Source of the DNA: Psammoneis japonica
Lineage: Eukaryota
Length of the DNA: 64,000 bases
Assembly: GCA_008632985.1 (NCBI GenBank)
Contig: QPGO01000071.1
Location: 297,516-361,515, forward strand
Direction: 5' to 3'
Shown one piece after another: positions 1 through 64,000 of the stretch (positions within the stretch are counted from its first letter, which is position 1; each line of letters opens with the position of its first letter). A model generated the notes under the pieces. The model had not been told where the DNA came from, ran no database searches, and saw only the letters and a list, made by a program, of their open reading frames with translations. Both the position numbers and the translations under genes were made by a program.

Positions 1-737
1 CAGTGGCCCTCTGCCACTGCGGCAGAGCTGCTAGAGCAGAGAGCCAACTGATGACTTCCCTGTAAAAGCCAGACAGATGACATGCTCAAGTGCCGCATTT
101 CCCGTGCAGGCACTTGCACCCACTGCATGTTCAACATGGCGTGCAGCTGTGAAGTGTAAAGGTCATCAAGCCAACACTTGTACTTCGTAACCACTAGATA
201 TAACTATCCACACAATTTTGTAGCTCATGCTCTGGGTCAACAGGGAAAGTAACTCGTTTTAGATGGCCACAGTTAAAACGAATGACAACTGCTGCATCAG
301 CAGGGAAGTGAGATAGTTTCTTCTATGCGTCTAGAGAGAAGGAGCCTAGCGGTGCGAGCTGTCAAATGCACCGTCCTAGAGAGCATCTCACTACAACGAA
401 ACCGTGCTGATTTGACATCACTGTCTGTTGAACCAGTCTACCCGCACTTTCTGACTAGCTAGTAGCGTATCCATATAACAGGGACAGAGACGGCGCACAG
501 AAGAAATCCAAGGTGACGTCTGTGTAACTATGCTTCTATACGTGAAAATAGTAACATCTGCATATCGCCCGAGCCGAGTGGTGACGAATGGTTATCTGTC
601 GCTACTTCTCATAACGCCACGACCACCATCCTGCGCAAGTCTATGCTCCTCTTTCTTTCATACGCATTAAAAACAAAAGGATTAAAAAGAAAATTCTCCA
701 CCCAAAACAACATAGCTTGCAGCAAATCACAACGTTG

Positions 738-2216
738 CTACTCGAAATAGTGCGCTCTGTTGCAAACCCACCCATCTTCGGAAGGATCCACAATTGCGCA
801 CATTTTCCAGAGGTGACGCGAGCACAGGGTCTCCCAGCCAGAAACATGTTCCTTTGGCGATTCTCGTTCTTCCTCAGAATCGATCGAGTCACAGCTGCTC
901 TGGCTTAGCGTGCTTGGAGTATCGTGGCTTGCACCATCGTCTCCAACGGGGTCGTCTTTGTAACACGCATTCCAGGATGTAAATCGTCTCTTTAGAAAGC
1001 GTTTGTTTTGGGAAATCGGAACTTGTACCTTTCTCGGAATGTCCTCTTGCCTTCGTTTCTTTGGCAATACGGATCGCTTGATCTGTGGAGGAAGGACCGG
1101 CAGTTCCTCGACATTCTTGTCGGGCTTGGACTCGATTGCATGAGAAAGCTCAGGAGCGGCGTCTACATGATCTTTCTTCTTGCTCGACAGGAGCTTCTTC
1201 TTTGACTTGCGAACGTCGGGCAGAACCTTGGTAATAGCGGCAGGCTTCTTGGCCGTTGGACTGTTCGGTTCATCGAGGGGAAAGGTACGAAACTTATGTT
1301 TGGAGTGGGAGGGGCGTAACGCGTTTGGAGAGAGGGAACGTCGCGTCTTCCTTCGTCGTTTGCCTTCCTTCATGTCCTCCGGATAAGGGTTGGTTTCGGG
1401 AAGAGGGTGGTACATTACGGCATTTCTCGAAGATTTCTCATTTTGGGGTTTTGTGAGGAGTTCCTTTTCTGGAGGCAGCACTGAACGCTTTGACAGCGTT
1501 TTTTTCGATGATTTTTTGGACTGCTTAACGGACCTCTTTTTGGAATGCGTTGGAAAGACGACAGCCTGAGGCTTTGGTCGACTGTCCCAATTTACTGAAG
1601 TGTTCGAACGGCCCTTGGTTTTCTTTGGGCTGGGGAGATCCTCCACTTCGTCCTCTTCAGCACATTCAGGGATAGGAGAAGACGCAATAACTACTTCTTG
1701 CTCCTCTTTTGGTCTCAGAGGGCTGCTTCTGGACAAGGCAAGCGAGGAACCGAGCGAGCCCTCGTCGAGATCTGGTGCGTAGGGGTCGTGCCGAATGGCT
1801 GCATCTGATGCAAAAGTTGCATCCGACTTTACGGCTGGGGTCTCATCTTCTTTCGTCTTTTCTGCAACGGGCTCTATTGCTGGCTCTTGCTTTGGACCCT
1901 CCGCTTCATCAAAGGGAGCAGGCACAGCAGGTGGCTCTCCAATAGCTGTTGCGGCGATGTGTTGATCATCGTGCCGATCATCGCTGATCGTTTTCTTCCA
2001 GCTCTTGTAGGCTTTTCGTTGCTCGTCAAACTTTTCAGGTTTTGTCCACGTTGTCTTCTTTGTCAACCGGTGAAAATAATATAGCCTACCCGTACCGTCG
2101 TCCTTCACAGCCTTCCACTCGGGCTTGGGCGGAGTCTCTTCCATTGTCGCTGCTAGCGCCAACTCCTCTGTATCACCGGTGGCACAGCCCGATGACAATG
2201 GCGATAAATTCCACAT
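738..2216 (-). CDS. WW-domain protein with long low-complexity Lys/Pro/Ser/Glu region
   Basis: 492-aa ORF; N-terminal PEWKAVKDDGTGRLYYFHRLTKKTTWTKP matches the WW consensus (W...GRxYY.N/H..T..T.W..P); alternative start ATG at 2144. Confidence 0.8.
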   Translation of the reverse strand: MWNLSPLSSGCATGDTEELALAATMEETPPKPEWKAVKDDGTGRLYYFHRLTKKTTWTKPEKFDEQRKAYKSWKKTISDDRHDDQHIAATAIGEPPAVPAPFDEAEGPKQEPAIEPVAEKTKEDETPAVKSDATFASDAAIRHDPYAPDLDEGSLGSSLALSRSSPLRPKEEQEVVIASSPIPECAEEDEVEDLPSPKKTKGRSNTSVNWDSRPKPQAVVFPTHSKKRSVKQSKKSSKKTLSKRSVLPPEKELLTKPQNEKSSRNAVMYHPLPETNPYPEDMKEGKRRRKTRRSLSPNALRPSHSKHKFRTFPLDEPNSPTAKKPAAITKVLPDVRKSKKKLLSSKKKDHVDAAPELSHAIESKPDKNVEELPVLPPQIKRSVLPKKRRQEDIPRKVQVPISQNKRFLKRRFTSWNACYKDDPVGDDGASHDTPSTLSQSSCDSIDSEEERESPKEHVSGWETLCSRHLWKMCAIVDPSEDGWVCNRAHYFE

Positions 2217-2791
2217 TGCTGCTCTCTGTTATTCACCTGGTATAAGGGCTTTGTTGCAAAGCTGCAAAGCATCAAAACAAAGAAAGTCACCTCGGTTAGT
2301 TACAGCAAAGTCCAGCTTGTTATTATGAGTTTTGACACGTCGTAAAAAATGTGGACCGCGCGCAAATCCGCCCGGCGACTCAAAATTTTTCGAAATAGCT
2401 ACAGTATGAGAAAAATAGTGCGTGACGATTAAAGGCCTAAAATATTTGACCCTCATGCTTGAATAAGTTCATAAGAATTTTCCGTATTTATTATATTTCC
2501 GTTCAAAAATATTTCAAATAAAAAACTTATTATTCGTTTGATACTGTAGTCACACTTCAATCAATTTTATACAAGTTAGTAATCTTTTTTAATATCATCC
2601 GTTACAAAGGAAATTTATTAAGATTTGAAGATGTTTTTTGTTACACACAAACGAGTGTAGGTTGTCACAATGTGATTTTGTATGGGGAATTCGGCACTTA
2701 TGTTGCCGTAAAAAGCATGGAAGCTTGAATGCATCATTTTGAATTTGGCGGGAACAACCGCTGCCAGCAACCGATCGGTTGCGGACTGTTT

Positions 2792-2960
2792 CGATTGCGC
2801 TGCCACTGCTGCTGCTTTGGTTGGCTTGCTCTCCTTGTGTTGATGGGTTCCAACCCAAACTCGTTCCAAATCTCATTGTTTGCCATCCACTGCAGTTTGT
2901 TCTGTTTTCAAACAACTTGCAGCAAGTCTCCGGGCACTGCTGCTCTGCTTGACAACAGCT
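2792..2960 (-). pseudogene. Decayed partial copy of the gene at 8236-9128
   Basis: Aligns with 8581-8745 (TTGATGGGTTCCAA..ACTCGTTCCAAAT..ATCCACTGC.GTTTGTT..TTCAAACAACTT.CA.CAAG); contains frameshifts plus TA->TG and CG->CA/TG changes. Confidence 0.8.
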
Positions 2961-4656
2961 TTGGAGTGGCCAGAAAGCAGAAAGAGTTGTGGGCAATGCC
3001 GCGCATTTCTTTGGCCTCTGCACAGCACCTCCAACAACAGCTTTTCTTGCAGTGTGTGGCCACAGGAGTGGCTTAACCTGGAGCTCCAAACATGTGACCA
3101 ACTGGCTCTGCCCCAGCCAAGTTCATCCTGGAGGAGGAGAGCTCAGAGGAGCTGGTGACACCAGCGAGCTGCAGGACGGCTGATGTGGACAGATCACAGA
3201 CCGCAGAAGCAGCAAGCTTCCAGTGAAGCTCACAATGCCTTCACAACAAGACAGGCCATGAGCAGCAACATGCTTGCCTCTGTGTGGTGCAGCCCAAAAA
3301 GCAAAGGTTGCAGGCTCAACTCCTTGACTGTGTGGGCTGCATGGCTTGTTGCACAAAAACATTTGCAAATCCTTGTCCCAGAGGTGCTGGGCTGTTTCTC
3401 TTGCTGCAGATTTGCACAAGGCCAGGGCTGCATGCACAGATTCCTTTTTGTTGCATGCTGGGCAGCAACCACGGAAGCACCATTTGCCGTTTTGCTGCGA
3501 TGTTGTCGCCAGTGTCTCGTGCACCATTGCAAGTCTCCATGCCAATTGTCTGGACTTGTTGGATTTTTTGTTTGAGGGCATTTGCAGTGCACTCACAAAG
3601 AAAAGTGCAGATTTTCTAACACTTCAATGGCTTAAAAACAGCAGCATCATGCAAACAAATCAGCTGATGCCACCATGAAAAAGCATGCAGCCTCGCATGT
3701 TGCTTGCACTGAATCTGTTTTTTGTTTGCATGGGCAGTTGATGCAAGTGCCCAAAATGCCTCCAAAGGAAAAAGCAAGCATGCTGGTTGCCTGCTGACTG
3801 AAGCACCAAAAAGTCAAGCATGAGAAAAATGAAAAACAAGCAAGAGCTGTTTCTAAGAAATGCAATGCTTGGCCTGCATTCTGTCAGATGAGCAAGACGA
3901 CCAATTGCTGGGCTTGTTCCCTTTCACATGGCAACTTGACCGGTTTGTCCACACCCTCCATCTCCAGCAATGGTTTGGTGTGCCTGATTGCTTGAGAAAG
4001 GAAGAGGGTCAACAAAAAAGAAGTCAAAACTGAGATTTTGATTGAGAGCTGGGCATGTGATGCTGCATTGGTGGACATGACAAAGAGCAAACCTCAATGT
4101 AAAGCACAGCAGAGCAGCTGAGCAAGATGCTCTGAAGTGACATGTGCAAAAAGGTGCCACAGGAAGAGCTCTGTGCCACAGTTTGTCAGAGTTGTCCAAA
4201 CATGCTCCAGAGTGTGGGAGTTTTAATTTGTGAATGGTGACCCACACAGCGCAAACAGCTCATGGCATCACAATGGTGCTGAGACCCAAAACCAGCCTGA
4301 AAAACATTTGGCATCCTCTGCATGGAGCATTGTTCTCTCATGGCCCAAACATTGGTGACACCTCCTCTTCACCACAGCAAACAACATGCAGCATTGTGCG
4401 ACAATGGCTTGCAGGGCTTGCAGTGCTCTGATTTTGAAAAATGTCACGGCACAGCCTGGCTCAACATTTTGCCAGTGAAGAGTGTGCTGCCCCTGTCTTT
4501 GGAGCAGCAGTGGAAGAGAAATTGTCTCCAATTGCTTGTGCCCACACACCTGCCAAAAAATGTTTTTCAACCCTGCTGACTCCAAATCTCAAGAAAAATG
4601 CTTGTCCAGGAAATGTTGAAGCCGACCCCAGTTTGACCATGTGACCCCCACCTCTT

Positions 4657-5060
4657 GGGGGGCACATTCCAGCTCCAGGTGAGACCTTGCACTGCTGGGC
4701 TGCATGTGACATGAGAGTTTTTTGTCTTTCACCACACTCTACATGCACACACTTCTTCCATGTGTGCACTCTTCTGCAAAATTGCTGCATGCTCTCTCTT
4801 TCACAAAGCCAAAGGCTTTGTTGTGACCATTTGTGAGAACAAAAATGGGCTGGGCATTTGCTTCAATGTCTGAAAAAAAACACCCAGGCAAACCAGAAAT
4901 TGTGCACTCCAAGCATGACGAGTGGTGAGTTCACACATTCACACCAAAGTTGCCTCTTTTTCTGTTTGCTGTCATCAGCAAATTCATCATCTGACAGCTT
5001 TCCCACAAAGGTTGCACGTGAAATTCTTTGAGCTCAATGACACACAGAGTGCCTCCAGCT
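4657..5060 (+). repeat. Dispersed non-coding repeat, copy 1
   Basis: Core GTGACATGAGAGTTTTT..TTCTGCAAAATTG..CAAAGCCAAAGGCTTT..CTTCAATGTCTG shared with 29350-29720 (+) and 31030-31210, 31245-31418 (-). Confidence 0.7.
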
Positions 5061-6185
5061 TGTGCCAGAGTGTGTCTTTGGCATCCCTCAAGTTGGAAGA
5101 AGGCACACATGTTGTGTGTTGTGGAGCATTGGAGTGATTGGGGAGACTCAAATGACCCATCACGTGGCCCTTTTGCTTGCTCCTTGCAATCAAGGTCTGC
5201 TCCTGACAGGCCTCATGCTCTTTTTGAGTTTCTGACTTGGTCTCTGAGTTGAATGCAACAGAGGAGGATCCAGCTGCAGTGCGGCAGCAGGCAGGATTTG
5301 CAAGTGCTCGTGCGCAGCTTCTAACTTCTTTTTGTCTGTCACTGCTGCTGGCATGCAGATGTGTGTCATCTCCCAAAATGTCTGTTGCTGTTTTTTCTGT
5401 TCCTTGACGCATTGTTGTGACCAGCATGTCTGTGAGTCAATGAGCTGCACTGCTGTTCTTGCTTTTGTTGAGAAAACCGTCGCCAATCTGCGGCCCCGAT
5501 GACCTGATTTTGCCTCCACAAAATTGACGTCTGGGTGGACCAACACATTGCACCAGACTTGCTGTGCAAACAAACGGCAGATGCAGTGCAAATGAGAGTG
5601 AGATGGCATTTTTCGTGACAATGGTGTGCACTCCTGGCATTTTCAAGAGAACAAGCCAGCGAAGTCATGCGCGCAAGAAGTCGACACTGTTGATTGCGAG
5701 GGCAGCACTGGTTTCCTCAAATGAAAGATTCTGCCAGTCTGGACAACGGTCACGGACTTCCAATGGTGCACATCATTCACAGCCACAAGCAGCGGTGTGG
5801 ATGGAGTGCTCTGTTGTCTCTGCGTTGTTTGTGCTGTAATGTAATGGGTCATGGGTCTTGCTTTGCTGTTACATTTTTGTGTGTGTTTGTTTTTCCCTCT
5901 TTTTGCAAAAAAAAATCTGCGAATCTTCTCAAGATCTTTCTGTAGAATTTTTTGGATTTGCCGGCGGGAGGTCCACACAATGGTTTTCGTTGTTCGAACT
6001 CTCCCCCTTCCAGTTGCATTTCTCGGTTCCCTGCAGCTTCCGGCTTGCTGGCTGCTTCAGTGTCGTAAGTCGATGTCGTGTGCTGTCGTAGTTGGCTCTT
6101 TGTGTTTTTTGTTGAAGCAACATCTAAAGAGCTCTAGATTTCTGGTCTTGATTCTCTTTTGCATATTCCCACCGCAAAAGGCGCA

Positions 6186-7132
6186 ATGTCGGCCAATCAA
6201 TCCATCCAGCGTACCAACGATGGGGTACGTTTCCCGCCACTAACGGCGAAAGAGAAAACGGGTAGTGTGACGCAAACGGCGGCACACACCATGGAGGATG
6301 CGGTGGGCACGGACAAAGCCGCCATGTTTGGGGTGCTGTGTTGGGAGCCCCACGAGCAGTCGTCGTCCTCGGAGGATAATACCGCCAGCTCACCCTCGGA
6401 TGAATTGTCGGACGACACTACAAAGCCCAGAGGCTTCTGGGCACAACTGGAAGCCATGCCAGGGAATATCATGAATGAAAAGGCGTTCTCGTTTCCTGTG
6501 GTGAGGGAACGTGTTCCGGAGCCAACTTTGAGACGGTGGTTCAGAACGTCACACCGCATGTGCGAGAGAGCTTTGTCTCGGTGGCGCGGCGCATGGAGGC
6601 TGAGGGCGCCTCCGCGATAACCACAAGCTGCGGCTTTAATTGCATTTATCAAAATGATTTGGCTAGCGCTGTCACCATTCCAGTGTTCACATCGAGTCTT
6701 TTGCAAGTGACCCTGGCCAAGGCGATCGTCGGTCCCTCCGGAGAAGTTGGAGTCATTACAGCCGACTCAGACAAGCTGAGCAAGGAACACTTGCGCGCCT
6801 GTGGGGTGACGGACGACCATTCCGTTCGCGTTGCCGGCATTGAGAATACAGGCGAATTTTTGAAACGAAATGAAGACGAACCTGTGGTAGATCCAGACAA
6901 ATTTATCGCTGAGGTTGTGGAAACTACCGAAAACTTGTGCAAGCGGTACCCCCGTATAAGGGCTATTGTGTTGGAGTGCACAGATCTTCCGCCGTCCTCA
7001 GAGGCGATTCGCAAGAGGTTACGGCTGCCGGTGTTTGACATACTTACTTTGGCGAACTACGTGCACAGCGCAGTTGGTGACTGCATGGATGGTGAACCCA
7101 ATGTGTCGAAACAGCAACGGGCTGAAAATTAG
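6186..7132 (+). CDS. Asp/Glu/hydantoin racemase family protein (1-bp frameshift at about 6518, likely assembly error)
   Basis: PGNIMNEKAFSFPV, AITTSCGF, PVFTSSLLQ, AIVLECTDLPP and LPVFDI motifs; adding one G to CCGGA restores VPGANFETVV and joins ORFs 6159-6620 and 6536-7132. Confidence 0.8.
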
Positions 7133-8235
7133 TATCCCGGCTGGTGCGCAGCGAGAGATGGTTTTGTGTTGCTTCACTTCTCTACCGTCCTCCCTTTCAA
7201 GTGGCTAGAGTGCTTGATTTTGCACTTACGGTTTGCAATCATGAAAAACTTGCCGCCGTAGCTAGCTAGAAGTAAATGCAGGTTCGGGCTGAAAGTTTAC
7301 AACTACAAAAAAGTTGTTTTAACAAAGAAGGCATTACGGCGGCTTTGTTCAATATACTTCTAGTCTACGCAGTATGCACTGCATATGTCTTTGAAGACGA
7401 ACTACCACGAGCAATTCATCGCCAGTCTGACAGCTTCTGCTGAATGGTTGCGCTGATTGCCACTACGGTAGACTACTTGAGGTTCTGGATCCTTACCGTA
7501 TTACCCGTCACAGCGAGTTCTGCAATGGATGCTTTCAACGGCAGCAAGTACTTTACGGCTACAGTGCTACTCGGCTGGGGCCCGAGGAGACACGTGCAAA
7601 CTGAACTCTCTCTGCAAATCTTCGCAGCGATTTCCAGCCCAGCAGCCCTGCGTCGCGAACAAGAGTATTCATTAGAAATTCTCCCCGCTGTCAGCCTTGG
7701 TCTCTCAAAATCGGACCAAACTGTATGTAGAGGAGCTCTCTCTGACCGGTACGAGCCTACTCTCTAGAGCTATGGTACACGGGTATGACTGAATGCCGGT
7801 AGCTCGCTCTGCCTCTTGGACTCATGATTCCAAACCACTCTACTCTAGAGAATAGGCTTTCACAGCATGTACAGCTTGTGCCGATACAATTGGTATACAT
7901 TTACACGCACTTTTGCGCATGACACACAGAGCGAGCTTGTGTCATTTTCGTTTTGTTGCTGTTTGGCTTATTGATCGGTTCCTCACAAAATAATAGCACA
8001 ACCAATGACGGACCGCACAAGTTGTAAGTGACACCAAAGTATTACTACAGGGAAAATATATCGTTCCTTCAGGAGTAATTGTGTGGAGTATAGGTACGCT
8101 TTCCTGAGAAGAAGAAAGCCACTGTATTGACTCAATCCTGATTATTCTACCGTCCTTGTTTGATATAAAGTGCTGCGGCGACTCCACGCACAGTTTTGTA
8201 GAGAACCAACGCACCAAACCTTAGGCACAACTCTC

Positions 8236-9128
8236 TTACTTTCCGCCGCCCCGTCCGCCTCGTTTTCGTGGGGTTTGCCCCGCTTTGCGTCCACGTCCAC
8301 CTCGCGGTGCACCCAAGACACCCGACATTGCGGTTTTTACCGATCCTCCAGCAGCAACTTTGCGAACCTTGTTGCCCTTGTTGTTGGCCGGTGCTTTTTT
8401 GCGAAGCTTGCGCTTTTTTGGCTGCGTGACAGCGGCGAGTGAAGAATCTCCGTCCTCTTCGTCTTCTTCGGCTTGTTCTTCATCCTCATCATTATCCTCC
8501 TCCTCTTCATCTTCATGATTTTCCTCCTCATCCGTGGCATTGTCACTCGACACTTCCACCGCATGTGACCCGTGATTGTTCGATTGCACTGCTGCCGCCG
8601 CTGCTTTGGCTTGCTGCCTAGCTCGCTCCTTGATGGGTTCCAATCCACACTCGTTCCAAATATCGTCATTCACAATCCACTGCGGTTTGTTTTGTTCAAA
8701 CAACTTACAACAAGCCTCGACGTGTTGCTCTACTACACAGCCATTATAGGACGGCAACATCAAGGTTTTGCTGTACTGTTGAATAGCAGTCCGCGCCGCT
8801 TGTTCGTATGCTTGCAGCTGAGAATTGTGCAATTCTTCAATTTGTTTCTGAAAAATACAATAAGAAGCATATGATTATCAATCATATTCATTAAAAAGAC
8901 AGGTCTCTCGACGCATTAGACACGTACCGACACGAGACGTGCACCGTTGTTGTTGTTTCGTTTCTGCTGCTTCAACACGACTTTTTGTGCGGCTTGATAT
9001 GATGAAAGCAAATCGTCATGCAGGAGCGGAACGCTGGAAGCGTGACATGACAGTAGTGGTGACAAGTACGCGTCGAGGGCTTCGTGGAGAAGTGTATTGT
9101 TGTTATTAGTAGTCATGGTGTTGTTCAT
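8236..9128 (-). CDS. Hypothetical nuclear protein with acidic tract and basic RGG/AT-hook-like tail; 2 exons (intron 8848-8927)
   Basis: GTACGT...TTTTCAG 80-nt phase-0 intron joins ORF 8916-9128 to ORF 8236-8832; EDEEEEDNDEDEE tract; PKKRK NLS-like; PRGGRGRK/PRKRGGRGG tail. Confidence 0.7.
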
Positions 9129-9230
9129 GCGCTTGGTGGTCTTTGTTATCCGCTATCCGCGACGGCAACGAAAACTGAATCGAAAAAGAAAAAAACAAAG
9201 ACATCGCTCGGTTTTGATGCGTGTTGTGAT

Positions 9231-9263
9231 GCACGGCTGCGGACGCCGTACGGACGGTCATCA
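9231..9263 (+). repeat. 33-bp direct repeat, left copy
   Basis: GCACGGCTGCGGACGCCGTACGGACGGTCATCA; matches 11163-11195 with 1 mismatch. Confidence 0.9.
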
Positions 9264-9299
9264 TGATGCGCCGCCGCGCGCGCGCGCTGTTAGCTGCAT

Positions 9300-11020
9300 T
9301 TTGCTGGCTGCCTGCTCTCTACAGCGGCTGTCGATCCGTCAACACAACACAATGTAATGCATGTGCAGGTGACATGATGTGAGGACAATCTGACATGTTG
9401 CCAGAAACTGCCAGTCTGTGTCAAAGCAAGTCTGACGCAACCTCTCAAGAGTGGTGAGAGAGCTGCTGCCCCCAGCCATCGCTGGAGTGCTTCTGCACCA
9501 CATGACACAATGACGACACAGGCCATGCTGGCTCCACAGTGCACGGCGGGCTGCTGGGATTGTGGGTCACTGTGCTCCAGGTGGATGCCAGAGGTTGGCC
9601 AATGCTCTCACCTGTTGCTGGGGTCAAGGAGGAATGCATGCTGCTGGAGCACAGATCATTCAAGAGGTGCGGCGACACATGGGGCCACAGGCTGCTGCTT
9701 CTTTGGTGGCTGGGGCTCATGATGGCTGACAGCCATGGCTGAAATGGTGCGGTTGCAGTCAATGCAGCAAGCAGTTGAAGACAACAACACTTGAAAGGTT
9801 TGCAGCCCAGGTGCTGCACCATGGAAAAGAGCAACAATGCAAAGGTTGCGCTCGATGTTTGGAAACAATTTCCACCTCTTGCTTTGTCCACAAAGAGTTT
9901 CCAACTTGTGGCAGTCTGTCCTTCACAAGTCATGTGGCTGAGCAAAAGATCTGGGATCCCCACAGCTCAGATCACAGATCACAACACAAACCTGTGAAGC
10001 ATTGCATCCATGACCACGACCATGAGCTGCAACATCAGACAGATGACAAAAAAGAATGCTGCAGGCATGGAGAATGCCTTGAAGAACAGAGGCAGCACCT
10101 TGAGGACGACAAGGATGACATGTGGTTTGACTTGATCAATGATGAGATTGCAAAGAATCTGTCCATGCTGCACTTTTAGATCTTCAACCATTGCCACCAG
10201 AATTGCAGATTCTTCCAAATGAAAAAATCCTTTTTTGTGGCATTTGAGAAAGAGATGGGGCAAAGTGAAGGGTCCCATCGTTGTTGGTGCACCGGCAAGT
10301 GGCTTGATTGGAACAAGATGCCTTCCAAATCCAGCGTGAAAGACACCAACAAGATCATCATTGAGGCCTGGCCTCGTGGTGCATCCGTCCCAAAGCATTG
10401 CGACAAATGCAGCAAATGAAGGGGGGGGCAACAGGAGAAGGGGATGACAGAAGAATGACGCCACAGTGTGCGTGAAAAACATGAATGTGCAGATGTGCTT
10501 CTAAATCAGAAACAGGAGCCATGTGCAATTTTCCAATTTCATCAAAACCCAGGAGACAGGCTGCTGCTGCTCCTTCATCACACAGCATTGTGAGCCGGTC
10601 TCTCAGTTGAAAATTGTGGTCTTGAGGTGGTCAAGTTTGCTTTGCGGTCTCTCAAAGGTTTCTGCTTTTGAATGATTTGCCTTCATGGACAGCAGGTTTT
10701 GCAACCATGGTGAAGTGGAAATGCAAAGCTCACAAACTCAACCCAAGCAACCATCACACTTGCTGCGTCCAGAGCAACAGCTCAAAAAGACAATCTCTTC
10801 CACCCCTTGGAGAGGTCACAAGGCTTGGGGAGAGAAATCCCCCGTCTTTCCACACTCCTCCTCTGTCGACTCTTGCATGTGGGCAGTCACAAAACTGCCT
10901 TTGCTCTGGGTTCCCGCTGCACCACGAGCTCATTTGTGATCAGTCGACAAGCACACATCTGTCAAAAATCAAAAACAAGAACATCAAACTCCTTCTCTCA
11001 GCTCTGCGGCTAGCGGCCTC
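9300..11020. other. TpA/CpG-depleted hypermutated domain 2 (island inside a divergent promoter)
   Basis: TA almost absent; contains a decayed + strand ORF at about 9960-10420; bracketed by the 33-bp direct repeat. Confidence 0.85.
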
Positions 11021-11162
11021 CTTGGGAACACCAAGTCTATTAATTTTTTTGGAAAGAACAAAGAACATGACACAGATTTGCTCGCTGTTTGATGTTGTAG
11101 ACTACAGCATGTTGTTACCGTGCATTTATGTTGTTTGTTGTGTGTTGTGTGATCTGCGTAAA

Positions 11163-11195
11163 GCACGTCTGCGGACGCCGTACGGACGGTCATCA
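11163..11195 (+). repeat. 33-bp direct repeat, right copy
   Basis: GCACGTCTGCGGACGCCGTACGGACGGTCATCA. Confidence 0.9.
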
Positions 11196-11404
11196 CGCTG
11201 GTCCGTCCGTTGTGCGCATTGGCGCGCGGAAAGGCTTTGTACTGTACGGTAAAGCTATGTACACTTGTGTTATGCACGTGGAAAGCTACGACTGTTGTAC
11301 CGAAAAGCACTCGCGGGACATTTTGCTGGCATTGTTGGAGAGAGTGCAAGAGACTGGGGGGACGAGGGGTCTGTTGGTGTTATTGAGACGACGACACGAC
11401 AACC

Positions 11405-12979
11405 ATGAGCAACATTAATGGATCCGGTGGCCGTGGGAGGAGTGCTTTATCGTCGGTTGATTTCTATCGACGGGTCCCGAAAGACTTGACCGAGGTATGT
11501 TTTTGTTGGGTGGAGATCTCTGTGCTCTGTAGTACTGGTCTTACGTAGATTTGTACGGCAAATTGATTCTTGTAGATCTCACTCACCTTTTTTCTCTATT
11601 TTTTTTCAAATCTCACTTTTCTATTACTCTAGGCCACTACATTGGGAGCAGCCATGTCGTTGTGTGCCATGGGAGTCATGGCCATTTTGTTCTTTTCGGA
11701 AACCTTTGCTTTTGCTCGTACGAATCTAGCCACGAGCATTAGTCTAGACGAAAACACGCAGCCCCAGATTCGGCTCAACTTTAACATTACAATGCTGGAT
11801 TTGCACTGCGATTACGTCAGTGTCGATGTTTGGGACGCGCTCGGGACGAACCGTCAGAATGTAACGAAAAATGTCGAAAAGTGGCAAATGGATTCCGACG
11901 GCAAACGACGCATTTTCTCCGGGCGAAACCGGGAAGTACGAGAGGTGCAAAACGAAGAACACGAGGAGAGTTTGGAAGAGCTTCATGAGGACGGTATTTA
12001 TGCTATGGACTTGACCGATGAGGATTTTGATGAATTCATCAAGGACCATGACATGGCCTTTATTGACATGTATGCACCGTGGTGTGTTTGGTGTCAGCGG
12101 TTGGCACCCACGTGGGAAAAGTTTGCGCAAGAAGTTGATGCGACTGGTATGCCTGTGGGTGTGGCCAAGGTTGATTGCGTCCAGCATGCACAGCTTTGTC
12201 GGAATCAGCGAGTCATGGCATTTCCCACACTAAGGTGGTATCACAATGGTGAAGCGGTGGCGCCCGACTACAAAATGGACCGTACGGTGCAGAGTCTCAT
12301 TGGCTTTGCGAAACGCAAATTGGAAATGGACGCCAAATACAAGGAGTGGGAAGAGGGTGCCGGTGCCCACAAGGATCAGGCTGCCAAGGATCAAAAGCGT
12401 CAGCTGTACACGCAGCATCGTCCAGAACACCCCGGCTGTCAGGTATCGGGTCATTTAATGGTCAATCGAGTGCCTGGCAACTTCCACATTGAAGCTAAAT
12501 CCAAAAACCACAATCTCAATGCGGCCATGACCAATCTGACCCACGTTGTGAACCACTTGAGTTTTGGTGAACCCGTCCTGACGGGAGATCGTAAAACGAG
12601 ACGGATACTCAAACAGGTTCCGGACGAACATCAGCAGTTTAGTCCCATGGACGGATCGCTCTACCCCACGTTCGATTTTCATCAAGCCTACCATCATTAC
12701 ATCAAGGTGGTGTCGACACATTTAAACATGGGCTCTAGTTCCTCCATGGTGGCGTATCAGTTTTTGGAACAATCGCAAATTGTCTATTATGATCACTACA
12801 ATGTCCCCGAGGCGCGATTCTCGTACGACTTGAGTCCCATGAGTGTTGTGGTGCAGAAGGAGGGACGCAAATGGTACGATTACTTGACCTCGCTTTGTGC
12901 CATTATCGGAGGAACCTTTACTACACTTGGTTTGATTGATGCGACTCTTTACAAGGTGTTCAAGTCAAAGAAGCTTTAG
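11405..12979 (+). CDS. PDI-C-type protein (ERGIC_N + thioredoxin + COPII-coated ERV domain); intron 11495-11632
   Basis: Exon 1 ends SVDFYRRVPKDLTE (ERGIC_N); YAPWCVWCQRL thioredoxin site; GCQVSGHLMVNRVPGNFHI; FSYDLSPM..LCAIIGG; C-terminal KSKKL di-lysine signal. Confidence 0.92.
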
Positions 12980-13421
12980 CGAAGCCATATATAGGCTACA
13001 ATCGTGACTTGTGCGCCACCTACACTACAGTAGTCAATGAATCATAGATGGCACTTCCTTGACAGCAGCTACCGTCATAGTGTAGACTACGAGGCATGCT
13101 ACGAGGGCCTCTCTCGACACCTACAGTAGATAAGAAAGGGGTAGAAGTAAAAGATGATGTTTAATGGTTAGGGAAACTACCTACGGTAGTAGTTTCACTC
13201 CAACTCAAGGCCAACCAAAAAAATGTGAACATTGAGCGAGCATGATGCGTTGAGCGAATTTTTTTAAAAAATCGGCAGGTAAGAGCCGTTAATTTGTATC
13301 GGAATTTAGAGGTAATTACTCAATCATTCCTGTAGCATTTTCTATCATCAATTCAGTTCGTGCGATCAAATTTTCAAATGAAAAAGCTGCAGCACAAGGC
13401 TACAAGTAACAGCAAATAACA

Positions 13422-16400
13422 ATGGCCAACATGTCATTCTCAAAGCTTTTGCTTTCAATCTTTGCCTTATCCTGGGCATGTCAGCTTGTTCTACCGGCCA
13501 ATACCTTTTCAGAAGAAAATTACAAGTCGAACTTTCTTCGAAACCGCAATCTTCAAAACGATCCGTGTGAAGGCGTAGACGAGGAGTTGCTGGAATCTCT
13601 AGTGTTGATCGAGTACACGGGCGACCCACTCAATGATACTTCTCCAGAGCTGACCCTTCTTGAAGAGGCCTTTCAGGCATCCTACAACCAAACCTCACGT
13701 GCCTCTTGTGGGGACAATGGTTTTCGAATTATCGAGCGCATAAGAACCGACACAACTCTAAATCCAGGGTTTTTCCAACCAGTTGCGAGACAAAACAACC
13801 AAGTTCGTGTTCAATTTACGTTGCTTTACAGAATAGCCTTTCGATGCCTTGGTTGTGAGGACAACCGTCGGCTGTTTCTTAATGCTGATGCAAAGTTCAT
13901 CCCAGATGAGTCGCAAGCCCCACCACGAGGAATCAAGGGCATTAACCGAGAGCGGAGTCTGTTACTTACAAAGAAGAAAAAGGAAGAAGATCCCAAGGCC
14001 AACATGATCAAACTACGAAAACCAGAAAAATCCACCAAGATAAAATACACCACCGACATTGAAGCAGCGGCCAACATCTTTTCTCGACAAGACGACGATG
14101 CCTGCCTTTGCGTCGCACCATTAACAGAAGATTTCCGTGATACGTTCAACATCATTATTGATGGACTGGTCACAATCGGAAGCCTTGCAAGTGTGGACTC
14201 GGCGGACGCGATTTATGAGCTCGAGCCAGTGGAGTGTGGCGAAGAGTCTCCTTTCGAATCATTTGTCGAAATCACGCATACGGGCGACGACGATGCCGTT
14301 ACGGAAACTGAGATTGAGGCCCTGGAGAATGGTTATCAAGTGACATATAACAATTTGAATGCATTGAATGGTGAAATTTGTGACATCCTCTTCCGAGTTA
14401 TTGACACTGTTGAAATTGAACGAAACTCAAGCGGTGCTGAGCAACGTCAAGTTGGCGGCTCGAGAGTTTTTACATATCTCTATCGCAGCACCGGAAGGTG
14501 CCGTGGATGCGGTTCCCGGTCTAATTTGTTCAACGACGCGTTTGATAGCACCCCTCCAACTGGAGCCACTCCACCACCCAGCCTTTCACCGACCCCGCTT
14601 CCGACTCCGACCCCTAGACCAAGCTCACTTCAATCTCTCGAAACTACCTTTCCACCGTCGGTGGTTCCGTCGGCAAATCCTACCGACCTTTTCACGTTTT
14701 CTACCTCTTGTTTCTGTCCCATAAACGCAGAGCCACGTTCCCCAGATGAAGTGGAGTTTCAGAGAGAGTTCGAAGACACGATCGAGATTCTTCGAACAAC
14801 TGGTGTGCTTCAGAGCGTTGAGCCGAACGTGATTGTCGAAGACCTTGTGCCGGCCCCGGTTGTACCTACTCCGGTTGCCACTCCGGCTCCAACCCGCTTC
14901 TTTACTCCCTTTCCCAGTGACGTGGCGACGCCACCCCCCTCTTTAACAACCACCATTCCTCCGACGGTCCTTCTCACGTCGCCTCCTAGCGTCTTGGCCA
15001 CTCCACCCCCCTCTTTGACAAGCACTGTTCCTCCGACAGTCCTTCGTACTTCGCCTCCCAGTGTTTTAGCCACGCCACCTCCATCTTTAACAGCCACTGT
15101 TCCTCCGACAGTCCTTCTTACATCGCCTCCCAGTGTCCTGGCCACGCCACCCCCTTCTATAACAAGCACCGTTCCTCCGACGGTTCCTCTTACGCCACCT
15201 CCCAGTGTCTTGGCCACGCCACCTCCCTCTTCATCAAGCACCGTTCCTCCAACAGTTCTTCTTACGCCGCCTCCCAGTATCTTGGCCACACCATCTCCCT
15301 CCTTAACAAGCACCGTCCCTCCGACAGTTCTTCTTACGCCGCCTCCCACTATCTTGGCCACGCCATCACCCTCCTTAACAAGCACCGTTTCTCCGACAGT
15401 TCTTCTTACGCCGCCTCCCACTATCTTGGCCACGCCATCACCCTCCTTAACAAGCACCGTTTCTCCGACAGTTCTTCTTACGCCGCCTCCCAGTATCTTG
15501 GCCACGCCCTCTCCAAGTCTACAATTCACTCTTCCTCCTTCTCTTTTGGCCACCTCTTTACCGTCTGCTGCACTTACTCCCCAGCCAAGTCTTGCATTGA
15601 CACCGTCACCTTCAGTAGTTTTTACTCCGTCGCCATCGACGCCGCCGCCAACAACGACGACAACGCCATCACCAACAACATCAACAACACCATCGCCAAC
15701 AATGGCATCGACACCCTTTACCTCCACATCAGGTGCTCCTTCCACCATACAAACTGCATCACCTACCTCATTTGATCCTTGTGCGAATGTAACTTGCCCT
15801 CCAAATGAAGTTTGTGTCCTTGGCGTCTGCTCTCTTCCCTTTGTAATTTCGTGGAACACGACTCAGTCCGGCGTCGACGAGTTGAAGGGAGGATGGCGGA
15901 TATCTAATAATGGCCAGACGATCCGCTTTATCATCGAAGACGATTTGGTGGTTTGCAATGGTACAAACAGCAACACACAGCGGGGCACTGCGACGGCGAC
16001 TATTGAGGTGCTTAATGACGTTGAATTCGATCCAGAAATCATTGGTAACGCAGAGCTACAAGCGACAAACTTCGAAAGGTTGAACGTTTTCTTGAATGGC
16101 ACCGCAATTGTGAGCGCAACATCTGCAGGGGGGGGTCTCGGATGCTTAATGGGTCCACCAGTCATAAATGAGTTGGTGCCTCCGCCATACATTCTCCAGC
16201 CTGGCTTTATCACCTATACCGTTACTTTCACGACTGGCGACGCACTGTACCACGTCAATGCTTTTTATGAGTTGAACCTGATATTCTCTGGTATTTCCCC
16301 GTCGCCACCACCATCAGGTTCTTCCCTACCAGCAAATCCACCAACTTTGGGTTCCGGTAGTCCTATGCCATCCGCGAAACTTTCATCAGACAGCATGTCG

Positions 16401-16643
16401 ATTCCATCGGCGGCGGCGTTACCTCCGTCTGGGAGTTCATCATCTCTTCCATCAAATACGCCATCGGATTTTTTTCCTACAATGAATCCTTCATCGCAAC
16501 TGTCGGACCGGCCTTCATTTTCCCAGCATCCATCTTCTACAAGCAAGCCTACGTCCATTCCATCCATTGTGCCTACTGATGATGTCGGGAATCCAGATCG
16601 ACGAAGACCACGACGACGCACCAGAAGACCGCGGGAGCAATGA
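13422..16643 (+). CDS. Secreted mucin-like Pro/Thr/Ser-rich protein with two copies of a Cys-containing N-terminal domain
   Basis: 1073-aa ORF; signal peptide; RNRNLQ processing-like site; repeated ES(L/F)VxIxxTG..LExxxQxxYN..C..FR..LYR...RCxGC..LF module; DPCANVTCPPNEVCVLGVC follistatin/EGF-like motif. Confidence 0.85.
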   Translation: MANMSFSKLLLSIFALSWACQLVLPANTFSEENYKSNFLRNRNLQNDPCEGVDEELLESLVLIEYTGDPLNDTSPELTLLEEAFQASYNQTSRASCGDNGFRIIERIRTDTTLNPGFFQPVARQNNQVRVQFTLLYRIAFRCLGCEDNRRLFLNADAKFIPDESQAPPRGIKGINRERSLLLTKKKKEEDPKANMIKLRKPEKSTKIKYTTDIEAAANIFSRQDDDACLCVAPLTEDFRDTFNIIIDGLVTIGSLASVDSADAIYELEPVECGEESPFESFVEITHTGDDDAVTETEIEALENGYQVTYNNLNALNGEICDILFRVIDTVEIERNSSGAEQRQVGGSRVFTYLYRSTGRCRGCGSRSNLFNDAFDSTPPTGATPPPSLSPTPLPTPTPRPSSLQSLETTFPPSVVPSANPTDLFTFSTSCFCPINAEPRSPDEVEFQREFEDTIEILRTTGVLQSVEPNVIVEDLVPAPVVPTPVATPAPTRFFTPFPSDVATPPPSLTTTIPPTVLLTSPPSVLATPPPSLTSTVPPTVLRTSPPSVLATPPPSLTATVPPTVLLTSPPSVLATPPPSITSTVPPTVPLTPPPSVLATPPPSSSSTVPPTVLLTPPPSILATPSPSLTSTVPPTVLLTPPPTILATPSPSLTSTVSPTVLLTPPPTILATPSPSLTSTVSPTVLLTPPPSILATPSPSLQFTLPPSLLATSLPSAALTPQPSLALTPSPSVVFTPSPSTPPPTTTTTPSPTTSTTPSPTMASTPFTSTSGAPSTIQTASPTSFDPCANVTCPPNEVCVLGVCSLPFVISWNTTQSGVDELKGGWRISNNGQTIRFIIEDDLVVCNGTNSNTQRGTATATIEVLNDVEFDPEIIGNAELQATNFERLNVFLNGTAIVSATSAGGGLGCLMGPPVINELVPPPYILQPGFITYTVTFTTGDALYHVNAFYELNLIFSGISPSPPPSGSSLPANPPTLGSGSPMPSAKLSSDSMSIPSAAALPPSGSSSSLPSNTPSDFFPTMNPSSQLSDRPSFSQHPSSTSKPTSIPSIVPTDDVGNPDRRRPRRRTRRPREQ
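14925..15500 (+). repeat. Coding tandem repeat, 8 x 72 bp (24 aa ATPPPSLTSTVPPTVLLTPPPSVL)
   Basis: GCCACGCC recurs with a 72-bp period (e.g. 15141, 15213). Confidence 0.9.
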
Positions 16644-17199
16644 TGAACAAAGAGCTTCCTCTGATGACAGTGACCCCAATCATTTACACTCATGTTGCAC
16701 TGATGGTGGTGGCGGTCAATCCGAGTTATGCTCTATCAAGCAGGAGACGACCAGGAAGCCGATCGAATAAGTTCGTTTCCGACGAGAAAGTTCTTGCAAT
16801 CTAAATCCAACATGCATCATGGACATTGCACTTTTTGATTCAAACACCAAGATTCAAATATACCAAAACGATCAAATGCACATTCTGCGTCTACTTTCTC
16901 CGAGACTTTGCCTATTGGTCATGCATTTTTGTCTGTCATAAGGACAGAACCCAACTCTGTGGAAAGAGATCAATTAGAAAGAAAAAACTTGAAAGTCGAC
17001 TGCGGCAGTCAGTTATAGTTCATAGAAGAAAGTGCAACACAGGGGGGGGGCATTTACCACTTCTTCCGTAGCTCGCATCACCGTAACAGAAATTTATGTC
17101 ACCTACAGAGTTCTTTACCAAGAGGATTACACAGCTGCTTCTCTCTCGTTTCAACACAGATCCTCTTTTCCTGAGTTTTGAGCATCGCAGTTTCCAGTC

Positions 17200-19250
17200 T
17201 AGCAATGCCTGGTTTAAAATTCATCATCACGTCAAAATCACTCATGCACAAGTCGCGTGTGATGTACCAAGTGGTGCCGGTGTGGTTGGAACAGCAGACA
17301 GCAGGGTTGGAGAAAGTGTGTCATGCAGGATGGAAAAGATGGTGTGTTGGTAGTGGGTGAGGCAAGTGATTTTTCAAGTTCCAGGGCATGCCGGGCAAGC
17401 TGATCTGCAAGGGATTGGGTGACAGCATGGCTGATGCTCTAAAGACCACACTTGGAGGGAGCAGCCATGGAATTGAGCAGGGGGGGGGGGGGGGGGGGGG
17501 TTGGCTTCCAGATGGCAAACTGTGAATGGGAAGATGAAGACACCTGCTTGGTTGAGATGGGCTGTTGTGGCAGGAATGTGAGCACCACTGTGTGTCTCAA
17601 TTCAAACTGGAAAAGAGGTGCTGGCTTTGGAACAATGACATCAGCCCATGCACATGTGAGGGAAGATGTCGAGGCAGTGGACAGTGTGAGTGCTTGTCAA
17701 AATTCAGCAGGGCATCCAAGTGGAGTGTGAGGCAGGAGAAAAGGTTTGCAGGTTCATGGTGGACCACACAGAGGTGTTTTGTGACAAAGATTGGCATGAA
17801 GGCCAACTGTCCAGGGGGTGGTGGCAAAGAGGCCATCAGAAATGGATCTCTTGGAAAGGGCAGTCCTGTGACTGGCAAGAGGTCAAACAGAGCAGCAGAA
17901 GGGTGGTTGCTGTGAGGGTCAGCAGCTTCACAATTACAGCAGGACATGTGGGCAAGAGCAGGTTGACATGGGAAGACATCAGCATGATGAAAAAGGCCTT
18001 TTGATGTTTGCTGTGCTCTTGATCAAGCAAGCAAGTTGGTGCAGAGGGCTGCTGACAAGCAGAAAAAGCAGGGGTGGCATTGCTTGAAGGGTGTGCAGAG
18101 AGCCATGCTGCACCAGAGAAAGTGGAGCTCATTGTGTTGGAAAAGTGCTGTCAGGGTTTTTGTGTGTTGAGCTGCTGGGCTGCATTGGAGATTTTTTCAA
18201 TGTGTTCTGCATGCAATTTCTGTGTTGTGATGGTGTGCCATGATTTTCCTGCCATGCTTTGTGCAGAGACAAGCGTGGCTAATGGCTCTGTGCAGTTCTT
18301 TGAGGAGAGGACACACATCGCTGGCTTGTTGACACAGCGCCTGGTGACAAAATGGGTTTCCAGGACTTTGCACACATGTGGGCAGCACTGAGACATTGAG
18401 GCACATGCACTGTGCCACTTTGCTGTGGCTGATTGCTGTTCACAGCAATGTGCTCAATTTCAATGTGGAGAAGCACGGCAGAAATCTTTGGCACATCATC
18501 CCATTTTCCCATCTCCAGATTTTCTGTCTCTGCTCATCCATGCCAAGCAATGTCCAAAGCACAGTGGCCCTGCTCACATGACTGGAGATGAGCCATCATC
18601 CAGCTTGGCTCTCTCACTCTGAATCAACTCATCCACACTTTCCGTTGTGATGACAGGCGTGGCAACTGCTCACATCTGGCGCCAACCCTCTCTCTGAGGC
18701 TCGCCTCAGAGCAGCGCCCAGGACAAGCGCTTCTTGGTTGCAGCTCCAACATTGTCATTTTGGCCTTCAGCTCTGCTGGCATCTTCCTCCTCCTGTTTGC
18801 CCTTGACCAACTTGGACTCAGGCATCACCCAGGCATCACCTGCACACCTTTGTCTCCGACCCAGATCTTTTTCTCACACCAGCACCTCCCCACCTCCCCT
18901 CTCCTCCTCCTCCTCCTCTGCNCTCCTCCTCCTCCTCCTCCCCCCAAGCCCCCTTGGTCTGCTCCCTCCAATTTCTCCAACTCTCAAGCCTCCTGCTCCA
19001 CGTGCCAACTCTCCCTTCTTCTTCGAAGCAACCTCCTTGCCCGCGCCAACACTTCTTCTTGGAAACAACTCTCCCCCCGCCCGGCTGCTTCAGATTGTCC
19101 CACTTGACTTCTCCTCTGCCCCACAATCTTGGGTCACCCAACTTCTCAGCCTCAACATTGGCCTTGCCCTCTCCAACCACCTTTCTACCTGCCAATCTTT
19201 TCTTCGTCGCCACCCCACTGCCATGCACCATGCACACTGTGCCGGTGCAT
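17200..19250. other. TpA/CpG-depleted hypermutated domain 3
   Basis: TA near absent; contains G21 at 17480-17500 and a (CCT)n pyrimidine tract at about 18890-18945 with an N. Confidence 0.8.
17250..18050 (-). mobile_element. Possible relic of the C-terminus (zinc knuckle + RLE endonuclease) of a CRE-like non-LTR retrotransposon
   Basis: Decayed CCNC..ADPHSNH (cf. CxC..DxxGDH), HRTALS..ISDGLF, VHHEPANL; needs de-mutation and frameshifts; a similar tail (SWVTQLLSLNIGLALSNHL) lies on + at about 19100-19200. Confidence 0.3.
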
Positions 19251-19482
19251 GCCATCCACGCAAAAGCACGCCTGCCCGCCATCCACCTCCCCCTTCCTAC
19301 CGTCCGCACGTGCCACCGGCGCACCCTTCTATCTTCTATCTATCTCTCCGCCAATCAACCCTGCCCTTCTTTCTGCCTGCCTTGAGCCTCTGCATTCCTC
19401 GCTCGTCCTCTTCTTCTAAAAACAAAACAAAGTTGGCTGCTTTGCATTCCATGTTGCAGTTTACAGTGCTCTCTGTTCAGCC

Positions 19483-19797
19483 ATGACTGTGCTTGTCAAG
19501 ACTCTCTTGTTCCTTAGTTCATTGATTTTGGTGGGAATTGTTAGCTATGGGGCAATGTACATTGACGGACGTTTCACAGCACTTTTGGTGCCGCCAGCTT
19601 TGGCATTTGTCTTTTCGGACAGCACGATGTTACCACCAAGTGTTGCAGAACGATTGCGTAATCCTGGATGGAACGGAAAATTAGTGCTAGTTTCGGCTGG
19701 CATCTGGTTGGGATTGAAACTGGCGCCAATACAATACAATTATGCAAATTCTGGAGGCCAGGGAAGCGAAAGTAACAGTGACGGCTCCGAGCTGTAA
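19483..19797 (+). CDS. Small multi-pass membrane protein, C-terminal GSEL
   Basis: 104-aa ORF in a normal-composition island (Tyr codons present); 2-3 hydrophobic segments; xxEL ER-retention-like end. Confidence 0.55.
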   Translation: MTVLVKTLLFLSSLILVGIVSYGAMYIDGRFTALLVPPALAFVFSDSTMLPPSVAERLRNPGWNGKLVLVSAGIWLGLKLAPIQYNYANSGGQGSESNSDGSEL

Positions 19798-20172
19798 TGT
19801 CAAATATGTTTTCGGTTCAAGTGACGAGGCCGAGCATTTGACTGAATGAAACGATGTTCGAGATGCAGCCTCGGTTCTGTGGACTTCTTGCAGTCGAAAC
19901 CACTCGAATTCGAAATTTTAAGCGGACACGACATGTTACATGTTTCGCCGTAGTCGTCGGCCATTTGTTTCTAAGGAACGATGTAGGAAGGACAAACCAT
20001 GTCTTATAAGCTCTTTATGATATTCATAATTTGCAAATGAATAATTGAGATTTCAATGAATGCCGAACATAGAACGGTCAGACACATTTTCTCTCCATTG
20101 TCTGGAGAGCAGGTTTTGCTCCACGTCTGACACGTCACCAGTTTCAGCCGCACAAGGACATCAGTTTATGTT

Positions 20173-20463
20173 TCCCTGTTTCGAAAGTAGTCGTAGAAGC
20201 GACTTGGAAGCAGGAGACAAGGAGGGTTGCTATTTAGGCTTGCGAGAGCATTTTGCGCTCGAGGAAGATACAAGATGTGTGCGCGTCGTTTTCTGCGCCG
20301 CCGCTCATCATGTCAAAAGTCCCTGTTTCTAAAGCAGTCGTACAGTAGAAGCGACTTGGAAGGAGGGGACAAGGAGGGTTGATTGCCAGAGGCTTGCGCG
20401 AGCAGTTTTGCACTCGAGAAACATGCAAGATGAGTGCACGTTGTTTTCTGCACCGCCGCTCAT
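20173..20463 (+). repeat. About 140-bp tandem duplication straddling a domain edge (20173-20308 / 20320-20463)
   Basis: TCCCTGTTTC.AAAG.AGTCGTA..GAAGCGACTTGGAAG..GACAAGGAGGGTTG..TTTTCTGC.CCGCCGCTCAT present in both copies. Confidence 0.9.
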
Positions 20464-20949
20464 TCTTCTCTTCTCTGCTTCCTCCACTGTGCTGTGTGCG
20501 CCGTCAGCAGCACAGAACAACTCCCACAAGTTGTCAAGAGGCCATGGTGAAGGGTTGGTGTTGTTCCTTCTATGAAAATGTGATGCCTGTGTCAGCACCT
20601 TTGATGCAGCAGAGTTCTTGGACAACCTGTGGCTGCCTGATTGATGCAGTGTTGTGTGGTGCAAGCCGGGATGACGTGGGCGATCTTGGTTTGTGCAAGA
20701 AATCAATGAACCAACTCAACAATTGTGCCAGTCAACCTGGCACCCTCTGTGGATTTTTGGCCAGCTGGCAGCAAAATGCTCTAGACTGGCATCTAAATGG
20801 GAAAAGACAAAGCGAGGCACACTGAACATGTGGTGGTGGAGGAGCATCACACCAGCCGTCAGCTGTTCTGTGCCTTGGCACTTGGCAGGGCCCGCTGTTC
20901 TGTGCCTTGGCAGGGTGCTGTGGTGCAGCGACATGTGCTGCCCAAAGTC

Positions 20950-23750
20950 AAGGCCATCTGTCACCAATTTTCAACAGAGGCAGGTCCCCAGTTCAGGAGC
21001 TGACAAAGCAAAAATCTTGAAATCTAGCACACACTGTCAAAGTCTGTTCAAGACACCTCAGATGCACTTGCCCCATCCTCCTGCTCCTCTGTGCAATGAT
21101 GTGGATGTGTGAGGTGGGGCACCATCTTTGCATCTGCTTTTGGGCTCCTTTGTTCTCAGCTGTGCTGCAACCCATTTCCACAGCACAGCCTTTGCTCTGG
21201 CTGCAACTGGCTGGACCAACACTCCTGTGGTCCTTTGGTGCCTTTTTCTTGCCACTGCAATGATGGTTCAAGCCAAGGTTGCTTGTGTGTGTGTGTGGTG
21301 CTTCAACAATGATGTGACTGAGTGGCCATGAAAGAATCATCAGAAATTGGCTAGAAACTGTTCTGTGCTGCATCAAAAATGGCATCACACATGCCCACCC
21401 AGCTCCAGCATTGCCCGTTCTTCACTCAGCCAGGGGTGTGGTGCATCAACCTGTGTTTTTGCATTCCTTGTGGGATTTTGAGTGGCTGTTTGATTCAACA
21501 GCACAGCACCCACCTGAGGCTTGTCTTCTGAAAAAGCACCGCTGGAAGTGCTTGTCTTTTGCATGATTGATGCCTGCTCTTTTGCCACACAGCCTTCCAG
21601 AAGCCTGTCCCAACCAATGGTGCTCTGGGTTAGAATGGCTCTCAACTCCTGCTGCTGCAGCATTGTTCTTGTCTGTCCAGAAGATGTTTTTTTGAGAAGT
21701 TTGCTCCATTTTGTCATGGCTTCTGGGCATGCCATGGTGTGTGCTGCATCTTCATCCTCTCTTTCACATCAAGGGCATCTAGAGTGGGTCTTGGACTTTC
21801 CATCTCTTCAGCCATTTTCCAACTCTGCATGTTCCTGTGGAGTGCTTGCTGACCACTGGCAGCACCCTGTTCCCAAGTTGGTTAGAAACTTTGTTGATGG
21901 CCTCCCAGCTGACTCTTTGGCCTGGGGTGTGTCTTCCTTGGTGCTTGTGTCATTTTCTGACAAAAAATTCCAAAGGTGCTTGATGCCCCTGCAAGGCACA
22001 CTCAACGCTTGTGCAGCTGGGGGTGTGTGTTTTTCTTGGTGCTTGTGTCATTTTCTGGCAAAACTTTCCAAGAGTTCTTGGTCAAAAATGCTGTTGCAAG
22101 GCATTCAAACAAGGTCCTGTGTGATTTGCCCAAGAACCTGCCACCAACTCCAATTTTGAGTCCACATGCATTTCCAGCAGAGCTTGTGTGAGGTCACCTG
22201 CAACTGTTGTTGTTTCCCATGTTTGAGGAGGGCTTCAATGTGCTTCCTGAACATTGTGTGAATTCAACTGATTTGAACATGAGTCCTTGAAGTCTCTTCA
22301 CAGTCCCTTGAGTGCTGCTCTCAAAAGATCAGAGCTTTGATGTGCTTGCATTTTTTGGAGTTGTGGGCAAGCACATGAGCACATGACAACTGATCACTTT
22401 GCAAATCTGTTGCACAAGTCGTGACAGCCATGCATCTGATTTTGCAAGGTGGCCAGACTGCACATGGTCAGCCCAGGAGCATGCCTCTGCTTGTTGCTTG
22501 GCGCCACCACTGCCTTGCTGTGGTTGCCATTTTGTGCCAGCGACACCTCCTGAGTCTTCTTTGCTTTCCTTTGATGCAGGCATGACATCTGTTGCTTTTG
22601 GTCATTCTGGTTCTTGATGCACATGTGCAGATCATTCTCATTGGATGGATTGATTTCATTTTCCACATGATGTCATTCCCTGTTTTCCATTTTTAACTCA
22701 ATTTGGTGCCTTCAGCACTTGTCAGGCCACCACACATGTCTCCTCCAGCAACCCACACATCACCTGCAAATTGGTTGAGCCCTTCCTGCATGTCCTTGGC
22801 TGCTTCCAAGCAGCTTGGCCAGTGAAGATCCATGGCAAAAAAGGCAACCTGGCAAAATCTGTTGGGTGCCTCCATTTTCTTGTCTGAGACCCTGTGAATG
22901 CTTGTCCTCCAGATCAAAGTGTGTGGCCTCAAAGGCTGTCTGAAACAAAATGTCTGCTCAGGCCATCTGACAATCAGAGCCCATTGCACCTTGTCTCCAA
23001 AGAAACCACCTTGTTCAATTTGAGTGCCTGCAGCAGAGCACATCCTGTCAATCAGGAGAGCCCCAGGGTGACATGTTGCAGAGAGATGATGTTCCTCCCT
23101 GCACTTTTTAGATGAGACATTGTGCAGCTGCATCTTGTCAAAGCTTTCTTTGATTTTTGTGTTCCATTTCTGAGCTGTTTCCTCAAGAAGATTTTGAGTC
23201 CATGCAAGTCTTGGGCATCTGCTGTCATTGTGGTTTTCTCAAAAGAATTTTCAGTGCTGGGACATGGTCATCAATGAGCTGCAATGATGCCAAGAATGGC
23301 GGCTCCAGTCTTGCCTCTGAATCTTGACCACAGGTCCATCTGCCTGGCCTTGTGGGGTCTGTCCCTTTCATGACTGCTCTGTGTCCTGCTTGCTCAGGAC
23401 CAAGGTGCCCCCAGGTTGACAACGAGAGAAGTGTGCATCATCTGTGTTGCACCCCACACAGAAATGTGTGGTGGGAGCTCCCAGTGCTTTCTGAGTCATG
23501 CTTGTGGTTTCATTTCATGAGGCAGGGGGTGGGAGCATTCTCCAGCAGCTTTTGGTTTCACTCATGTGTGAAATGCTGGTGCTCTTGTCAGCCACCACTT
23601 GATGGATGCTGTCATTCTTTTCTCTTCATTGGAGCTTGGGACCCCATTGATGTTTTGGAAGGCTGTGCAGAGGGTGTCCTCTGTCTTGCATTTTGTGACT
23701 TTGGCCACACAGGTGTTGCAAGGTTTTGGTTGGTCTGTGATGTCTTGTGC
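20950..23750 (-). mobile_element. Degenerate APE-type non-LTR retrotransposon (LINE): endonuclease, RT and C-terminal zinc-finger remnants
   Basis: In order on minus strand: AFQNINGVP (about 23650), GTDPTRPGRWT (about 23350), MQEGLNQFAGDVWVAGG (about 22760), WADHVQSGHLAKSDAWLS (about 22450), HIEALLKHG, RCP*CEREDEDAAHTMAC (about 21750), QSTIGWDRLLEG (about 21610). Confidence 0.7.
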
Positions 23751-24218
23751 CCTGTTGTTGTTTCTTCCCAGGGGTGGCCATCTCTCTTCATCAAGGAGCC
23801 ACGTAGCCACAAGTCCTGTTTTTGCCTGCTGAGCTTTTTTTGCTTGCCAGCTTGAGTGGAGCTGGGGGGGTGACTTTCCTCCCCATGTCGCAGTGTGTGG
23901 CATTGCCAGAGATGCTTCTCTCCTTGCCATTTGTGTTGTTGGGCCACTCAAAGAGAACTTTTGGCAATCTTGGTGTCATCACCTTGGGTGCCAGGCATGC
24001 TGCCCTCATTGCCAGAGCTGCTGCTTGTCTTGCCCTTGTTTGTCAGCGCTGCTTTGAGTTGTGACACAAGCAATCTCACAGAAGTGTCCCTTGTTTCCTT
24101 CTGAAACAAAGTTTCCAGAAAACAAGCGAGCGACATTGCAAATTTGATTGGTGTGTTTTGTGGTTTCTTTTTGGTGGTTTTTGCTGTGGCTGCCACATCC
24201 AATTACAAAAAAGGCTGG

Positions 24219-24752
24219 TTGTTCTTGTGAGATGGTGTGTCACTTGCATCACTTGCATTGTTTGTTGTTTCTTGGGTGCAACATGGGCTGATTTGCCATT
24301 TTAGACACTGTGGGCTGACACAATTGTGTCTTTTTCATCCAATCCTCCTTCTCCAAGCATGACTGGATCTGCCGGATTGTCTGGACAAGTGCCCTTTGGT
24401 GGTGTGTCTCCAATGGAGCACCCCCCATCTCCTTCTTCTGCTGCAACCATCACCAAGATTCTTGAAGCTGTGCTCATGCTGTCCTTGATTGTCCTTGTGA
24501 AATGGTGTGTCATTTGCATCATTTGCATTTTTTGCTGTTTTTTGGGTGCAACATGGGCTCACTTGCCTTTTTAGACACTGCGGGCTGACACAATTGTGTC
24601 TTCATCTAATCCTCCTTCTCCAAGCATGACTGGATCTTCTGGATTGTCTGGAGTGTCCTTTGATGGTGTGTCTCCAGTGGAGCATCCCCTGTCTCCTTCT
24701 TCTGCTGCAGCCATCACCAAGATTCTTGAAGCTGTGCTCATGCTGTCCTTGA
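24219..24752 (+). repeat. About 270-bp tandem duplication (24219-24488 / 24489-24752)
   Basis: Near-identical units ending CACCAAGATTCTTGAAGCTGTGCTCATGCTGTCCTTGA. Confidence 0.92.
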
Positions 24753-25929
24753 GGGAGTGAGCTCCTTGAACACCACACCAACTTTGGTTCTTGGGTGGAT
24801 GGCTTCATGTTTCTCTTTTTTCCAGCCTGCCTTGCTTCTCTGCATGTGCTGCACATGACAGGAGAAAGAACTTTTCCATGTTCTTGCCATGCTTGAGATG
24901 TGGATGTGGGAGCACATGACACATTGGGGCCACTTTGTGCTCTGTTTGCAGATCACACAGGGCTGCCACACATCTGCTGCAAGCATTGGAATGTGTTGCT
25001 CCAACTTTCATGAGTTGAGGGACTTCAGGCTTGTGGTTTGATGAGACATCTGTTGTTGTCATTTTGCGCAGAGAGTGACTCCTCAATTTTTGGTCAACTG
25101 CATCAAGAGCTTGTGCGTTGTTGAGAATGAGAGTCTTTGATTGTGTGAGGCATGCTTGCTGCCAAATGTCTCCCTTGTCAACTGGATCAGATTCAGTCAA
25201 ACTGATGTGTTGTGAGCATTGAGGCATCAGTCTGGCTGATGTTTTGAGCAGCTGGTTCTTGGTGGCCCTGGAAAACGTTCATTGGAGCATGGGGCATGTT
25301 GTTCTGGCACCATTGGAGAGCCAACATTGTTGCAACAACCTGTTGGTTGCAGGAGGTCCCTTCTGCAGCATCTGCTGGTTTCATGACTTTCTTTGCTCTA
25401 AGCTCCACTGGCTTCCCAAGAAGCTGACTGACCCTTGGCTCCATTTTCACTGGGTCAAGTTGGCCCGACATCATTGTTGGCCAACCACAGCTTGTGGTGA
25501 GTTCTGCATTCTGTGGAACCTTGGGTTTGCACTCTCCAGATTTCCAGACAACTCTTGCCAATTCTTCTGAGTTGACCACAAGATTGATGTTTATTTTGCA
25601 CAAGTTGTGCACGCAGACAGAGGAAGAGGATTTCTCATGGGAGACTGGGCAGCCTGTTCTGCCTTTGTTGCAGTGCAATGAAAAGCAAAGAGAACTGTTG
25701 GAGCATGTTCCAGCTGAGCCATTTCTGTTTGCGGCTGCTGTGGATTGGAATGATCACTCAAGGTCATTAAAAATGAAATCACTGCCCAGCAATGATTTTT
25801 CATCCAGAAATGTTCAACAGGAGATGTTTTTAAAATGGGCCCCATGTGCCAGTGCACAGATCTCAAAAAAGAGGGGAAACAGCAAGACAGAGCAGGGTGC
25901 AGAGTGGATGCAATGCTGGTGACAAGGAT

Positions 25930-27150
25930 GCCACTGACAATCCACCATCATCCTGAAGTGAAATGATGTTCTCTGCAACTGCATGGCCACTCATGGCAGC
26001 ACTGTGTGCAAATGCCCAGTTGTGTGCATCGCCATCAAAAGGTGTGGCTTTTCCCACAAAAAAGAGCTTGTTGCTGCTGACAGGTCTTTGCATTGCATCA
26101 ATGGCGCAGTCACAAGATGCTCCCACTTTTGCCCAACAAGTGCAACCCATCTGAATGCATGGTTCCTCAACCCAGTTCTGAACAACACAATTGACAAGCT
26201 TGGATGAAGCCTTTCCATCAACATTTCATCCAAGTCTGCCAAGACTCCATCCACAGCACAACCACCTGATTGCTGGTTGCATTGACATGTTGATCTGCAA
26301 CAGCTCCACAAACAAAGAGCCCCAAGATGCCAGTGTTTGAAGTTTGGCCAAATGTCTCATCTCAGCACAGCCTCTTGCCAAAATCACTCAATGAGAGGTC
26401 TTCCACATCAAACTCATCAAAATCACATTCAATCACAAGCACCAAAAGGACAAAATGCATCTGTGTGCTTGCAAAACACCTTGATCCCAGGGGCCATTTC
26501 ACAGTCATCAATGGCTTGAGCGCAACTGTTGGGCTGGTCTGGAACAAAAAAAATGGCCTTGTTCTGCAACATCTGCCTGCATGATGCCTGAAACAACCAG
26601 TCTCTGTTTTTCCAAGAAGCTTTTATGAGCACGATGCTGTGGTCTGTTTGTGTCATGGGACAATCAAGAACGGTGTGTCTTCTGGATTCAAAGTCGACAC
26701 CAGTTGGTCATTGAGAAAGTCCCGTCACATTGAATTGACCCACTTGCAGTCATTTGCTGATGGTTCAAAATCAGCACAGTTGCAAATCAAAGAACCATCC
26801 ATGTGGACACCTCTGACACATGATGCTTGACTGTCGAAATGCTGCTTGCTGCATCTCTGTCTGCAATGGGATTCAAAGCTGACACTGGATCACTGTGAAT
26901 CCACTCTCCACCAACATCAATGGGAAAATCAGCCAAGGTGTTGTCTTTTTTCAACCAACTGCTGATGCAATCCAACACCTCGAGAATTGTGTGGGAAAGA
27001 CCTGCTTGTTCCAAGCATCAGGCTGCTGTCAAACCAGCCGCACCTGCTCTGACAACAAGAACATCCATCATGTTTGGTGCCGATGTGACAAACTGCACAG
27101 AGCAGAAAATGTTGTGGCAGAGAAAGCTGCTGCGGTCATGACAGAAATGA
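25930..27150 (-). pseudogene. Flavin-containing amine oxidoreductase pseudogene (hypermutated)
   Basis: DVLVVRAGAAGLTAA*CLEQAG.SHTILEVLDCISSWLKKDNTLADFPIDVGGEWIH (FAD fold), QNWVEEPCIQMGC, LFFVGKA, WAFAHSAAMSG; stops and frameshifts. Confidence 0.85.
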
Positions 27151-29349
27151 CGTGAAAGTGCAATTTTCAAATTTCAGATTGCCGCTGCATTTGCCACATC
27201 ATGATTGCATCATGATGTTGATGACATCAAAGGATTGCCATGTCATGTGGACATCATGTCAATGACGTGCATTGTCAAGGTGCATCTCATGCATCATCGT
27301 CTCTTGCCCCTTGCTCATGCTGTGCCCACTTGCCTCATCAACTCAGCTCAGACCAACAATCTTGCAAATTGTGCTGTGCTCTTTCTGGCAAAGCTGCCTG
27401 TGGTGAGCTCAGTCATGCCCAAATTTTCTTTCTCAATTCACAACCACAGATGGGGCAGAGTGTCAAATTTCACAAAATGTGCACTCTTCTCCACTCACAA
27501 AGTTGGCATGGGAGACAGGCGAGCATTGCGATGCCCTCCTGTGTTCTCACAATGAAGGACATCAACCAGCATCTGTGGAGGCAGTGGCTTGTTTTGCCAC
27601 CTTTGCTGCTTTAAAGTCTGTGTCTTCTTCTTGCACAGTTTCCAGGGGTCTGGCAAGCCATCTTGCGGTGCACGTGTGATGTGAGTTGGTTGCCCGCAGA
27701 AGAGCAGGCACTGTCTCCTTTGACGTTCCCACTCACAACACTCTTGATGAAGAGGAGAGATTTGGAAGAGCTGGGCTTGGCTGCACACATCCTGTGTGGC
27801 TCCACACATGTCCCCCAAGAGGTGCTGCACCAAACATTCTTTGCAGTGCTCCTGTTGTGCTGCTGCCAGCTCAATGGATGAATTGCTGCCAGCAAGGAAG
27901 CTCTTGCCAAGAGAAGATTGGCTGGCAAAGGCTCAATGGTCAACATGTGCACAATTTGTCTGTGAATTGAGGGTGGTGGCTGCTGGTCATGCTGCATGTG
28001 AGCCACGCACAAGACCCTCTCATGAGTTTGGGTGTGCAAGTTGATCCACTGGCCACCATTTCTCAATGTTGTGAATCTTTGTCATCCACAGTGTTCTTGG
28101 ACAAAGTTCTACCTGCAGTGCATTGTGCATCATTGGCGCCATCTTCATGTTCTTTGTGCTGTGAGCATGCCATGTCTTTCCAGCAGCACAGATTCTTGTC
28201 AGCAGGGATAAAGCCAGTGGACCATCATGGCTGCCACAGACATCAAAGCATGTGGCAACACTGTGTTGCTCTGCTGAGAATGTTCCAGTCAAGAGTGAAA
28301 ACCGTGTTTTGGACCAGCATTGTTGTGCCTGCAGCCCACAAACAATGCAGTCCCTTGCTGCTTGTTGTGGCCATGCTGACATCAGCACCTCACCCCTGAG
28401 ATCAGCTGTGGGCTGCCCAGGTGAGTTGCTCCATTTGGGGGGGGGGGGGGGGGCAACAAGCACCCAGATGGCATGAAAAAGCTTCCCAACACATGCTTTC
28501 ACCAACAGGTCATCCATCTCTCCATGCATGTTCAAATGCTCCATGCAGGTCCTCCTCAACTGTCTTCCAAAGTTGCCTCCTGATCATGGTGCTCTCAGCT
28601 CTTAATTTCTCTCAGCACATTGACAATGGGGAGAGCTCAGATCAAGTTGCAAGTGGGCCAGATGATGTCACAATTTGTCTGCTTTGAATCATTGCACATG
28701 CTGAAAAATCCTGTCTGAACTGCAAGATTGGAGCCGCACCCACACAAGATCTTGCTCCCCTGTGCAATGTCATGATCCTTGCACATTTTTTCAGGAAATG
28801 AAGATCCCCAAATGCGCCTCCCAATCAATTTGCTCCTGTGTGGGGTCAAGTCCTCTGCATTCCCCAGGGTTTGATTGACTCCTTGACAGCAACAGGGGGT
28901 GTCACTCCACTGGAGCTAAAATCACTGCATCAGGGCTGAGGTTGTCCTTGCACCATCTGCACCACAGATGGCAGTGCCTTTGATGACACCCCCCTTGCAC
29001 CAGCAGATGAATGTGTGGGGCTGGTGAGCCCTGCACTTGACACACTGCCGCTCATGGAGCAGCAGGAACAAGTGCTGGTGGGCAGACTGGGCCTGGTGCC
29101 ATCATTTTGTGCAAGACCCTTGACATCAGAATGTTGCAGTTGGGTTGGGTGAGCATTTGCTGATGGATTGTGCAGCTGCAGCTGGCAATGCCACTTCCAT
29201 TCATGGCAGCACTTCTGTCACCTTCTTGGGCAAGGAGCAGTTTTCCAGAGCTGAGCAGAGCCATGAAGCACCAGATGGTTGACTTGCCCAATGTCCAAGT
29301 CTTCATCTGAGTTTCTCTGGATCATTCCTGCTGACAGAACAAAGGCTGC

Positions 29350-31418
29350 ATGTTGCAGCTCTGGGTGGGACCTCACACTGCTGGACTGTGACATGAGAGT
29401 TTTTGGGTCATGTGCCGTGTGTCACGCGTGCACATTTCTGCATGTGTTCTTCTGCAAAATTGTCGTGTGCTCCTTGTTTTGCAAAGCCAAAGGCTTTTTG
29501 TTTTCCACCCATTGGCAAAAACAAAAAGTGACTGGGTGTGTTCTTCAATGTCTGTGGAGTGTGCCTTGCCAAGCTGGAAATGATGCACTCCAAGAATGAA
29601 AGAGGAGATGCAGTCACAAAATTGCCTCTTTTTCTGTTGATGACAACCAACACATTCACCACCCTGTCATTTTAGTGCAAAGCTTGTGTGCAGAATTCTG
29701 TGCACAAATGTCACACAGAGGAGCCCCGCCAAGGGCTGGAACACATCGGTCATGGCTTTCTGCCACAGTCTCCAGCATGGGTGAGAAGGAAATCCTGCTT
29801 GTTTTGGCCACTCAAAATTGAAGTGAGACACAGCCACAATGACCAAGATTTGCACTGCATTCAGCCAGTCAACAAAAGCCAATCTTCCTGAGCTTGTTGC
29901 CTTTGTGGCTCCTGTGACCAATGACCACATCTGCTGGGTGGGAGTTGCTCTCTTTGATTGGTTGAGTTGCCTCTGACAGGGCCAGAAGGTCAAAACCCCA
30001 TGTTCGCTGCAAAATTGTGACAGTGATTTCACCCAGGCATCTGCAGCTGACAGCTGACATTGTTTGCTGCTTCAGAAGCTGGAGCAAGCAAACCTTCTGG
30101 AAATGCTCCAGCTCAAGTGTTGTCATTTTGAGCACTTGTTAAAGTTCTGTGCTTGTGTCAGAAGGTGAGCCTCCAGCTTCAATGCCTGGGGTGATGCAGA
30201 TTTCTGATGCTCCCATGCTGCTGCTGGATTTCTTTGGTGTGCACGGGATTTTCTGCAGAAGCAAAGGGTCAAGGACAGCTCATCATTGGCTTCTTGCTGA
30301 TCTGCTGTGCACACTGTTTCCTTGTCAAGAAGAAGGAGGTTGCAGCCAATGGATGTTCTGTTGCTCTCATGACTCCACCTGTGAGAGACAGCCATGCCTT
30401 CATTTGGTTGATGTGGTGTTTGCTGCACTTTTTTTTTTTAGAATGGAAATTCTGTCACAATGTTTGGCCAGCATGTCTGCTTCTGCCAAGCAAATCACTT
30501 CATTGCAACACATTGTCAAAGTCAAAAACTGCCTCTGCAACATTCAGTGTGTGCTGGCTCACTCCAAATGTCCAAGCTGGTGGCCAACAAATTTGTTGAT
30601 CTTTTTGGGGCCAGTCATGTAGAAAAGAGTGCACACAACTCAGTTCTCCCAATTTTTTGCATCAACAAAAAATTGTGCCCCCAGAAGATTCTTCTTTTTT
30701 GGTGTGCATTCTTTGCACAACAGAGAGAGAGCAGACATCCTTTCAAAAAAATCAAGCACAGCAAAAGAAATGGAAAATCTGCTGTGCCCACATTCCCATT
30801 GTTTTGCCCCCAAAAAACAACTCCAAAAAAAGAGAGCTTTCTCTCTTTTTGTCTGCACCCTCCAAAGAACAAAAAAGGCTGCTGGTTGTTGTCCAATGAA
30901 AGAAGATGCAAAAAGGTGAGAAAAGCATGAGCTCAGATGAGAATTTTTTCTTGCACAAAAAGTGCCATGACAGAAAACAGACAGATCCAATGTTGTCACA
31001 CCCCCTCGTAAGTCACACGGGGATGAAAACACACTGGCACCACTTTTTTGTTCTTGTGAGCATGTGTCAAAATGGAAAGTCTGCAGCTTCACAAAACAGG
31101 GAGCACAAAACAATTCTGCAGAAGAGCGCATGCAGAAATGTGTGTGTGCAACATGTGACACACAACAGAAAAAACATTCATGTCACATCATGCCAGCACA
31201 TGTGCCCCCCCTCCTGGGGCTGCAGTGTGTCCTTCAAACACTGAATGAGAAAACACTTGGCCAGCAGTTTTTGTTTTCACAAATGGTGCTGTGACAAAAA
31301 GCCTTTGACTTCACAAAACAGTGAGTGTGAAACAATTTTGCAGAAGAATGTGTGCATGTGACATGCAGCACATTGTCAAAAAAGCTCTCATGTCCTCACA
31401 GTCAAGCAGTGGCTGGCC
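29350..31418. mobile_element. Possible non-autonomous TIR element: a + copy of the dispersed repeat (29350-29720) facing two - copies (31030-31210, 31245-31418)
   Basis: Reverse complement of 31245-31418 reads CACTGCTTGACTGTGAGGACATGAGAGCTTTTT..TTCTTCTGCAAAATTG..TCAAAGGCTTTTTG, matching 29375-29500; no TSD identified. Confidence 0.45.
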
Positions 31419-31543
31419 ATGAGGTGCTCTGTTCAGACCAAGGCGGTGGAGCACATTGAACAGCCAGCCAAATGCCACAATCATCAGCATTCCCCAGAAA
31501 GTCATGGCTTGTTCACAGCAGGAAGTGTGACTTTGGTGAAAAC

Positions 31544-31861
31544 AGCTGTTTGTTGAGCACCACACCTGCACCAAATCTGAGGGCTGGCTGGCACTTGAAG
31601 GCAGGCAAAAAGCATGGCTTGCATGCAGGACTGACAGCCCTGGTGGGGGCTGGGCAAACTCATCATGAGCACAGTTTTGGGGTGCTCAGAGGCACACTGC
31701 AAAGCAACAAGAGCTGTTTGTTGAGTGTTGCAACTGTGTGCATCAGATCCAACAGCTGGCATTTGAAGGCAGCCAACAAGTGCAGCTCACACACAGGTCT
31801 GGCAGCCCTGGTGGGGGTGCCAGACACACTCATCATGAGTGCTTTGGGGTGCTCAGAGGCA
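31544..31861 (+). repeat. About 168-bp tandem duplication
   Basis: AGCTGTTTGTTGAG..GCTGGCA.TTGAAGGCAG..CAGCCCTGGTGGGGG..ACTCATCATGAG..GGGGTGCTCAGAGGCA occurs twice. Confidence 0.85.
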
Positions 31862-31957
31862 TCAAAAATGACACCAGCAAAGTGCAGGAAAATTGCACAA
31901 AAAGAATCATGAGCCACTGAAGTCATGCCGCCACTCAAATCGATGGCCCATCCTTTG

Positions 31958-32843
31958 AGGTGGTGTGGGTGCAAAGTGGGCCAGGTTCTGCACACACAGA
32001 GCTCAGTGTGTTGTCTGCACAAATTGCCAAAGTCAGCTTGCCAAATCAAATCTGCCAGATGATGGAAACTTGAACATGTTTCACATGACAAAGTGTTCAG
32101 AGTGCTCATTTGCACTCCCATTGACTTGTTTGTGGAGAGAAACAACATGTTTTCTTGCACTCGTAATTTGCAGCATGGCTCCACAAAACTTGAGCATTAT
32201 GATTTTGGCACCTTTCTTGTCAGACTCAGTGTGTGTGATTTGTGCAAAGGTGGCGTGGGTTCAAAAGTGGGCCAAATTCTGCACACGTGGAGCTTGGCAT
32301 GTTTTCCACACAAATCGGCAAAGAGTCAGCTCACCAACTTCGACCCTCTCCATGATGATGGAAGCTTGGATGTTTCGCACATTCAAGCATTTGGGCCACT
32401 CATTTGCACTCCCCTTGACTTGCTTGTGCAGAGAGAAACAACATGTTTTCATGCGTTCGTCATTTGTTGTGGCCACGCAAAACTCAAACGTCGCAATTTT
32501 GGCACCTTTCTGATTGGGCTCGGTGTGTGTCTTTCAAAAAGATGTGAAAACATGTTGTTTCTCTCCACGAACAAGTCAAGGGGAGTCCAAACAAGCACTC
32601 CAAACACTTTGTCATGTGAATTGTCCAAGTTTCCATCGTCTTGGAGAGGGTCGAAGTTGGCAACAAGCTGACTTTGGTGATTTGTGCAAAGGTGGCACAG
32701 GTGCAGAAGTGGGCCAGATTCTTGGCACGCAGAGCTTGGCATGTTTTCCACACAAATTGCCAAAGTTAGCTCACCCTCTCCAGGACAATGGACAGAAACT
32801 TGGGCATGCCAACAAGCTCTGGCCCACTTTTGCACCCGTGTCA
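31958..32843. repeat. Foldback-like array of a 290-bp unit (direct, direct, inverted partial, direct partial, short inverted)
   Basis: Units at about 31958-32250 and 32248-32530 (+), 32547-32676 (-), 32677-32790 (+), 32821-32843 (-); shared AAGTGGGCCA, CATTTGCACTCCC.TTGACTTG, GAGAGAAACAACATGTTTTC. Confidence 0.8.
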
Positions 32844-33199
32844 TCATCATCTAATCTGAATCTGAACCCCCCCCCCCTTCCCAAAAACGCACTGATTGAC
32901 AGACTCCTCTTGCAGTACAAATTCTACACACGGTGCACAAGATTCACACTTCTTCGGCCAGGCACCTTGAACCTTGAACCTTTGCTGCGAGCGAGACTGA
33001 TGAAGAAGCCCCGCGCGCCCCCAGCCAGCATCCGCCCCATGAACGTCGAACATCCGTTGCATGTGGTTGCCTCAGTCTCATCTCTACCGGTAGAGCCCTA
33101 CTCTAGCTAGTAGTAGAGGGCTCTGGTCTCTGGTTCTACGACTACAGTGCGGCAGTCTTCTGTAATAACATTGATTTCCTTGTGATAAAATCGACAATC

Positions 33200-33556
33200 A
33201 TGAGTGGTGCTGAAGTTTCTTCCTCGCCGGGTGTGGATCACATTGTTTTGCTTCGCGTGAAAGAAGACACGACGGCAGATCTGATTGAAAAAATGGAAAG
33301 CGGAGTCAATTCTCTCATTTCTATTCCGGGTGTACGTTCCGTTGTAGTGGGAGAAACATTTGCAGAATCATGGATGGAGGATCGACGTGATGGTTTCACG
33401 CATTACATTCGAGTCCGACTCGGATCCAAGGACGATTTGCGTGTTTATCAAGATCACGAGTTGCACATCAAAGTCAAGAAGGAGTGTATTGGTCCGATCC
33501 TTGCTGGTCCTCCAATCGCAGTGGACTGTGCAGCCTCCATGTTGTCGACTGTATGA
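33200..33556 (+). CDS. Dabb (stress-responsive A/B barrel) domain protein
   Basis: VDHIVLLRVK..SIPGV....GE...DGFTH......L..YQDH..H pattern. Confidence 0.85.
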   Translation: MSGAEVSSSPGVDHIVLLRVKEDTTADLIEKMESGVNSLISIPGVRSVVVGETFAESWMEDRRDGFTHYIRVRLGSKDDLRVYQDHELHIKVKKECIGPILAGPPIAVDCAASMLSTV

Positions 33557-34458
33557 AAAAGTCAGTGAGAATCAATTCACTTTCGCTTTGCTTGCACATG
33601 GACGTTGAACACCGATGCAAGTACTTTCGGGACGTATCCCCCAGTCACGAGAAGATTTAATTGTAAGACACGGTGAAAAACGAAAGTAGTGCGTTTCGTA
33701 GCGTTTCTGTCGGCATAGCATGCTCAACTCACCACGGATTTGCAAGATGAGCCAATTGAGAAGAAAATCCTTCTTGTGTCGAATAGCGCCACGACTGTGA
33801 GAGCGCATTGGGGCTGTCGGTAGCACTTCCCCGAGGGTCAGGGTCAGCATTACCGTATGACACATATTGAGTTTGTCAGAAAGCCCTTGTAGTATCCGTT
33901 CAGCATGCTCCCCCGCAGACACACAGCGGGACGAGAAGCAAGCGTTCGGGTCAATACTTTCTCGCTGCAGGAAAGGGAACAAAATTTGAACCAGAACAGA
34001 GACTTTCTATAGCAGACAAAGGATTGGCGACACGGAAACGTTGATGCTTTGAACGCTCTTGTCAATGCCTTTTCTTCTCGGCGCTTGTCAGAAGTGCAAC
34101 TGTTAGCTCTCGAAGTGCAGTTTCACATCACACAAGAAAGGCCCTTGAAACAAGAACAAAACGAAAAGGCTTGTAGAGGAGTCCATCAGATCACTCCCAT
34201 TACCGAGTGCAAAACCAATACAACTGGTTTTGCAGCTCTTTTTGATTGCGCTGGACGGATACGCAAGCCAAAATGATTTGAAATTGAAAATTGTGAGATC
34301 ATTGTCGGAAGGAGCGTGGAGCGTGGAAGGAGGTGCGGCGGCTGCGCATGCGCGCGAGCACCAATGATAACAACAAATTTATTTCTTCAACACCGCATGA
34401 TTTGATAAACAGATTTGCCGATTTTCAATTTCACAATGACACTCAAAAACTGTCTCCC

Positions 34459-35229
34459 ATGAGCTCCTATGTTGCATCGACAGCCTCCGCTCCTTTGGGC
34501 GGTACAGTCATATCCCAACAAAATGTGTCCGAGGCTGGAAAGTTTGCAAACGCGAGGGCATCGGACTTGAAGAAGGATCTGAACGAAGGAAGTTTGTCGC
34601 TTCGCATCATGGCCTTGTTGGGGGCTCTCGCAATGATGGTTGTGTCCTTGCTTGGTTTCTTGGGCCACGTCCTTACGCTTCGATGGGTCTCTGCCATGTT
34701 TGAAGTCTACAGTTTCATTTTGGGCATTGTGATTGTTATTCTAGAGTACGGAAAACAACTCAGTTTCTTTTCTCGATTTGAGCACGGACTTTATAAGCAT
34801 GCTTCTTTTCTACGATATGTATGGGGCCGCGGTTTTCTTTACTTTTTTGCTGGGACTCTTGTTCTTTCTCAGAACGTCTTGGTTGATTTGGTGGTGGGAG
34901 GATATGTTTGTTTCGTGGGAATTGCATACATCTGGGTTGGTCGGACTGCTGCTAAGAAAATGGGAGCGCTTCGGAGATCCTCTGTCACTCCCGAGCAGCT
35001 GCAGGAGAAATTCGCAAACGCGGACGTTGACGGAAAGGGATCGCTTTCAGCGGATCAGTTTCATGGACTGACGAATAATCTGGGAATGGATCTTACGCGA
35101 CGGGAGGTCGAGTCCGTCTTTTTGCAGTTGAATTGTGAAATGAACGGACGTGTCTCTTATGAAACTGTGCTCCAGTGGTGGAACAATGAAGCATCGGAAC
35201 AAGATAACTTCCAGGCTACTGTGATTTGA
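34459..35229 (+). CDS. COPI-associated (TVP15-like) membrane protein with C-terminal EF-hand pair
   Basis: Four TM segments; Y...G...LE and FL.YVWGRGFLYFFAG motifs; ADVDGKGSLSADQF and LNCEMNGRVSYE EF-hand loops. Confidence 0.8.
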   Translation: MSSYVASTASAPLGGTVISQQNVSEAGKFANARASDLKKDLNEGSLSLRIMALLGALAMMVVSLLGFLGHVLTLRWVSAMFEVYSFILGIVIVILEYGKQLSFFSRFEHGLYKHASFLRYVWGRGFLYFFAGTLVLSQNVLVDLVVGGYVCFVGIAYIWVGRTAAKKMGALRRSSVTPEQLQEKFANADVDGKGSLSADQFHGLTNNLGMDLTRREVESVFLQLNCEMNGRVSYETVLQWWNNEASEQDNFQATVI

Positions 35230-35818
35230 TGGGCAACGCTGTTTATTAGAGCTAAGTCTCTAGCTACCGCATGAATTTGTATTTTTTGGTGTTGATGCTC
35301 GGGCCAACCCTGCTGAGATCTGGAGCTACCGATACAGCACATGGTATTACTCACAAGGAGAGATGAATATAAGTAAATCGATGGTCTGAAGGAATTACGC
35401 CAATTTCTTAGCCCACGGTGTCACCGTGTCATATGCATTTTAAGGGGAATCGTGCCGCGCTCTGGAGACCGCGATGCTCTTCCTAGCGGTACACAGACCA
35501 CTGAATGTATGATAAACAGTTGCTCTCGTGTTGGGTGTATGCGCACTATAGACTATAGCCCCGTCAAAGCCAAAGCACACCGAAACTCAACACAATAACA
35601 GGAAGGCAACCGAGGAGAGTTTCAGACGTGCATCGTGCACGACTGATTCATTCGACTGCGTGTCTTCTTTTTTGCCCCATGTTTTTTGGGTTTCAGACAG
35701 GTGTCAAAAAATGAGAACGCCTTCAAAATTCTCCTCAAGAACCCCCTTCCTCTACCTATTTGCACCTATTGATAGTTTCTGATATCTATTTTCCACTACC
35801 AGCCAACGACAAGCAGAG

Positions 35819-36412
35819 ATGACATTTACATTGACGTCTTCTGTCTTACCAACAATGGTGCTATCCCGCCAGTTTACACTCGTTGTGACGGGGAGGATCT
35901 TTCGCCTCCATTGGCATGGACCGGTGCACCAGACACGACCAAGTCCTTGCTCTGATTGTCGACGATCCCGATGCCCCTGATCCCGCCAAGCCAAAGATGG
36001 TGAGTGAAGCTATTTAATAGGCAAAATCAAGAGACTGCGTTTTCCCCTTTTGTGTGGCGTAATGCTCATACCGACTGTCCCGTCTGCCGTCTACTTCTTA
36101 TCAGACATGGGTTCACTGGGTGTTGTATAACATCCCACCGAGTACCAGTAGCTTGGACGATTCTGTTAGTGCCACCACCTTCCTGCTGGTACGAAAGTAG
36201 CCTTGAATGATTGGAAAGAAAATAAATATGGCGGACCGTCACCTCCAATTGGCACGCATCGATACTTCTTCAAACTGTACGCCTTGGATATGGTGTTACC
36301 CGATCTGGGAGATCACGCAACCAAGAAGGATGTCCGGCATGCCATGAAAGGTCACGTTGTGGCAGAAACAGAACTTGTAGGGCGGTACAAGAAAGCCGAA
36401 AGGAATGCGTAG
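35819..36412 (+). CDS. YbhB/YbcL (bacterial-type PEBP/RKIP) protein; intron 36000-36104; three 1-bp deletions, likely assembly errors
   Basis: Restored: MTFTLTS..NNGAIP..YTRCDGEDLSPPLAWTGAP..TKSFALIVDDPDAP..TWVHWVLYNIP..NDW...YGGPSPPIGTHRYFFKLYALD; missing bases at about 35846, 35947 and 36178. Confidence 0.85.
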
Positions 36413-36712
36413 AGGGTGGATGAAGGGAGTATGTTGTGATTAAGCGGACAAGTGATGTGCGCAATGATTACCATGGAAATTGCACTTGATAATGGTTCGT
36501 ATAATCTAAAGTGATCCTTTGACAAACAAAGATCCAAAGATTGTTTGATGCTACAAAAAATCAATTACTGGGTAGTGTATAGGAGCCTGTGTTTCTCTCT
36601 GCGCTTTGGGTTGGATGATGATAAGCATGCTTCATTTGCATCACTGGGATTACTTCCGCATGTTTGGAGCCACTGTGTAGCTACTTTTTAAAGGGTTGAT
36701 TCTTTTGTGTTA

Positions 36713-38899
36713 TTACCAGACCATGCCACTTCTGCCACTGAAGTCGTCCGTAATCGGGCACTCGCCCCACCTCGTGCAGATGCTTCTAAAGACGAGCTTG
36801 GAGACCGTTGAAATGTGGTGCCCAACAAAGGCTCGACAGAACTGAGCGCCGTGGAGACTCTCAATGAATGGATCCCAATCACTATAGGTCTCCTTGCTGT
36901 ACTGGTTATGTCCCGAAATGACCTCAATGAAATAACCCTCTTTTAACCACGGCGCCCGCTTCTCTTTGCCGACAACCTCTGGATCGTCTGTCATAACAAA
37001 CACATGCTTTGCATCACCGAGCTGGGCGAGCATCGGGACAGCCTTCTCCATGTAGTCCTTGAGCGAGAGATCCATGCTACAGACATCACTCCCTGGGTTC
37101 TCCTGGCACCGGTCTATGTTGTCCCCGCGGCGAATGTGCAGCGTGGCACACTGCCCCATTGCCAGGGCAGACTCCCATCCCTCGCCACGAGCGATCATAG
37201 CAGACAAACGTGGATGATAAAGGCGGGCGATGCGATTCCTACTGGACCGATTGAAGCGGGTTAGAAAGCTGCTGAGGATGTTGATATGCGACGACCGTGG
37301 CTGTTTTAAAGCAGTTCCATTGTGGCTGCCAAGGACATTTTGGAGAATGGTCCCTTCATTCCAACAGCAGGGTCTTCCGTCGTCCCCGCACTTTAAGCCA
37401 GTGAGCTGCACAATGCAGGTAGGTATCCTAATCCTGCTCGTAAACTCCAGTAACTTAACGCCAGTCTTTTCAATCTCCCCGAAGCCCATCGGTAATGATG
37501 GATCTGACAAGAGTTCTGGAGTTATTGACCTTGGTTCGCCTTTATAGCCAAACTGACTCTGTGGGCACCAATCGAAGAACGGCTTAGCAGGAGGGGCATG
37601 CGAATTAAGATCGTTGGATGGCGGGGCTTGCTCTCGGCTCGACTGGCAAACCTCGCTGGGAACTCCGTTCCTCGGGAGAGCTACTTTCATATTGCTCCCC
37701 AAACTGAATTGGCTCATACACTTAAGCGAGGGATCAACGCGGTCGTGGAGGCAAGTCCCACCAAAGATGGGAAGGAAGACGCAGTCTAAGCCATTCACGA
37801 CGCCAAGCTTAGGATCTATAGCGGCAACTGTTTCGGAGCTACAGGTGTAAAAATGGTACGTTCGCGCCCATTGCACAGGTTGAACACGGACAAAGGGGAA
37901 GCCCTTTCCAATGGCCGTGGCAAACCTATTGGCATTTCCAAAGGTCATGGCTCCCAGGAAGTCCTTTGGACCACCGTACTGCACCAATGTCCTCCCTTGG
38001 TTCCATGCCAAGTCGGCGGTACACTCACTGTCCTTGCCAGCATCGGCGGACGTGCCACTCGGGAATTGGTAGCGCCTTAGGGCGCCGGCGAATGCTGCCA
38101 ATTGCTCCTCTAAGACTCGAAGGAGAATCAAATCGACATGAATCAATTCGTCAATCAAGATAGAATTCCCACCGGGGGCCGCAGCAGCCTTGCCGCTCTC
38201 ACGCAGCGTTCTGCCGCTCGTATTGTCATGCAGTGTGTGGATCACTGAGATGAAGGGGTCTGCAAATGTTCCGGTTTCAGTCGGTGCATAGGCTGACGGG
38301 TCCAATAAGAGTCGTGTCTGAGACTGTTCAGCCGGCTTTGCCTTCCTAAAGTTACCGCCGCTTGTTTTGTTCCCAGGAGAAGCGTCAATGTCAGAAGACT
38401 CCTCCTTGTCTATGAAGCGCTCCACCATAATGCGCCAGTCCATGCGGGGAGTAAGAAACTCGTCAGCAACCAGGCCCAGTGATTCGATCATGTGAATTTT
38501 CCGACGATCAACGACGCTTATCGCGACGACGGCGGTGACTTTTGCATGGTCCTCGGCAGCATTAGAAAGTGCTACGAGGTGATCCAATAGACCGGCGTTG
38601 GACTCGAGACATCTGTTGGAAAGTGGTTCCAACTGCAGCTGGCCCGTACGATCGAACGCTGAAACGCTGTAAACGCAGTTCGAGTTCACATTCGCATCCT
38701 CGTTCAACTCAATGCTAATTTCCTCTTCCTTCTTCTCCCTTTCTTGCTGGTGCTGAAGGTTGGTGGGTCTATCGGTCGACTGTTTGCTCACTTGATTTCG
38801 AACCCCGATAACGTCGCTGTCGACATTGAAGCGCACCACAACTCCCAGGATAATGAGAAGTGCGCCACCAACAGGCAGCGCACGTTTCCCGGCACGCAT
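36713..38899 (-). CDS. Type II membrane glycosyltransferase, alpha-1,6-fucosyltransferase (GT23)-like, paralog A
   Basis: N-terminal TM anchor; LHIRRGD (motif I), VFVMTDDP (motif II), AQFCRAFVGHHISTVS (motif III). Confidence 0.75.
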   Translation of the reverse strand: MRAGKRALPVGGALLIILGVVVRFNVDSDVIGVRNQVSKQSTDRPTNLQHQQEREKKEEEISIELNEDANVNSNCVYSVSAFDRTGQLQLEPLSNRCLESNAGLLDHLVALSNAAEDHAKVTAVVAISVVDRRKIHMIESLGLVADEFLTPRMDWRIMVERFIDKEESSDIDASPGNKTSGGNFRKAKPAEQSQTRLLLDPSAYAPTETGTFADPFISVIHTLHDNTSGRTLRESGKAAAAPGGNSILIDELIHVDLILLRVLEEQLAAFAGALRRYQFPSGTSADAGKDSECTADLAWNQGRTLVQYGGPKDFLGAMTFGNANRFATAIGKGFPFVRVQPVQWARTYHFYTCSSETVAAIDPKLGVVNGLDCVFLPIFGGTCLHDRVDPSLKCMSQFSLGSNMKVALPRNGVPSEVCQSSREQAPPSNDLNSHAPPAKPFFDWCPQSQFGYKGEPRSITPELLSDPSLPMGFGEIEKTGVKLLEFTSRIRIPTCIVQLTGLKCGDDGRPCCWNEGTILQNVLGSHNGTALKQPRSSHINILSSFLTRFNRSSRNRIARLYHPRLSAMIARGEGWESALAMGQCATLHIRRGDNIDRCQENPGSDVCSMDLSLKDYMEKAVPMLAQLGDAKHVFVMTDDPEVVGKEKRAPWLKEGYFIEVISGHNQYSKETYSDWDPFIESLHGAQFCRAFVGHHISTVSKLVFRSICTRWGECPITDDFSGRSGMVW

Positions 38900-38999
38900 G
38901 TTCCCGACAGCCTGCCTATTTTGCTTCGCTTGATTTTATGTTATTGACGTTCCGTTTGGTCTCTATGGTAAGTAGTGAAACATAGAAACCGCTTGACCA

Positions 39000-40810
39000 C
39001 TTGGGTTTTGGAAGCACTCACAACAGTGGTGCCTTGACACTGAAAATGACACTTGACAATGAAAATGAGAGGAATGCATGGAGCAAATCCAGACATCATC
39101 ATCGTCCATTGTCGCGAGGAGTCGCGACCGGTGTTGGTGTTTCAGTGCGTGTGCTGCGTCAATGACCCTTTCCGATCTTTGGACAAAAATAGAAGAATTG
39201 TGACTACTCACTCCGCGCCCGCGCTGGGCTGCTGCTGGCTGGGCTGCTGGGCCGCTCTGCCCTGCTCGTCGCGCGACCAGAGGGCACGTCCCACAACAAC
39301 CCCCTGCCATTGTTGGGGGAGCTCCACCAGTGCTGTCAGAGTCTGTTCCATGCCCCCCACGCTTCTTGGAAAATGAAGCATCTCCAGCCACTCCAGCTCC
39401 CTTGTCCACTGCACAGCAGCTGCAGCACCAGCATCCAACACAGCAGCTGCAGCGGCGCCTTTGGTGCGCCGCTGTTGCAGCACAAGCTCTTTGCCCGAAG
39501 CAGTGCTTCCCATGCAAACCACCCTGCCTGCACTGTGTTGCTCTGACTCTTTCAAGCTCAGTGTCTGTTTTGAATTAAGCAAGAACAACCAAGTTGAGGC
39601 ACAGGCCATCTTGCACTTCCTCCGTCTTGTTCTACACACAACCTTTTTGTTTTTTCTGGGACACCAGCAGCAGCTCCTCCTGAGTTGATGCCTGGCCAGC
39701 AGAGAGGAGGATTTGAGAGTGGTCTGCAAAACCCCTCCAAAGACATCTGCTGGAGAACTCCACCACAATTTTACAAGCTTGGCAAGGCCAGAGCAGATTT
39801 CAGCTGGGCCCTCCTGCAAAACCCACGCGCACAGTCAAAGCAAAAGCAGCCGACTCTTCCTGCAAGCCCCCCCCCCCAGCCACCCCAAGCAGCATGGAGA
39901 AACAACTCCAGAAATTTTTCTCATGGATGACCCAGATGTGCCCCCCCCCCTGGCATGGCAAGGCACTTCTTCTTGCTGACACTCTGTGCTGGCAGCAGCA
40001 ACCCCAGCTCTGTGCAAGATCGCTGCCACCCGGCATGTGTTGGGAGGGCAGAGCAATGTTGGGGAGGAAACCATGTGTGTTGCTCTCTGGATTTTACACC
40101 ACTCACCACACCATGCTGCAGCTGCTGGCTGCCTCCCCCCCCTTGCAACAAAGATGCGCGCCATGCCACGAGCACATCGCACACTGTGGGCTGCCCCTTG
40201 ATGGCCCCTTTTGCCTCAATTTTTTGTCACACTCACACAAGAGCTGCAGCTCCAATCTCTGTGAAAAAGGGGGAAAATGTGCTGCCTTGTTGTTTGAAAA
40301 GAATCATGTTGCCACCAGCACATCACAAGGGGTCTTTTCCTGTGTGGTGGTGTGTGTCCCCCCCCCCCCCGCCACCACTCCAGGAGCTCAAGGGATGCCC
40401 CCTTGCTCTTTCAATTCAGTCATTCAATTCATCATTTGCTGCCTTTGTGTGTGAAAATTCAGTGAAAAAACAAGGGACAGCCAAGAGATTTCCAAGAGCT
40501 GGGTGATGCTGCAAAATCCAGAAAGGTGGCTGGGCATGTGTGTTTGTTCCTTGCTCAATTTTGCCACTCTGCATGCTTTCTGTTCTCTCTCATGCATTGT
40601 TGACTTTCTCTTTTCAATCACTTGTGGCTGACATGGGATGGAAATCTGGCTTGCCATCCCAAGGTCAAACAGGGCATGTCATCAATGCTGGGTGCCATTG
40701 TCCACAGGCTCAGACCACTGTCTGGTGTCATGCCTTTTTGGGACATCGAGAGAAAATGGCTTCCATCCAAAAGCCTGTTCTACATTGTTTGCACTCCCAT
40801 GACTGCAACA
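39000..40810. other. TpA/CpG-depleted hypermutated domain 5 (between the two GT paralogs)
   Basis: TA near absent; several poly-C tracts; ends about 30 bp from the paralog B stop codon. Confidence 0.85.
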
Positions 40811-40842
40811 ATTTACATTGAAACTAGGAAGTTACACATCTG

Positions 40843-43041
40843 TTATTGCCAGACAAGGCCACGTTCACCACTGAAGTCATCAGCAATGGGGCACTCGCCC
40901 CATCTTGTGCAGATGCTTCTAAAGACAAGTGCGGAGACAGTCGAAATGTGGTGCCCAACAAACGCTCGACAGAACTGAGCACCGTGGAGACTCTCAATGA
41001 ATGGGTCCCAGTCACTATAGGTCTCCTCGCTGTACTGGTTATAGCCAGAAATCACCTCGATGAAATAACCCTTTTTTAACCAGGGCACCTGCTTCTTCTT
41101 CTTGGCAACCTCTGGATCATCAGTCATGACAAAGACGTGCTTGGCGCCACCGAGCTGGGCGAGCATCGGGGCGGCCTTCTCCATGTAGTCTGCGAGCGTG
41201 AGGTCCATGCTACAAAATAGCTTCTCTCCTTTCTTGCACCGGTCCATGTTGTCGCCGCGGCGAATGTGCAACGTAGCGCACTGCCCTGTTGCCAGGGCGT
41301 TCTCCCATCCGACCCCGCGGGCGATCATGGCCGACAAGCGTGGATAATAAAGGCGGGCGATGCGATCCCTGCTAGACCGATTAAATCGGACAAGATAGCT
41401 GTTGAGGACGCTGTTGAAGAACTCCCGTGATATCTTTTCAGCAGTTCCGTTGTGGCTCCCAAGGACGTCTTGCGAAATGCTCACTTCGTCCCAACAGCAG
41501 GGTCTGCCGTCGTCTCCGCACTTTAGGCCTTTGAGCTCCATCGTGCAGGTCGGCGTCCTCTCGTTTATCGTCTTCATGTCCATCCTGTTCAACTCACCGA
41601 AGCCCATTGGTGCTGAAGGATTTGACAAGAGCTTTGGCGTGATCGTCCGGTTGCTTTCATAGCCAAATGGTTGACACGCTGGGCACCAATCAATGAACGG
41701 CTGGGCAGGGCCACCGTAAAGGTTAGTTGCATTGTATGGCGGGGCTTGCTCGTGGCTCAATCGGCAGACCTTCTTGGGGACGCCGTTCTTCGGAAGGACA
41801 ACATGCATAAGGCTCCCCATCTTAAACTCGCTCATGCACTTGAGCGAGGGATCGACTCGGTCGTGTAGGCAGGTCCCGCCGTAAATGGGAAGGAAGCCGC
41901 AGTCTAAGCCATTCACAATGCCAAGCTCAGGATCAATCGCAGCAACCGTTTCGGCGCTGCAGGTTTCAAAATGGTAAGTTCGCGCCCACTGAGCAGGTGA
42001 GACGCGGATAAAGGGAAAGCCCCTTGCGATAGATTGGGCAAGGGATCTGGCACTGGTTACGGTCCACGCTCCAAGAAAGTCCTGCTGGCCGCCGTACTTG
42101 ACCCAGGTCCGCCCCTTGTTTATTTCCAAACCGGCGGCACACTCACTATCCTCGCCTTCGTCAATGGAAGTGCCTTTGGGGAACTGAAAGCGCCGCAAGG
42201 CATTGGCGAATGCTGCTAGTTTTTCCTCCAAGACTCGAACAAGAATCAAATCGACATGAATCGAAGCGTCAATAAAGTTTGAATTCCCGTCCATGGCCCT
42301 TGCAACGTTTCTGTTCTTGTTCCCGCTCCCCAGCAGCGCTCGACCACTCGCGTTATCACGCAGCGTGCGGATCGCTGCAATGAAAGGGTCTGCGAATGTT
42401 CCGCTTCCGCCCGTTGCATAGGCTGACGGGTCCAACAAGAGTCGTGACTGAGAAAGTTCAGCCGGCTTTGCCTTCCTAATGTTACCGCTGTACGTTTTGT
42501 TCCCAGATGCAACAGAGTCAATGTCAGAAGACTCCTCCTTGACTACGAAGCGCTCCGCCATAATGCGCCAGTCCATACGGGGAGTAAGAAACTCGTCAGC
42601 AACCAGGCCCAGTGATTCGATCATGTGAATTTTCTGACGATCAACGATGGTAATCGCGACGACGGCGGTAGCTTGTGAATTGTCCACGGCAGCGCTAGAA
42701 AGGGAAGTGAGGTGAGTCAGCAAGTCGGCGTTGGAATCGAGACAACTATTGGAAAGTGGTTCCAACTGCAGCTGGCCCATCCGGTCGAAAGCGGAAACGC
42801 TGTAAACACAGTTTGAGTTCACAGTCGCATCCTCATTCAACTCAAAGCTATCGACCTTTTCTTCCTTCTTCTCCCTTTCTTGCTGGTGCTGAAGGTTAGT
42901 GGGCCTATCGGTTGACCGGTTGCTCAGTCCATCTCGAACCTCGTTAACGTCGCTGTCGACATTGAAGCGCACCACAACTCCCAGGATGATGAGAAGTGCG
43001 CAACACACCGCCAAGGAACGTTTCGCGGCATACCGGTACAT
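40843..43041 (-). CDS. Type II membrane glycosyltransferase, GT23-like, paralog B
   Basis: Colinear along its full length with paralog A; same three fucosyltransferase motifs. Confidence 0.75.
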   Translation of the reverse strand: MYRYAAKRSLAVCCALLIILGVVVRFNVDSDVNEVRDGLSNRSTDRPTNLQHQQEREKKEEKVDSFELNEDATVNSNCVYSVSAFDRMGQLQLEPLSNSCLDSNADLLTHLTSLSSAAVDNSQATAVVAITIVDRQKIHMIESLGLVADEFLTPRMDWRIMAERFVVKEESSDIDSVASGNKTYSGNIRKAKPAELSQSRLLLDPSAYATGGSGTFADPFIAAIRTLRDNASGRALLGSGNKNRNVARAMDGNSNFIDASIHVDLILVRVLEEKLAAFANALRRFQFPKGTSIDEGEDSECAAGLEINKGRTWVKYGGQQDFLGAWTVTSARSLAQSIARGFPFIRVSPAQWARTYHFETCSAETVAAIDPELGIVNGLDCGFLPIYGGTCLHDRVDPSLKCMSEFKMGSLMHVVLPKNGVPKKVCRLSHEQAPPYNATNLYGGPAQPFIDWCPACQPFGYESNRTITPKLLSNPSAPMGFGELNRMDMKTINERTPTCTMELKGLKCGDDGRPCCWDEVSISQDVLGSHNGTAEKISREFFNSVLNSYLVRFNRSSRDRIARLYYPRLSAMIARGVGWENALATGQCATLHIRRGDNMDRCKKGEKLFCSMDLTLADYMEKAAPMLAQLGGAKHVFVMTDDPEVAKKKKQVPWLKKGYFIEVISGYNQYSEETYSDWDPFIESLHGAQFCRAFVGHHISTVSALVFRSICTRWGECPIADDFSGERGLVWQ

Positions 43042-43479
43042 GTTTTCTGAACCTTACACAGCTTTAATTCTGGTGAAGGACTTCTGATGCTGCTTGTGCT
43101 CCTTAGAAGTACTGTACAGTGGCAATCGATTGTTCTGGTAAGACAAAACACAAAACACTAAACACTTGAACCTGAAAAGAGAACAGAGAGCGCCTATGGC
43201 GAGGTGATTGCCGTTCGCATTCGTTCAACTCAATACCGACCACGACCAAAAACTGCCACCTACCTACAGCCCGCGCGCAGAGTTACTGTAGTCGATCGTT
43301 TTGCCGTCCAAGAAAAAAGACTCGACTGTGTAGGACGGAACGGAATTCGTTGTCAAAGATTTATGTATGTTTAGGTCTCTCTAGTAGTCGTGCTCTCTGA
43401 ATATATTCGGCACATATACAAGAGTGGGGGACATGCTGTACACAGCACGAGTCGTACATTGGTTAGCGGAAAAAGCCGT

Positions 43480-46400
43480 GTCATGAACCTCGGTCGTCCA
43501 AGATTGCCAGTCACCACCCACAGACCCCCATGGTCTGCAGAAGTCCCACAACACCAGTGGCAGCATGTCCAGCATGCAGTTGAGGACTGCAGCAAATCAT
43601 TTGTGGGAGCATGACACAGTGCAACTTTCTGCCAGCAGCACCAGTTGGCGAGACCTTGGTGAACGACATCCAGAGACCAGCCCTGTTTGCCCTCTCAAGA
43701 AAACTTTTTGGGGCTGTCCATCCATTGTTGTCCAATGGAGTCTGCAGCTCAAAACTGCAAAGTGAGTGCTCTGACATGCTCACACATGATTGACTCACTT
43801 CATGGACACTCTCAGTTTTCTTCCGCAGTCTACAAGGACACCATGTGTGGAGTGAAACGAGAAGCAGCTGACGGAAAGTCAAAGTGCACAAGAACATCAC
43901 ACACCATGCAGTGCAAGTCATGCACTCTGGCTTGCATTGCATGTGCAAAATGGAGCCCACCAAAATGCAAAGGACAAAGGATGCAAGCACAACATTTGGT
44001 TGCCATGCTTTCTGAGCGCAGCGAGTCTTGTTGGCAGCAGAAAATTGACTGCAAACAAAAGAAACAAAAAACAATCACATGTGTAAAAGAGAAACCAAAC
44101 AATGTCACCTTTGCTGTGAAGCAAGACTGCAAAACACCAGGAACAATGTTCAAAACCAATCTCTTCTTCCTTGCCTCAATGGCGGTCACCACTTGTCTCA
44201 CTTTTCTGCGCCAGCAATGGCCGCTGAGATCTGTCCGCAGCAACCGGCAGCTGAAGACAAAGTTGCTGCTTTTGCCAAGCTCCTGGCACCAAGATCCCAC
44301 TGTTTTGCATGGGCACCATTGTTTGTTCAAAACAAACAAACAAGCTGGGGTCTGAGGACCCAGCAGCCACCGGGGTTTGGCCCTGAAGGTTCCTGGAAAA
44401 GATGTGTCCCAGCAGCCGTGCGAATGAGCTTTCACCAGCACCAAAAGCATGGATTTGTCCAAATTTTAATGTTTGGCAAAACACTGACAAGACACTCGCA
44501 TCAGTGTTGCAATGCCATTGTTTTTGTGCAATCAATGTTTTTCATTGTGACATGAATGAGTTGCAATGCAGCACCAGTGGATGATTTTTGCCAAAATTTT
44601 TAAAGATTCACACACCATTGCTGTTTGGAGGTTAATGTGAAATGTTTCTGCTGCATTTCACAGTGGTGGTCTGCTCACACAAAATTCTCTGTGACATGAG
44701 TGCTGGCATGCAGATGGCATTGAGCATGGTCTCTGCATGAAAACTTTTGTGACACATGTGTCTGTGAAGACTTGGACACAGACAAAAAATCATTTGAACA
44801 TTCTCACTCTGTTTGAACACACAAAAGCCAGAGTGCATGAGTGTTTTTTAATTGACAGCCTCAACACACGAAGCTTGTGCAAATTGTGCTCAAAAGGGAG
44901 TGCCGTTTTGTGTGTCACCTGGGACTGGAACACATCAAAAGCTTGGGCAATTCAGTGCTGCACCATGATTGGGGATTTCAAGCCTTTTTCCTTTGCCCAG
45001 AGAACCAGGGCAGCTTGCCCAGGGACAAAGGTGAATGGTTCCTCCAGCAGAGGCTGCTGCAAGCCAATGCCCCCAGGGAAAAAAGGCCAAGCTTTGAATG
45101 GAGTTGTCAAGCTGGTGTTCAGATCTGTGCATGAGATGACTCAAGCACTTCACTGTGGACAAACCCAAGGGAGTGGAGGGAGGCAAAGCAAGGAGATGAT
45201 GCAAGACACCCAGGAAGTGCAATGGATGGTTGCCAAGGGCAAACAAGTTCCACAGGGAGCCAGTTGTGGACATCAAGCAGGGCATTCTTCAACAAACAAC
45301 TTGGGAAGATTTGCACTGGAAGATTGTGGCAAACTGCAAGAAGCAACAGGACAATGGGGGAACAATGAGTCAGACAACAAGGGCAAGCATGTGGTGAAGA
45401 ACTGTGCTGAGATGCACCAACTGGAGTTGACTCCTGTTCAGCAGCAGGTGAAAACCACACATTGGCACTTGCATTTGCCCATGATTTACAATGGGTTGAA
45501 GCACTGCACCCCAAAACAGCAAATTGAGAATGCCAGCACACCAGTCAATTTTGTTGGTCTGTTTCCAGCAAAGCACAATGGAGTGACTCAGTGTCGTCAA
45601 TTTGTTGTGTGGCACCACATTTGTTGGGTTGTCATGTTCTTGATTTGAAACAACAGACATCCATTGGAAATTGCAGACATTTGTTTGTTGCCCAACTGCG
45701 CTAATTTTTTGAATGTGGGGGTGATTTTTGATGAATGTGACTGGTTGGTCAAAAAGCAAATTTGCATGATTGCACTCACACATGTTGGCTTTTTGTGCAG
45801 ACTTCAGTCTGGTCATGAGCCATTTGGAGAATTCACAGATTTGCCCCCCAATGTGTTCTGCTGTCAGCAGATCAGTTTCATCCAATGGCAGAATGTCTTC
45901 TCCCTCAACCAGGTGTTGCAATTGTCTGCTGTCAAGCATTCTCTCCTGGGCCCTTTGTCTGGGAGCATCAGATTCATTGCAAACAAGTTTGATGACCAGA
46001 GGGGCAAGGGCATGATGAGCCAATCAAATGCTTCTGATGCCTTTCCCCCAGTTGTGCCCCAGAAATGATGCCAGGCAGTCCCCAGCTTGCTGGCATGAAA
46101 AACCAGGAGATCCAGAGCCTGGCCACTTTGCAGATGCTCTGGCCTCAGCATTTGGAGTTGTTGATCCAGAAAATCCTAAAGGAGCAACTGTTTCAACCTT
46201 CTGTGTGAGGCCAAACTGAAATGTGGTTTGGCAGGATTTTTCTCTCTGGGGCCTGGGTCCAGAGTTTGCATGAAAGGATCTACAATGTGGGAGTGACAGA
46301 TGCAAGCTGCTGTCCACCCTGACAAATCTCCTGCAACGGCTTTGGAAACATCTGGGTGAACCAACAGATTGTGACAATGGATCTTAAGTTTGTCAGAAAA

Positions 46401-48590
46401 GCAATGCCCACAACCACCTTGACAACCCCCTTTTTGCCAAGAGGCTGCACACAACCACCTCCTTGAATGGGGTTTGCAGTTCTCCAAGTGTTGCTGCCAA
46501 CTTGGGTTTGCAGCTCAAACTCTTTTCAGGTGCGCCATGCAAAACATCGGGCAAAATGACATCTCAGTCACACAAAGCCAAAAAAAGCCAGAGAAAAAGC
46601 CCAAAAAGAAACTCAAAAGAAGAAGTTGGGCAAAAAGCTTGGGGGCCCAGGGCATGTGAAGCATGCACAGTGATGGTCGATGCACGGCAGATTTACGATG
46701 GACAGTGGTTCACTTGGAGCCTCAAAGCTCGCTGGTTGGCAAGCAGCTCCCAAACATTGATGCTTGGCTGCTTGACTTTTGCTGCATGTGAGAAGCACAT
46801 GTCAATGCTTGCTCATGCACAAACACATGCATTGTGCATGTTTTTTGTGCTGTCATGGTGTTTTCCTTGCTGCATGTTTGAATGACAGATCTGTGTGTGC
46901 ATTTCTTGGTGTCACCTTGTCATGGATGTCTGGCGCGCACCATCTTCAATGCGGGGTCTCAATGAAAGTCCCCTGCCAATGGAAGAGGGGGCCAATCAGA
47001 TGCACACTGCAATGCTCAAAGCTTTCTGAAAAAAACATGTCGTTGTTGTTTGATGATTGCTGCAACATGGACGCAGCCACCTTGGTTGATCCATCTTAGA
47101 TGGACACGCCACAATCTGAGTGGCGGTGCTCGGACAAAGACACCACAAAAATTGTCAAACTCCTCCGGTCTTTTTTAATCTCATTCAACATTGTCAGTGC
47201 TGACTTGCACAAGACAGTTCTGAGAGAAGGAATTGCAGCAAAATGGAGAAGTGCTGCTGCCCCCGCAAGCTTCCCAACACCATGGGTTTTCAAACTCAGG
47301 CTCAAAAGCCAGCCCAGAAAAAAGCAAAGGAGAAAGCTTTTTCTGGAGTTGCCAAGTTGTCAAGGAAAAATTTGCCATGGTTTTTACAATGTCACTGCAT
47401 CGTCAGCAGAGTTGCAAATTTTGACACTGCCAAACAGTCACGTCACTCAGGAAAAGGTTGTTGAGTGCAAAAGCAGGTGCAAAACAAGGAACCACCTTCA
47501 AAAAGGGCCATGATCCAAGCTGCCCAAAATCCATGTGTCATGGCAAGGACATGAGCACCAAGTGAAACGTGGCCATCCACCACTTCTTTGTTGCCAGCAG
47601 TGCAAGAAAGAACACCAAAAAAATGCAGGGGCTTCCCACTTGACCTCCTTGAGAATGGCAAAGTTTGTTTCATGCACTTCATTTGTCTTTCTGACAACAT
47701 GCAGATGACAAGTCCCAATCTCCTTCGCAATGCTTGCCGCGGCACGGCGGCCATTGTCGTCAACGCAGGGAGGTGTGGGATCGACTGTGGATCATTCCGG
47801 TGAGGGTTGTTGGCGATGACAAGTTTGTTGGGTTGTCTGGGCAGGACAAGAACAGAATGAGAGACACTTTTGCTGCTCTCTCGGCCTTGTCGAATGACAT
47901 GACTCATCACAAAATGAGCACAGCCTGCTGCACTTTCTGAACACTGATGAAAGAAAAAATGTTTGAAGACATTCGTTGTTTTTGTGGTGGCCAGCAATTC
48001 TGTTTTCGATTGGCACAGAGGAAGCGGGAGCAGCTTTGGCACAACAGGCCACAAGGTTGTGCCTTCGCGGAAACGGTGTTGGTGACAACAAGGACAAGTT
48101 CCACTTTCCCTGCATTGTGCTGACAGGTCTTGGACACAGCAAGTCAGTGGACAATGAAGCTGATTCCATGCTTCTGCAGCTCCAAGACTTCGTCAGCAAG
48201 ATGCCATCTGTTTACAAAGACAAGGTGCCATTGTGACCTGCGGAGTCTCAAGCTCGACGGCGGCCAACATCCCACTGGTGGCAGATGATGAGAAGGATGA
48301 CTGCAGCCAGGAAGAGGCAGTGCCCACTCTCGAATGGATGCCACCGCGTGACCTGAACCTCCAGATTTTCTGCTTTAGTCTTGTGGGGATGTCACCGAGG
48401 ATGAACCAGTCATTTGTGGTCATCATCACAGTCCTTGTGGGCACATCTGCATTGCAACAGCTGGAGCAGGAGTTTGTTTTTACAGTGGAGGCGATCATCC
48501 TGCGCATTGTGTGCCGTTCTCTCACGACGAGTCTTCAACATTCTTGCTTCGGTTGGGGATTTTAAGGGATGAATGTCATCCAGCCATCCC
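43480..48590. other. TpA/CpG-depleted hypermutated domain 6
   Basis: TA near absent; right-hand 1 kb keeps CpG but lacks TA. Confidence 0.9.
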
Positions 48591-48870
48591 CAAGAATTAG
48601 GAAACCAAGGGCCAGCCAAAGCGCCTAGACCATGGCACAAATTGGGTATTCAATCAACGCAAAAGTGCAGTGAGCGTAGGCCGAACGGTCAGCGCGTCTT
48701 AAGAATGACCTGCATGAAGCTTCTGGAGGAGATCGGTTTCAAGTGGACTATGAAGTCCTCTAGCAGGCCGCAGTTGGCAGATACTGGTAGCAACGATTTG
48801 ACTGCATCAAAGATCTCGGCCTTCTCTCCGACCCCTGAACAAACGGAAGTGTCTACAACACTGATCTAGG
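47500..48870 (+). pseudogene. Decayed gene ending in a helicase-associated (HA) domain
   Basis: Across frameshifts: HPAIPKN..NWVFNQRK..MKLLEEIGFKW, resembling the HA consensus GH..VP....LG.WV..QR....R...LE.IGF.W. Confidence 0.5.
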
Positions 48871-49206
48871 CCAGATGGCAGTGGTAGACGTAGGTGCATA
48901 TTAACCGAAAATTGTTTTTAGCGATGTACCGTCACGCCTAATCCATAACCTACATCCAAGCACTTGCCGCTACTCGACGGACCTCGATTAGTTTTACCGA
49001 TTGCCGAATAGAAAAAAATCTGAGACCTGCATAAATGTAACTTTAAGCGCGCTTCTGGCTGAACATCACTCAACACAACGTTGTCAGACCATGAAATGAC
49101 TTCCAAGTTCTCTGGATATCGCATTAGACTATTATTTAGCGTGCAGCTAGTAGTCGCATTTATTGACTATTAAAGTCGCCAATGTACTTGTTTAGCTAGA
49201 GCAGCA

Positions 49207-50397
49207 TCACGCCTGTTTGGGACATTTGAGTGAAACGGGTTTCCACCCTCTCTTTCGCAAGTTTTGTTCCACACCGTCCACATGCGCAATGCCCATGACC
49301 GCAACAATTGCAGGGAATTGATTGAGAATGTCAATGCCGTTGGCCATGTACAAGTCTCGTTCCGCCACCATGGCTGTGTAGATTTTGGGTGCCAGCTTTT
49401 TCAACTCCCCCATGAGCAACTTTACATTTTCTTTTGCCTTCATGGTTTCAACGTATTGAGAAAATTCTTGTCGAAACTCGTCATCGTCCTTTAGCTGTTC
49501 CGTCTTGGCATTGACGAGTGCCTCGGTATTGGGTGAGAGTTGCTTCATCATTTCTTCCAATTCCGAGTCAGGACTTAAAAACACATTCAGATCCGTTTCG
49601 GCCAACGCTTGCGTCAATCGTTTCAGCGTTTCTTGAACATCTCGATCACCAAGCACAATTTTGGAACCAACCTTTTTGCCCTCGCGAATGGCCACGGCAA
49701 ATTCTTCGCCCGTTTGGAAACCAGCGTCTTCCATTTTGTTGTACATGCCCCGAATAGCTCCACCCACCGCGGCGGATCCCGCTTGAACGGCACGTTGTTT
49801 CAAATCAAATGGATTTTGTTTTCTTGTTTTTGGTGGTGCGGTCTGTGTATTACTTGACTCAGCCACGACAGCTGTACTGCTATCGCTGATTTCTTCAAAG
49901 GACGCTGGCGGTGGCACAGTCACGAGCTGACCTTCCGATCCTTCCACAGACCCATCGGGCAAGACGCCGAATCGCCCTCCCACGACACGTCGTGCATCCA
50001 ACTCCAAATAGACTGCATCGGGATGAACATCGTCCACCAAGTTCCCAGCTAGCATTGCGGATTGGGATGAAATGTGAGCCGTTCCCAACAAGTACACCTT
50101 GCGACCATTTGCCGGATTTTCCCACACAGAAACCGATGCATCGCATTCGGGTAATTGTTTTGGAGAATCTGCCCACGCTACATCACTACGCGTGCCAATC
50201 ACTGCGCCACCAACGACGGCAGCACCGACTCCCGCTATCCAGTCTCGTCTTGACGACGATGCAAAGAGGGAGGTAACCTGTCGTGTAATACCACTTGACG
50301 TAGAAACAGTAGTAGGTCTTCTTCCTGATGATGGTGAAATCCATGCTTGTACAGCTGGAGCGGCGGCACAAAAAATCAAGAGAGCGAGGGGAACCAT
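49207..50397 (-). CDS. TraB/PrgY (TRABD) family protein with plastid and probable thylakoid-lumen presequence
   Basis: VYLLGTAHIS, VYLELDARR, GEEFAVA, LGDRDVQETLKR, ERDLYMA, VAVMGIAHVDG motifs; signal peptide ending VQA-WISP; SSRRDW..hydrophobic..AWA-D. Confidence 0.88.
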   Translation of the reverse strand: MVPLALLIFCAAAPAVQAWISPSSGRRPTTVSTSSGITRQVTSLFASSSRRDWIAGVGAAVVGGAVIGTRSDVAWADSPKQLPECDASVSVWENPANGRKVYLLGTAHISSQSAMLAGNLVDDVHPDAVYLELDARRVVGGRFGVLPDGSVEGSEGQLVTVPPPASFEEISDSSTAVVAESSNTQTAPPKTRKQNPFDLKQRAVQAGSAAVGGAIRGMYNKMEDAGFQTGEEFAVAIREGKKVGSKIVLGDRDVQETLKRLTQALAETDLNVFLSPDSELEEMMKQLSPNTEALVNAKTEQLKDDDEFRQEFSQYVETMKAKENVKLLMGELKKLAPKIYTAMVAERDLYMANGIDILNQFPAIVAVMGIAHVDGVEQNLRKRGWKPVSLKCPKQA

Positions 50398-50966
50398 GTT
50401 GTGGAAAGTGCCGTTTGCAGGCTTTATGATGTTGTTTCTCTCTTTTGTCGTTTTGCAATCCCTGCTCTTGTAGCAATTCGAAATCATAGGGAGTAACTTT
50501 CACACTCTTGTCAGTTCTCGGATCCACGAACTGATTCAGCGCTCACAACGCAACACAAGTAAACATTCAGCATAGCAGACATGCGGCAAGCGACAACACA
50601 GCGCAGAGAAAGGCAATTGAAATCTGGAAATTCCAAAAAATTGAAAATCGGCAGTCATCATTGCGCGTCGTGCTTCGCGCGCAAAAATCGGATGAAACAA
50701 GTGCGTCATTCCTGCGTCATTTCGTGTTTCGCCACCCACATTTTCAAAATTCTCAATTCTGATTCGTTAAAAGCTCGTACGGTAGGCTTGGTACGTTTCT
50801 ACACAGAGTGACACGCCCACTTCAAATCATCGGAATGTTCTGACGGGAGTGATGTCGCCGAGCCATCAGTTCTCACTTTGTTGTGTGTTGTCATTGGCAA
50901 TTGACACCAACGACAAAGACCTTTCTCATTATACATCTCACAATCTCTTAGCAGAATCACATCATC

Positions 50967-51915
50967 ATGTTGGTTCATGTCGTTGCCGTCTTTCTTACGC
51001 TCCTGTGTTTCACACACGGCTTTTTGTTTGGTGGGGCAGGCATTGCCCATCCCGCTCTGGTTGATTTCCCCAAGACGCAGCAGGGAACGCTGTTGGATGT
51101 GCGTCTCGACATTGGCAAGGAAAAAGAGGATTCCCGTTTAGTGTTGGATGGCATGGGACTCGAGCTCTTGATGGATCCCGAAAAGAGCAAGCACGTGATC
51201 AAAATGCCCGGTTTCAACGGACCTCATCCCAAGCTCTCGAGCGGTGTCAATGCTTTGCGTCTTTCCAAGAAACCTTCGTTTATTGGTATGAACGGCTTCG
51301 CAGAAGTCGAACTAGAGGACGGATGCTGGGAAGTTGTTTGGCGCGAAAACGCCGTGGCGGGATCGCTGATTTGTGGATTCAATCTTCCAAATGAGGTACG
51401 ATCATGGACTTGGCTACGGATACGTTTGTATAATCCTTAGCAACCTCGAATCTGACTTTTGCTCTCTGTATTCCCATACAACTCACAGGTCAAACGCAAC
51501 GAAAACACCCCGACGCTCCCAAAGGGCCGTCTGTACGTTAGCTTTCCTGTATGGACCAAATCCGACTTGGCCGTCTATCAAGAAAAGAAACGCAACGCCG
51601 AAGACAAGGCCATGGCTTTCGGCTTGAAAAGGAAAAGCAACTGGGACTCTATGTCACGGAGCGAAACATTTTCAAAAAGGCCATGCACTACCGCAATGCC
51701 GCGGCCGCCCTGGAGAATTACGAATTAACGGGAATCCACTCGTACAACAAGATTCCAATGGGTACGATGTCATTGAAATGAAGAACGGCTCTTGCTTACC
51801 AATAAGGGCACCGTGTGGACCAAGGAGGATGGGCTTCTGGACCGGATCATACCTGCTTGGTTATGCTGTCGCGCGTCCTCAAGAGGTTGAGACCGACAAC
51901 AAGTTGGCTCCCTAA
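50967..51915 (+). CDS. Conserved hypothetical protein with signal peptide; intron 51396-51488; several apparent 1-bp frameshifts in exon 2
   Basis: Signal-like N-terminus (THG-FLF); GTACG...CAG intron in frame; overlapping ORFs 51459-51728 and 51551-51781 continue the protein; 3' end approximate. Confidence 0.6.
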
Positions 51916-52507
51916 TTATCAAGACACTACTCTCATCATCATCATCAAGAGCACGCATTTGTCCATATTTCCGCTGTACAGCAATACATATTATACTCAC
52001 ACATCCACCGTCAGAGATTCTTCATGCACCAAAACACTCAACGAGACCAAGATTTTGTTTATAGACCACAATGAAACGCACACAAGATAATACTACGCAT
52101 TCAAGAAACAATCAAATGTACTCCTCGATATTCCTGACGATTATACAACAGACGACTAAACATAGATCACTACACATGTCGCAAAAATAGTCTACTCTAC
52201 TACGGTAGAAGCTATTGTACGATGCTCTCACGCACACTCCTGATTGACGTTTAGAGCGCATGTTTTACTATCTTTGGAGCTCACATTTTCGTGTAAGAAG
52301 TTACTATGGTAGCATGCTTTGATTCGAGCTCCAAATCAGCTATAAACTCAATTGAAAAACGCCAACGCGATCTTTCATCATGATTTGTGACACTCCGATG
52401 TGTGTGCTGACGCATCAACCTTGCCAGGAACACGGTTATTTTGTCAGAGTTCATGCAACGACAACACTCTACAGCAGCACTTCCCATCGTTATCTATACT
52501 CCTTAGC

Positions 52508-53422
52508 ATGGGTTTTGGAATTTCACCGGCTGCGCTGACTGAATTCGCCTCAAGGCCTTATATTCGTCAAGCACTGGCGAATCCGTTCCACCCGCATTCG
52601 GTGCTCTCCTTTTTTACCGTGAGTTGTGCGTCGTTGCGCTGATTTGTTGTTTCTTTCGTAGTTGCTTGTATGGATCGGTGCTCTCCGTTGTTGCCGTGAG
52701 TATGTGTGTCGTTGCTCATTTGTGTTTTGTGGTGCTTGTCGCACTGGATTTCTAAAAAAATATTCCTCTATTCGCAGGGCGTTGATTACAAAGACAAGGA
52801 TGCGGCAGAAAAGTTACAACAAGGACAATTTATTCTCGAAGCAAGTCCTTTGTGGTTCGGCGGAGGAGACGAATACGACGAGCTTTGTTGTGCCTTTATT
52901 CCCGTTATTCGTGAGGCTGGAAAAGGAGCGCTAAGTGAGGATCCGTGGCAAACCACCATTGATGGCAAGTGCGCACAGCTGGTATTATTTGATCAATTGT
53001 CTCGAAACTGTTTCCGAGGCACGGACGAAGCCTTCTGTTACGACGAGTTGGGGACCGCACTTTGCAATGATTTGGCACGTGTCGCTCTCTCGGGCGAAAC
53101 GAACGACTTTGGGTTGGAGGGAACCTTTTATCCACCCTACGCCAGCTTTGTTGCGACGGGACTCATGCATTCGGAGCAACTCGAAAATCACGAAACTTGC
53201 GTAAAAGTTTTGGACTGGGCCAAAGCAAACGTGGCAGACGAGAAGGTAAAGGCATTCTTTCAAGGCCAAGAAGGATTTGAAATGGAACATAAAAATATAA
53301 TTGATCGATTTGGCCGATATCCGCATCGCAATGCGAAATTGGGACGATCGAGTACACCAGAAGAAAGAGAGTGGTTGTCCAAAGACGACGAATTGCCAGG
53401 ATGGGCCAAGAGTCAAGGGTAG
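52508..53422 (+). CDS. DUF924 family protein; intron 52619-52777
   Basis: LWFGG, LFDQLSRNCFRGT..AF, LMHSE, EH..IIDRFGRYPHRNAKLGRSSTPEE motifs; GTGAGT...CAG phase-0 intron. Confidence 0.9.
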
Positions 53423-54042
53423 TATACTGAATACTCGAGGTAGCTAATTGTGCAGTCTTTGCTGGTGCCACCTTTCTATTGCTGTTGCATGGGCTGTTTT
53501 GAAAGAGCAATTTCAGACTCCCGTCAAACGAGCAGCAGGTTTACAACGGAGAAGAATCACTCTGGTGAAAGCTGAGCTCTGACGAAAGTTATAGGTTCAC
53601 GTAAAGTGCTGTTTTCTTGAAGGAATCATTATTGTTTATGGCAGCCGTCTCATTTTCATGCTCATACGTATGCTCCAGTTTCGACAGGCTACGAACCCAA
53701 GAAACACCATTGTGCAAATGCGTGCTGCGATTCAACATTAGCTCGACACGTTGATGGAATAGGATCCAGCAACACTTTCTATTGCGCCGACTTCAAACAG
53801 CTACAGCACCTTTGAGAAAAGCGAAAAATCTCTAGATTAGATCAAATTGGATTGGAATACTGCACAAAACTGACATCGCAGTCTATCGTACATTAGAGTA
53901 TAGAGCACAGGTAACAATAATAGAAAACTAATTAAATGTAATCATGTTACTTACAGCCACACAACAGTCGTGGTATCGTCCTTTGACATTCATTCATCAC
54001 AAACATTCTGTACACAGTTGCTTCTGCCATGCCGTTCCACAG

Positions 54043-56070
54043 TTAGTTCGCAATTCCCATTTTCCGTAGCAACGCTTCATTCTTCTTTCGGGCAGGACGT
54101 ACTTCACGGTCGACGTAGCTCTCAACAAGGGCATCGTAAAATACAGAGAGTGCTTCGTCCTTCTCCGGATCCGCGTTGGTGATGAAATCTAGAAGCAACT
54201 GCCCTTGCGTTGCAATGTCCAGACCATTGTCTCCACCAATCCACGCCTCAAGGGTCTTGTCAAGGACCGGCTCGAGGAGAAAGTCGCCGTTGAAATACTT
54301 GACAAAATTCTTCGTCTTGATGGCCTTTTGGACGTTATCATGTGTGTGATGCTCGCGTAGATTCTGACTAATGTAACGAAGCATACCGTCGTCGACATCC
54401 CAGTCAAGAGAAACAGCCAACTGGGTAGCAATGGAAAAGCACGAGTTGTAAAGAAGGTCCCAAGCGCCCGTCGGTGGCACCTGAACGGAATCTACCGCAG
54501 CGGCGACTTGGTTCAACGTGTACGTTCCAGTAGAAAATCCCTCCTTGCGAAGATAAAGGAACTCAGCATCTAAAATATCATCAATGACGTCGACTACGAT
54601 CTCAACCGAAAGTTCCTCTTCTACTTGCTTGGCGCGGTCCACTTGCCAATTGTCATCATCAAAACGAAGTTGGTAGACTAGCGTTGGGCACAATTCCTTG
54701 ATGGCAGCCGCAGTTGGATAGAAAACGGCACGGAAGTGAGCATCGACAAAGATGGCGTTATCGTACTTGAGTTCCCCGCATTCATCGATGATTTCACGGT
54801 AGTCTTCGTGCTGTGTGTTCAACAAGCTCCGACGTCTGAACGAAACATTGATCGTGGGCGAGGCCGAGGGTGCGGGTGTTGGGGGGTTGGTGCGTTTGAT
54901 CGTGGGCGAGGCCGAGGGCGAGAGCGAGGCCGAGGGTGCGGGAGTTGGGGATGGTGTGGGCGGGGGAATGATAAAAGTGGGCGAGGCCGAGGGTTCGGGC
55001 GTGGGTGCGGGCGTGGGTCTAAACGTGGGTCTGGCAGAGGATTTACCCTTAGATTTAGCCTTGGATTCACCCTTGGATTTGGACTTGGATTCGGACTTGG
55101 ACTTGCCGGTGGATTTAACGGCCGTGGATTTGGCTTTGGCTTTGGCCGTCGGTGAGGAGAGTGCTCTTCCTCTCTTTGCCAATGCTCGCTTCTTCCTTCG
55201 GGCAGGACGTACTTCACGATCGACGTAGCTATCAACAAGGGCGTCGTAAAACACAGCCAGTGCTTCGTCCTTCTCCGGATCCGCGTTGGTGATGAAATCT
55301 AGAAGCAACTGCCCTTGCGTTGCAACATCCAGACCATTGTCTCTGCCAATCCACGCCTCAAGGGTCTTGTCAAGAACCGGCTCGAGGACGAAATCGCCGT
55401 TGAAGTGCTTGGCAAAGTTCTTCGTCTTGATGGCCTTCTGGACGTTTTCATGAGTGTGATACTCGCGTAGATTCTGACTAATGTAAGGAATCATACCATT
55501 GTCGATATCCCAGTCAAGAGAAACAGCCAACTGGGTAACCATGGAGAAGCACGAGTTGTAAAGAAGGTCCCAAGCACCCGCCGGTGGCACCTCGACGGAA
55601 TCCACCGCCGCGGCGACTTGGTTCAACGTGTACGTTCCAGTAGAAAATCCCTCCTTGCGAAGATAAAGGAACTCAGCATCTTCAATGTCTGGAATGACGT
55701 CGACATTAAGTTCAGCCGAAAGGTCCTCTTCTACTTGAAGTTGGTAGACGAGCGTTGGGCACGATTCCTTGATGGCAGCCGTAGTTGGATAGAAAACGGC
55801 ACGAAAGTGGGTATCGACAAAGATGGATCCATCGTACTTGAGCTTCCCGCATTTATCGATGATTTTACGGCAGTCGTCGCGTTTGGTGTTCAACAAGCGG
55901 CGATTGGGCGTCGGATCGCCAGAGCGCGCTAGAGCCCCGGGACTTAGGAAAAGAGGTCCACAAACAATCAGTTGGGTGACAAGCCGTGTTGGGTTCGTTT
56001 TTCCAAAAAGCATCTTCAACATCTCAATCCTGTTTCTTCGATGGATCCCAGTGGACTCTTCAATTGGCAC
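54043..56070 (-). CDS. Secreted protein with two tandem copies of a 240-aa domain joined by a Lys/Ser-rich and Pro/Thr-rich linker
   Basis: 675-aa ORF (true start probably a downstream Met); DNA duplication 54080-54827 vs 55190-55898; RRLL/RSLL/RAL sites. Confidence 0.8.
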   Translation of the reverse strand: MPIEESTGIHRRNRIEMLKMLFGKTNPTRLVTQLIVCGPLFLSPGALARSGDPTPNRRLLNTKRDDCRKIIDKCGKLKYDGSIFVDTHFRAVFYPTTAAIKESCPTLVYQLQVEEDLSAELNVDVIPDIEDAEFLYLRKEGFSTGTYTLNQVAAAVDSVEVPPAGAWDLLYNSCFSMVTQLAVSLDWDIDNGMIPYISQNLREYHTHENVQKAIKTKNFAKHFNGDFVLEPVLDKTLEAWIGRDNGLDVATQGQLLLDFITNADPEKDEALAVFYDALVDSYVDREVRPARRKKRALAKRGRALSSPTAKAKAKSTAVKSTGKSKSESKSKSKGESKAKSKGKSSARPTFRPTPAPTPEPSASPTFIIPPPTPSPTPAPSASLSPSASPTIKRTNPPTPAPSASPTINVSFRRRSLLNTQHEDYREIIDECGELKYDNAIFVDAHFRAVFYPTAAAIKELCPTLVYQLRFDDDNWQVDRAKQVEEELSVEIVVDVIDDILDAEFLYLRKEGFSTGTYTLNQVAAAVDSVQVPPTGAWDLLYNSCFSIATQLAVSLDWDVDDGMLRYISQNLREHHTHDNVQKAIKTKNFVKYFNGDFLLEPVLDKTLEAWIGGDNGLDIATQGQLLLDFITNADPEKDEALSVFYDALVESYVDREVRPARKKNEALLRKMGIAN

Positions 56071-56884
56071 GCATCAGAGATTGGCAAGCCAAAGCGAAAC
56101 AGAGTGTCAGAGCAGTTATTGAACGTGAAAAGAGAAAGGAAGAAAGAAGCGCAACCCTTTCCTTTGAACAATCAGAACAATGATGTTGCAGCACACTATG
56201 GCACCGGTGTGGAGATTCGTTTTTGTCTGCTTCAATGATGTCGAACATGTTGTGCGAGGAAGAAAGAAGCAAAACTGCTTACCTTTGAACAAATGACAAT
56301 GTCGGGAGAAATTCTGTGAACACAAACAAGCAAGTGATGGTGCACTCGTCGTTTCGTTTTATCAGCTTCTTCTTTTGGCGCCACTTTTTTCGAAATTTTG
56401 GCTTTTGAAATGGGTCAATGATTGAAAATTTAAAGCGACGTATTGTTGTGAACCTTTCTTCTGTTAAATGTACACATAAAATTTTTTCGTGCCTTTCTGA
56501 TAGTGCTGATAATGATTTATTAAAATCTTAAAAGTAAAACAATAATAAATTCAAGAAGGCATTAGGGACTGTCGTTGCCGTTGCGTTCCCATGTACGGCG
56601 ACGAACGTCTTTAGATAAATGTAAGGCCCTAAGTCCTTTATGGTGTACGGTATTATGTTCTCTCCATCTATTTTTTGATAGTGAATTTTGATACCGAGTC
56701 GATAGATCGCAGTTCGCATGTGACGTCAATGTACTCTCATCATTATTTTGTGGTACAAATCAAACGTAGGAAACAGCGTATGTAGGAACATATAAGATAT
56801 CCACACACGACCAGCGAGTTCTCATCGTTGGCATCACACAGCACACAACATCAATCAACGAGACATAAACCAGCAACATTAACA

Positions 56885-58680
56885 ATGACAACCACGTCGA
56901 ACGATTCTTACAGCGCCAAGGATCCGACTCGAGTGATTTTAGCACTCGACGTCGGCAGTAGTAGTGTCCGTTGTACGGCCTATCAGCTCTCGGAGAATGC
57001 TTCTACTGGAACTACGAATCTCTCTTCGCTCTACGGCTGCAGCTCGTCTCGAACGTTTTCCAGCGTGGAACACTCCTCGTCGGGTCATTTGCACGTCAAG
57101 GGACTCTTGGATGCTATTGATTTAGTGGTGGATGATGAATTGAAGCGATTGGAAGCCTTTTCCTCGGACGAGTGGCATCGTAATGTCGTGGTGGGTTTGG
57201 GATTTTCGTCCTTTAGCATGAATCTCGTGGGTATCAACGCCGAAGGAGACGTGGTGGGCAGCACGGCGTCCTTTTCGTATGCGTGCAATTCGACCCATGT
57301 CAATAACGAAGTGTTATTGTTAAAGGAACAAATGAGTGAGGACCGTTGGAACGATTTTTATCAACGCACGGGTGCTCCGCTTCATTCGGCGTACGCTCTG
57401 CCGCAGCTTCGTGCGTTTTACCGCAATCATTTAAGTGTTGCCAAACACGTGACCAAGTGGCAAACGATTGCATCACTCTGTCTATCACGATGGACGGGTC
57501 GGGACTGGGGTCCCATTTCCTATTCAGAAGCGAGTTGGACGGGTATGCTCAACTTTACCACGTGTGAGTGGGACAAGGAGGCACTCGCGCTATTGCCAGA
57601 AGCGTGCCGAGAAGCGCTGCCTCCACTCGGAGACTGTAGCTCGACCATGCTGGAGGGTGGCATTCCGGAATATCCCGAGTGTTTGACAGATGAATTGGAT
57701 GATGGACAAACCTCGTCGGTAGCGTCGGTCCGGGTGAATCCCTATTGGAACCGCTGGCCCCAACTGCGTGGTTCGGATACAGGCGAGTATTGTCGCTTGT
57801 TTTTGGGTATTGGTGATGGGGCATGTGCCAATGTCGGTAGCAAGTGTTGCACACCATCTCGGATTGCCGTGACGGTGGGCACGTCGGCTGCGGCACGCGT
57901 CGTGATCCCACTCGAACCCAATGTCGAGACTCTGCATGTTCCCTCTGGACTCTTTTGTTATCGCTTGGACAAGACACACGTGGTGTTGGGTGGAGCACTG
58001 ACGGATGGGGGGAGTGTCTTTGAGTGGTGTCGATCCCTGTTTGGATTGGATACACAAGAAAAAGTAGACGAGTGTCTCAAGGAAGTCGAGGCCTTGATGG
58101 AAACCAAATACCACGAGGCCGAGTCGTCATCGGACTCGTCTTTTCGCGAAAAACAACCGCTCGTGATGGTTCCCTTTTTGAGTGGAGAACGTAGCACTGG
58201 ATTTCGTACCGGTGCTTCGGGTAGTTTGGTGGGTTTGACACGGAAACCAACACACCGGCTCATGTTGTGTTTTGCGCCATGGAGAGTGTCGCGTTGCGTC
58301 TCAATGCCATTGTCCAACTCATCAAGCAGACTCTGCTGGATACGCATTACCACACGGTCCCACCCCGTATTGTAGCAAGTGGCAATGCTTTGCAAAACAA
58401 TGCCTTGTGGAGACAAATGATTGCCGATTGTACCGGCATGTATGTGGATATCGAAAGCGGCATCAAGGAAGCCACCAGCGTTGGTGTCGCGCGAATGGTG
58501 TCGATTGCCTTGAAAATGATGGATAAGGAGGATTCTTCGTCGTTGCCATATTTGCAAGAAGAAGAGGCCTTGGCGAATCCGTCCACGAGTGATCCGCATG
58601 CCGTGGCGACCTTTGTGTATTGGAAACATGCCGGTAAGGCTCAAGAAGATGTCATCCGAGCCTTGAGTCCGACTTGGTAA
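56885..58680 (+). CDS. FGGY-family carbohydrate kinase (gluconokinase-like); 1-bp frameshift at about 58243
   Basis: ILALDVGSSSVR, SEASWTGM, GDGACANVG, VTVGTSAAAR, GGALTDGG, PFLSGERS, SGNAL, EATSVG; adding G to CGGAAA joins ORFs 56828-58375 and 58267-58680. Confidence 0.9.
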
Positions 58681-58793
58681 CGGGGAGATGGATGTGTGTG
58701 ATTGTTGTACTACGCGCTTTTGACTGTATCAAAATCAAGCGTTCTTTGTGTAGTAAGCAGTTCTATTATTAGTATCGTCTGTATGTATGCTGT

Positions 58794-60164
58794 CTAGTAC
58801 AAAAAGGCAGGTTCCAGTTTGCCTTCTTCTGCTGCCGCCTGTAGCTTGGACAGCGCCGTGTTGCACAGTCGTCGTCCGTACTCGGCACTGACACTCATGG
58901 CCTTACCCACTTCGTTAAAGGACATGGCCTCTCCCCATTTACCCTTGGTGGGTGTCGATGTTGATGGCTGTGCTGTAGATGCAGCAGCGTCATCGTTCTG
59001 TGTCTTCATGATGCCCTGAGGTCCAAACAAATCTTCTTCTGCTTCTGCCAGGTAGTCACGAAAAGGTCGTGGTTCGGCTGGCGGGCCTTGTGCTGGCTCT
59101 TGACGATTCAAACCATATCTCCAACTCAGCGCCTCCATTTCTTTGGGACGAAGAAAGGCAGATAAACGTCTCTTCATCTGTTCCACATCCGGTGTAGTAG
59201 CAGCATCGTTGTTGCCGTCGCTGGACTGCATGAATTTTGTTGATCGTTGCATCCATGGCTCAAAGCTCGTGTATCCACCCGTATTGCGTCGTTGACGAAC
59301 TTGCAAGGCCCGAGCGAGCTGTTTGGGCGTGAGCCCGGCTTCGACGGCCAAGGCCTTGGCAGCGCTCGCCTCTTTCCAAGCCTCTTGATTGTCTCCCGTG
59401 AAATTGGACAAGATTTCGTCTCGATCCAGTTCGACACCCAACTTTTGTGCGGCGCGCGTCACCTTGAATACAGCATCCGACACGTGTTGTGGCACCCGCA
59501 GCATGTCGTCGCGTTCGGCAATGCACCGCAACACGGCCGCCCGGATCCAGTACACGGCATAGGTGGAAAACTTGGTGCCCAAGCCGGGGTTAAACTTGTC
59601 CACGGCACGTGCCAAACCAATGGCTCCCTCTTGAATTAAATCATCTCGTGACAAGCTGTTGAGACGACGTTTCTTGGAGGCGGCATTGCCAATCACGTCA
59701 GTCACACAATAGTGAACTAGGCCCATATTGTGTGTCAGGAGCGATTCACGAGCACGTCGACCGTCCTCCATGGCTTGTTCGTAAGCATCCAACTCGGTTC
59801 CATAGCCCGCAGCTTGAGCGCGAATCGACAAGAGCGGCATGGAGTTGTCGGCATTTTGGAGACGCAAATCGGTTTCCAGCTGGACGAGTCGGCGGTATTC
59901 AAAGACTTGAAACAATAGGCGTTTTTGTTGCTTGTCCGAGAGTCGTTTCGATGGTGGTGTAGAGCGCTTCTTGCTCTTTTTCGTAACGGGTGATTGGGCA
60001 CTCATGGAAAGGGGATGCAGTGGTTGTCTCGACATTGCTGCTGCAGATGATCGTGACAGCGGAGTGGATGGAGCAAAGCCTTGTGAAGGACTGCATATTA
60101 TTGAGAAAGCAAAGACTGCTACAGTAGTGAGAGCGCGTGGTCTTGGTTGTCTTGGAGGATTCAT
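58794..60164 (-). CDS. Nuclear-encoded plastid RNA polymerase sigma70 factor
   Basis: Region 2 NMGLV..DLIQEGAIGLARAVDKFNP..KFSTYAVYWIR; region 4 HTH; bipartite presequence with SQG-FAP. Confidence 0.92.
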   Translation of the reverse strand: MNPPRQPRPRALTTVAVFAFSIICSPSQGFAPSTPLSRSSAAAMSRQPLHPLSMSAQSPVTKKSKKRSTPPSKRLSDKQQKRLLFQVFEYRRLVQLETDLRLQNADNSMPLLSIRAQAAGYGTELDAYEQAMEDGRRARESLLTHNMGLVHYCVTDVIGNAASKKRRLNSLSRDDLIQEGAIGLARAVDKFNPGLGTKFSTYAVYWIRAAVLRCIAERDDMLRVPQHVSDAVFKVTRAAQKLGVELDRDEILSNFTGDNQEAWKEASAAKALAVEAGLTPKQLARALQVRQRRNTGGYTSFEPWMQRSTKFMQSSDGNNDAATTPDVEQMKRRLSAFLRPKEMEALSWRYGLNRQEPAQGPPAEPRPFRDYLAEAEEDLFGPQGIMKTQNDDAAASTAQPSTSTPTKGKWGEAMSFNEVGKAMSVSAEYGRRLCNTALSKLQAAAEEGKLEPAFLY

Positions 60165-60794
60165 TATAACAAGGTGTTGGTGGGTATAAAGAGCAGTGCT
60201 GATGTAATAATGGCAACAAAGGAGTGTGAGGAGGTGACATAGACCCATAACATGCCCCCCTGACTAACTCGGTGTCTCTGTGTCAACACCTTGTTGTTGC
60301 TGATTTGGATTCTTTTGCGCGTGTTTCGCTGACGTATCCGATATATCAACATATACGTAAATAAATAACGCTAATTGGATATGCTCAACACCCAGTACTT
60401 ATTTGCCGTGGATTTCTACAGACATGGGATGAATGTGTGATTCACAGGACACGTCATCGCGCGAAAACAGCGAGATGCGCGGATTCAGAGAAAGAGAGCG
60501 ATGGGCAGACGCCAAAGGGAACAAGCTGACGGAACGTACGCACGACAGACGTTGACAACGGATAGCTAAGCAAGCAAGCAAGTAGACGACTCCTCTACTA
60601 GTCGAGATAGAAAGCAAGTTAAATTAAGCTACTGTCGAAGTAGAAGTAGCTCTAGTAGCCAGAGTATTAGTACCCATACATAGCTAAAAATTGAAACACG
60701 AAGCTAAAACAAGTTGTCTGCAGTTGCAACTCTCTCTAGAGAGAATACCAGAAGTAGCAGGTCCAAGTAGATCAATCGAACTTTGTTCATATTG

Positions 60795-61814
60795 CTACTC
60801 GCTTGTATCCACTGTTTCACCACTCGTCGGCTCCCCAGGTGATTCCACCTGGTCTTTCTCAGCTTCACTAGCTGGTGACTCTTCTTCTGATTCGTACACG
60901 TACTCGTATTTGTCATCTTCTGGGCTTGCTAGTTTCAACGTGTTTCCAACCTCTTCGTCTCGATATCCTTTCCAAGTGTTGGAATATCCGGATGCATGGT
61001 AAAAAACCAACGGGTCCATGGCGTATATAGCTTGTCTGTTTCGTTTTGCGTGAGTATAAAACGACTTGTCTGGGCTGAGTTTCGGGTGGCCTTGTTCGTC
61101 AATTTGCGGGTGCTCCAAATCCCATAAATACCCGTCCCGGAGCGTCTTGAGATTGACTCGGGGAACCGCAAAGGCGTACGAACCAAACGAAAAGTTGGTT
61201 TCTAAAAATCTAAAAAAGGAATACCGCTTTCTCGGATTGAGCAAAAAGACGTTTTCGTCTCGAAATTGCCACGTGTGACCGCCCAACATGATCAAGAACG
61301 CATCGTCCGGCACGGCACTCCACAACTCTTGTCGATGCGTCGCATTGCAAAAGTCGGGCAAAAAGAAGCGGGCATCGTCTTCTAAAAACGTCACAACACT
61401 TTCTGGGGAATTGTCATCATCATCAAGTGCTTGTTGAAAGCATGACACATACGCCCGTGTCAAGCCAAAGCCTCGTCTCTCATCCAATTCTCCGGGACAT
61501 TGTTTGAATTGTAATATTCCGTCATTGTTTTGGCATGTTTGATTCCAGAGCTGTCGAAAACTATCCATTCTTCCCTCATTTTCGACATCCGCACCACCAA
61601 CTCCTTGAAGCGAAACGACATAGACAGTTGTTGTCTTTTTCATATGAGAATATGATACAGATGAATCGAGAGAGGAGTAGTGGTCTCTGGCTGAAGAAAG
61701 TGTTTCTATAAACACCATTTGTACCAACAGCGAGAGAAAACAACAGACAAGCATGAACCCTCCCAATACCGTGAGGAGCTTGTTTTGGGGAGGTATCCTT
61801 ACTTTTGTTGCCAT
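60795..61814 (-). CDS. Type II membrane glycosyltransferase, GT25-like
   Basis: TM anchor; YVVSL, GLTRAY, FLEDDA (DxD-type) and GSYAFAV motifs. Confidence 0.65.
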   Translation of the reverse strand: MATKVRIPPQNKLLTVLGGFMLVCCFLSLLVQMVFIETLSSARDHYSSLDSSVSYSHMKKTTTVYVVSLQGVGGADVENEGRMDSFRQLWNQTCQNNDGILQFKQCPGELDERRGFGLTRAYVSCFQQALDDDDNSPESVVTFLEDDARFFLPDFCNATHRQELWSAVPDDAFLIMLGGHTWQFRDENVFLLNPRKRYSFFRFLETNFSFGSYAFAVPRVNLKTLRDGYLWDLEHPQIDEQGHPKLSPDKSFYTHAKRNRQAIYAMDPLVFYHASGYSNTWKGYRDEEVGNTLKLASPEDDKYEYVYESEEESPASEAEKDQVESPGEPTSGETVDTSE

Positions 61815-62139
61815 TGTCGGTGAACAAGCACTGTTTTGCAGCACTAACTTGTTGCCTACATTGTATGATGTATGATTATGCGAGATTTTTTTTTCTGCAT
61901 CGGCTCGCTCATCGGGACCGTGACTCGTATTATCAGGATCAGGACCGTGGACTTATTTTCACCCCTGATCAGGGGCCTACGACGTATGTATGATACGGCG
62001 GGTCGCGAGCTTTCCTACTGTACAGTATGATACAATATTTTTTTGACGGCGACAGGACACAGGACGGCAAAGCAAGTTTATCACTGTCGTTAGTTGTTGA
62101 CAACCATCACCCTCCGTTATAATACAAGCAGAAAGCATA

Positions 62140-64000
62140 ATGTATCGAGTCGCTCTGGGGTCTATAAACTCGAGGCGAGCTCACCTTGTCTCAAGACAAG
62201 GTAGGTTAGCCTTGGCGGCAGCGTCCGCGACCGTTCTGCACGTGCGCTTCTCGTCCGACAGTAGCACAAAGACGACTCGTTTGGAAGCAAATAAGGAACC
62301 CGAAGAAAATAATAACAAAAAGGGATCCACATCGTTGGATCTTACGAAGGAATTGGAACGCGCCAAGAGTGATTTTGAGGGTTATCTGCAAACATGGGGT
62401 GTGTTTTCGGATGGTGACGGCGATGAACAGAAACAATCCGGCAAAGAATCAGAAAAGAGGACCGATGATGATTCGTTAGATGATTTAAAGGTTTCGTTGA
62501 CGGATCGACTTGAGCGACTCTTTTCGGATCACAAGCAACAAGAGCAAGATGGTGAACATGAAGAAAAGGTCAATCCTACAGCTGCCGAGAAGGCCGACTT
62601 TCTCACGAGCATGGTCAAGGACGTTTCTTCCGTTCTGTTTACCCGAAGCAATGAACGAAAAGAAAAGGCTGTTCAGAATCTCTTGGAAACCGCTCATCAA
62701 ACAATTCAAACTGGAGATACGCACAAGGAAGGGAAAAATCTATTGGATATTTTAAATTTGCTTTCAAGCAGCCTCAGTCAAGCGCACGACATGTTGCAGA
62801 AGAATTTCGGTCACATTGATCTTTCAGAAGTATCGTTGAATGCTCTGTATTACTATGTCGAAAAGGAAGACGAAAGAAAGAACCCAAGCTGGAAACGGAG
62901 GAAACACCGCTTTCATCCTGGAATAGATTACGATAGAGTGCTCGATCTGAATGATGCTCTTTATCTTGCCGACCTTGCGTACTTGGATAGTGTCGAGGAA
63001 ATCAAAGAAGGACTGGACGATTACAAAGCGCCCGTTGAAATGATTTATTGTGACACGGAAAGTTTTCCTGGGCGACCAAGTCACTTTATATTGTTGAAAA
63101 AGGACCAGAGTGTCTTGAGCTCCAATCTTGAAGTTATAATGGTGGTCCGAGGTAGCAAAACTATCCCTGACATTATCACGGACTGTCTGCTAGACGCGGT
63201 GGATTATCAGGATGGAAAAGGGCACGCCGGTATTCTCGAGTCGGGTAGGTATCTTGTAAACAAGTATCTACCTCTGCTTCAAACACTCCGAAAGGGCGCG
63301 AAGAAGCGCAAGGTAAAACTGACTCTGATTGGTCACTCCCTCGGAGCCGGGGCAGCTTCAATTGCTGGCATGGAGTTTCAACAGGTGCCTGAGATAGGCG
63401 TAGAAGTAATCGGTTTTGGGTGCCCGGCATTGCTGTCAAAAGAGCTCTCGGAAAGTACAAGCTCGTACATTACAACAGTAATCAATGATTCTGATTTAAG
63501 TGAGTGCATTCAGTGGAGGAGATTTGCTCATGTTGATGGAAAATGGAGCATGTTCTAACCTCGTCAATTTCTTTCTCAAAGTACCACGCACAAGCGGTGC
63601 GACCGTGGCAAACGCACTCCTTGATATCATGGAGTATGATTGGACCGACAAGGCCCGCGCCGACACGGAACATGCTTTACAAGAACTCCAGCGTGTGGCG
63701 CCCAGCATCCTATCCGATGATGCCCGCGAGACGATGCTCTCCACGGTTGATGCGTCCATTGAACAATTCTTAAAGCCATCCATCAAGGAACGCACCACTA
63801 AACGAATGGCCCCGGTGCTGTATCCACCGGGTACTTGCATTCATTTTTATCACGACGGACAGGGAATCAGCGCAAGCAAAGCCCCTTGCACGTTCTTCAA
63901 TGAAATCGACATTACCAGACGAATGGTGGACGATCATGTCATCGAGAGCGGCTACAAACAGGTCTTTCTTGATCTAATGCGAATTCACAAACGCGACGTG
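62140..64000 (+). CDS. Class 3 lipase (DAG-lipase-like); intron 63500-63581; runs off window end
   Basis: VRGSKTIPDIITD, GHAGI, GHSLGAG nucleophile, FGCP, DSDL|IPR across GTGAGT..CTAAC..AAG intron, LYPPG, DH. Confidence 0.9.

Follow-up and report, generated by a model that had tools for sequence, protein, structure and literature searches.

Six sharply bounded, gene-free domains in a 64-kb stretch of DNA from a pennate diatom (the window, i.e. the whole of the stretch analysed) very probably record a hypermutation directed at TpA and acting in place. The explanation that we prefer as a whole, with somewhat better than even confidence, is that TpA and CpG steps have been turned by transitions into TpG/CpA where they stood, the TpA arm through adenine deamination like that of Bigelowiella natans and the CpG arm through 5-methylcytosine. 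The original prediction, of an undescribed mutator converting TpA into TpG/CpA in domains of LINE relics, repeats and dead gene copies, is partly supported: the process is upheld, at the level of DNA, also at CpG and confined to bounded gene-free stretches, whereas 'undescribed' and 'LINE relics' are not. According to the accessible text of a preprint, TpA-only hypermutation has already been reported in B. natans (10.64898/2026.01.13.699255); no report of TA-erasing hypermutation in diatoms was found in the literature.

Extent and composition of the domains

Segmentation of the window yields six domains, together 24,781 bp or 38.7%, in agreement with the predicted share of about 40% (o/e, observed/expected; none has a strand assignment):

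2873..5514: domain 1, 8 TA (o/e 0.05), 29 CG (0.19), TG o/e 1.89, CA o/e 1.76
9426..10911: domain 2, 2 TA (0.02), 25 CG (0.27)
17331..19442: domain 3, 10 TA (0.09), 33 CG (0.22)
20516..32831: domain 4, originally given as 20400-33070, 33 TA (0.04), 86 CG (0.12), 1526 TG, 1319 CA
39375..40762: domain 5, 4 TA (0.05), 17 CG (0.18), flanked by two unmutated paralogous genes
43556..48392: domain 6, 17 TA (0.05), 66 CG (0.24)

Across the six, TA o/e is 0.02-0.09 and CG o/e 0.12-0.27, with the anticipated excess of TG (1.62-1.89) and CA (1.65-1.90); outside, TA o/e is mostly 0.4-0.8 and CG o/e 0.8-1.2 in 1-kb windows. Genes adjoining the domains have an ordinary composition, including the paralogues on either side of domain 5 (36708-38894 and 40841-43030, 79% identity), while the noncoding, untranslatable sequence of the domains is depleted in TA and CG like the rest. 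Between 20400 and 31000 (10,601 bp), where about 30 TA had been claimed against several hundred expected, 29 were counted; the rate in normal DNA of the window would give ~400 and base composition 697 (over 200 shuffles the mean was 696 and the lowest count 632); the claimed count of six TA in 13021-13080 is likewise correct, and 20400-33070 holds 36 TA, 105 CG, 1557 TG and 1354 CA. A 33-bp direct repeat (9231-9263 and 11163-11195), with both copies in normal DNA, brackets domain 2.

In these gene-free tracts of diatom DNA lie copies of dispersed repeats, local duplications and one or more dead genes of host type. No transposon or viral Pfam family, reverse transcriptase and endonuclease included, was found in 92 open reading frames or in 36 six-frame read-throughs of the domains; the LINE relics are not supported. 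Nor is the pattern general around diatom genes, since the combined loss of TA and CG occurs in none of 254 1-kb windows from 29 diatom-like metagenome loci (150 kb).

Mutation in place

Taken together, pyrimidine-purine steps have kept their share of the sequence, at 0.2380 in the domains as compared with 0.2418 in normal DNA. When 95% of TA and 85% of CG in the window's normal DNA were turned into TG/CA in a simulation, the product resembled the domains with r = 0.962 for 3-mers and 0.951 for 4-mers, against 0.717 and 0.685 for unconverted normal DNA. Further evidence comes from sequences within the domains:

29340..29650, plus strand: copy of a ~300-bp dispersed repeat (self-BLAST), with others at 4655-4975 (plus), 31035-31200 (minus) and 31250-31425 (minus)
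31958..32530, plus strand: two diverged direct copies, 31958-32236 and 32248-32530
24216..24752, plus strand: younger tandem duplication, 24216-24488 and 24486-24752, ~90% identical
25953..27071, minus strand: dead intronless amine-oxidase gene, 373 codons in a single frame with 10 TGA stops

Where repeats in the domains mismatch, 144 of the 432 positions belong to TG-versus-CA double differences (doubles); two control repeats from normal DNA give 8 of 494 (Fisher p 7e-44). The dispersed repeat contributes 60 such doubles in 366 mismatches over six pairs; its copy at 29340..29650 has a summed contig depth of 1957-2533 in the DNA run X1 described below, against ~56-89 elsewhere. To judge by their differences, the copies at 31958-32236 and 32248-32530 were mutated independently (66 mismatches, including 12 doubles and 8 CG-versus-TG/CA sites), whereas the tandem duplication, with just one double in 22 mismatches, postdates most of the conversion. 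As read from such comparisons, the domains are once-normal sequence altered by mutation, separately in each repeat copy.

The amine-oxidase relic verifies one of the dead gene copies predicted. Besides weak Pfam matches to Amino_oxidase and NAD_binding_8, phmmer returned 678 hits at E<=0.001 (best 5.4e-28), with N- and C-terminal parts matched in one frame and Thalassiosira and Phaeodactylum proteins among the named homologues. As predicted from conversion of Tyr codons into Cys/His, the relic has no Tyr (15.4 expected, p 1.5e-7) and is rich in Cys (16 against 3.4 expected) and His (17 against 7.5), as well as in Met (14 against 6.3); each of its 10 stops is a TGA, and no frameshift interrupts the 1.1 kb. 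With respect to the best homologue, the changes include Y>C twice, R>C, R>W and G>S twice, and, in what is a weak test, a single reversion of a TG/CA step explains 9 of 52 differing conserved columns against 6 of 52 for a mock GT/AC rule. The direction of change, from TA to TG/CA, would follow from composition, repeat copies and relic, rather than from an ancestral or unmutated copy or a substitution table.

Edges, strand symmetry and sequence context

At domain edges the TA content changes within ~50-100 bp, and three stretches are informative in this respect (the first two without strand assignment):

5301..5800: TA-free edge with CG mostly retained, 1 TA (o/e 0.03), 18 CG (o/e 0.59)
47701..48100: second TA-free, CG-retaining stretch, 0 TA, 18 CG (o/e 0.72)
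20173..20463, plus strand: direct repeat over the left edge of domain 4, with 20173-20308 in normal DNA and 20320-20463 running into the domain

The two copies of that direct repeat mismatch at 14 positions, and at 6 of them TA or CG of the outer copy faces TG/CA of the inner one. No stretch with the reverse pattern, CG lost and TA kept, was found in the window; TpA removal is at least as thorough as CpG removal and spans slightly more DNA. The TA depletion of domain 1 runs on to ~5800.

The conversion is strand-symmetric, both strands being equally affected: TG forms 0.48-0.54 of TG+CA in each domain, and the lag-1 autocorrelation stays between -0.02 and 0.05 except in the smallest, domain 5, where it reaches 0.18. 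It also has a flanking-base preference, with RTAY fully erased and YTAR partly spared. Indeed, none of the 74 residual TA in the domains lies in ATAT/GTAC/ATAC/GTAT, against 352 of 1343 in normal DNA, and 44 of the 74 lie in TTAA/CTAA/TTAG/CTAG, against 221 of 1343.

Proposed process and alternatives

In the process that we propose, both strands of domain DNA would be mutated where they are located, transitions collapsing TpA and CpG into TpG/CpA. In the TpA arm, adenine in a 5'-TA context would be enzymatically deaminated, A to I being read as G, and the leading guess is an ADAT2/TadA-like deaminase brought to silent chromatin; in the CpG arm, 5-methylcytosine would be deaminated within that same methylated chromatin. 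By analogy, the TpA arm is probably the same kind of process as in B. natans; a 5-methylcytosine route for the CpG arm is moderately favoured, and an adenine deaminase as the enzyme of the TpA arm is given slightly less than an even chance. On the assumption of equilibrium in the domains, TpA would be removed at least ~75 times faster than it is re-created from CpA/TpG, the corresponding factor for CpG being at least ~22.

The latter excess is within the range for 5-methylcytosine deamination alone and speaks against a single chromatin-targeted deaminase with A and C activity, which would turn TpA and CpG into TpG on either strand without 5-methylcytosine and which we consider unlikely. In its favour, the two depletions occupy the same domains with near-identical edges, TpG would be the product of both on the deaminated strand, and amphioxus and Trypanosoma ADAT2 are cited as DNA A and C deaminases in the preprint text available (10.64898/2026.01.13.699255). 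Nonetheless, 5301-5800 and 47701-48100 have lost TA without CG, CG removal is the less complete of the two, and, in that same text, only A:T pairs mutate in B. natans.

An attack on thymine is quite unlikely: here a modified T at TpA (e.g. 5-hydroxymethyl- or 5-formyl-uracil, from a TET/JBP-like enzyme) would mispair with G to give T>C. Since TpA is its own complement, the sequence cannot tell A from T as the attacked base, T>C being A>G on the other strand, and equal yields of TG and CA fit either; moreover, dinoflagellates carry 5-hydroxymethyluracil in place of T, preferentially at TpA and TpC. Against this, the present data give no pointer to T over A, TpC is not depleted (the GA/TC share differs little, at 0.118 in domains and 0.137 in normal DNA), and we know of no such T modification in diatoms.

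Error-prone patch repair, a candidate in the original prediction, is very unlikely. Here, much as in the second phase of antibody hypermutation, methylated-CpG lesions would call in mismatch repair together with a polymerase of the Pol eta type that misinserts opposite T at WA; CpG and TpA losses do share their location, and Pol eta prefers A>G at WA, TA being its best site. The idea fits poorly because the second WA motif, ApA/TpT, shows no depletion (share 0.1613 in domains, 0.1565 in normal DNA); furthermore, TA loss reaches past CG loss, and the complete removal of RTAY is far more specific than Pol eta.

A sequencing or polishing artefact, in which long-read miscalls of modified bases would hide true DNA with TA and CG, is highly improbable in the light of X1, a DNA run from which contigs were built with exact 31-letter words (mean word depth ~56-89), and which may itself be the assembly's source, its library type not being on record. 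The contigs contain 98% of 996 words sampled from 19500-29000, and eight long pieces, each with 0-4 differing letters, cover 17000-34000. Across these 17 kb, domain and flank alike, contigs and assembly differ by 10 substitutions and 7 insertions or deletions, and neither TA nor CG is restored in bulk; the match makes a base-calling artefact unlikely, the letters being present in accurate reads, and bears out the assembly's bases as far as the possibly shared origin allows. Of the eight in-domain substitutions, three are TA versus CA/TG, one is CG versus CA and two form one TG-versus-CA double; the TA differences have no polarity, and ordinary C>T at CpA would yield them too. At 18922 the assembly also has an extraneous N and X1 is one base shorter, a point in favour of an artefact. 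A miscall would, however, be identical in every copy, from which the relic's residue changes and the TG-versus-CA alternation differ.

RNA editing before insertion, with ADAR-like A>I edits of transcripts fixed in the genome through reverse transcription, is scarcely credible, even if the relic lacks introns and ADAR favours a 5' U (available text of 10.64898/2026.01.13.699255). It is already contradicted by the equal conversion of both strands; in addition, the relic has an excess of both Tyr>Cys-type and Tyr>His-type changes, copies of one repeat were converted separately after insertion, and conversion runs over element boundaries to fill entire intergenic blocks. TAG, the triplet preferred by ADAR, is among the most retained contexts. 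Equally hard to credit is a native composition, i.e. foreign DNA always devoid of TA and CG, or selective removal of these steps: both are under-represented in many genomes, but the diatom-type relic with 10 stops and zero Tyr and the repeat copies with TG or CA as alternative products at the same sites already contradict it, and noncoding sequence that is never translated is depleted as well.

Comparison with known systems

AID/APOBEC with Pol-eta spreading and ADAR hyper-editing are, as here, targeted, enzyme-driven transition hypermutations, in their case for defence or diversification; however, they are C-directed or RNA-directed, and the WA motif beyond TA and the strand bias expected of them are not seen here. 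The natural target of TadA and ADAT2-ADAT3, A34, always follows U33, a TpA-like context. ADAT2/3 is, to our knowledge, present in every eukaryote, so that finding it in this diatom would prove nothing; TadA, ADAT2-ADAT3 and the TadA-derived base editors are known enzymes, whereas here the enzyme is a candidate only. DNA activity of some ADAT2 enzymes is cited in the text seen of 10.64898/2026.01.13.699255.

The decay of methylated CpG in vertebrates, plants and Cryptococcus likewise turns CpG into TpG/CpA with reciprocal gain, in presumably methylated silent DNA, but it cannot remove TpA, the loss of which is here wider and more complete than that of CG. RIP, in Neurospora and other fungi, shares with the present case a hypermutation by transitions, domain by domain, which kills repeats and any genes lying inside and makes its targets unrecognisable in similarity searches, and diatoms have RID-related DNMT4 genes, described as of unknown function in the part of the source consulted (PMC9998398). 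Yet RIP turns CpA into TpA, whereas here TpA is what disappears and CpA is the end product; unlike in RIP, most domain DNA has no second copy in the window, a pair of 2.2-kb genes with 79% identity is left untouched, and strand-coordinated runs are not seen.

The closest counterpart is in B. natans, where, in the accessible text of Mettrop et al. 2026 (bioRxiv 10.64898/2026.01.13.699255), bounded regions of integrated viral DNA undergo TpA-only A>G/T>C hypermutation: of the 231 mutations in two regions of mutation-accumulation lines, 230 were A>G or T>C, all of the latter at TpA, at ~1000x the background rate. Common to both algae, on that text, are TpA>TpG/CpA conversion on both strands of bounded regions in an otherwise normal genome, long-term clusters poor in TpA and rich in CpA and TpG, many of them unannotated, and an ADAT2-like adenine deaminase as the enzyme proposed. 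The two belong to different supergroup branches, B. natans being a chlorarachniophyte (rhizarian) and the present organism a diatom (stramenopile). Within the limits of the same text, the diatom further differs by a saturated footprint over 39% of the 64-kb window, by a coupled loss of CpG that the preprint does not mention, by a rule of RTAY over YTAR for which no analysis was found there, and by targets with no viral or transposon domain found, one being a host-type gene, where those of B. natans are viral; mutation was observed live in B. natans and is known here from its footprint. The footprint of a targeted TA-erasing process has so far been reported once, in 2026, in an unrelated alga.

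Extent and composition of the domains

Recounting of dinucleotides across the window, in 1-kb steps and by density segmentation, delimits six blocks that are poor in TA and CG and rich in TG and CA. Numbered from left to right, they sum to 24,781 bp and so take up 38.7% of the window.

Domains as delimited by density segmentation
2873-5514, domain 1
9426-10911, domain 2
17331-19442, domain 3
20516-32831, domain 4
39375-40762, domain 5
43556-48392, domain 6

Within these blocks the observed/expected ratio (o/e) is 0.02-0.09 for TA and 0.12-0.27 for CG, the latter being less completely removed in every domain, and 1.62-1.90 for TG and CA, a gain that matches the loss of TA. Outside the domains, most 1-kb windows have a TA o/e of 0.4-0.8 and a CG o/e of 0.8-1.2; in the flanking genes, TA o/e is about 0.4-0.8. 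The observation of bounded domains from which the original prediction started, six in number, is reproduced along with its counts: 29 TA are found in 20400-31000, against about 400 predicted from the rate in the normal DNA of the window and 697 predicted from base composition (200 shuffles, minimum 632), and 6 in the normal DNA of 13021-13080.

TA density shifts over about 50-100 bp at every domain edge, and the domains occupy the space separating genes. Domain 5, for example, is enclosed by two paralogous genes of normal composition, both unmutated, which share 79% DNA identity over 2.2 kb:

36713-38935 and 40843-43053, (-) strand, paralogous ORFs in tandem, each about 740 aa long, without Pfam family

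The block edges would probably track chromatin borders set by adjacent active genes. Domain 2 is bracketed by a 33-bp direct repeat (9231-9263 and 11163-11195, 32/33 identical) lying in normal, CG-rich DNA about 160 and 250 bp off the domain edges, which may be the trace of an insertion or duplication of that block.

Evidence for mutation in place

Judged from the sequence itself, the domains are once-normal DNA that has been mutated, a conclusion drawn from mass balance, repeat copies, a dead gene and the differences between sequencing contigs and assembly. The share of pyrimidine-purine steps (TA, CG and CA/TG together) among dinucleotides is conserved between normal DNA (0.2418) and the domains (0.2380). 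Simulated conversion of the window's normal DNA, with 95% of TA and 85% of CG turned at random into TG or CA, lifts the correlation with the domain spectra from 0.717 to 0.962 for 3-mers and from 0.685 to 0.951 for 4-mers.

Repeat copies are informative, since independent conversions of an ancestral TA or CG leave a site that reads TG in one copy but CA in the next, so that the copies were mutated when already in place. A repeat of about 300 bp, found four times across domains 1 and 4, has 366 mismatch positions between its copies, 120 of which belong to 60 TG-versus-CA double differences (the remaining double-transition classes number 17, 9, 5 and 3), and a diverged pair of direct copies (31958 and 32248) has 12 such doubles among 66 mismatches. 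Two control repeats in normal DNA have 2 in 423 and 2 in 71 mismatches; when pooled, TG-versus-CA positions make up 144/432 mismatches in domain repeats and 8/494 in controls (p 7e-44). A tandem duplication at 24216/24486 shows a single double among 22 mismatches and is therefore younger than most of the conversion.

Sequence accuracy and read support

The comparison with reads relies mainly on X1, a public DNA run of unrecorded library type that may itself be the source of the assembly. X1 contains 98% of 996 sampled 31-letter words from 19500-29000, and its contigs span 17000-34000 as eight long pieces with 0-4 differing letters each, at a mean word depth of about 56-89 both inside the domains and in the flanks, two repeated parts excepted. 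Exact-word contigs at such depth imply accurate reads; thus, the absence of TA and CG is present in the reads themselves. Inside the domains X1 and the assembly differ by 8 substitutions, namely three of TA versus CA/TG, one of CG versus CA, two forming one TG-versus-CA double and two others. These differences, which carry no polarity, are compatible with ongoing conversion and no proof of it.

X2, a run of the same sample labelled 'DNA?', covers parts of the flanks only (19472-20028, 33062-33685 and both ends of the stretch) and contributes one 43-letter piece (29351-29393) inside domain 4. At 33166, just beyond domain 4, its contig has C for the assembly's T, a TA-versus-CA difference in otherwise normal DNA. 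The assembly carries a single N at 18922, in domain 3, where the X1 contig is one base shorter, which looks like an assembly or polishing blemish.

Summed over X1 contigs of at least 90% likeness, depth reaches 1957-2533 at 28907-30040 and 110-780 at 30608-32875, as compared with about 56-89 elsewhere, these sums not being copy numbers; 202 of the 291 contigs so matched are only 90-95% alike. The raised depth indicates that both parts belong to many-copy families with diverged copies elsewhere in the genome, and the loose ends of some such contigs, which carry CG and TA, suggest copies with unmutated flanks.

A dead amine-oxidase gene

When the frames of domain 4 are translated past stops, a single weak Pfam match is obtained, to the amine-oxidase Rossmann fold. 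It marks a gene relic:

25953-27071, (-) strand, dead amine-oxidase gene, 373 codons, read through stops

A phmmer search with this frame matched 678 proteins at E<=0.001 (best 5.4e-28), N- and C-terminal parts lying in the same frame, and the relatives that carry names are proteins of Thalassiosira profunda and of Phaeodactylum designated monoamine oxidase. The 10 stops are all TGA. Tyr is absent where 15.4 would be expected from 17 homologues (p 1.5e-7), and there is an excess of Cys (16, 3.4 expected), His (17, 7.5 expected), Met (14, 6.3 expected) and Trp (13, 7.1 expected). Changes with respect to the best homologue include two of Y>C, one of R>C, one of R>W and two of G>S, matching those predicted by TAY>TGY/CAY, CGN>TGN/CAN, ATA>ATG and, after a codon ending in C, GGN>AGN. 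Overall identity to the 17 aligned homologues is only 24-29%, and no closer relative emerged when proteins were searched a second time, the best local identity being 57% over 16% of the query. In a codon-reversal test, undoing one TG/CA step accounted for 9/52 differing conserved columns, against 6/52 under a mock GT/AC rule, a difference that is not informative. By homology and composition, the relic is a diatom-type, i.e. host-type, gene evidently hit by the conversion.

The core of the original prediction, a mutator turning TpA into TpG/CpA, is thus supported, if indirectly, by the mass balance, the simulation, the repeat doubles and a relic devoid of Tyr. As far as sequence can establish it, conversion of TpA and CpG to TpG/CpA in bounded blocks is demonstrated to have occurred in place, strand-symmetrically and in a context-dependent manner.

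Other contents of the domains and the surrounding genes

Nameable domain contents comprise only the relic, the dispersed repeat and local duplications. Pfam searches of the 92 domain ORFs of at least 100 aa gave one sub-threshold WD40 match and nothing more, and six-frame read-throughs (X at stops) of the domains other than domain 4 gave 0 families in 30 frames. LINE relics, as named in the original prediction, did not come to light: none of the 92 ORFs and 36 frame read-throughs matched a family of reverse transcriptases, integrases, transposases or viral proteins. Heavy mutation may hide these and other relics; the amine oxidase, a phmmer match at 5e-28, was barely visible to Pfam. Dead gene copies, also named there, are represented by the amine oxidase; a tblastn search with the window's own ORFs found no dead copy of any window gene in the domains, and self-overlaps at their edges only. 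Long domain ORFs, such as one of 317 aa at 44695-45645, look like chance products: their translations have no Pfam match, and by a rough estimate about 0.2 such ORFs would arise by chance with TGA as the sole stop.

The window carries long, mostly uninterrupted ORFs. Pfam families found in it include a plastid-type sigma-70 factor, an FGGY kinase, a class-3 lipase, an ERGIC/thioredoxin protein and a TraB-family protein, among others; no deaminase is found among the 12 large window ORFs scanned. The sigma factor is encoded by a nuclear gene:

58794-60263, (-) strand, plastid-type sigma-70 factor, identified by Pfam

Its best named relatives, at 46-51% identity, are from Seminavis, Cylindrotheca, Amphora, Phaeodactylum and Pseudo-nitzschia, with unnamed matches of up to 59%. 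The named genera being pennate diatoms, the window is nuclear DNA of a pennate diatom. Two further ORFs, both without Pfam match, are internally repetitive: one of 1077 aa (13410-16643, (+) strand) has 72-bp (24-codon) tandem repeats of 77-87% identity at 14897-15538, and one of 676 aa (54043-56073, (-) strand) contains a duplicated segment of about 750 bp (54080-54827 versus 55190-55898, 85% identical).

Strand symmetry, sequence context and loss of CpG

TG makes up 0.48-0.54 of TG+CA in each domain, meaning that both strands are affected. TG and CA follow one another with little autocorrelation, the lag-1 value being -0.02 to 0.05 in five domains and 0.18 in the smallest; a random-strand simulation gives a similar result, and no runs of one product are seen. 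Context matters: none of the 74 residual TA lies in ATAT, GTAC, ATAC or GTAT, as compared with 352/1343 TA of normal DNA, and 44/74 lie in TTAA, CTAA, TTAG or CTAG (221/1343 in normal DNA). Since RTAY is identical on both strands, one strand-level preference, for a purine 5' of TA or a pyrimidine 3' of it, covers the whole series.

TA loss can be separated from CG loss. TA is lost and CG kept at 5301-5800 (1 TA, CG o/e 0.59) and at 47701-48100 (0 TA, CG o/e 0.72), and no stretch with CG loss lacking TA loss was seen in the window. If the domains are near equilibrium, we infer that removal exceeds re-creation at least about 75-fold for TA (re-created from CA/TG) and at least about 22-fold for CG.

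Mechanism

Loss of TpA would be enzymatic. The most likely route, albeit a tentative one, would be that an ADAT2/TadA-like enzyme works on DNA and deaminates the adenine of 5'-TA; it is favoured because A34, the natural target of these enzymes, is always preceded by U33, and because the sole live observation of such a process, in Bigelowiella natans, points likewise. TpA is its own complement, so that the sequence alone would equally fit an attack on the thymine by mutagenic modification, a reading that we consider improbable. Next to the adenine deamination favoured here, loss of CpG would most simply, and rather plausibly, be due to deamination of 5-methylcytosine: PMC9998398 reports CpG methylation of repeats in the diatom species studied, and its disappearance when DNMT5a is lost.

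Such 5-methylcytosine-driven decay can account for one arm only and fails as the sole process, TpA being also lost, more completely, and where CpG is kept. Duplication as a trigger finds some parts of the domains repeated; most domain DNA has no second copy in the window, and the paralogue pair at 79% identity is unmutated. Fungal RIP, in which a RID/DNMT4-type methyltransferase is required and C mutates to T at CpA, leaving an excess of TpA, does not fit DNA in which TpA is nearly absent and CpA/TpG are in excess. ADAR-type RNA editing fixed by retroposition would give A>G on the transcribed strand only; TG and CA are symmetric and the relic is enriched in both Cys and His. Pol-eta hypermutation (WA motif) fits poorly, since A>G would be expected at ApA as well as TpA, and ApA/TpT is untouched, with an undiminished AA/TT share of 0.161 in domains and 0.157 in normal DNA.

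A broader scheme, which we regard as unlikely in its entirety, would be that chromatin-guided natural DNA adenine editing in diatoms, maybe the work of one enzyme active on cytosine too, brings every TpA (and CpG) in silenced DNA to TpG/CpA, with RTAY preference and at tens to hundreds of times the background rate, and that it is shared with rhizarians and hence ancient in SAR. If true, it would be fungal RIP in mirror image, and wild-type enzymes for editing A in DNA could be obtained from it.

Significance

The phenomenon is striking and little known. We know of no cellular process that, before the 2026 preprint on B. natans, had been recognized to mutate A:T specifically at TpA in bounded regions, and a second case, in a diatom, would mean that the process is no quirk of one alga. 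Repeats and pseudogenes in such domains escape similarity searches, a point relevant to the annotation of diatom genomes. The underlying enzyme, if a natural DNA adenine deaminase, would be of interest to genome-editing research; present adenine base editors depend on laboratory-evolved TadA.

Comparison with known systems

With respect to fungal RIP, which makes TpA, the chemistry is reversed and, as far as can be seen, there is no duplication trigger. In the literature searched, no report of a signature erasing TA and CG in diatoms was found, the only report of the kind to emerge being that on B. natans (Mettrop et al., bioRxiv 10.64898/2026.01.13.699255, 2026), by which the 'undescribed' of the original prediction has been overtaken. 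TA-poor, TG/CA-rich windows number 0/254 in 29 diatom-like metagenome loci (150 kb, gene-centred contigs around the sigma-factor gene), and there are none in 51 bacterial loci (485 kb). The pattern either belongs to a restricted lineage or occurs only in repeat-rich DNA missed by gene-centred metagenome contigs, which tell little about repeats elsewhere.

According to the main text of the preprint, 231/302 nuclear mutations in B. natans mutation-accumulation lines fell in two integrated viral regions, and 230/231 of these were A>G or T>C, all stated to fall on TpA, at a rate of about 6e-7 per site per generation, approximately 1000 times background, in some lines only. In that genome, windows poor in TpA and rich in CpA+TpG form 124 clusters, and 324 predicted CDS are depleted in TpA, these CDS being enriched in reverse-transcriptase and DDE domains; the authors propose an ADAT2-like deaminase (bioRxiv 10.64898/2026.01.13.699255). 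That main text makes no mention of diatoms, stramenopiles or CpG, and no flanking-base analysis was found in it.

The diatom domains are probably a further case of this newly described kind of process. In both organisms TpA becomes TpG or CpA on both strands in bounded regions, the rest being ordinary. However, CpG is lost too in the diatom. Furthermore, the B. natans targets are viral, whereas the diatom domains gave no viral or transposon Pfam match (92 ORFs, 36 frames) and their one identified relic is of diatom type, though heavy mutation may conceal others; and the B. natans rate comes from live lines, whereas here a removal/creation ratio of at least about 75 is inferred from a static assembly and one sample's contigs. 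Relative to the main text of the preprint, what is new is the diatom host, a saturated footprint that reaches over host-type genes as well as repeats, a CpG decay that occupies the same blocks and is yet separable, and, as further constraints on mechanism, strand symmetry without runs and the rule by which RTAY is erased and YTAR spared.

Follow-up and report, generated by a model that had tools for sequence, protein, structure and literature searches.

Why do the few TA dinucleotides left in the TA-poor tracts of this diatom nuclear DNA sit mostly between a 5′ pyrimidine and a 3′ purine (YTAR), and what kind of agent would leave such a remainder? The window, which is the whole 64-kb stretch of DNA that was analysed, holds 25.8 kb of gene-free, TA-poor tracts (Table 1), and the region from 20400 to 31000 is the core of the largest of them. 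It was through extended sequence rules of this sort that APOBEC, AID and RIP-type mutators came to be identified.

Table 1. TA-poor tracts, duplications and a variant position in the window, with the TA sites that survive in each tract.
Feature	Positions	Strand	Remarks
T1, tract	2710..5836	none	8 TA left: 6 YTAR, 2 mixed
T2, tract	9356..11010	none	2 TA left, both YTAR
T3, tract	17441..19185	none	2 TA left: 1 YTAR, 1 mixed; sole N of the window at 18922
T4, tract, TA-poor, mostly CG-poor, 12.7 kb	20347..33084	none	36 TA left: 23 YTAR, 12 mixed, 1 RTAY
T4 core, region of the sequence-only reading	20400..31000	none	29 TA left: 21 YTAR, 8 mixed, 0 RTAY
T5, tract, flanked by two paralogous genes	38984..40780	none	6 TA left: 1 YTAR, 5 mixed
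T6, tract	43465..48212	none	15 TA left: 9 YTAR, 6 mixed
Tandem duplication, ~155 bp, spanning the left edge of T4	20150..20480	+	alignment of both copies
Two tandem copies, ~270 bp, 88-93% alike	24215..24752	+	differences nearly all transitions
TG in the window, CA in a contig of run X1	21553..21554	none	only X1 contig there

Tract composition and surviving TA sites

The tracts have sharp borders and adjoin intact genes. Within 20400-31000 the observed/expected ratio is 0.04 for TA and 0.11 for CG, compared with 0.56 and 1.01 in the gene-bearing reference parts of the window; CA (1.88) and TG (1.81) are raised, AA stands at 1.31 (1.17 outside the tracts) and GA at 0.98. The loss of CG is as expected of methyl-CpG deamination. 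The loss of TA extends 300-500 bp past the CG-poor core, as in the left 500 bp of T5, where 26 CG are retained but only 2 TA, and in the right 490 bp of T6, with 19 CG and 0 TA.

Two parts of T4 (29005-29671 and 32340-33006) are high-copy repeats, with a word depth of 4662 and 1135 in one sequencing run. Repeat copies within the tracts have an identity of 0.89-1.00 in purine/pyrimidine code, compared with 0.6-0.9 in bases, and self-comparison of the window in this code found no long repeat pair with one copy outside the tracts. A Pfam scan of the 79 tract frames of at least 110 aa left 78 without a match and one with a sub-threshold WD40, found no transposon or viral domain among them, and the two longest frames resemble composition-driven noise. 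The tracts are probably silenced repeat DNA. The ORF at 11633-12979 has diatoms as its best named relatives (72-82% identity). A metagenome survey covered 69 loci around relatives of this ORF (394,559 bp), and the 29 loci of at least 3 kb that were scanned contain no 1-kb window with a TA observed/expected ratio below 0.2, a result that is not evidence of absence because metagenome contigs favour unique, gene-rich DNA.

Surviving TA sites fall into three classes: YTAR reads TAR on both strands, the mixed contexts YTAY and RTAR read TAY on one strand, and RTAY reads TAY on both. A sequence-only reading of 20400-31000 had counted about 29 TA sites, about 21 of them YTAR and about 8 others. Exact listing returns the same figures, namely 29 sites with 21 YTAR (TTAG 7, TTAA 6, CTAG 4, CTAA 4), 8 YTAY or RTAR (GTAG 2, TTAT 2, CTAT 1, TTAC 1, CTAC 1, ATAA 1) and 0 RTAY, and all nine places that had been named are present, displaced by at most one base. 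The share of 21/29 was compared with a null of 1/4 (P 1.1e-7), with the proportion of YTAR in the TA of the DNA outside (0.171, from 248 YTAR, 830 mixed and 371 RTAY of 1449; P 8e-11), with the Y_YR_R share of all pyrimidine-purine steps in the tracts (0.229; P 2e-8) and with the value predicted by the frequencies of NT and AN dinucleotides within the region (0.321; P 1e-5). These four nulls exclude a chance origin of the YTAR excess.

The excess is replicated in the other TA-poor tract DNA of the window, where the 40 survivors comprise 21 YTAR, 18 mixed and 1 RTAY (P 3.5e-7 against 0.171). The total of 69 survivors, all within one 64-kb window, includes only one pair in look-alike contexts, which lowers it to 68 sites. 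When the tracts are trimmed by 200 bp at each end, 42 YTAR, 25 mixed and 0 RTAY sites are left, and 39, 21 and 0 remain after trimming by 400 bp. The survivors of T5, nearly all mixed, run counter to the pattern.

Flank-dependent loss of TA

Transitions cannot alter the purine or pyrimidine character of a flank, which makes such flanks usable as a yardstick for ancestral TA. The ancestral number per context was estimated from gene-rich DNA outside the tracts, because paralogue alignments are too short to give the ancestral sequence. By these estimates, 42 of about 161 YTAR sites survive (0.26), compared with 26 of about 544 mixed sites (0.048) and 1 of about 258 RTAY sites (0.004). Survival of CG over the same three classes (0.14, 0.22 and 0.23) has no such gradient. 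Methyl-CpG deamination accounts for the loss of CG only.

An additive purine/pyrimidine model with independent strands fits the three classes (goodness of fit P 0.41) with a kY/kR of 3.7 (95% 2.8-5.0) and a likelihood ratio of 80.9 against a model without context; with a uniform ancestral TA share, kY/kR is 2.8 (2.2-3.7). A four-rate additive model also describes the ten symmetric NTAN classes (deviance 3.06, 6 df, P 0.80), giving rates by the base 3′ of A of 3.22 for T, 2.06 for C, 0.93 for G and 0.50 for A (6.4 : 4.1 : 1.8 : 1), where the gap between T and C may be inflated because a change of TATA to TACA relabels a flank. The sequence-only reading had named equal depletion of all NTAN contexts as the result that would speak against it; within the window, the inside/outside density instead runs from 0.32 for TTAA to 0 for ATAT and ATAC/GTAT. 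Scaled to the DNA outside, 0/260 sites are left in the latter two contexts and 1/111 in GTAC.

The second base downstream also matters. Where +1 is a purine, A occupies +2 in 65/110 survivor half-sites, compared with 457/1326 outside (P 5e-7). The share of A near survivors as a whole is 0.50 at +1, 0.58 at +2 and 0.41 at +3 (outside, 0.24-0.30); C, G and T stand at 0.13-0.16 each at +2, so that G is not singled out. Of the TAG half-sites, 31/41 have A at +2, TAGA being protected as much as TAAA. An A at +2 thus further protects TA. The preference for TAY is real, at roughly 3-8 fold, but it is not absolute, since about three quarters of the YTAR sites have gone as well.

Tract parts that retain CG have 0 YTAR left of about 15 estimated ancestral sites, where about 4 would be expected at the overall rate, and this absence counts against an explanation by graded survival. 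The tract core has 28 left of about 103.

The products of the change bear on which base was altered. In Y-YR-Y contexts the tracts gained about 791 TG as against 329 CA, and the TG share is 0.605 inside compared with 0.544 outside (P 3e-6); in the tract parts retaining CG, the gain is 64 TG to 21 CA. This excess of TG indicates that the A beside the pyrimidine is the base that changed. Division of the TG gain between former TA and former CG rests on an assumption about the CG split: with equal loss of CG to both products the share of TA that went to TG is 0.95, and with 70% of CG assigned to TG it is 0.71. The proposal of the sequence-only reading that the mutated base is the A of TAY (the T of RTA) is supported by the graded survival, the replication in other tracts and the excess of TG over CA. 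It can be refined to a preference without immunity, graded T > C > G > A, in which A at +2 adds protection.

Repeated copies offer direct comparisons at several places. In the duplication across the left edge of T4, copy 1 is untouched, while copy 2 shows GTAG changed to GCAG and ATAC to ATGC, the only two clean TA changes that this alignment yields, together with four CG that are now CA or TG. The tandem copies within T4 retain the same TTAG in both (24302 and 24572), and their differences over 24200-24760 are mostly transitions at non-TA sites. The sequences upstream of the paralogous genes (38850-39650 and 42985-43790) are not alignable, and the gene-copy pair 2560-3300 and 8350-9090 aligns over only about 170 bases. 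At 21553-21554, TG and CA represent the alternative outcomes of a single ancestral pyrimidine-purine step. This difference is the sole hint of recent change, in a stretch covered by the contigs of one sample; two further runs, X2 and X3, cover almost none of the tract, a gap to which we attach no meaning.

We consider it likely that the tracts were mutated in place by a flank-selective TpA to TpG/CpA mutator that attacked the two strands independently. Under this explanation, TpA in the tracts would have become TpG or CpA (A:T to G:C), with CpG also lost in the ordinary way. The A of a T-A on either strand would be attacked at a rate set by the 3′ base, in the order T > C > G > A, and an A one base further downstream would slow the attack again. 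RTAY would thereby become essentially extinct and sites with TAY on one strand about 95% gone, and YTAR would dominate the remainder because only about 74% of its estimated ancestral sites were lost. Such an agent would read about four bases on one strand, T-A-Y-not A, with the strands independent, unlike ADAR or Pol eta. The favoured candidate would be a TadA/ADAT2-type adenine deaminase that acts on DNA and converts A to inosine, which pairs as G; if the explanation as a whole holds, we see about an even chance that this is the chemistry.

Alternative explanations

It is unlikely that the influence of the flanks is exerted by way of DNA shape or stacking instead of base contacts. An A on a 3′ purine run (TARA, TAAA) might be hard to flip or lie in stiff, nucleosome-poor DNA, while one that stands alone among pyrimidines (T-A-Y, alternating RYRY) would be easily reached. 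The most resistant contexts are indeed purine runs after TA, as seen in the shares of A at +1 to +3, and the extinct contexts ATAT and ATAC/GTAT, like the nearly extinct GTAC, alternate. The equal protection of TAGA and TAAA means that this would not be simply an A-tract effect. For the present data, indirect and direct read-out make the same predictions.

A different chemistry, which we regard as rather improbable, would modify the T of R-T-A by TET/JBP-type oxidation to 5-hydroxymethyl- or 5-formyluracil, with occasional pairing to G and a T to C change. The T of RTA and the A of TAY belong to the same base pair, which sequence cannot separate, and A-deamination and T-modification leave the same footprint. 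However, 5hmU pairs normally with A, and mutagenicity would need further oxidation; nor is 5hmU known from diatoms. Transposons of dinoflagellates carry 5hmU as a silencing mark (PMC11572971), and older work cited in two accounts reports a preference for TA and TC sites in Crypthecodinium cohnii (PMC11572971, PMC11071213), whereas a base-resolution map in Breviolum is reported to show no sequence preference (PMC11071213).

There is little likelihood that the present TA sites are new arrivals, formed by C-to-T change at the abundant CA/TG, with counts that reflect a steady state of arrival and removal. At least one TA may be new, because TTAT at 32198 matches TCGC in a CG-retaining sister copy (repeat family D17), and 24607 is CTAA in one tandem copy and CCAA in the other, a difference readable both ways. 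However, the four bases are about equally common beside CA/TG steps in the tracts (0.24-0.27 each at +1), and therefore arrivals alone would put YTAR at about 23% of TA, as against the 61% observed. Even at steady state, removal would have to depend on context (kY/kR 8.3), and the fit of this model with additive strands (deviance 6.97, P 0.008) is poorer than that of plain decay.

It is very unlikely that TA was already mostly YTAR in the ancestral sequence, or that YTAR was retained by function (TAA/TAG on both strands, or sites such as TTAA that transposons target). AA and TT are indeed plentiful in the tracts, but only 1411/6156 of their pyrimidine-purine steps are Y_YR_R, and CG survivors have no such context effect. 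Neither version predicts the TG/CA product asymmetry, and the Pfam scan gives no coding signal in the tracts. Least credible of all is a sequencing or assembly artefact, in which a base modification leads to TA being called as TG or CA: no sequencing platform is recorded for the source data and the window may itself derive from the only run that covers the stretch, but contigs from the 31-letter words of that run match the tract with 0-4 differences per 1-5.5 kb piece, word depth is 64-84 in bins 20334 to 29004 compared with 50-83 in gene-bearing bins, strand-specific miscalls would be expected to split words by strand and to create CG, which is depleted, and the same mutation class arose de novo in Bigelowiella natans (Mettrop et al., bioRxiv 10.64898/2026.01.13.699255).

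Candidate enzymes and known systems

For a flank-selective mutator acting in place, the preference for A followed by T or C narrows the kinds of possible enzyme, and the order TAT > TAC > TAG > TAA is a concrete criterion for judging candidates. The flank rule also allows the process to be detected in other genomes more sharply than by TA depletion alone, and it predicts that in mutated elements TAA and TAG outlast tyrosine codons. We put forward tentatively, as a possibility short of an even chance, that a eukaryotic DNA adenine deaminase aimed at silent repeat chromatin, and shared by or convergent in diatoms and chlorarachniophytes, left the footprint 5′-T-A-(T>C>G>A)-(not A)-3′. If true, this could single out the enzyme among the candidates and bring the defence to light where other genomes have it.

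The tracts resemble the action of TadA/ADAT2 in having T 5′ of the target A and in favouring a 3′ pyrimidine, as in UAC. Native TadA depends on UACG, whereas TadA-8e prefers UA and is reported to have no clear preference downstream of it (PMC12296453). In the tracts T precedes the changed A, only TA being erased (AA 1.31, GA 0.98, CA 1.88). The likeness to the UACG preference of TadA that the sequence-only reading had drawn is thus partial: the 5′ T agrees, but on the 3′ side T (3.22) exceeds C (2.06) and +2 shows avoidance of A only, with G neither favoured nor required. Pol eta, with its WA motif, mutates A in both TA and AA; AA is not depleted here, and the earlier argument against this polymerase stands.

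Dinoflagellate 5hmU is a modified thymine found on repeats, with a TA/TC bias in one species (PMC11572971, PMC11071213). It could give T to C at TpA, but it is a mark and not known as a mutator. ADAR hyper-editing of double-stranded RNA has the same A to G outcome and also favours U 5′, its 5′ neighbour preference being U=A>C>G and the 3′ side of ADAR2 favouring U=G (PMC11120146). ADAR was rejected, as AA is undepleted relative to the DNA outside and G is a poor 3′ neighbour here. The tract edges cut a duplication and adjoin genes, which fits action on DNA in place, unlike ADAR.

RIP, in Neurospora and other ascomycetes, changes CpA to TpA, so that TA is enriched. It is like the process in the tracts in that transitions, and these alone, accumulate densely and locally under a dinucleotide rule; RIP strikes DNA that is repeated or foreign and spares nearby genes, as the process in the tracts may also do. 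It was rejected because its direction and chemistry are opposite, TA being erased here and CA/TG raised to 1.8-1.9.

The chlorarachniophyte Bigelowiella natans is described as undergoing TpA-restricted hypermutation of integrated giant-virus and virophage DNA, and in its mutation-accumulation lines 230/231 single-nucleotide mutations are A>G or T>C, all on TpA; an ADAT2-like adenosine deaminase is also proposed there, and RIP is named as a comparison (Mettrop et al., bioRxiv 10.64898/2026.01.13.699255). Hypermutation of TpA to TpG/CpA is therefore already published for one other alga, and in our literature search this 2026 preprint was the single description of TpA-directed A:T-to-G:C hypermutation of unwanted DNA; a SPLASH preprint that touches on hypermutation and a diatom is unrelated. 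The words "context", "flanking" and "trinucleotide" are absent from the main text of Mettrop et al., which therefore does not describe the flank rule, while Figure 2B ("mutation motif") and Table S2 of that work may bear on flanks. The tracts share with B. natans a loss confined to TpA with TpG/CpA products, falling in local stretches where TpA is lowered and CpA and TpG are raised. They differ in lineage, being from a diatom, and in consisting of gene-free, repeat-bearing DNA with CpG loss in place of recognisable viral genomes. Furthermore, the erasure of TA is more complete, with an observed/expected ratio of 0.04 here compared with a Rho of 0.45 reported for a B. natans viral region.

TA-poor tracts and their surroundings

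Counts per kilobase reveal blocks nearly without both TA and CG in which the G+C content is still ~0.5; positions 22001-23000, for example, hold 1 TA against 67 expected, and 4 CG. Across 20400-31000, the observed/expected ratios are 0.04 for TA, 0.11 for CG, 1.88 for CA, 1.81 for TG, and 1.31 for AA, while in gene-bearing reference parts they are 0.56 for TA, 1.01 for CG, 1.19 for CA, and 1.16 for TG. Six such tracts total 25,810 bp, with limits that were set from the position of each TA and CG near the edges and thus depend on TA positions. TA loss extends several hundred bases past the CG-poor core at 38984-39500, 47726-48212, and 5528-5836. The first two of these intervals hold 26 CG vs 2 TA and 19 CG vs 0 TA, respectively. 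Since CG is kept there where TA is gone, the two losses end at different points, and TA erasure either proceeds faster than CpG decay or reaches wider.

Features of the window
Feature	Position	Strand	Remarks
TA-poor tract T1	2710-5836
TA-poor tract T2	9356-11010
TA-poor tract T3	17441-19185
TA-poor tract T4	20347-33084
TA-poor tract T5	38984-40780
TA-poor tract T6	43465-48212
Two paralogous open frames	36713-38935, 40843-43053	-	740 and 736 aa
72-base tandem unit, at least 8 copies	14830-15621	+	inside ORF 13410-16643 (1077 aa); very C-rich, 381 C per kb
Internal duplication, ~575 bases, 89% alike	54053-54627, 55163-55737	-	within 676-aa frame 54043-56073
Partial copy of gene 8236-8874 (-)	2595-3122		straddles left edge of T1

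Contigs from the sole public run containing this stretch show 0-4 differences per piece from the largest tract, and word depth in that run is alike inside and outside it; as the run is possibly the window's own source, this lends weak support to the tract sequence. Word depth rises from ~70 to 4662 at 29005-29671 and to 1135 at 32340-33006, both of which belong to repeat families of very high copy number. Other copies of these repeats have loose ends that carry TA and CG, so some unmutated copies may exist elsewhere. The partial gene copy across the edge of T1 indicates that tracts take in gene copies as well as repeats.

The domains found in long open frames outside the tracts are eukaryotic and plastid-related (ERGIC/COPII with thioredoxin, COPI-associated, WW, sigma-70 factor, FGGY kinase, and class 3 lipase), and ORF 11633-12979 has its closest named relatives among diatom proteins, with 72-82% identity. 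The paralogous frames, whose DNA is 76-89% alike over aligned blocks at a spacing of 4.13 kb and whose gap is occupied by T5, gave no Pfam match, nor did the 676-aa frame or the 1077-aa ORF, the product of which looks like a repetitive protein.

Survival of TA by flanking bases

The TA sites left inside tracts (survivors) fall into YTAR, in which neither strand reads TAY, mixed sites (YTAY or RTAR), with TAY on one strand, and RTAY, with TAY on both. A sequence-only reading of 20400-31000 had counted about 29 survivors, mostly YTAR; listing every TA reproduces its count exactly, with 21 YTAR, 8 mixed, and 0 RTAY (P from 1e-5 to 8e-11 for null YTAR shares of 0.25, 0.171, 0.229, and 0.321). Because the hypothesis was drawn from this region, a fair test has to use the remainder of the window. 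The excess recurs there, as other tract DNA holds 21 YTAR, 18 mixed, and 1 RTAY among 40 survivors, compared with 248, 830, and 371 of the 1449 TA sites outside tracts (P = 3.5e-7 for YTAR). Over all tracts, RTAY accounts for 1 of 69 survivors vs 26% outside (P = 3e-8). The survivors are independent of one another, with just one pair of the 69 having a look-alike context; T5 holds 5 mixed survivors vs 1 YTAR. The result held when 200 or 400 bp was trimmed from both ends of each tract.

Only transitions are concerned, and these leave every base in its purine/pyrimidine class. Pyrimidine-purine steps in tracts were classed by the R/Y state of both flanks, and the TA share of such steps outside was taken as ancestral. 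With these shares estimated from gene-rich DNA and all figures drawn from 69 survivors in one 64-kb window, survival is 0.26 for YTAR (42 left of ~161), 0.048 for mixed sites (26 of ~544), and 0.004 for RTAY (1 of ~258). CG survival in the matching flank classes is 0.14, 0.22, and 0.23, which lacks the TA-type gradient; normalization alone therefore makes no gradient, and CpG loss does not follow the flank rule. YTAR sites are not immune, having lost about three quarters of their number, and CG-keeping tract parts hold 0 YTAR survivors vs ~15 estimated ancestrally.

These losses were modeled by letting the A of each strand be struck independently, at rate kY before a 3′ pyrimidine and kR before a 3′ purine, which gives 2kR for YTAR, kR+kY for mixed sites, and 2kY for RTAY. 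This two-rate model fits (P = 0.41) with kY/kR of 3.7 (95% 2.8-5.0), falling to 2.8 (2.2-3.7) under a flat ancestral TA share; a model without context is rejected (likelihood ratio 80.9). Comparison of NTAN contexts inside and outside tracts, as the sequence-only reading had proposed and here run within the window, shows unequal depletion among the ten strand-symmetric classes, with density ratios of 0.32 (TTAA), 0.28 (CTAA/TTAG), 0.10 (CTAG), 0.079 (GTAA/TTAC), 0.054 (CTAC/GTAG), 0.028 (ATAA/TTAT), 0.018 (ATAG/CTAT), 0.013 (GTAC), and 0 (ATAT and ATAC/GTAT). Four rates set by the 3′ base (T 3.22, C 2.06, G 0.93, A 0.50, the T-over-C gap being perhaps somewhat inflated because TATA can turn into TACA) account for all ten classes (deviance 3.06, 6 df, P = 0.80) and improve on two (P = 0.002).

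Context extends further 3′ of the A. Among survivor half-sites (one strand's view of a TA), A stands at +2 in 58% and at +3 in 41%, compared with 30% and 29%, respectively, outside. With a purine at +1, where the process itself cannot have changed the A/non-A state at +2, A occupies +2 in 65 of 110 survivor half-sites vs 457 of 1326 outside (P = 5e-7) and 1622 of 5650 tract CA/TG steps (P = 9e-11), making TARA (TYTA on the opposite strand) the most resistant form.

Products and direction of change

Survivor counts cannot separate an action of the flank on the adjacent A from one on the distal T, but products can. With every mixed context turned to the Y-YR-Y orientation, tracts contain 1822 TG and 1192 CA, and outside DNA 1573 TG and 1316 CA (P = 3e-6); tract gains are ~791 TG and 329 CA, against losses of ~518 TA and 602 CG. 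The share of TA going to TG is 95% if CG splits evenly and 71% if 70% of CG goes to TG, and in 2.5 kb of tract keeping most CG the gain is 64 TG vs 21 CA (P = 0.046). The larger TG gain identifies the changed base as the A adjoining the pyrimidine, which supports TAY to TGY (equivalently RTA to RCA), the target that the sequence-only reading had proposed. In a tandem duplication on the left boundary of T4, the largest tract, one copy is intact and the other carries GTAG to GCAG, ATAC to ATGC, and four changes of CG to CA or TG.

The step at 21553-21554 is TG in the window and CA in the only public-run contig covering it, possibly two alleles in which one ancestral TA (or CG) was resolved in two alternative ways. 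Repeat copies at 32176-32236 and 32470-32530 differ nearly always by transitions; one retains ACGTCGCAA and the other has GCATTATGA, so that CG appears to have become TA via changes on both strands, a rare source of new TA.

A thymine-directed route, through 5hmU and its oxidation products, would leave a footprint identical to that of A-deamination; passages of two articles describe 5hmU marking transposons in dinoflagellates (PMC11572971) and an older report of TA/TC bias (PMC11572971, PMC11071213). We regard this route as unlikely. That the remaining TA are new arrivals from abundant CA/TG at steady state is quite improbable, since such arrivals would carry flat flanks, the strand-additive steady-state model gives a poorer fit (P = 0.008), and context-dependent removal would be needed anyway. 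Ancestral composition or selection is a most implausible source of the YTAR excess, as ancestral bias requires TA to be several-fold commoner in Y_YR_R steps, only 23% of all steps, and does not predict the TG/CA product asymmetry.

Comparison with known mutators

Loss of TA at the A of TAY runs opposite in direction to RIP, which creates TA. Pol eta mutates WA, and this candidate fails because AA is undepleted in tracts. As described in part of PMC11120146, ADAR accepts a 5′ A as readily as U, and ADAR2 a 3′ U or G; undepleted AA and the poor 3′ G of the diatom tracts contradict ADAR-like editing. Native TadA is dependent on UACG, and evolved TadA-8e on UA with no downstream preference, according to sections of PMC12296453. 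The diatom footprint shares with TadA the 5′ T and the favored 3′ pyrimidine, but its preference for T over C on the 3′ side and its +2 pattern do not match.

A literature search for TpA hypermutation found only one preprint (Mettrop et al., bioRxiv 10.64898/2026.01.13.699255), and the words "context," "flanking," and "trinucleotide" are absent from its main text, figures and supplements apart. In that text, of 231 mutations in two integrated viral regions of Bigelowiella natans mutation-accumulation lines, 230 were A>G or T>C changes, and all of these lay at TpA. These lines show that a TpA to TpG/CpA process exists in a living organism. The TpA-erasing process is thus already described, and the flank rule with its strand-additive form is the new part.

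Follow-up and report, generated by a model that had tools for sequence, protein, structure and literature searches.

In the diatom Psammoneis japonica, an amine-oxidase gene has lost nearly all of its TA dinucleotides and most of its CG dinucleotides to two classes of transition, TA to TG or CA and CG to TG or CA, which acted on both strands and in a fixed order, TA before CG. The gene lies in the window analyzed here, a 64-kb stretch of contig C72 in a 91-Mb assembly of 597 contigs. Dinucleotide counts divided the window into normal gene clusters alternating with sharply edged blocks in which TA and CG are both scarce, and within the window the two depletions have common boundaries. In the largest block (positions 20601–32200), 31 TA and 71 CG were present against 768 and 676 expected, compared with 573 TA (1016 expected) and 928 CG (862 expected) in the flank at 49001–64000; positions 25930–27150 held a single TA (86.6 expected) and 12 CG (65.4 expected). 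We regard it as probable that a once-working gene was silenced and then eroded by a fast TpA mutator, with slow CpG decay following. A diatom amine-oxidase gene belonging to a small family would have come into silenced chromatin between retroelement-like relics. Fast, TpA-specific A>G transitions on either strand, most efficient at T-A-pyrimidine, would have come first and removed nearly every TA and all Tyr codons; slow decay of methylated CpG would then have taken approximately 93% of CG, while ordinary substitutions and slippage indels alongside would have broken the frame.

Features of the depleted block and of the amine-oxidase pseudogene (window coordinates)
Feature	Position	Strand	Remark
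TA/CG-depleted block with sharp edges	20500..32800	.	About 12 kb, the largest in the window; holds the amine-oxidase pseudogene
Decayed LINE-like repeat of about 5 kb (label tentative), downstream of the gene	20600..25600	-	Collinear decayed copies on C13, C4 and C159, 58–71% identity
Flavin amine-oxidase (PF01593) pseudogene, about 400 codons, copy W, one of five in the genome	25863..27071	-	3' end placed by comparison with where the frame of copy b ends
EEPCIQMGC: Tyr>Cys twice, Thr>Met (a CpG change) once	26142..26168	-	TAC kept in b and a, respectively
Five frameshifts: -1 at 26801, +2 at 26678, +1 at 26447, +5 at 26260, -1 at 26222	26222..26801	-	Also in short-read contigs
In-frame TGA at an inferred Tyr codon	26362..26364	-	Requires a TA step and a transversion
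In-frame indels of W	+6 at 26784, -15 at 26593	-	Also in short-read contigs
In-frame TGA from TGG (invariant Trp)	26725..26727	-	Neither a CpG nor a TpA change
FAD-binding motif, codons 32–39: CG>TG/CA at six sites	26955..26978	-	Compared with copy b DNA
In-frame TGA, codon 18	27018..27020	-	Ancestral Tyr (TAC in fragment d); requires a TA step and a transversion
Second decayed relic (label tentative), upstream of the gene	27500..28600	-	Weakly similar in protein to a decayed LINE-like frame on C145
MITE-like repeat with long terminal inverted repeats	32247..32690	.	25 copies used as an independent polarized test

The amine-oxidase gene and its copies

Copy W carries the GxGxxG FAD motif and a match to PF01593, as expected of a flavin amine oxidase. 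The Pfam match was weak on the frame of W itself (E 0.003), and a sister copy gave E values of 1.8e-21 and 2.3e-9. Pfam analysis of 12 translations covering all six frames of the block returned only the amine oxidase and two sub-threshold chance matches. W has no intact reading frame, being interrupted by three stops and five frameshifts. Four further copies were located on contig C2, including two of full length (b, near 1034 kb, 80% identical; c, 74% identical), the 3' part of a third (a, 81%), and a 5' fragment (d). All five copies are broken: b by one frameshift with no internal stop, c by one stop and several frameshifts, a by two insertions, and d by one stop and three indels. No intact member of the subfamily was found in the assembly by a DNA search (5 of 5 candidates scored) or by protein searches (28 of 28 and 37 of 37), and the nearest intact gene, on contig C229, shares 33% identity and is distant in the tree, among bacterial-like rows.

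Intact relatives are present in Thalassiosira profunda, T. oceanica, and Seminavis robusta, with transcriptome entries for that of T. oceanica. In a quick tree of 59 proteins, W, b, and c formed a clade with Thalassiosira proteins with a support of 98, and the gene is best supported as a host-type diatom enzyme. A viral or foreign origin did not hold for the target, which groups with the Thalassiosira proteins and has repeat relics as neighbors. The initial annotation had taken the locus as a sign that ordinary genes are hit; the enzyme does appear to be of host type, but the gene is multi-copy and sits between two decayed retroelement-like relics. Another amine oxidase is represented on contig C103 by two broken copies (L092:5000–5435 and L093:3685–4724), one of which lies outside a depleted block and keeps Tyr, the other inside a block with Cys at the same sites.

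Evidence that W once worked as a paralogue is mixed. Changes outside the two classes showed some selection in W, with pN/pS values of 0.40 and 0.58, compared with 1.05 and 0.94 for changes within them, and there was no selection on the class changes. A comparison of transversions at fourfold and second positions was significant in two of five pairs of copies (p=0.004 for W–c and 0.03 for b–c, with 0.41 for W–b, 0.34 for W–a, and 1 for b–a).

Mutation classes, their share of the damage, and their order

The minus-strand DNA quoted in the initial annotation is present as cited, and the two classes that it proposed are real and run in the direction that it gave, with the other copies in the genome agreeing. 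The codon alignment to paralogues and the sorting of substitutions that it called for were carried out against the broken copies. For its run of six consecutive codons restored by CpG reversion in the FAD-binding motif, copy b reads EASDRIGGR, and all six differences from W in 24 bases are CG>TG/CA, but the changes are spread over six of eight codons (32, 33, 35, 37, 38, and 39). Restoration of Tyr by TA reversion is borne out by TAC codons retained at codon 306 in b, at 311 in a, and at 18 and 19 in d. Sixteen codons were inferred as ancestral Tyr (posterior at least 0.9), and in W these read nine Cys, four His, two stops, one Phe, and no Tyr. Homologues with Cys or His at such sites would speak against the inference; none of 24 homologues had Cys at any of the 16 codons, while His occurred in 5 of 24 at codon 107 and was the commonest residue at codon 19 (10 of 24, with Tyr in none), where the objection formally applies and where fragment d nevertheless still has TAC.

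Reversion by eye is ambiguous because TG or CA may derive from either CG or TA, and three of the proposed ancestral residues are wrong. The TGA at 27020, read earlier as CGA (Arg18), traces to TAC, with TAC in d, TGC in c, and Tyr in 12 of 24 homologues; the Thr placed at codon 28, as part of an SYT motif, is GCG (Ala) in b, c, and d. Both Tyr residues proposed for the EEPCIQMGC segment are upheld, but Met309, left as Met, goes back to Thr, which b encodes as ACG and which 11 of 14 close homologues have.

The two classes are the largest cause of substitution in W, although not almost the sole one. Class changes made up 105 of the 217 differences between W and b. Against a context-free ancestor they accounted for 59 of 152 changes, or 66 of 206 when W was left out, both shares being lower bounds that miss steps lost in all copies. 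A context model (a codon HMM with YpR context, using the five copies, a star tree as an approximation, and a profile of the 14 closest homologues) assigned approximately 113 of 179 changes (63%; 60–65% over 300 sampled ancestors) to the two classes, figures that may be high, like the TA count, as the modeled ancestor has 46 TA/kb compared with 31/kb in the intact genes of the window. The share expected by chance was 16% in a context-free simulation, and a simulation with CpG changes only gave no loss of TA. Among 117 conserved positions (conservation in 11 or more of 14 homologues, after masking of the 12 codons that surround the 15-base deletion), 82 were identical in W, two gapped, and 33 changed, including 12 single CG and five single TA steps; in a tally by hand, with rows 41, 118, 149, 214, 247, 267, and 280 dropped, at which the change is shared by the other copies or the residue is missing from them too, and codons 27 and 238 taken as Tyr from the paralogues, 19 of 26 changes belonged to the two classes. 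The earlier statement that the gene was destroyed almost entirely by the two classes is thus too strong: they supply 39–63% of substitutions, and none of the three stops or five frameshifts of W is a pure CG or TA event. Roughly 40–60% of the substitutions and all of the frame-breaking lesions have other causes.

The order of the two classes emerged from comparison of the copies. Fitted fractions of TA and CG hit were about 98–100% and 93% in W, 98% and 83% in c, 86% and 21% in b, and 90% and 27% in a; fragment d, which lies outside any block, had lost about 2 of 6 TA and 2 of 12 CG. Since the less decayed copies had lost about 86–90% of TA and only 21–27% of CG, TpA erasure is separate from, and faster than, CpG decay. 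Other transitions affected 2–4% of sites in W, b, c, and a. Double differences of the TG/CA type numbered 20 between W and b and 43 between W and c, whereas the seven remaining types of double transition gave 0–6 each. Strands were about equally affected in W, where TA gave 27 TG and 22 CA and CG gave 31 TG and 33 CA.

The MITE-like repeat provided a second, polarized data set of 25 copies, comprising the non-identical loci aligned over 380 bases (27 fetched) and the window copy. Hitting of TA was all-or-none, with 0–4 of 27 TA hit in seven copies and 17–26 in the other 18 (two of which have one common pattern), whereas CG loss ranged from 1 to 18 of 21 and increased with background change. 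One copy had 19 of 27 TA hit, with 1 of 21 CG and 1 of 334 other transitions. Adenines preceded by T were changed in 395 of 912 cases and those preceded by G in 35 of 1003; the corresponding counts in the four gene copies were 159 of 357 and 8 of 542.

The flanking bases also mattered. In depleted DNA, surviving TA numbered 2 of 631 expected in RTAY, 44 of 1101 in mixed contexts, and 70 of 352 in YTAR. Retention in TA-poor, CG-rich DNA was 0.063, 0.18, and 0.50, respectively, the YTAR value being somewhat inflated by a baseline that includes coding DNA avoiding TAA and TAG. By trinucleotide, the MITE copies were hit at 140 of 251 TAC, 100 of 204 TAT, 54 of 169 TAG, and 85 of 288 TAA. Together these counts indicate that TAY is favored over TAR, additively across strands. 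Same-strand processivity was considered and rejected as a general feature: W had 10 runs compared with 17.8 expected (z=-2.7), but b, c, and a had no such deficit, and the 18 hit MITE copies gave p=0.19 and 0.08.

Guidance of the process and competing explanations

W lies between the LINE-like repeat and the second relic, which is followed by MITE-like repeats. We tentatively take the 5-kb repeat to be LINE-like from its motifs and from one zf-RVT match on its C13 copy, which fell below the cut-off (E 0.021). The second relic had no DNA match elsewhere in the genome and no Pfam match; a second host gene at 27.5–28.6 kb was considered and rejected, the only match being the decayed LINE-like frame. 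A locus-by-locus silent state is the best fit for guidance of the process.

The strongest challenge to this account concerns the order of events. The gene may already have been a frameshifted pseudogene when the mutator reached it, so that junk was finished off and no working host gene was lost. We consider this doubtful but a serious contender. It draws on the fact that no stop or frameshift of W is a class event, on fragment d and the C103 fragment of another amine oxidase, both broken without TA loss, and on the lack of selection on class changes. Copy b argues the other way, having lost 12 of its 16 inferred Tyr codons with one frameshift and no internal stop, as do the MITE copies, in which TA loss was nearly complete ahead of background change, so that TpA erasure would be expected before most indels. 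This alternative disputes the order alone and leaves room for the chemistry of our preferred explanation.

Homology sensing of the RIP kind would have hit the gene for being a repeat, present in five copies, with its neighbors irrelevant. All four long copies were indeed hit, and two MITE copies (L046 and L047) were hit within flanks of normal TA and CG content, so targeting can stop at the element and broad spreading is unnecessary. Duplication alone seems insufficient, however, because a 79% identical gene pair, seven of the 25 MITE copies, and fragment d were spared. The pair is a tandem duplicate in the window (36713–38935 and 40843–43053, identity over 2.2 kb) with 31 and 27 TA/kb, although selection could account for its preservation. 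Conversely, positions 27120–29300 were purged with no DNA match elsewhere, and the chemistry is opposite to that of RIP, with ancestral TG/CA sites flipped in only 0.7 of 160 cases. We therefore consider homology sensing unlikely. The intact tandem pair has a TA- and CG-purged spacer at approximately 39200–40800.

Another proposal keeps silent DNA as the target and changes the lesion: a modified thymine, such as 5-hydroxymethyl- or 5-formyluracil on R-T-A, would pair with G and give T>C. Modified thymines of this kind occur in dinoflagellates, and we know of none in diatoms. By sequence, the A of TAY and its partner T in RTA give identical spectra; the TAY pattern fits a TadA-type enzyme, and we rate the thymine lesion as less likely again than homology sensing.

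Both depletions end at the same boundaries in the window, as would be expected of one coupled process in which T:G mismatch repair after 5mC deamination recruits an error-prone, pol eta-like polymerase that mutates nearby TA. Pol eta favors the WA motif, and AA>AG was slightly above GA>GG (25 of 546 compared with 8 of 542 in the gene copies, and 91 of 1475 compared with 35 of 1003 in the MITE). However, TA was lost with CG almost intact in copy b and in the MITE copy described above (19 of 27 TA, 1 of 21 CG), AA was hit about ten times less than saturated TA (0.05–0.06 compared with 0.43–0.45), and the changes were nearly all transitions, all of which makes such coupling improbable. Finally, an assembly or base-calling artefact, which the three W frameshifts that are single-base changes within homopolymer runs might suggest, is hardly credible and already largely refuted, because short-read contigs over 24723–26501 and 26486–28451 (possibly from the same sample as the assembly) match W with no differences and no gaps, so that the W lesions are not long-read errors, and adjoining genes have normal composition and long frames.

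Known systems, candidate enzymes, and related loci

The closest known counterpart of the TpA step is found in Bigelowiella natans, where NCLDV and virophage insertions undergo TpA hypermutation, measured de novo at a rate about 1000-fold over background (Mettrop et al., bioRxiv 10.64898/2026.01.13.699255). Going by that preprint, the two systems resemble each other in TpA>TpG/CpA changes on both strands far above other changes, in bounded silent regions that are on or off (between lines there, between repeat copies here), and in the presence of some host-type Pfams among TpA-poor coding sequences, like the host enzyme here. They differ in that the B. natans targets are viral inserts far from saturation, whereas the present process is saturating and has struck a cellular enzyme family in a stramenopile. 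The main text of the preprint has no occurrence of 'CpG' and describes no flanking preference, whereas here CpG decay follows and TAY is preferred; a term search of the same main text gave no occurrence of 'diatom'. No report of such hypermutation in a diatom was found in the literature searched, in which subscription journals were thinly covered.

In Neurospora, RIP converts C to T and increases TpA; it is linked to duplication, and its changes fall in clusters on a single strand (PMC7296669). Going by that account, the diatom process shares with RIP dense transitions in repeats, the killing of genes, and an ability to extend to flanking DNA, and departs from it in using TpA as the substrate, sparing some duplicates, and lacking strand clustering as a general feature. 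C>T at CpA with gain of TpA was absent (1 TA compared with 87 expected, and the few flips noted above), and from these base changes the process is judged not to be RIP.

For the CpG step, CG methylation by DNMT5 has been described in transposable-element islands of diatoms (PMC9998398), and the symmetric CG>TG/CA change observed here, which increases with age, is what such methylation followed by 5mC decay would give. The assembly has 27 matches to PF00145. 5mC turns into T by spontaneous decay, and the loss of CG here probably reflects such deamination. Loss of TA, which comes first, is left unexplained by it. C5 DNA methyltransferase genes on contigs C301 and C297 (L106 and L107) are themselves TA-poor (2–8/kb) and CG-rich.

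For the TpA step, we lean toward enzymatic deamination of adenine in DNA by a TadA/ADAT-like protein, and silencing would be its guide. Engineered TadA-derived adenine base editors peak at TAY (PMC10879117) and, in the data reported there, share A>G change in DNA and a preference for 5' T and 3' pyrimidine with the process seen here. One natural ADAT2, from amphioxus, has been shown to edit DNA (PMC10354150); the preference described for it is GAA, unlike the TA target here. No unusual chromatin-fused deaminase was found among the five PF14437 matches (six candidates scored), which comprise a TadA-like protein (C38), an ADAT2-like protein (C26), a dCMP deaminase (twice), and a deaminase-2OG-Fe(II) fusion, all ordinary-looking by sequence. 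The fusion (L099:319–1791, contig C79) joins a zinc deaminase domain and a 2OG-Fe(II) dioxygenase in one frame. The two dCMP deaminase frames (L097 and L098, on C41 and C317) are identical, which suggests that the assembly is partly redundant for haplotigs.

The single earlier measurement of natural A>G editing in nuclear DNA comes from a preprint and concerns viral inserts in an unrelated alga. A diatom version that reaches saturation, with a defined motif and a visible time order, offers a route to the enzyme, possibly a natural adenine base editor, in a group with genetically tractable models. The locus also shows the cost: a cellular enzyme family of which the assembly retains no intact copy. 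More tentatively, a chromatin-guided DNA adenine editor acting at T-A-pyrimidine may still be active, turning silencing into permanent gene loss as a silenced locus is stripped of its Tyr codons almost immediately, and may have erased every copy of a subfamily that is kept and expressed in other diatoms. In a short-read contig over 19000–24476, three of the four differences consist of a TG/CA swap at 21553–4 and a CA/TA difference at 22433, which give a weak hint of current activity; at least two TA>CA differences between assembly and short reads also occur in normal DNA near 35.4–35.5 kb. Positions 35350–35800 hold a cluster of such differences and gaps, possibly a second haplotype.

TpA transition steps cannot generate stop codons, so dead Tyr-free frames can pass for genes in annotation. 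An elongation factor 2/G-like gene on contig C159 (L091:398–2091, about 170.9–172.6 kb; GTP_EFTU, E 9e-21) has long open frames, 0–1 TA/kb, 37–39 CG/kb, and no Tyr, and lies beside a LINE-like relic, as a host-type gene at the TA-only stage would. A Copia-like retrotransposon on C2 (L008, 1042000–1050000) combines long frames with very little TA and a normal CG content, consistent with TpA erasure on a young element. In the window itself, a gene at 56786–58680, presumably sugar-kinase-like, shows a change of frame near 58300 that may represent an intron, a frameshift, or an assembly error.

What the first reader, a model, noticed from the sequence alone, without database searches (positions are those of the whole stretch)
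47701..48560. TA loss is uncoupled from CpG loss: outer zones are TA-free but CpG-rich
Seen: 47701-48180 has no TA but about 18 CG. The same pattern occurs at 5461-5820, at about 39090-39300 and in the outer repeat unit 32250-32680, while domain cores lack both. Inference: the TA process is faster or spreads further than methyl-CpG decay, so it is not a by-product of it. Domains look concentric, as if spreading outward.
Basis: partly seen in the sequence, partly recalled or inferred. Interest (0 to 1): 0.72.

Follow-up and report, generated by a model that had tools for sequence, protein, structure and literature searches.

The report
TpA-erasing hypermutation in diatom silent DNA
In this diatom's DNA, blocks between genes have had nearly every TA and most CG steps rewritten to TG/CA, and at the block rims TA is already gone while CG is only half lost, which points to a fast, TA-specific mutation process that seems to be undescribed.

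Summary
47701-48180 has 0 TA (16.8 expected) and exactly 18 CG. The window is diatom nuclear DNA. Six intergenic blocks, 26.4 kb of 64 kb, have TA o/e 0.04, CG 0.20 and TG/CA 1.8, yet their base composition matches the rest.

The missing TA plus CG are matched by extra TG+CA: 1998 against 1900 in cores, 202 against 187 in rims. Both steps were therefore converted by transitions. Spacers outside the blocks are normal.

At 11 of 12 edges CG survives better than TA in the outermost 300 bp (TA 0.10, CG 0.45 of normal). Just outside, both are normal. So "CpG-rich" overstates it: rims are half depleted, and CG loss starts at the same border as TA loss. "Faster" is supported; "spreads further" is not.

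The few surviving TA are 59% YTAR and 1% RTAY, so TA removal reads flanking bases.

Best reading: slow methyl-CpG decay plus a faster, separate TpA-directed A:T>G:C reaction, both confined to the same blocks. The enzyme is unknown. Eight literature searches found no such process described.

The parts
2710..5836 (.). Block 1, TA-low (strongly CG-low 2799-5477); right rim 5478-5836 has 0 TA and 16 CG
   Evidence: HMM; rim counts; six-frame Pfam scan found nothing
9356..11010 (.). Block 2, TA-low (CG-low 9548-10842); rims 9356-9547 and 10843-11010 have 0 TA and 4 and 6 CG; flanked by a 33-bp direct repeat at 9231-9263 and 11163-11195
17266..19297 (.). Block 3, TA-low (CG-low 17279-19000); right rim 19001-19297 has 1 TA and 12 CG; the left edge is the one edge where CG is not better kept than TA
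20347..33084 (.). Block 4, 12.7 kb TA-low (CG-low 20503-32253); right rim 32254-33084 has 4 TA and 28 CG
25926..27071 (-). Dead flavin amine-oxidase-like gene inside block 4: 382 codons in one frame, 10 in-frame TGA, no Tyr codon left; a modest CG-retaining island lies at its 5' end (26632-27724, 18 CG)
   Evidence: (best E 5.6e-28; 694 proteins at E<=0.001)
31957..32775 (.). Local repeat family (units of about 290 bp, direct and inverted): the inner copy is nearly CG-free and the outer copies keep CG; at the same sites copies show TG against CA
38984..40780 (.). Block 5, TA-low (CG-low 39497-40861); left rim 38984-39496 has 2 TA and 25 CG and abuts the 5' end of ORF 36713-38935(-)
43465..48562 (.). 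Block 6, TA-low (CG-low 43496-47725)
   Evidence: no Pfam family in six frames
47726..48562 (.). Right rim of block 6, the flagged zone: 3 TA (28.4 expected) and 33 CG (55.2 expected); TA-free to 48212, then a fringe with 3 TA
   Evidence: covered by one contig of run X1 at ordinary depth, about 61
44008..45341 (.). Multicopy repeat inside block 6 (summed contig depth 429-1111 against about 60 for single-copy DNA)
   Evidence: table 2; ORF 44695-45648(+) has no relatives
2790..2970 (+). Decayed copy, at the rim of block 1, of part of the unmutated neighbour 8579-8755 (78% nucleotide identity, 89% purine/pyrimidine identity)

Best explanation
The window is diatom nuclear DNA. Six blocks between genes consist of decayed repeats, single-copy DNA and at least one dead host gene. 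They have undergone a block-confined transition hypermutation that rewrites both self-complementary pyrimidine-purine steps, CpG and TpA, into TpG/CpA. Because the two conversions balance, base composition stays unchanged.

I read this as two reactions working in the same compartment, probably silent methylated chromatin bounded by the neighbouring transcription units.
(1) Ordinary methyl-CpG deamination. It is slow and graded, leaving about 13% of CG in cores and 45-60% in the outer 100-840 bp.
(2) A separate TpA-directed A:T>G:C reaction. It is at least about five times more effective per site, so TA sits at its floor (5-10% of normal) right up to the border. It reads the tetranucleotide: RTAY is erased and YTAR is spared. 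Per strand the order is TAT>TAC>TAG>TAA.

The flagged 47701-48560 is the outer shell of block 6, where reaction 2 is complete and reaction 1 is half done.

Shown: composition, bookkeeping, borders, flanking-base bias, a dead gene, and normal spacers outside.
Inferred: methylation, silent chromatin, that the two reactions are separate, and their relative speed.
The chemistry of reaction 2 is unknown. Candidates are adenine deamination at TpA, or a modified thymine at TpA that mispairs with G.
For: Blocks: TA o/e 0.04, CG 0.20 and TG/CA 1.79/1.78 in 26,447 bp. Outside long ORFs have TA 0.50 and CG 1.01. Outside spacers have TA 0.67 and CG 0.99. G+C is 0.49 inside, and 0.51 and 0.46 outside.

Bookkeeping: the TA deficit plus the CG deficit is 808+1189=1998 in cores, against a TG+CA excess of 1900. 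In rims it is 103+100=202 against 187.

Simulation: applying TA>TG/CA and CG>TG/CA to the window's own outside DNA reproduces the inside dinucleotides (RMSD 0.085) and trinucleotides (r=0.966). This beats TA>TT/AA (0.103; 0.954) and TA>TC/GA (0.148; 0.916).

Both strands are affected: local (TG-CA)/(TG+CA) lies between -0.26 and +0.28.

Direction of change: the dead amine-oxidase gene (E 5.6e-28) keeps one frame over 382 codons with 10 TGA stops. At 6 conserved Tyr columns it reads TGA, GTG, TGG, GTG, TTT and TGC, and a conserved Arg reads TGG. The rim copy 2790-2970, compared with its unmutated partner, shows by eye 3 TA>TG, 1 TA>TC and 4 CG>TG/CA.

Edges. In the outermost 300 bp inside, TA is 11 against 114.9 expected and CG 106 against 236.7. 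In the next 300 bp, TA is 9 against 120.4 and CG 64 against 229.5. In the first 300 bp outside, TA is 163 against 148 and CG 188 against 192.4.

Specificity: of the 75 TA left inside, 44 are YTAR and 1 is RTAY. Outside the figures are 243 and 370 of 1431. The flanks of TG/CA inside, the source of new TA, are 22.6% and 25.1% (P=5e-9 to 5e-16).

Reality of the sequence: contigs of run X1, at word depth 44-69, reproduce blocks 4-6 with few differences.

Of the 16 listed contig differences inside blocks, 7 are CG<>TG/CA and 2 are TA<>TG. This is compatible with a process that is still running.
Against: No methylation, chromatin or enzyme data exist for this organism here, and no genome is held. 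Only 12 edges could be tested.

The edges were defined on TA, so the sharpness of the TA step is partly built in.

The shared outer border fits a coupled process as well as two independent ones.

Six of 12 TA edges are abrupt (under 50 bp). That suits inserted elements as well as chromatin borders.

The Tyr-column test is small: 3 of 6 read TGN, and the homologues are only about 28% identical.

The paralogue comparison assumes that the outside copy is ancestral, and it includes one transversion.

Run X1 comes from the same sample as the best holder of the window, so it is not independent.

In cores TA and CG survival are similar (about 0.09 and 0.13 of normal). The rate ratio therefore rests on the rims alone and on the assumption that both clocks started together there.
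Confidence: 0.6

Rival explanations
1. One coupled process. TA loss is collateral damage from the handling of methyl-CpG deamination: T:G mismatches trigger excision, and error-prone resynthesis mutates A:T pairs at TpA in the patch. TA loss then saturates wherever any CpG deamination and repair goes on.
For: TA loss and CG loss share the same outer border: CG is at 0.45 of normal in the last 300 bp inside and 0.98 in the first 300 bp outside. Every TA-low zone also has some CG loss (141 against 233 expected in rims). Recalled knowledge, not tested here: in immunoglobulin somatic hypermutation, mismatch processing with polymerase eta mutates A:T pairs at WA motifs around a deaminated C.
Against: AA, the other WA step, is not depleted: o/e is 1.29 inside and 1.18 outside. 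TA is already at its floor where only about 40-55% of CG is lost. Surviving TA show a strict flanking rule, with RTAY erased and YTAR spared. That looks like an enzyme's site preference and is not a reported polymerase-eta pattern, as far as I recall.
Confidence: 0.15
2. The blocks are insertions of mobile elements that were already TA-free and CG-poor when they landed. The composition was inherited from master copies or acquired at the RNA stage by editing. The CG-richer rims are structural ends of the elements, not a gradient formed in place.
For: Six of 12 TA edges are abrupt. Parts of blocks are multicopy: depth is 429-1111 at 44008-45341 and 572 at 32002-32668, against about 60. A 33-bp direct repeat flanks block 2. 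Weak homologies between blocks appear in the purine/pyrimidine alphabet (4662-5089 with 29348-29760).
Against: Block 4 holds a dead cellular-type gene with TGN at former Tyr codons. The rim of block 1 holds a mutated copy of a neighbouring gene fragment. Four edges are graded. TG and CA are symmetric, so there is no sense-strand bias as RNA editing would give. Most of the blocks, including the flagged rim, sit at single-copy depth at 90% likeness or more. No transposon protein domain was found in six-frame scans of blocks 1, 4 and 6 and of block 3 up to 18921.
Confidence: 0.12
3. This is a variant of the best explanation on the cause of the gradient. Blocks grow outward with time. Rims are younger, TA acts as the fast clock and CG as the slow clock. 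The alternative is a static block whose methylation level falls towards the border.
For: A three-tier order is seen at 4 of 12 edges: core, then TA-free with half the CG, then a fringe with TA 9 against 35.6 expected and CG 39 against 67.6. CG rises stepwise over the last 300-900 bp. An ex-gene inside block 4 keeps more CG at its 5' end, as if silenced later. In the repeat family at 31957-32775 the inner copy has lost the CG that the outer copies keep.
Against: A static fall in methylation level near the borders predicts the same CG gradient. TA is saturated, so it carries no age signal except in the fringes. Six edges are abrupt, with no fringe. One sequence gives no time axis.
Confidence: 0.35
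4. No special process. The blocks are either neutral DNA at this genome's ordinary mutational equilibrium, or a sequencing or base-calling artefact at modified bases.
For: The blocks hold no recognisable live genes. Base modifications can cause systematic miscalls on some platforms (recalled).
Against: 15.1 kb of spacers, UTRs and small genes outside the blocks have TA o/e 0.67 and CG 0.99, and no TA-free run over 193 bp. Contigs at even word depth of 44-69, from a run that assembles into 31-mer contigs, reproduce the blocks. The borders are sharp.
Confidence: 0.03

Closest known systems
Repeat-induced point mutation (RIP) of ascomycete fungi
   Same: It is a hypermutation by transitions, confined to particular stretches of DNA. 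It destroys genes by point changes without indels and kills repeats along with adjacent unique DNA. Relatives of the fungal RID enzyme (DNMT4) occur in many diatoms: 8 pennate and 23 centric of 60 species, function unknown (PMC9998398, passages read).
   Different: RIP changes only C:G to T:A, mainly CpA>TpA. It therefore creates TpA and makes the DNA AT-rich (recalled; the RIPCAL abstract seen in the listing says CpA is preferred). Here TpA is destroyed, A:T>G:C changes are needed, and G+C does not move. Dependence on duplication is not shown: much of the blocks is single copy at 90% likeness or more.
Methyl-CpG decay of silenced DNA (vertebrate genomes; DNMT5-methylated transposons of Cryptococcus and algae)
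   Same: CG>TG/CA loss is confined to silenced repeats, is graded, and comes with TG/CA excess. It accounts for the CG half of the pattern. Diatom transposons are known to be CpG-methylated and marked by H3K9me2/3 and H3K27me3 in Phaeodactylum (PMC4504042 and PMC9998398, passages read).
   Different: It says nothing about TpA. No known CpG-methylation system removes TA. Methylation of the residual CpGs was not tested here.
A-to-I hyperediting of retroelement RNA (ADAR type), or TadA/ADAT-type adenine deamination
   Same: The A>G outcome, with a 5' U/T next to the edited A, is the favoured context for ADAR, for fungal TAD2/TAD3 mRNA editing and for TadA (recalled).
   Different: Here the change is symmetric on both strands. 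It acts on a dead cellular gene and on single-copy DNA in place. The order by the base 3' of the A is TAT>TAC>TAG>TAA (tallied by hand; class test). This does not fit the 3' G preference of ADAR or the UAG preference of fungal editing (recalled).
Thymine modification at TpA (base J of kinetoplastids; 5-hydroxymethyluracil of dinoflagellates)
   Same: These are protist enzymes that pick thymines followed by A, in silent or repetitive DNA (recalled). The context is equivalent, because RTA on one strand is TAY on the other.
   Different: No such base is reported for diatoms in the papers found. The 12 papers listed of 15 holding both '5-hydroxymethyluracil' and 'diatom' are about dinoflagellates (listing only). 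These bases are not known to erase TpA from genomes.

Membership tests
Fungal-type RIP | Only C:G>T:A transitions, so that G+C falls | tested here: not met
   G+C is 0.492 inside against 0.506 and 0.455 outside. The loss of 808+103 TA needs A:T>G:C changes.
Fungal-type RIP | CpA>TpA preference: TpA rises | tested here: not met
   TA o/e is 0.04 inside against 0.50-0.67 outside, and CA is in excess at 1.78.
Fungal-type RIP | Acts on duplicated DNA and stops near the end of the duplication | tested here: inconclusive
   Some segments are multicopy, while others, including the flagged rim, are at single-copy depth at 90% likeness or more. The tandem gene copies 36708-38897 and 40841-43033 (79% identical) are unmutated. 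No genome is held to search for old copies.
Fungal-type RIP | Needs a RID/DNMT4-type enzyme and a sexual (premeiotic) stage | not testable with these tools
   No genome or proteome of the organism is held.
Methyl-CpG decay | CG depletion matched by TG/CA excess, confined to silenced DNA | tested here: met
   CG o/e is 0.13 in cores. The deficits are matched by the TG+CA excess. Repeat copies show TG against CA at the same sites (read by eye).
Methyl-CpG decay | Remaining CpGs are methylated, less so where CG is better kept | not testable with these tools
   Only contigs of two runs from one sample were available. There is no bisulfite or native long-read signal.
RNA-level A-to-I hyperediting fixed by retrotransposition | A>G on the sense strand only (strand asymmetry), in retrocopies | tested here: not met
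   TG and CA are equal (2727 against 2513 in cores), and the local skew is within +/-0.28. No reverse-transcriptase domain was found in six-frame scans of blocks 1, 4 and 6 and of block 3 up to 18921.
Selective avoidance of short palindromes (as in phage restriction avoidance) | Sites are removed by silent changes while genes stay intact | tested here: not met
   The one recognisable gene in a block has 10 in-frame stops and has lost all Tyr codons.

The most novel reading that the evidence does not exclude
Diatoms of this lineage have a second, DNA-level genome-defence mutator besides methyl-CpG decay. An enzyme recruited to silent chromatin attacks the TpA step, either as a DNA adenine deaminase or as a thymine modifier that causes T>C. 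It prefers RTAY sites. It erases TA within a short time after a stretch is silenced, destroying every Tyr codon and all TATA-like sequence, while the matching CG decay keeps G+C constant. This would be a GC-neutral counterpart of RIP with a chemistry not known from any natural genome defence.
Probability: 0.35. Interest if true: 0.92.

Novelty: new variant of a known kind. Interest (0 to 1): 0.8.

Why it matters
Known ways in which eukaryotes mutate silenced DNA all start from cytosine: methyl-CpG decay, RIP and APOBEC-type editing. A block-confined process that removes TpA by A:T>G:C, with its own tetranucleotide preference and a higher efficiency than CpG decay, would be a new mutational force in a major group of marine primary producers.

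It would explain how such DNA can be inactivated without becoming AT-rich. It would give a two-speed clock for dating silencing. It would point to a natural enzyme acting on A or T in double-stranded DNA, which is of interest for base editing.

The rim pattern examined here is the piece of evidence that separates the TA reaction from CpG decay in degree, though not in reach.

Tried and rejected
1. No whole genome is held for the window. Genome-wide edge plots, searches for old repeat copies and searches for candidate enzymes could not be done.

2. Run search: three runs of one sample and study were listed, and two of them hold the stretch. No RNA holder is listed. Run X2 is filed 'DNA?'. It carries a GT..AG joint that skips 105 nt (35998>36104), and its listed pieces lie on ORFs, so it looks RNA-like. 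It has no cover in the bins inside blocks 4-6.

3. Pfam scans with stops read as X:
- Blocks 4, 6 and 1, and block 3 up to 18921, were scanned in six frames. The only hits were two weak amine-oxidase/NAD_binding_8 matches in block 4.
- Blocks 2 and 5 were scanned only as long ORFs (nothing found).

4. ORFs 44695-45648(+) and 47443-48192(-), the latter inside the flagged zone, have no relatives by word-seeded search. Long ORFs in blocks are a by-product of missing TAA/TAG.

5. The upstream regions of the two tandem gene copies are not detectably homologous even in the purine/pyrimidine alphabet (score 162.5 against a null of 144.9 +/- 9.1, maximum 172.5). They gave no direct mutated-versus-unmutated comparison.

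6. There are no tRNA genes and no Rfam families that could act as border elements.

7. Other diatom and protist contigs: 29 loci of 3 kb or more, taken from the 69 fetched, total 322 kb and show no TA+CG-free block. These are gene-adjacent metagenome contigs, so this is only a control for run lengths. It does not show that other diatoms lack the process.

8. Sunlight damage in unrepaired chromatin was considered. YCGR is only mildly under-represented among surviving CG (58 of 327 against 535 of 2223), and TC/CC are hardly changed. I rejected it as the main cause.

9. 6mA was considered. The paper read places eukaryotic 6mA at ApT in active genes, with no ApT depletion (PMC12695648, passages). 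A preprint on transposon-borne Dam-like methylases does not mention diatoms or TpA.

10. Earlier findings of this scan: there are none for this genome. The hits by words concern phages and are unrelated.

11. Literature: eight full-text searches found no report of TpA loss in diatom or other eukaryotic silenced DNA. I saw listings and abstracts only, apart from the four papers named above. Supplements were not opened.
Full report
**What the window is.** Long ORFs outside the odd zones encode ordinary eukaryotic proteins. These include an ERGIC/thioredoxin protein, a plastid-type sigma-70 factor, an FGGY kinase, a TraB-family protein and a class 3 lipase. The ERGIC/thioredoxin protein has 1087 relatives at E<=1e-20. 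The best are 70-82% identical, and every named one is from a diatom. The window is therefore gene-dense diatom nuclear DNA. No whole genome is held.

**The observation.**
- Over the whole window TA o/e is 0.36, CG 0.67, CA 1.43 and TG 1.41.
- The deficit is concentrated. There are 41 TA-free runs of 250 bp or more, up to 1155 bp.
- A two-state HMM on TA gives six TA-low blocks: 2710-5836, 9356-11010, 17266-19297, 20347-33084, 38984-40780 and 43465-48562.
- Inside them (26,447 bp) TA o/e is 0.04, CG 0.20 and TG/CA 1.79/1.78. Outside long ORFs have TA 0.50 and CG 1.01. The 15.1 kb of outside spacers, UTRs and small genes have TA 0.67 and CG 0.99.
- The longest TA-free run outside the blocks is 193 bp.
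- In 322 kb of contigs from other diatoms and protists (the 29 loci of 3 kb or more among 69 fetched) there are 5 TA-free runs of 250-271 bp. All are CG-rich, and no block lacks both TA and CG.
Only 39090-39300 (2 TA, 19 CG) is weak.

**The sequence is real.** Contigs of run X1 lie on blocks 4-6 at word depths of 44-69, with few differences. For example, one 4328-base contig covers 47429-50000 with 6 other letters. X1 is from the same sample as the best holder, so it is not independent. Its even-depth 31-mer contigs still speak against a base-calling artefact.

**What happened to the DNA.**
- Base composition inside equals that outside, so the loss of CG (which lowers G+C) is balanced by a change that raises it.
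- The bookkeeping closes. In cores the TA deficit (808) plus the CG deficit (1189) is 1998, against a TG+CA excess of 1900. In the rims it is 103+100=202 against 187.
- I applied TA>TG/CA and CG>TG/CA to the window's own outside DNA. This reproduces the inside dinucleotides (RMSD 0.085) and trinucleotides (r=0.966). It beats TA>TT/AA (0.103; 0.954) and TA>TC/GA (0.148; 0.916). Unmutated outside DNA correlates only at 0.717.
- TG and CA are nearly equal everywhere, with local skew between -0.26 and +0.28. Both strands are hit, which argues against a one-strand RNA-level origin.

**Direction of change.**
- Block 4 holds a dead flavin amine-oxidase-like gene at 25926-27071(-). A phmmer search of 1.84 billion representatives gives 694 proteins at E<=0.001, best 5.6e-28, and both ends match in one frame.
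- The gene has 10 in-frame stops, all TGA, and no Tyr codon.
- Against 15 homologues, the 6 conserved Tyr columns read TGA, GTG, TGG, GTG, TTT and TGC. A conserved Arg reads TGG. This sample is small and the homologues are only about 28% identical.
- At the rim of block 1, 2790-2970 is a decayed copy of 8579-8755 in an unmutated neighbour. Identity is 78% by nucleotide and 89% in the purine/pyrimidine alphabet, so most differences are transitions. By eye the alignment shows 3 TA>TG, 1 TA>TC and 4 CG>TG/CA, if the outside copy is taken as ancestral.
- In the local repeat family at 31957-32775 the inner copy has lost the CG that outer copies keep. Copies also show TG against CA at the same sites, as expected from independent decay of one CG (read by eye).

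**What the blocks are made of.**
- Six-frame Pfam scans with stops read as X covered blocks 4, 6 and 1, and block 3 up to 18921. They find no transposon protein, only the weak amine-oxidase match. Blocks 2 and 5 were scanned only as long ORFs.
- Parts are multicopy. Summed contig depth is 429-1111 at 44008-45341 and 572 at 32002-32668, against about 60 elsewhere. Most of the rest, including the flagged rim, is at single-copy depth at 90% likeness or more.
- The long ORFs in the blocks have no relatives. They are a by-product of the missing TAA and TAG.
- The blocks fill the spaces between genes and end 50-650 bp from the neighbouring ORFs.

**The edges, which are the finding proper.**
- An HMM on CG gives strongly CG-low segments 2799-5477, 9548-10842, 17279-19000, 20503-32253, 39497-40861 and 43496-47725. 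The TA-low border lies beyond them at 11 of 12 edges, by +13 to +837 bp, with one at -81.
- The zones between the two borders total 3473 bp. They hold 10 TA (112 expected) and 141 CG (233 expected).
- A model-free count gives the following.

| Zone relative to each TA edge | TA observed / expected | CG observed / expected |
|---|---|---|
| Outermost 300 bp inside | 11 / 114.9 (0.10) | 106 / 236.7 (0.45) |
| Next 300 bp inward | 9 / 120.4 (0.07) | 64 / 229.5 (0.28) |
| First 300 bp outside | 163 / 148.0 (1.10) | 188 / 192.4 (0.98) |

- CG survives better than TA at 11 of 12 edges (p=0.006). The exception is the left edge of block 3.

Three things follow from these counts.
1. The rims are not CpG-rich. 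They are half depleted.
2. CG loss begins at the same outer border as TA loss, so TA loss does not reach further. It is simply complete where CG loss is partial.
3. TA survival in rims (about 0.09) equals that in cores (about 0.09), so TA is at a floor everywhere, while CG is graded. From the rims alone, -ln(0.09)/-ln(0.61) is about 5. This is a lower bound on the ratio of the two per-site efficiencies, if both clocks started together.

Six TA edges are abrupt, under 50 bp. Four have a fringe of 175-350 bp with TA 9 against 35.6 expected and CG 39 against 67.6. The edges were defined on TA, so the sharp TA step is partly built in. The CG figures on either side are not.

**A new constraint on the TA reaction.** Of the 75 TA left inside the blocks, 44 are YTAR (TTAA, CTAA/TTAG, CTAG) and 1 is RTAY. 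Outside, the figures are 243 and 370 of 1431. The flanks of TG/CA inside, the pool from which new TA would arise, are 22.6% YTAR-type and 25.1% RTAY-type (P between 5e-9 and 5e-16). Pooled by strand, from the core table and tallied by hand, susceptibility runs TAT>TAC>TAG>TAA. Surviving CG show only a mild bias. The TA reaction therefore reads at least a tetranucleotide, which looks like an enzyme's site preference.

**Not mere relaxed selection.** Non-coding DNA outside the blocks is normal, and the borders are sharp.

**Is it still running?** Forty of 136 contig differences were listed. Of the 16 inside blocks, 7 are CG<>TG/CA and 2 are TA<>TG. Of the 24 outside, 6 and 4 are of these kinds. 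Per remaining CG site that is a clear excess inside. The differences cannot be polarised, and they may come from alleles or from repeat copies.

**Explanation.** The CG half is what methyl-CpG deamination does to silenced DNA. Diatom transposons are methylated and carry repressive histone marks in Phaeodactylum (PMC9998398 and PMC4504042, passages read).

The TA half has no known counterpart. I think the most likely reading (0.6) is a separate, faster, TpA-directed A:T>G:C reaction confined to the same blocks. Its chemistry is open. One candidate is adenine deamination at T-A-Y. The other is a modified thymine at R-T-A that mispairs. The two are the same site seen from the two strands.

**Rivals.**
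- A coupled model, in which error-prone repair of T:G mismatches mutates TA nearby (0.15). The shared border favours it. Unchanged AA, the flanking-base rule and the completeness of TA loss disfavour it.
- Inserted elements that were born TA-free (0.12). Abrupt edges, multicopy parts and a 33-bp flanking repeat at block 2 favour it. The dead gene, the mutated paralogue, the graded edges and strand symmetry disfavour it.
- Artefact or neutral equilibrium (0.03).
- Whether the CG gradient reflects outward growth with time (0.35) or a static fall of methylation near the border cannot be decided from one sequence.

**Comparison with what is known.** Fungal RIP is the closest in logic, but it fails the membership tests made here: it creates TpA, lowers G+C and uses only C>T. 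DNMT4, a relative of the RIP enzyme RID, occurs in 31 of 60 diatom species with unknown function (PMC9998398). This is a lead, not evidence. ADAR-type or TadA-type editing shares the 5' T but not the strand symmetry or the 3' preference. 6mA in eukaryotes sits at ApT in active genes and does not deplete ApT (PMC12695648, passages). Eight full-text searches found no report of TpA erasure in silenced DNA of diatoms or other eukaryotes. For most papers I saw only listings and abstracts, and I opened no supplements.

**Verdict.** The underlying phenomenon, a block-confined, GC-neutral erasure of TpA with RTAY preference alongside CpG decay, appears undescribed. It is worth a genome-wide and experimental follow-up.

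Noticed in passing
window 9231-9263 and 11163-11195: A CG-rich 33-bp direct repeat (32 of 33 identical) brackets block 2. It lies about 90-150 bp outside the block's TA edges. It could be a footprint of insertion or a shared promoter motif of the two divergent neighbouring genes.
   Followed up: partly
window 36708-38897 and 40841-43033: Tandem duplicate of a 2.2-kb gene with no Pfam family, 79% identical (90% in the purine/pyrimidine alphabet). Both copies are unmutated. Each is followed upstream by a TA-low block, and the two upstream regions are not homologous.
   Followed up: partly
window 25926-27071 (-): The dead amine-oxidase-like gene keeps one reading frame over 382 codons despite 10 TGA stops. 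It decayed by point changes with no net frameshift, as after a burst of substitutions rather than slow neutral decay.
   Followed up: yes
blocks, all six: TTAA alone makes up 16 of the 70 TA left in the cores (5% of TA outside). TTAA is also the target site of piggyBac-type transposons, so some surviving TA might be young target-site duplications rather than resistant sites.
   Followed up: no
window 14846-15834: A 72-bp tandem repeat of about 8 copies (87% matches) lies inside the 1077-codon ORF 13410-16643(+). It encodes a 24-residue Pro/Ser/Thr-rich repeat. It is not mutated, although it is repeated.
   Followed up: no
window 54053-54827 and 55163-55898: Internal duplication (85% identity) within ORF 54043-56073(-), plus short GC-rich repeats at 54854-55040. 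The composition is normal.
   Followed up: no
window 35999-36103: A contig of run X2 skips 105 nt with GT..AG ends. This is an intron, and it shows that X2 behaves like an RNA library although it is filed as 'DNA?'.
   Followed up: partly
window 18922: A single N sits inside block 3.
   Followed up: no
window 19298-20346: A 1-kb island of normal composition separates blocks 3 and 4. It holds a short tandem duplication (20173-20309 and 20320-20464). What protects it is unknown.
   Followed up: no
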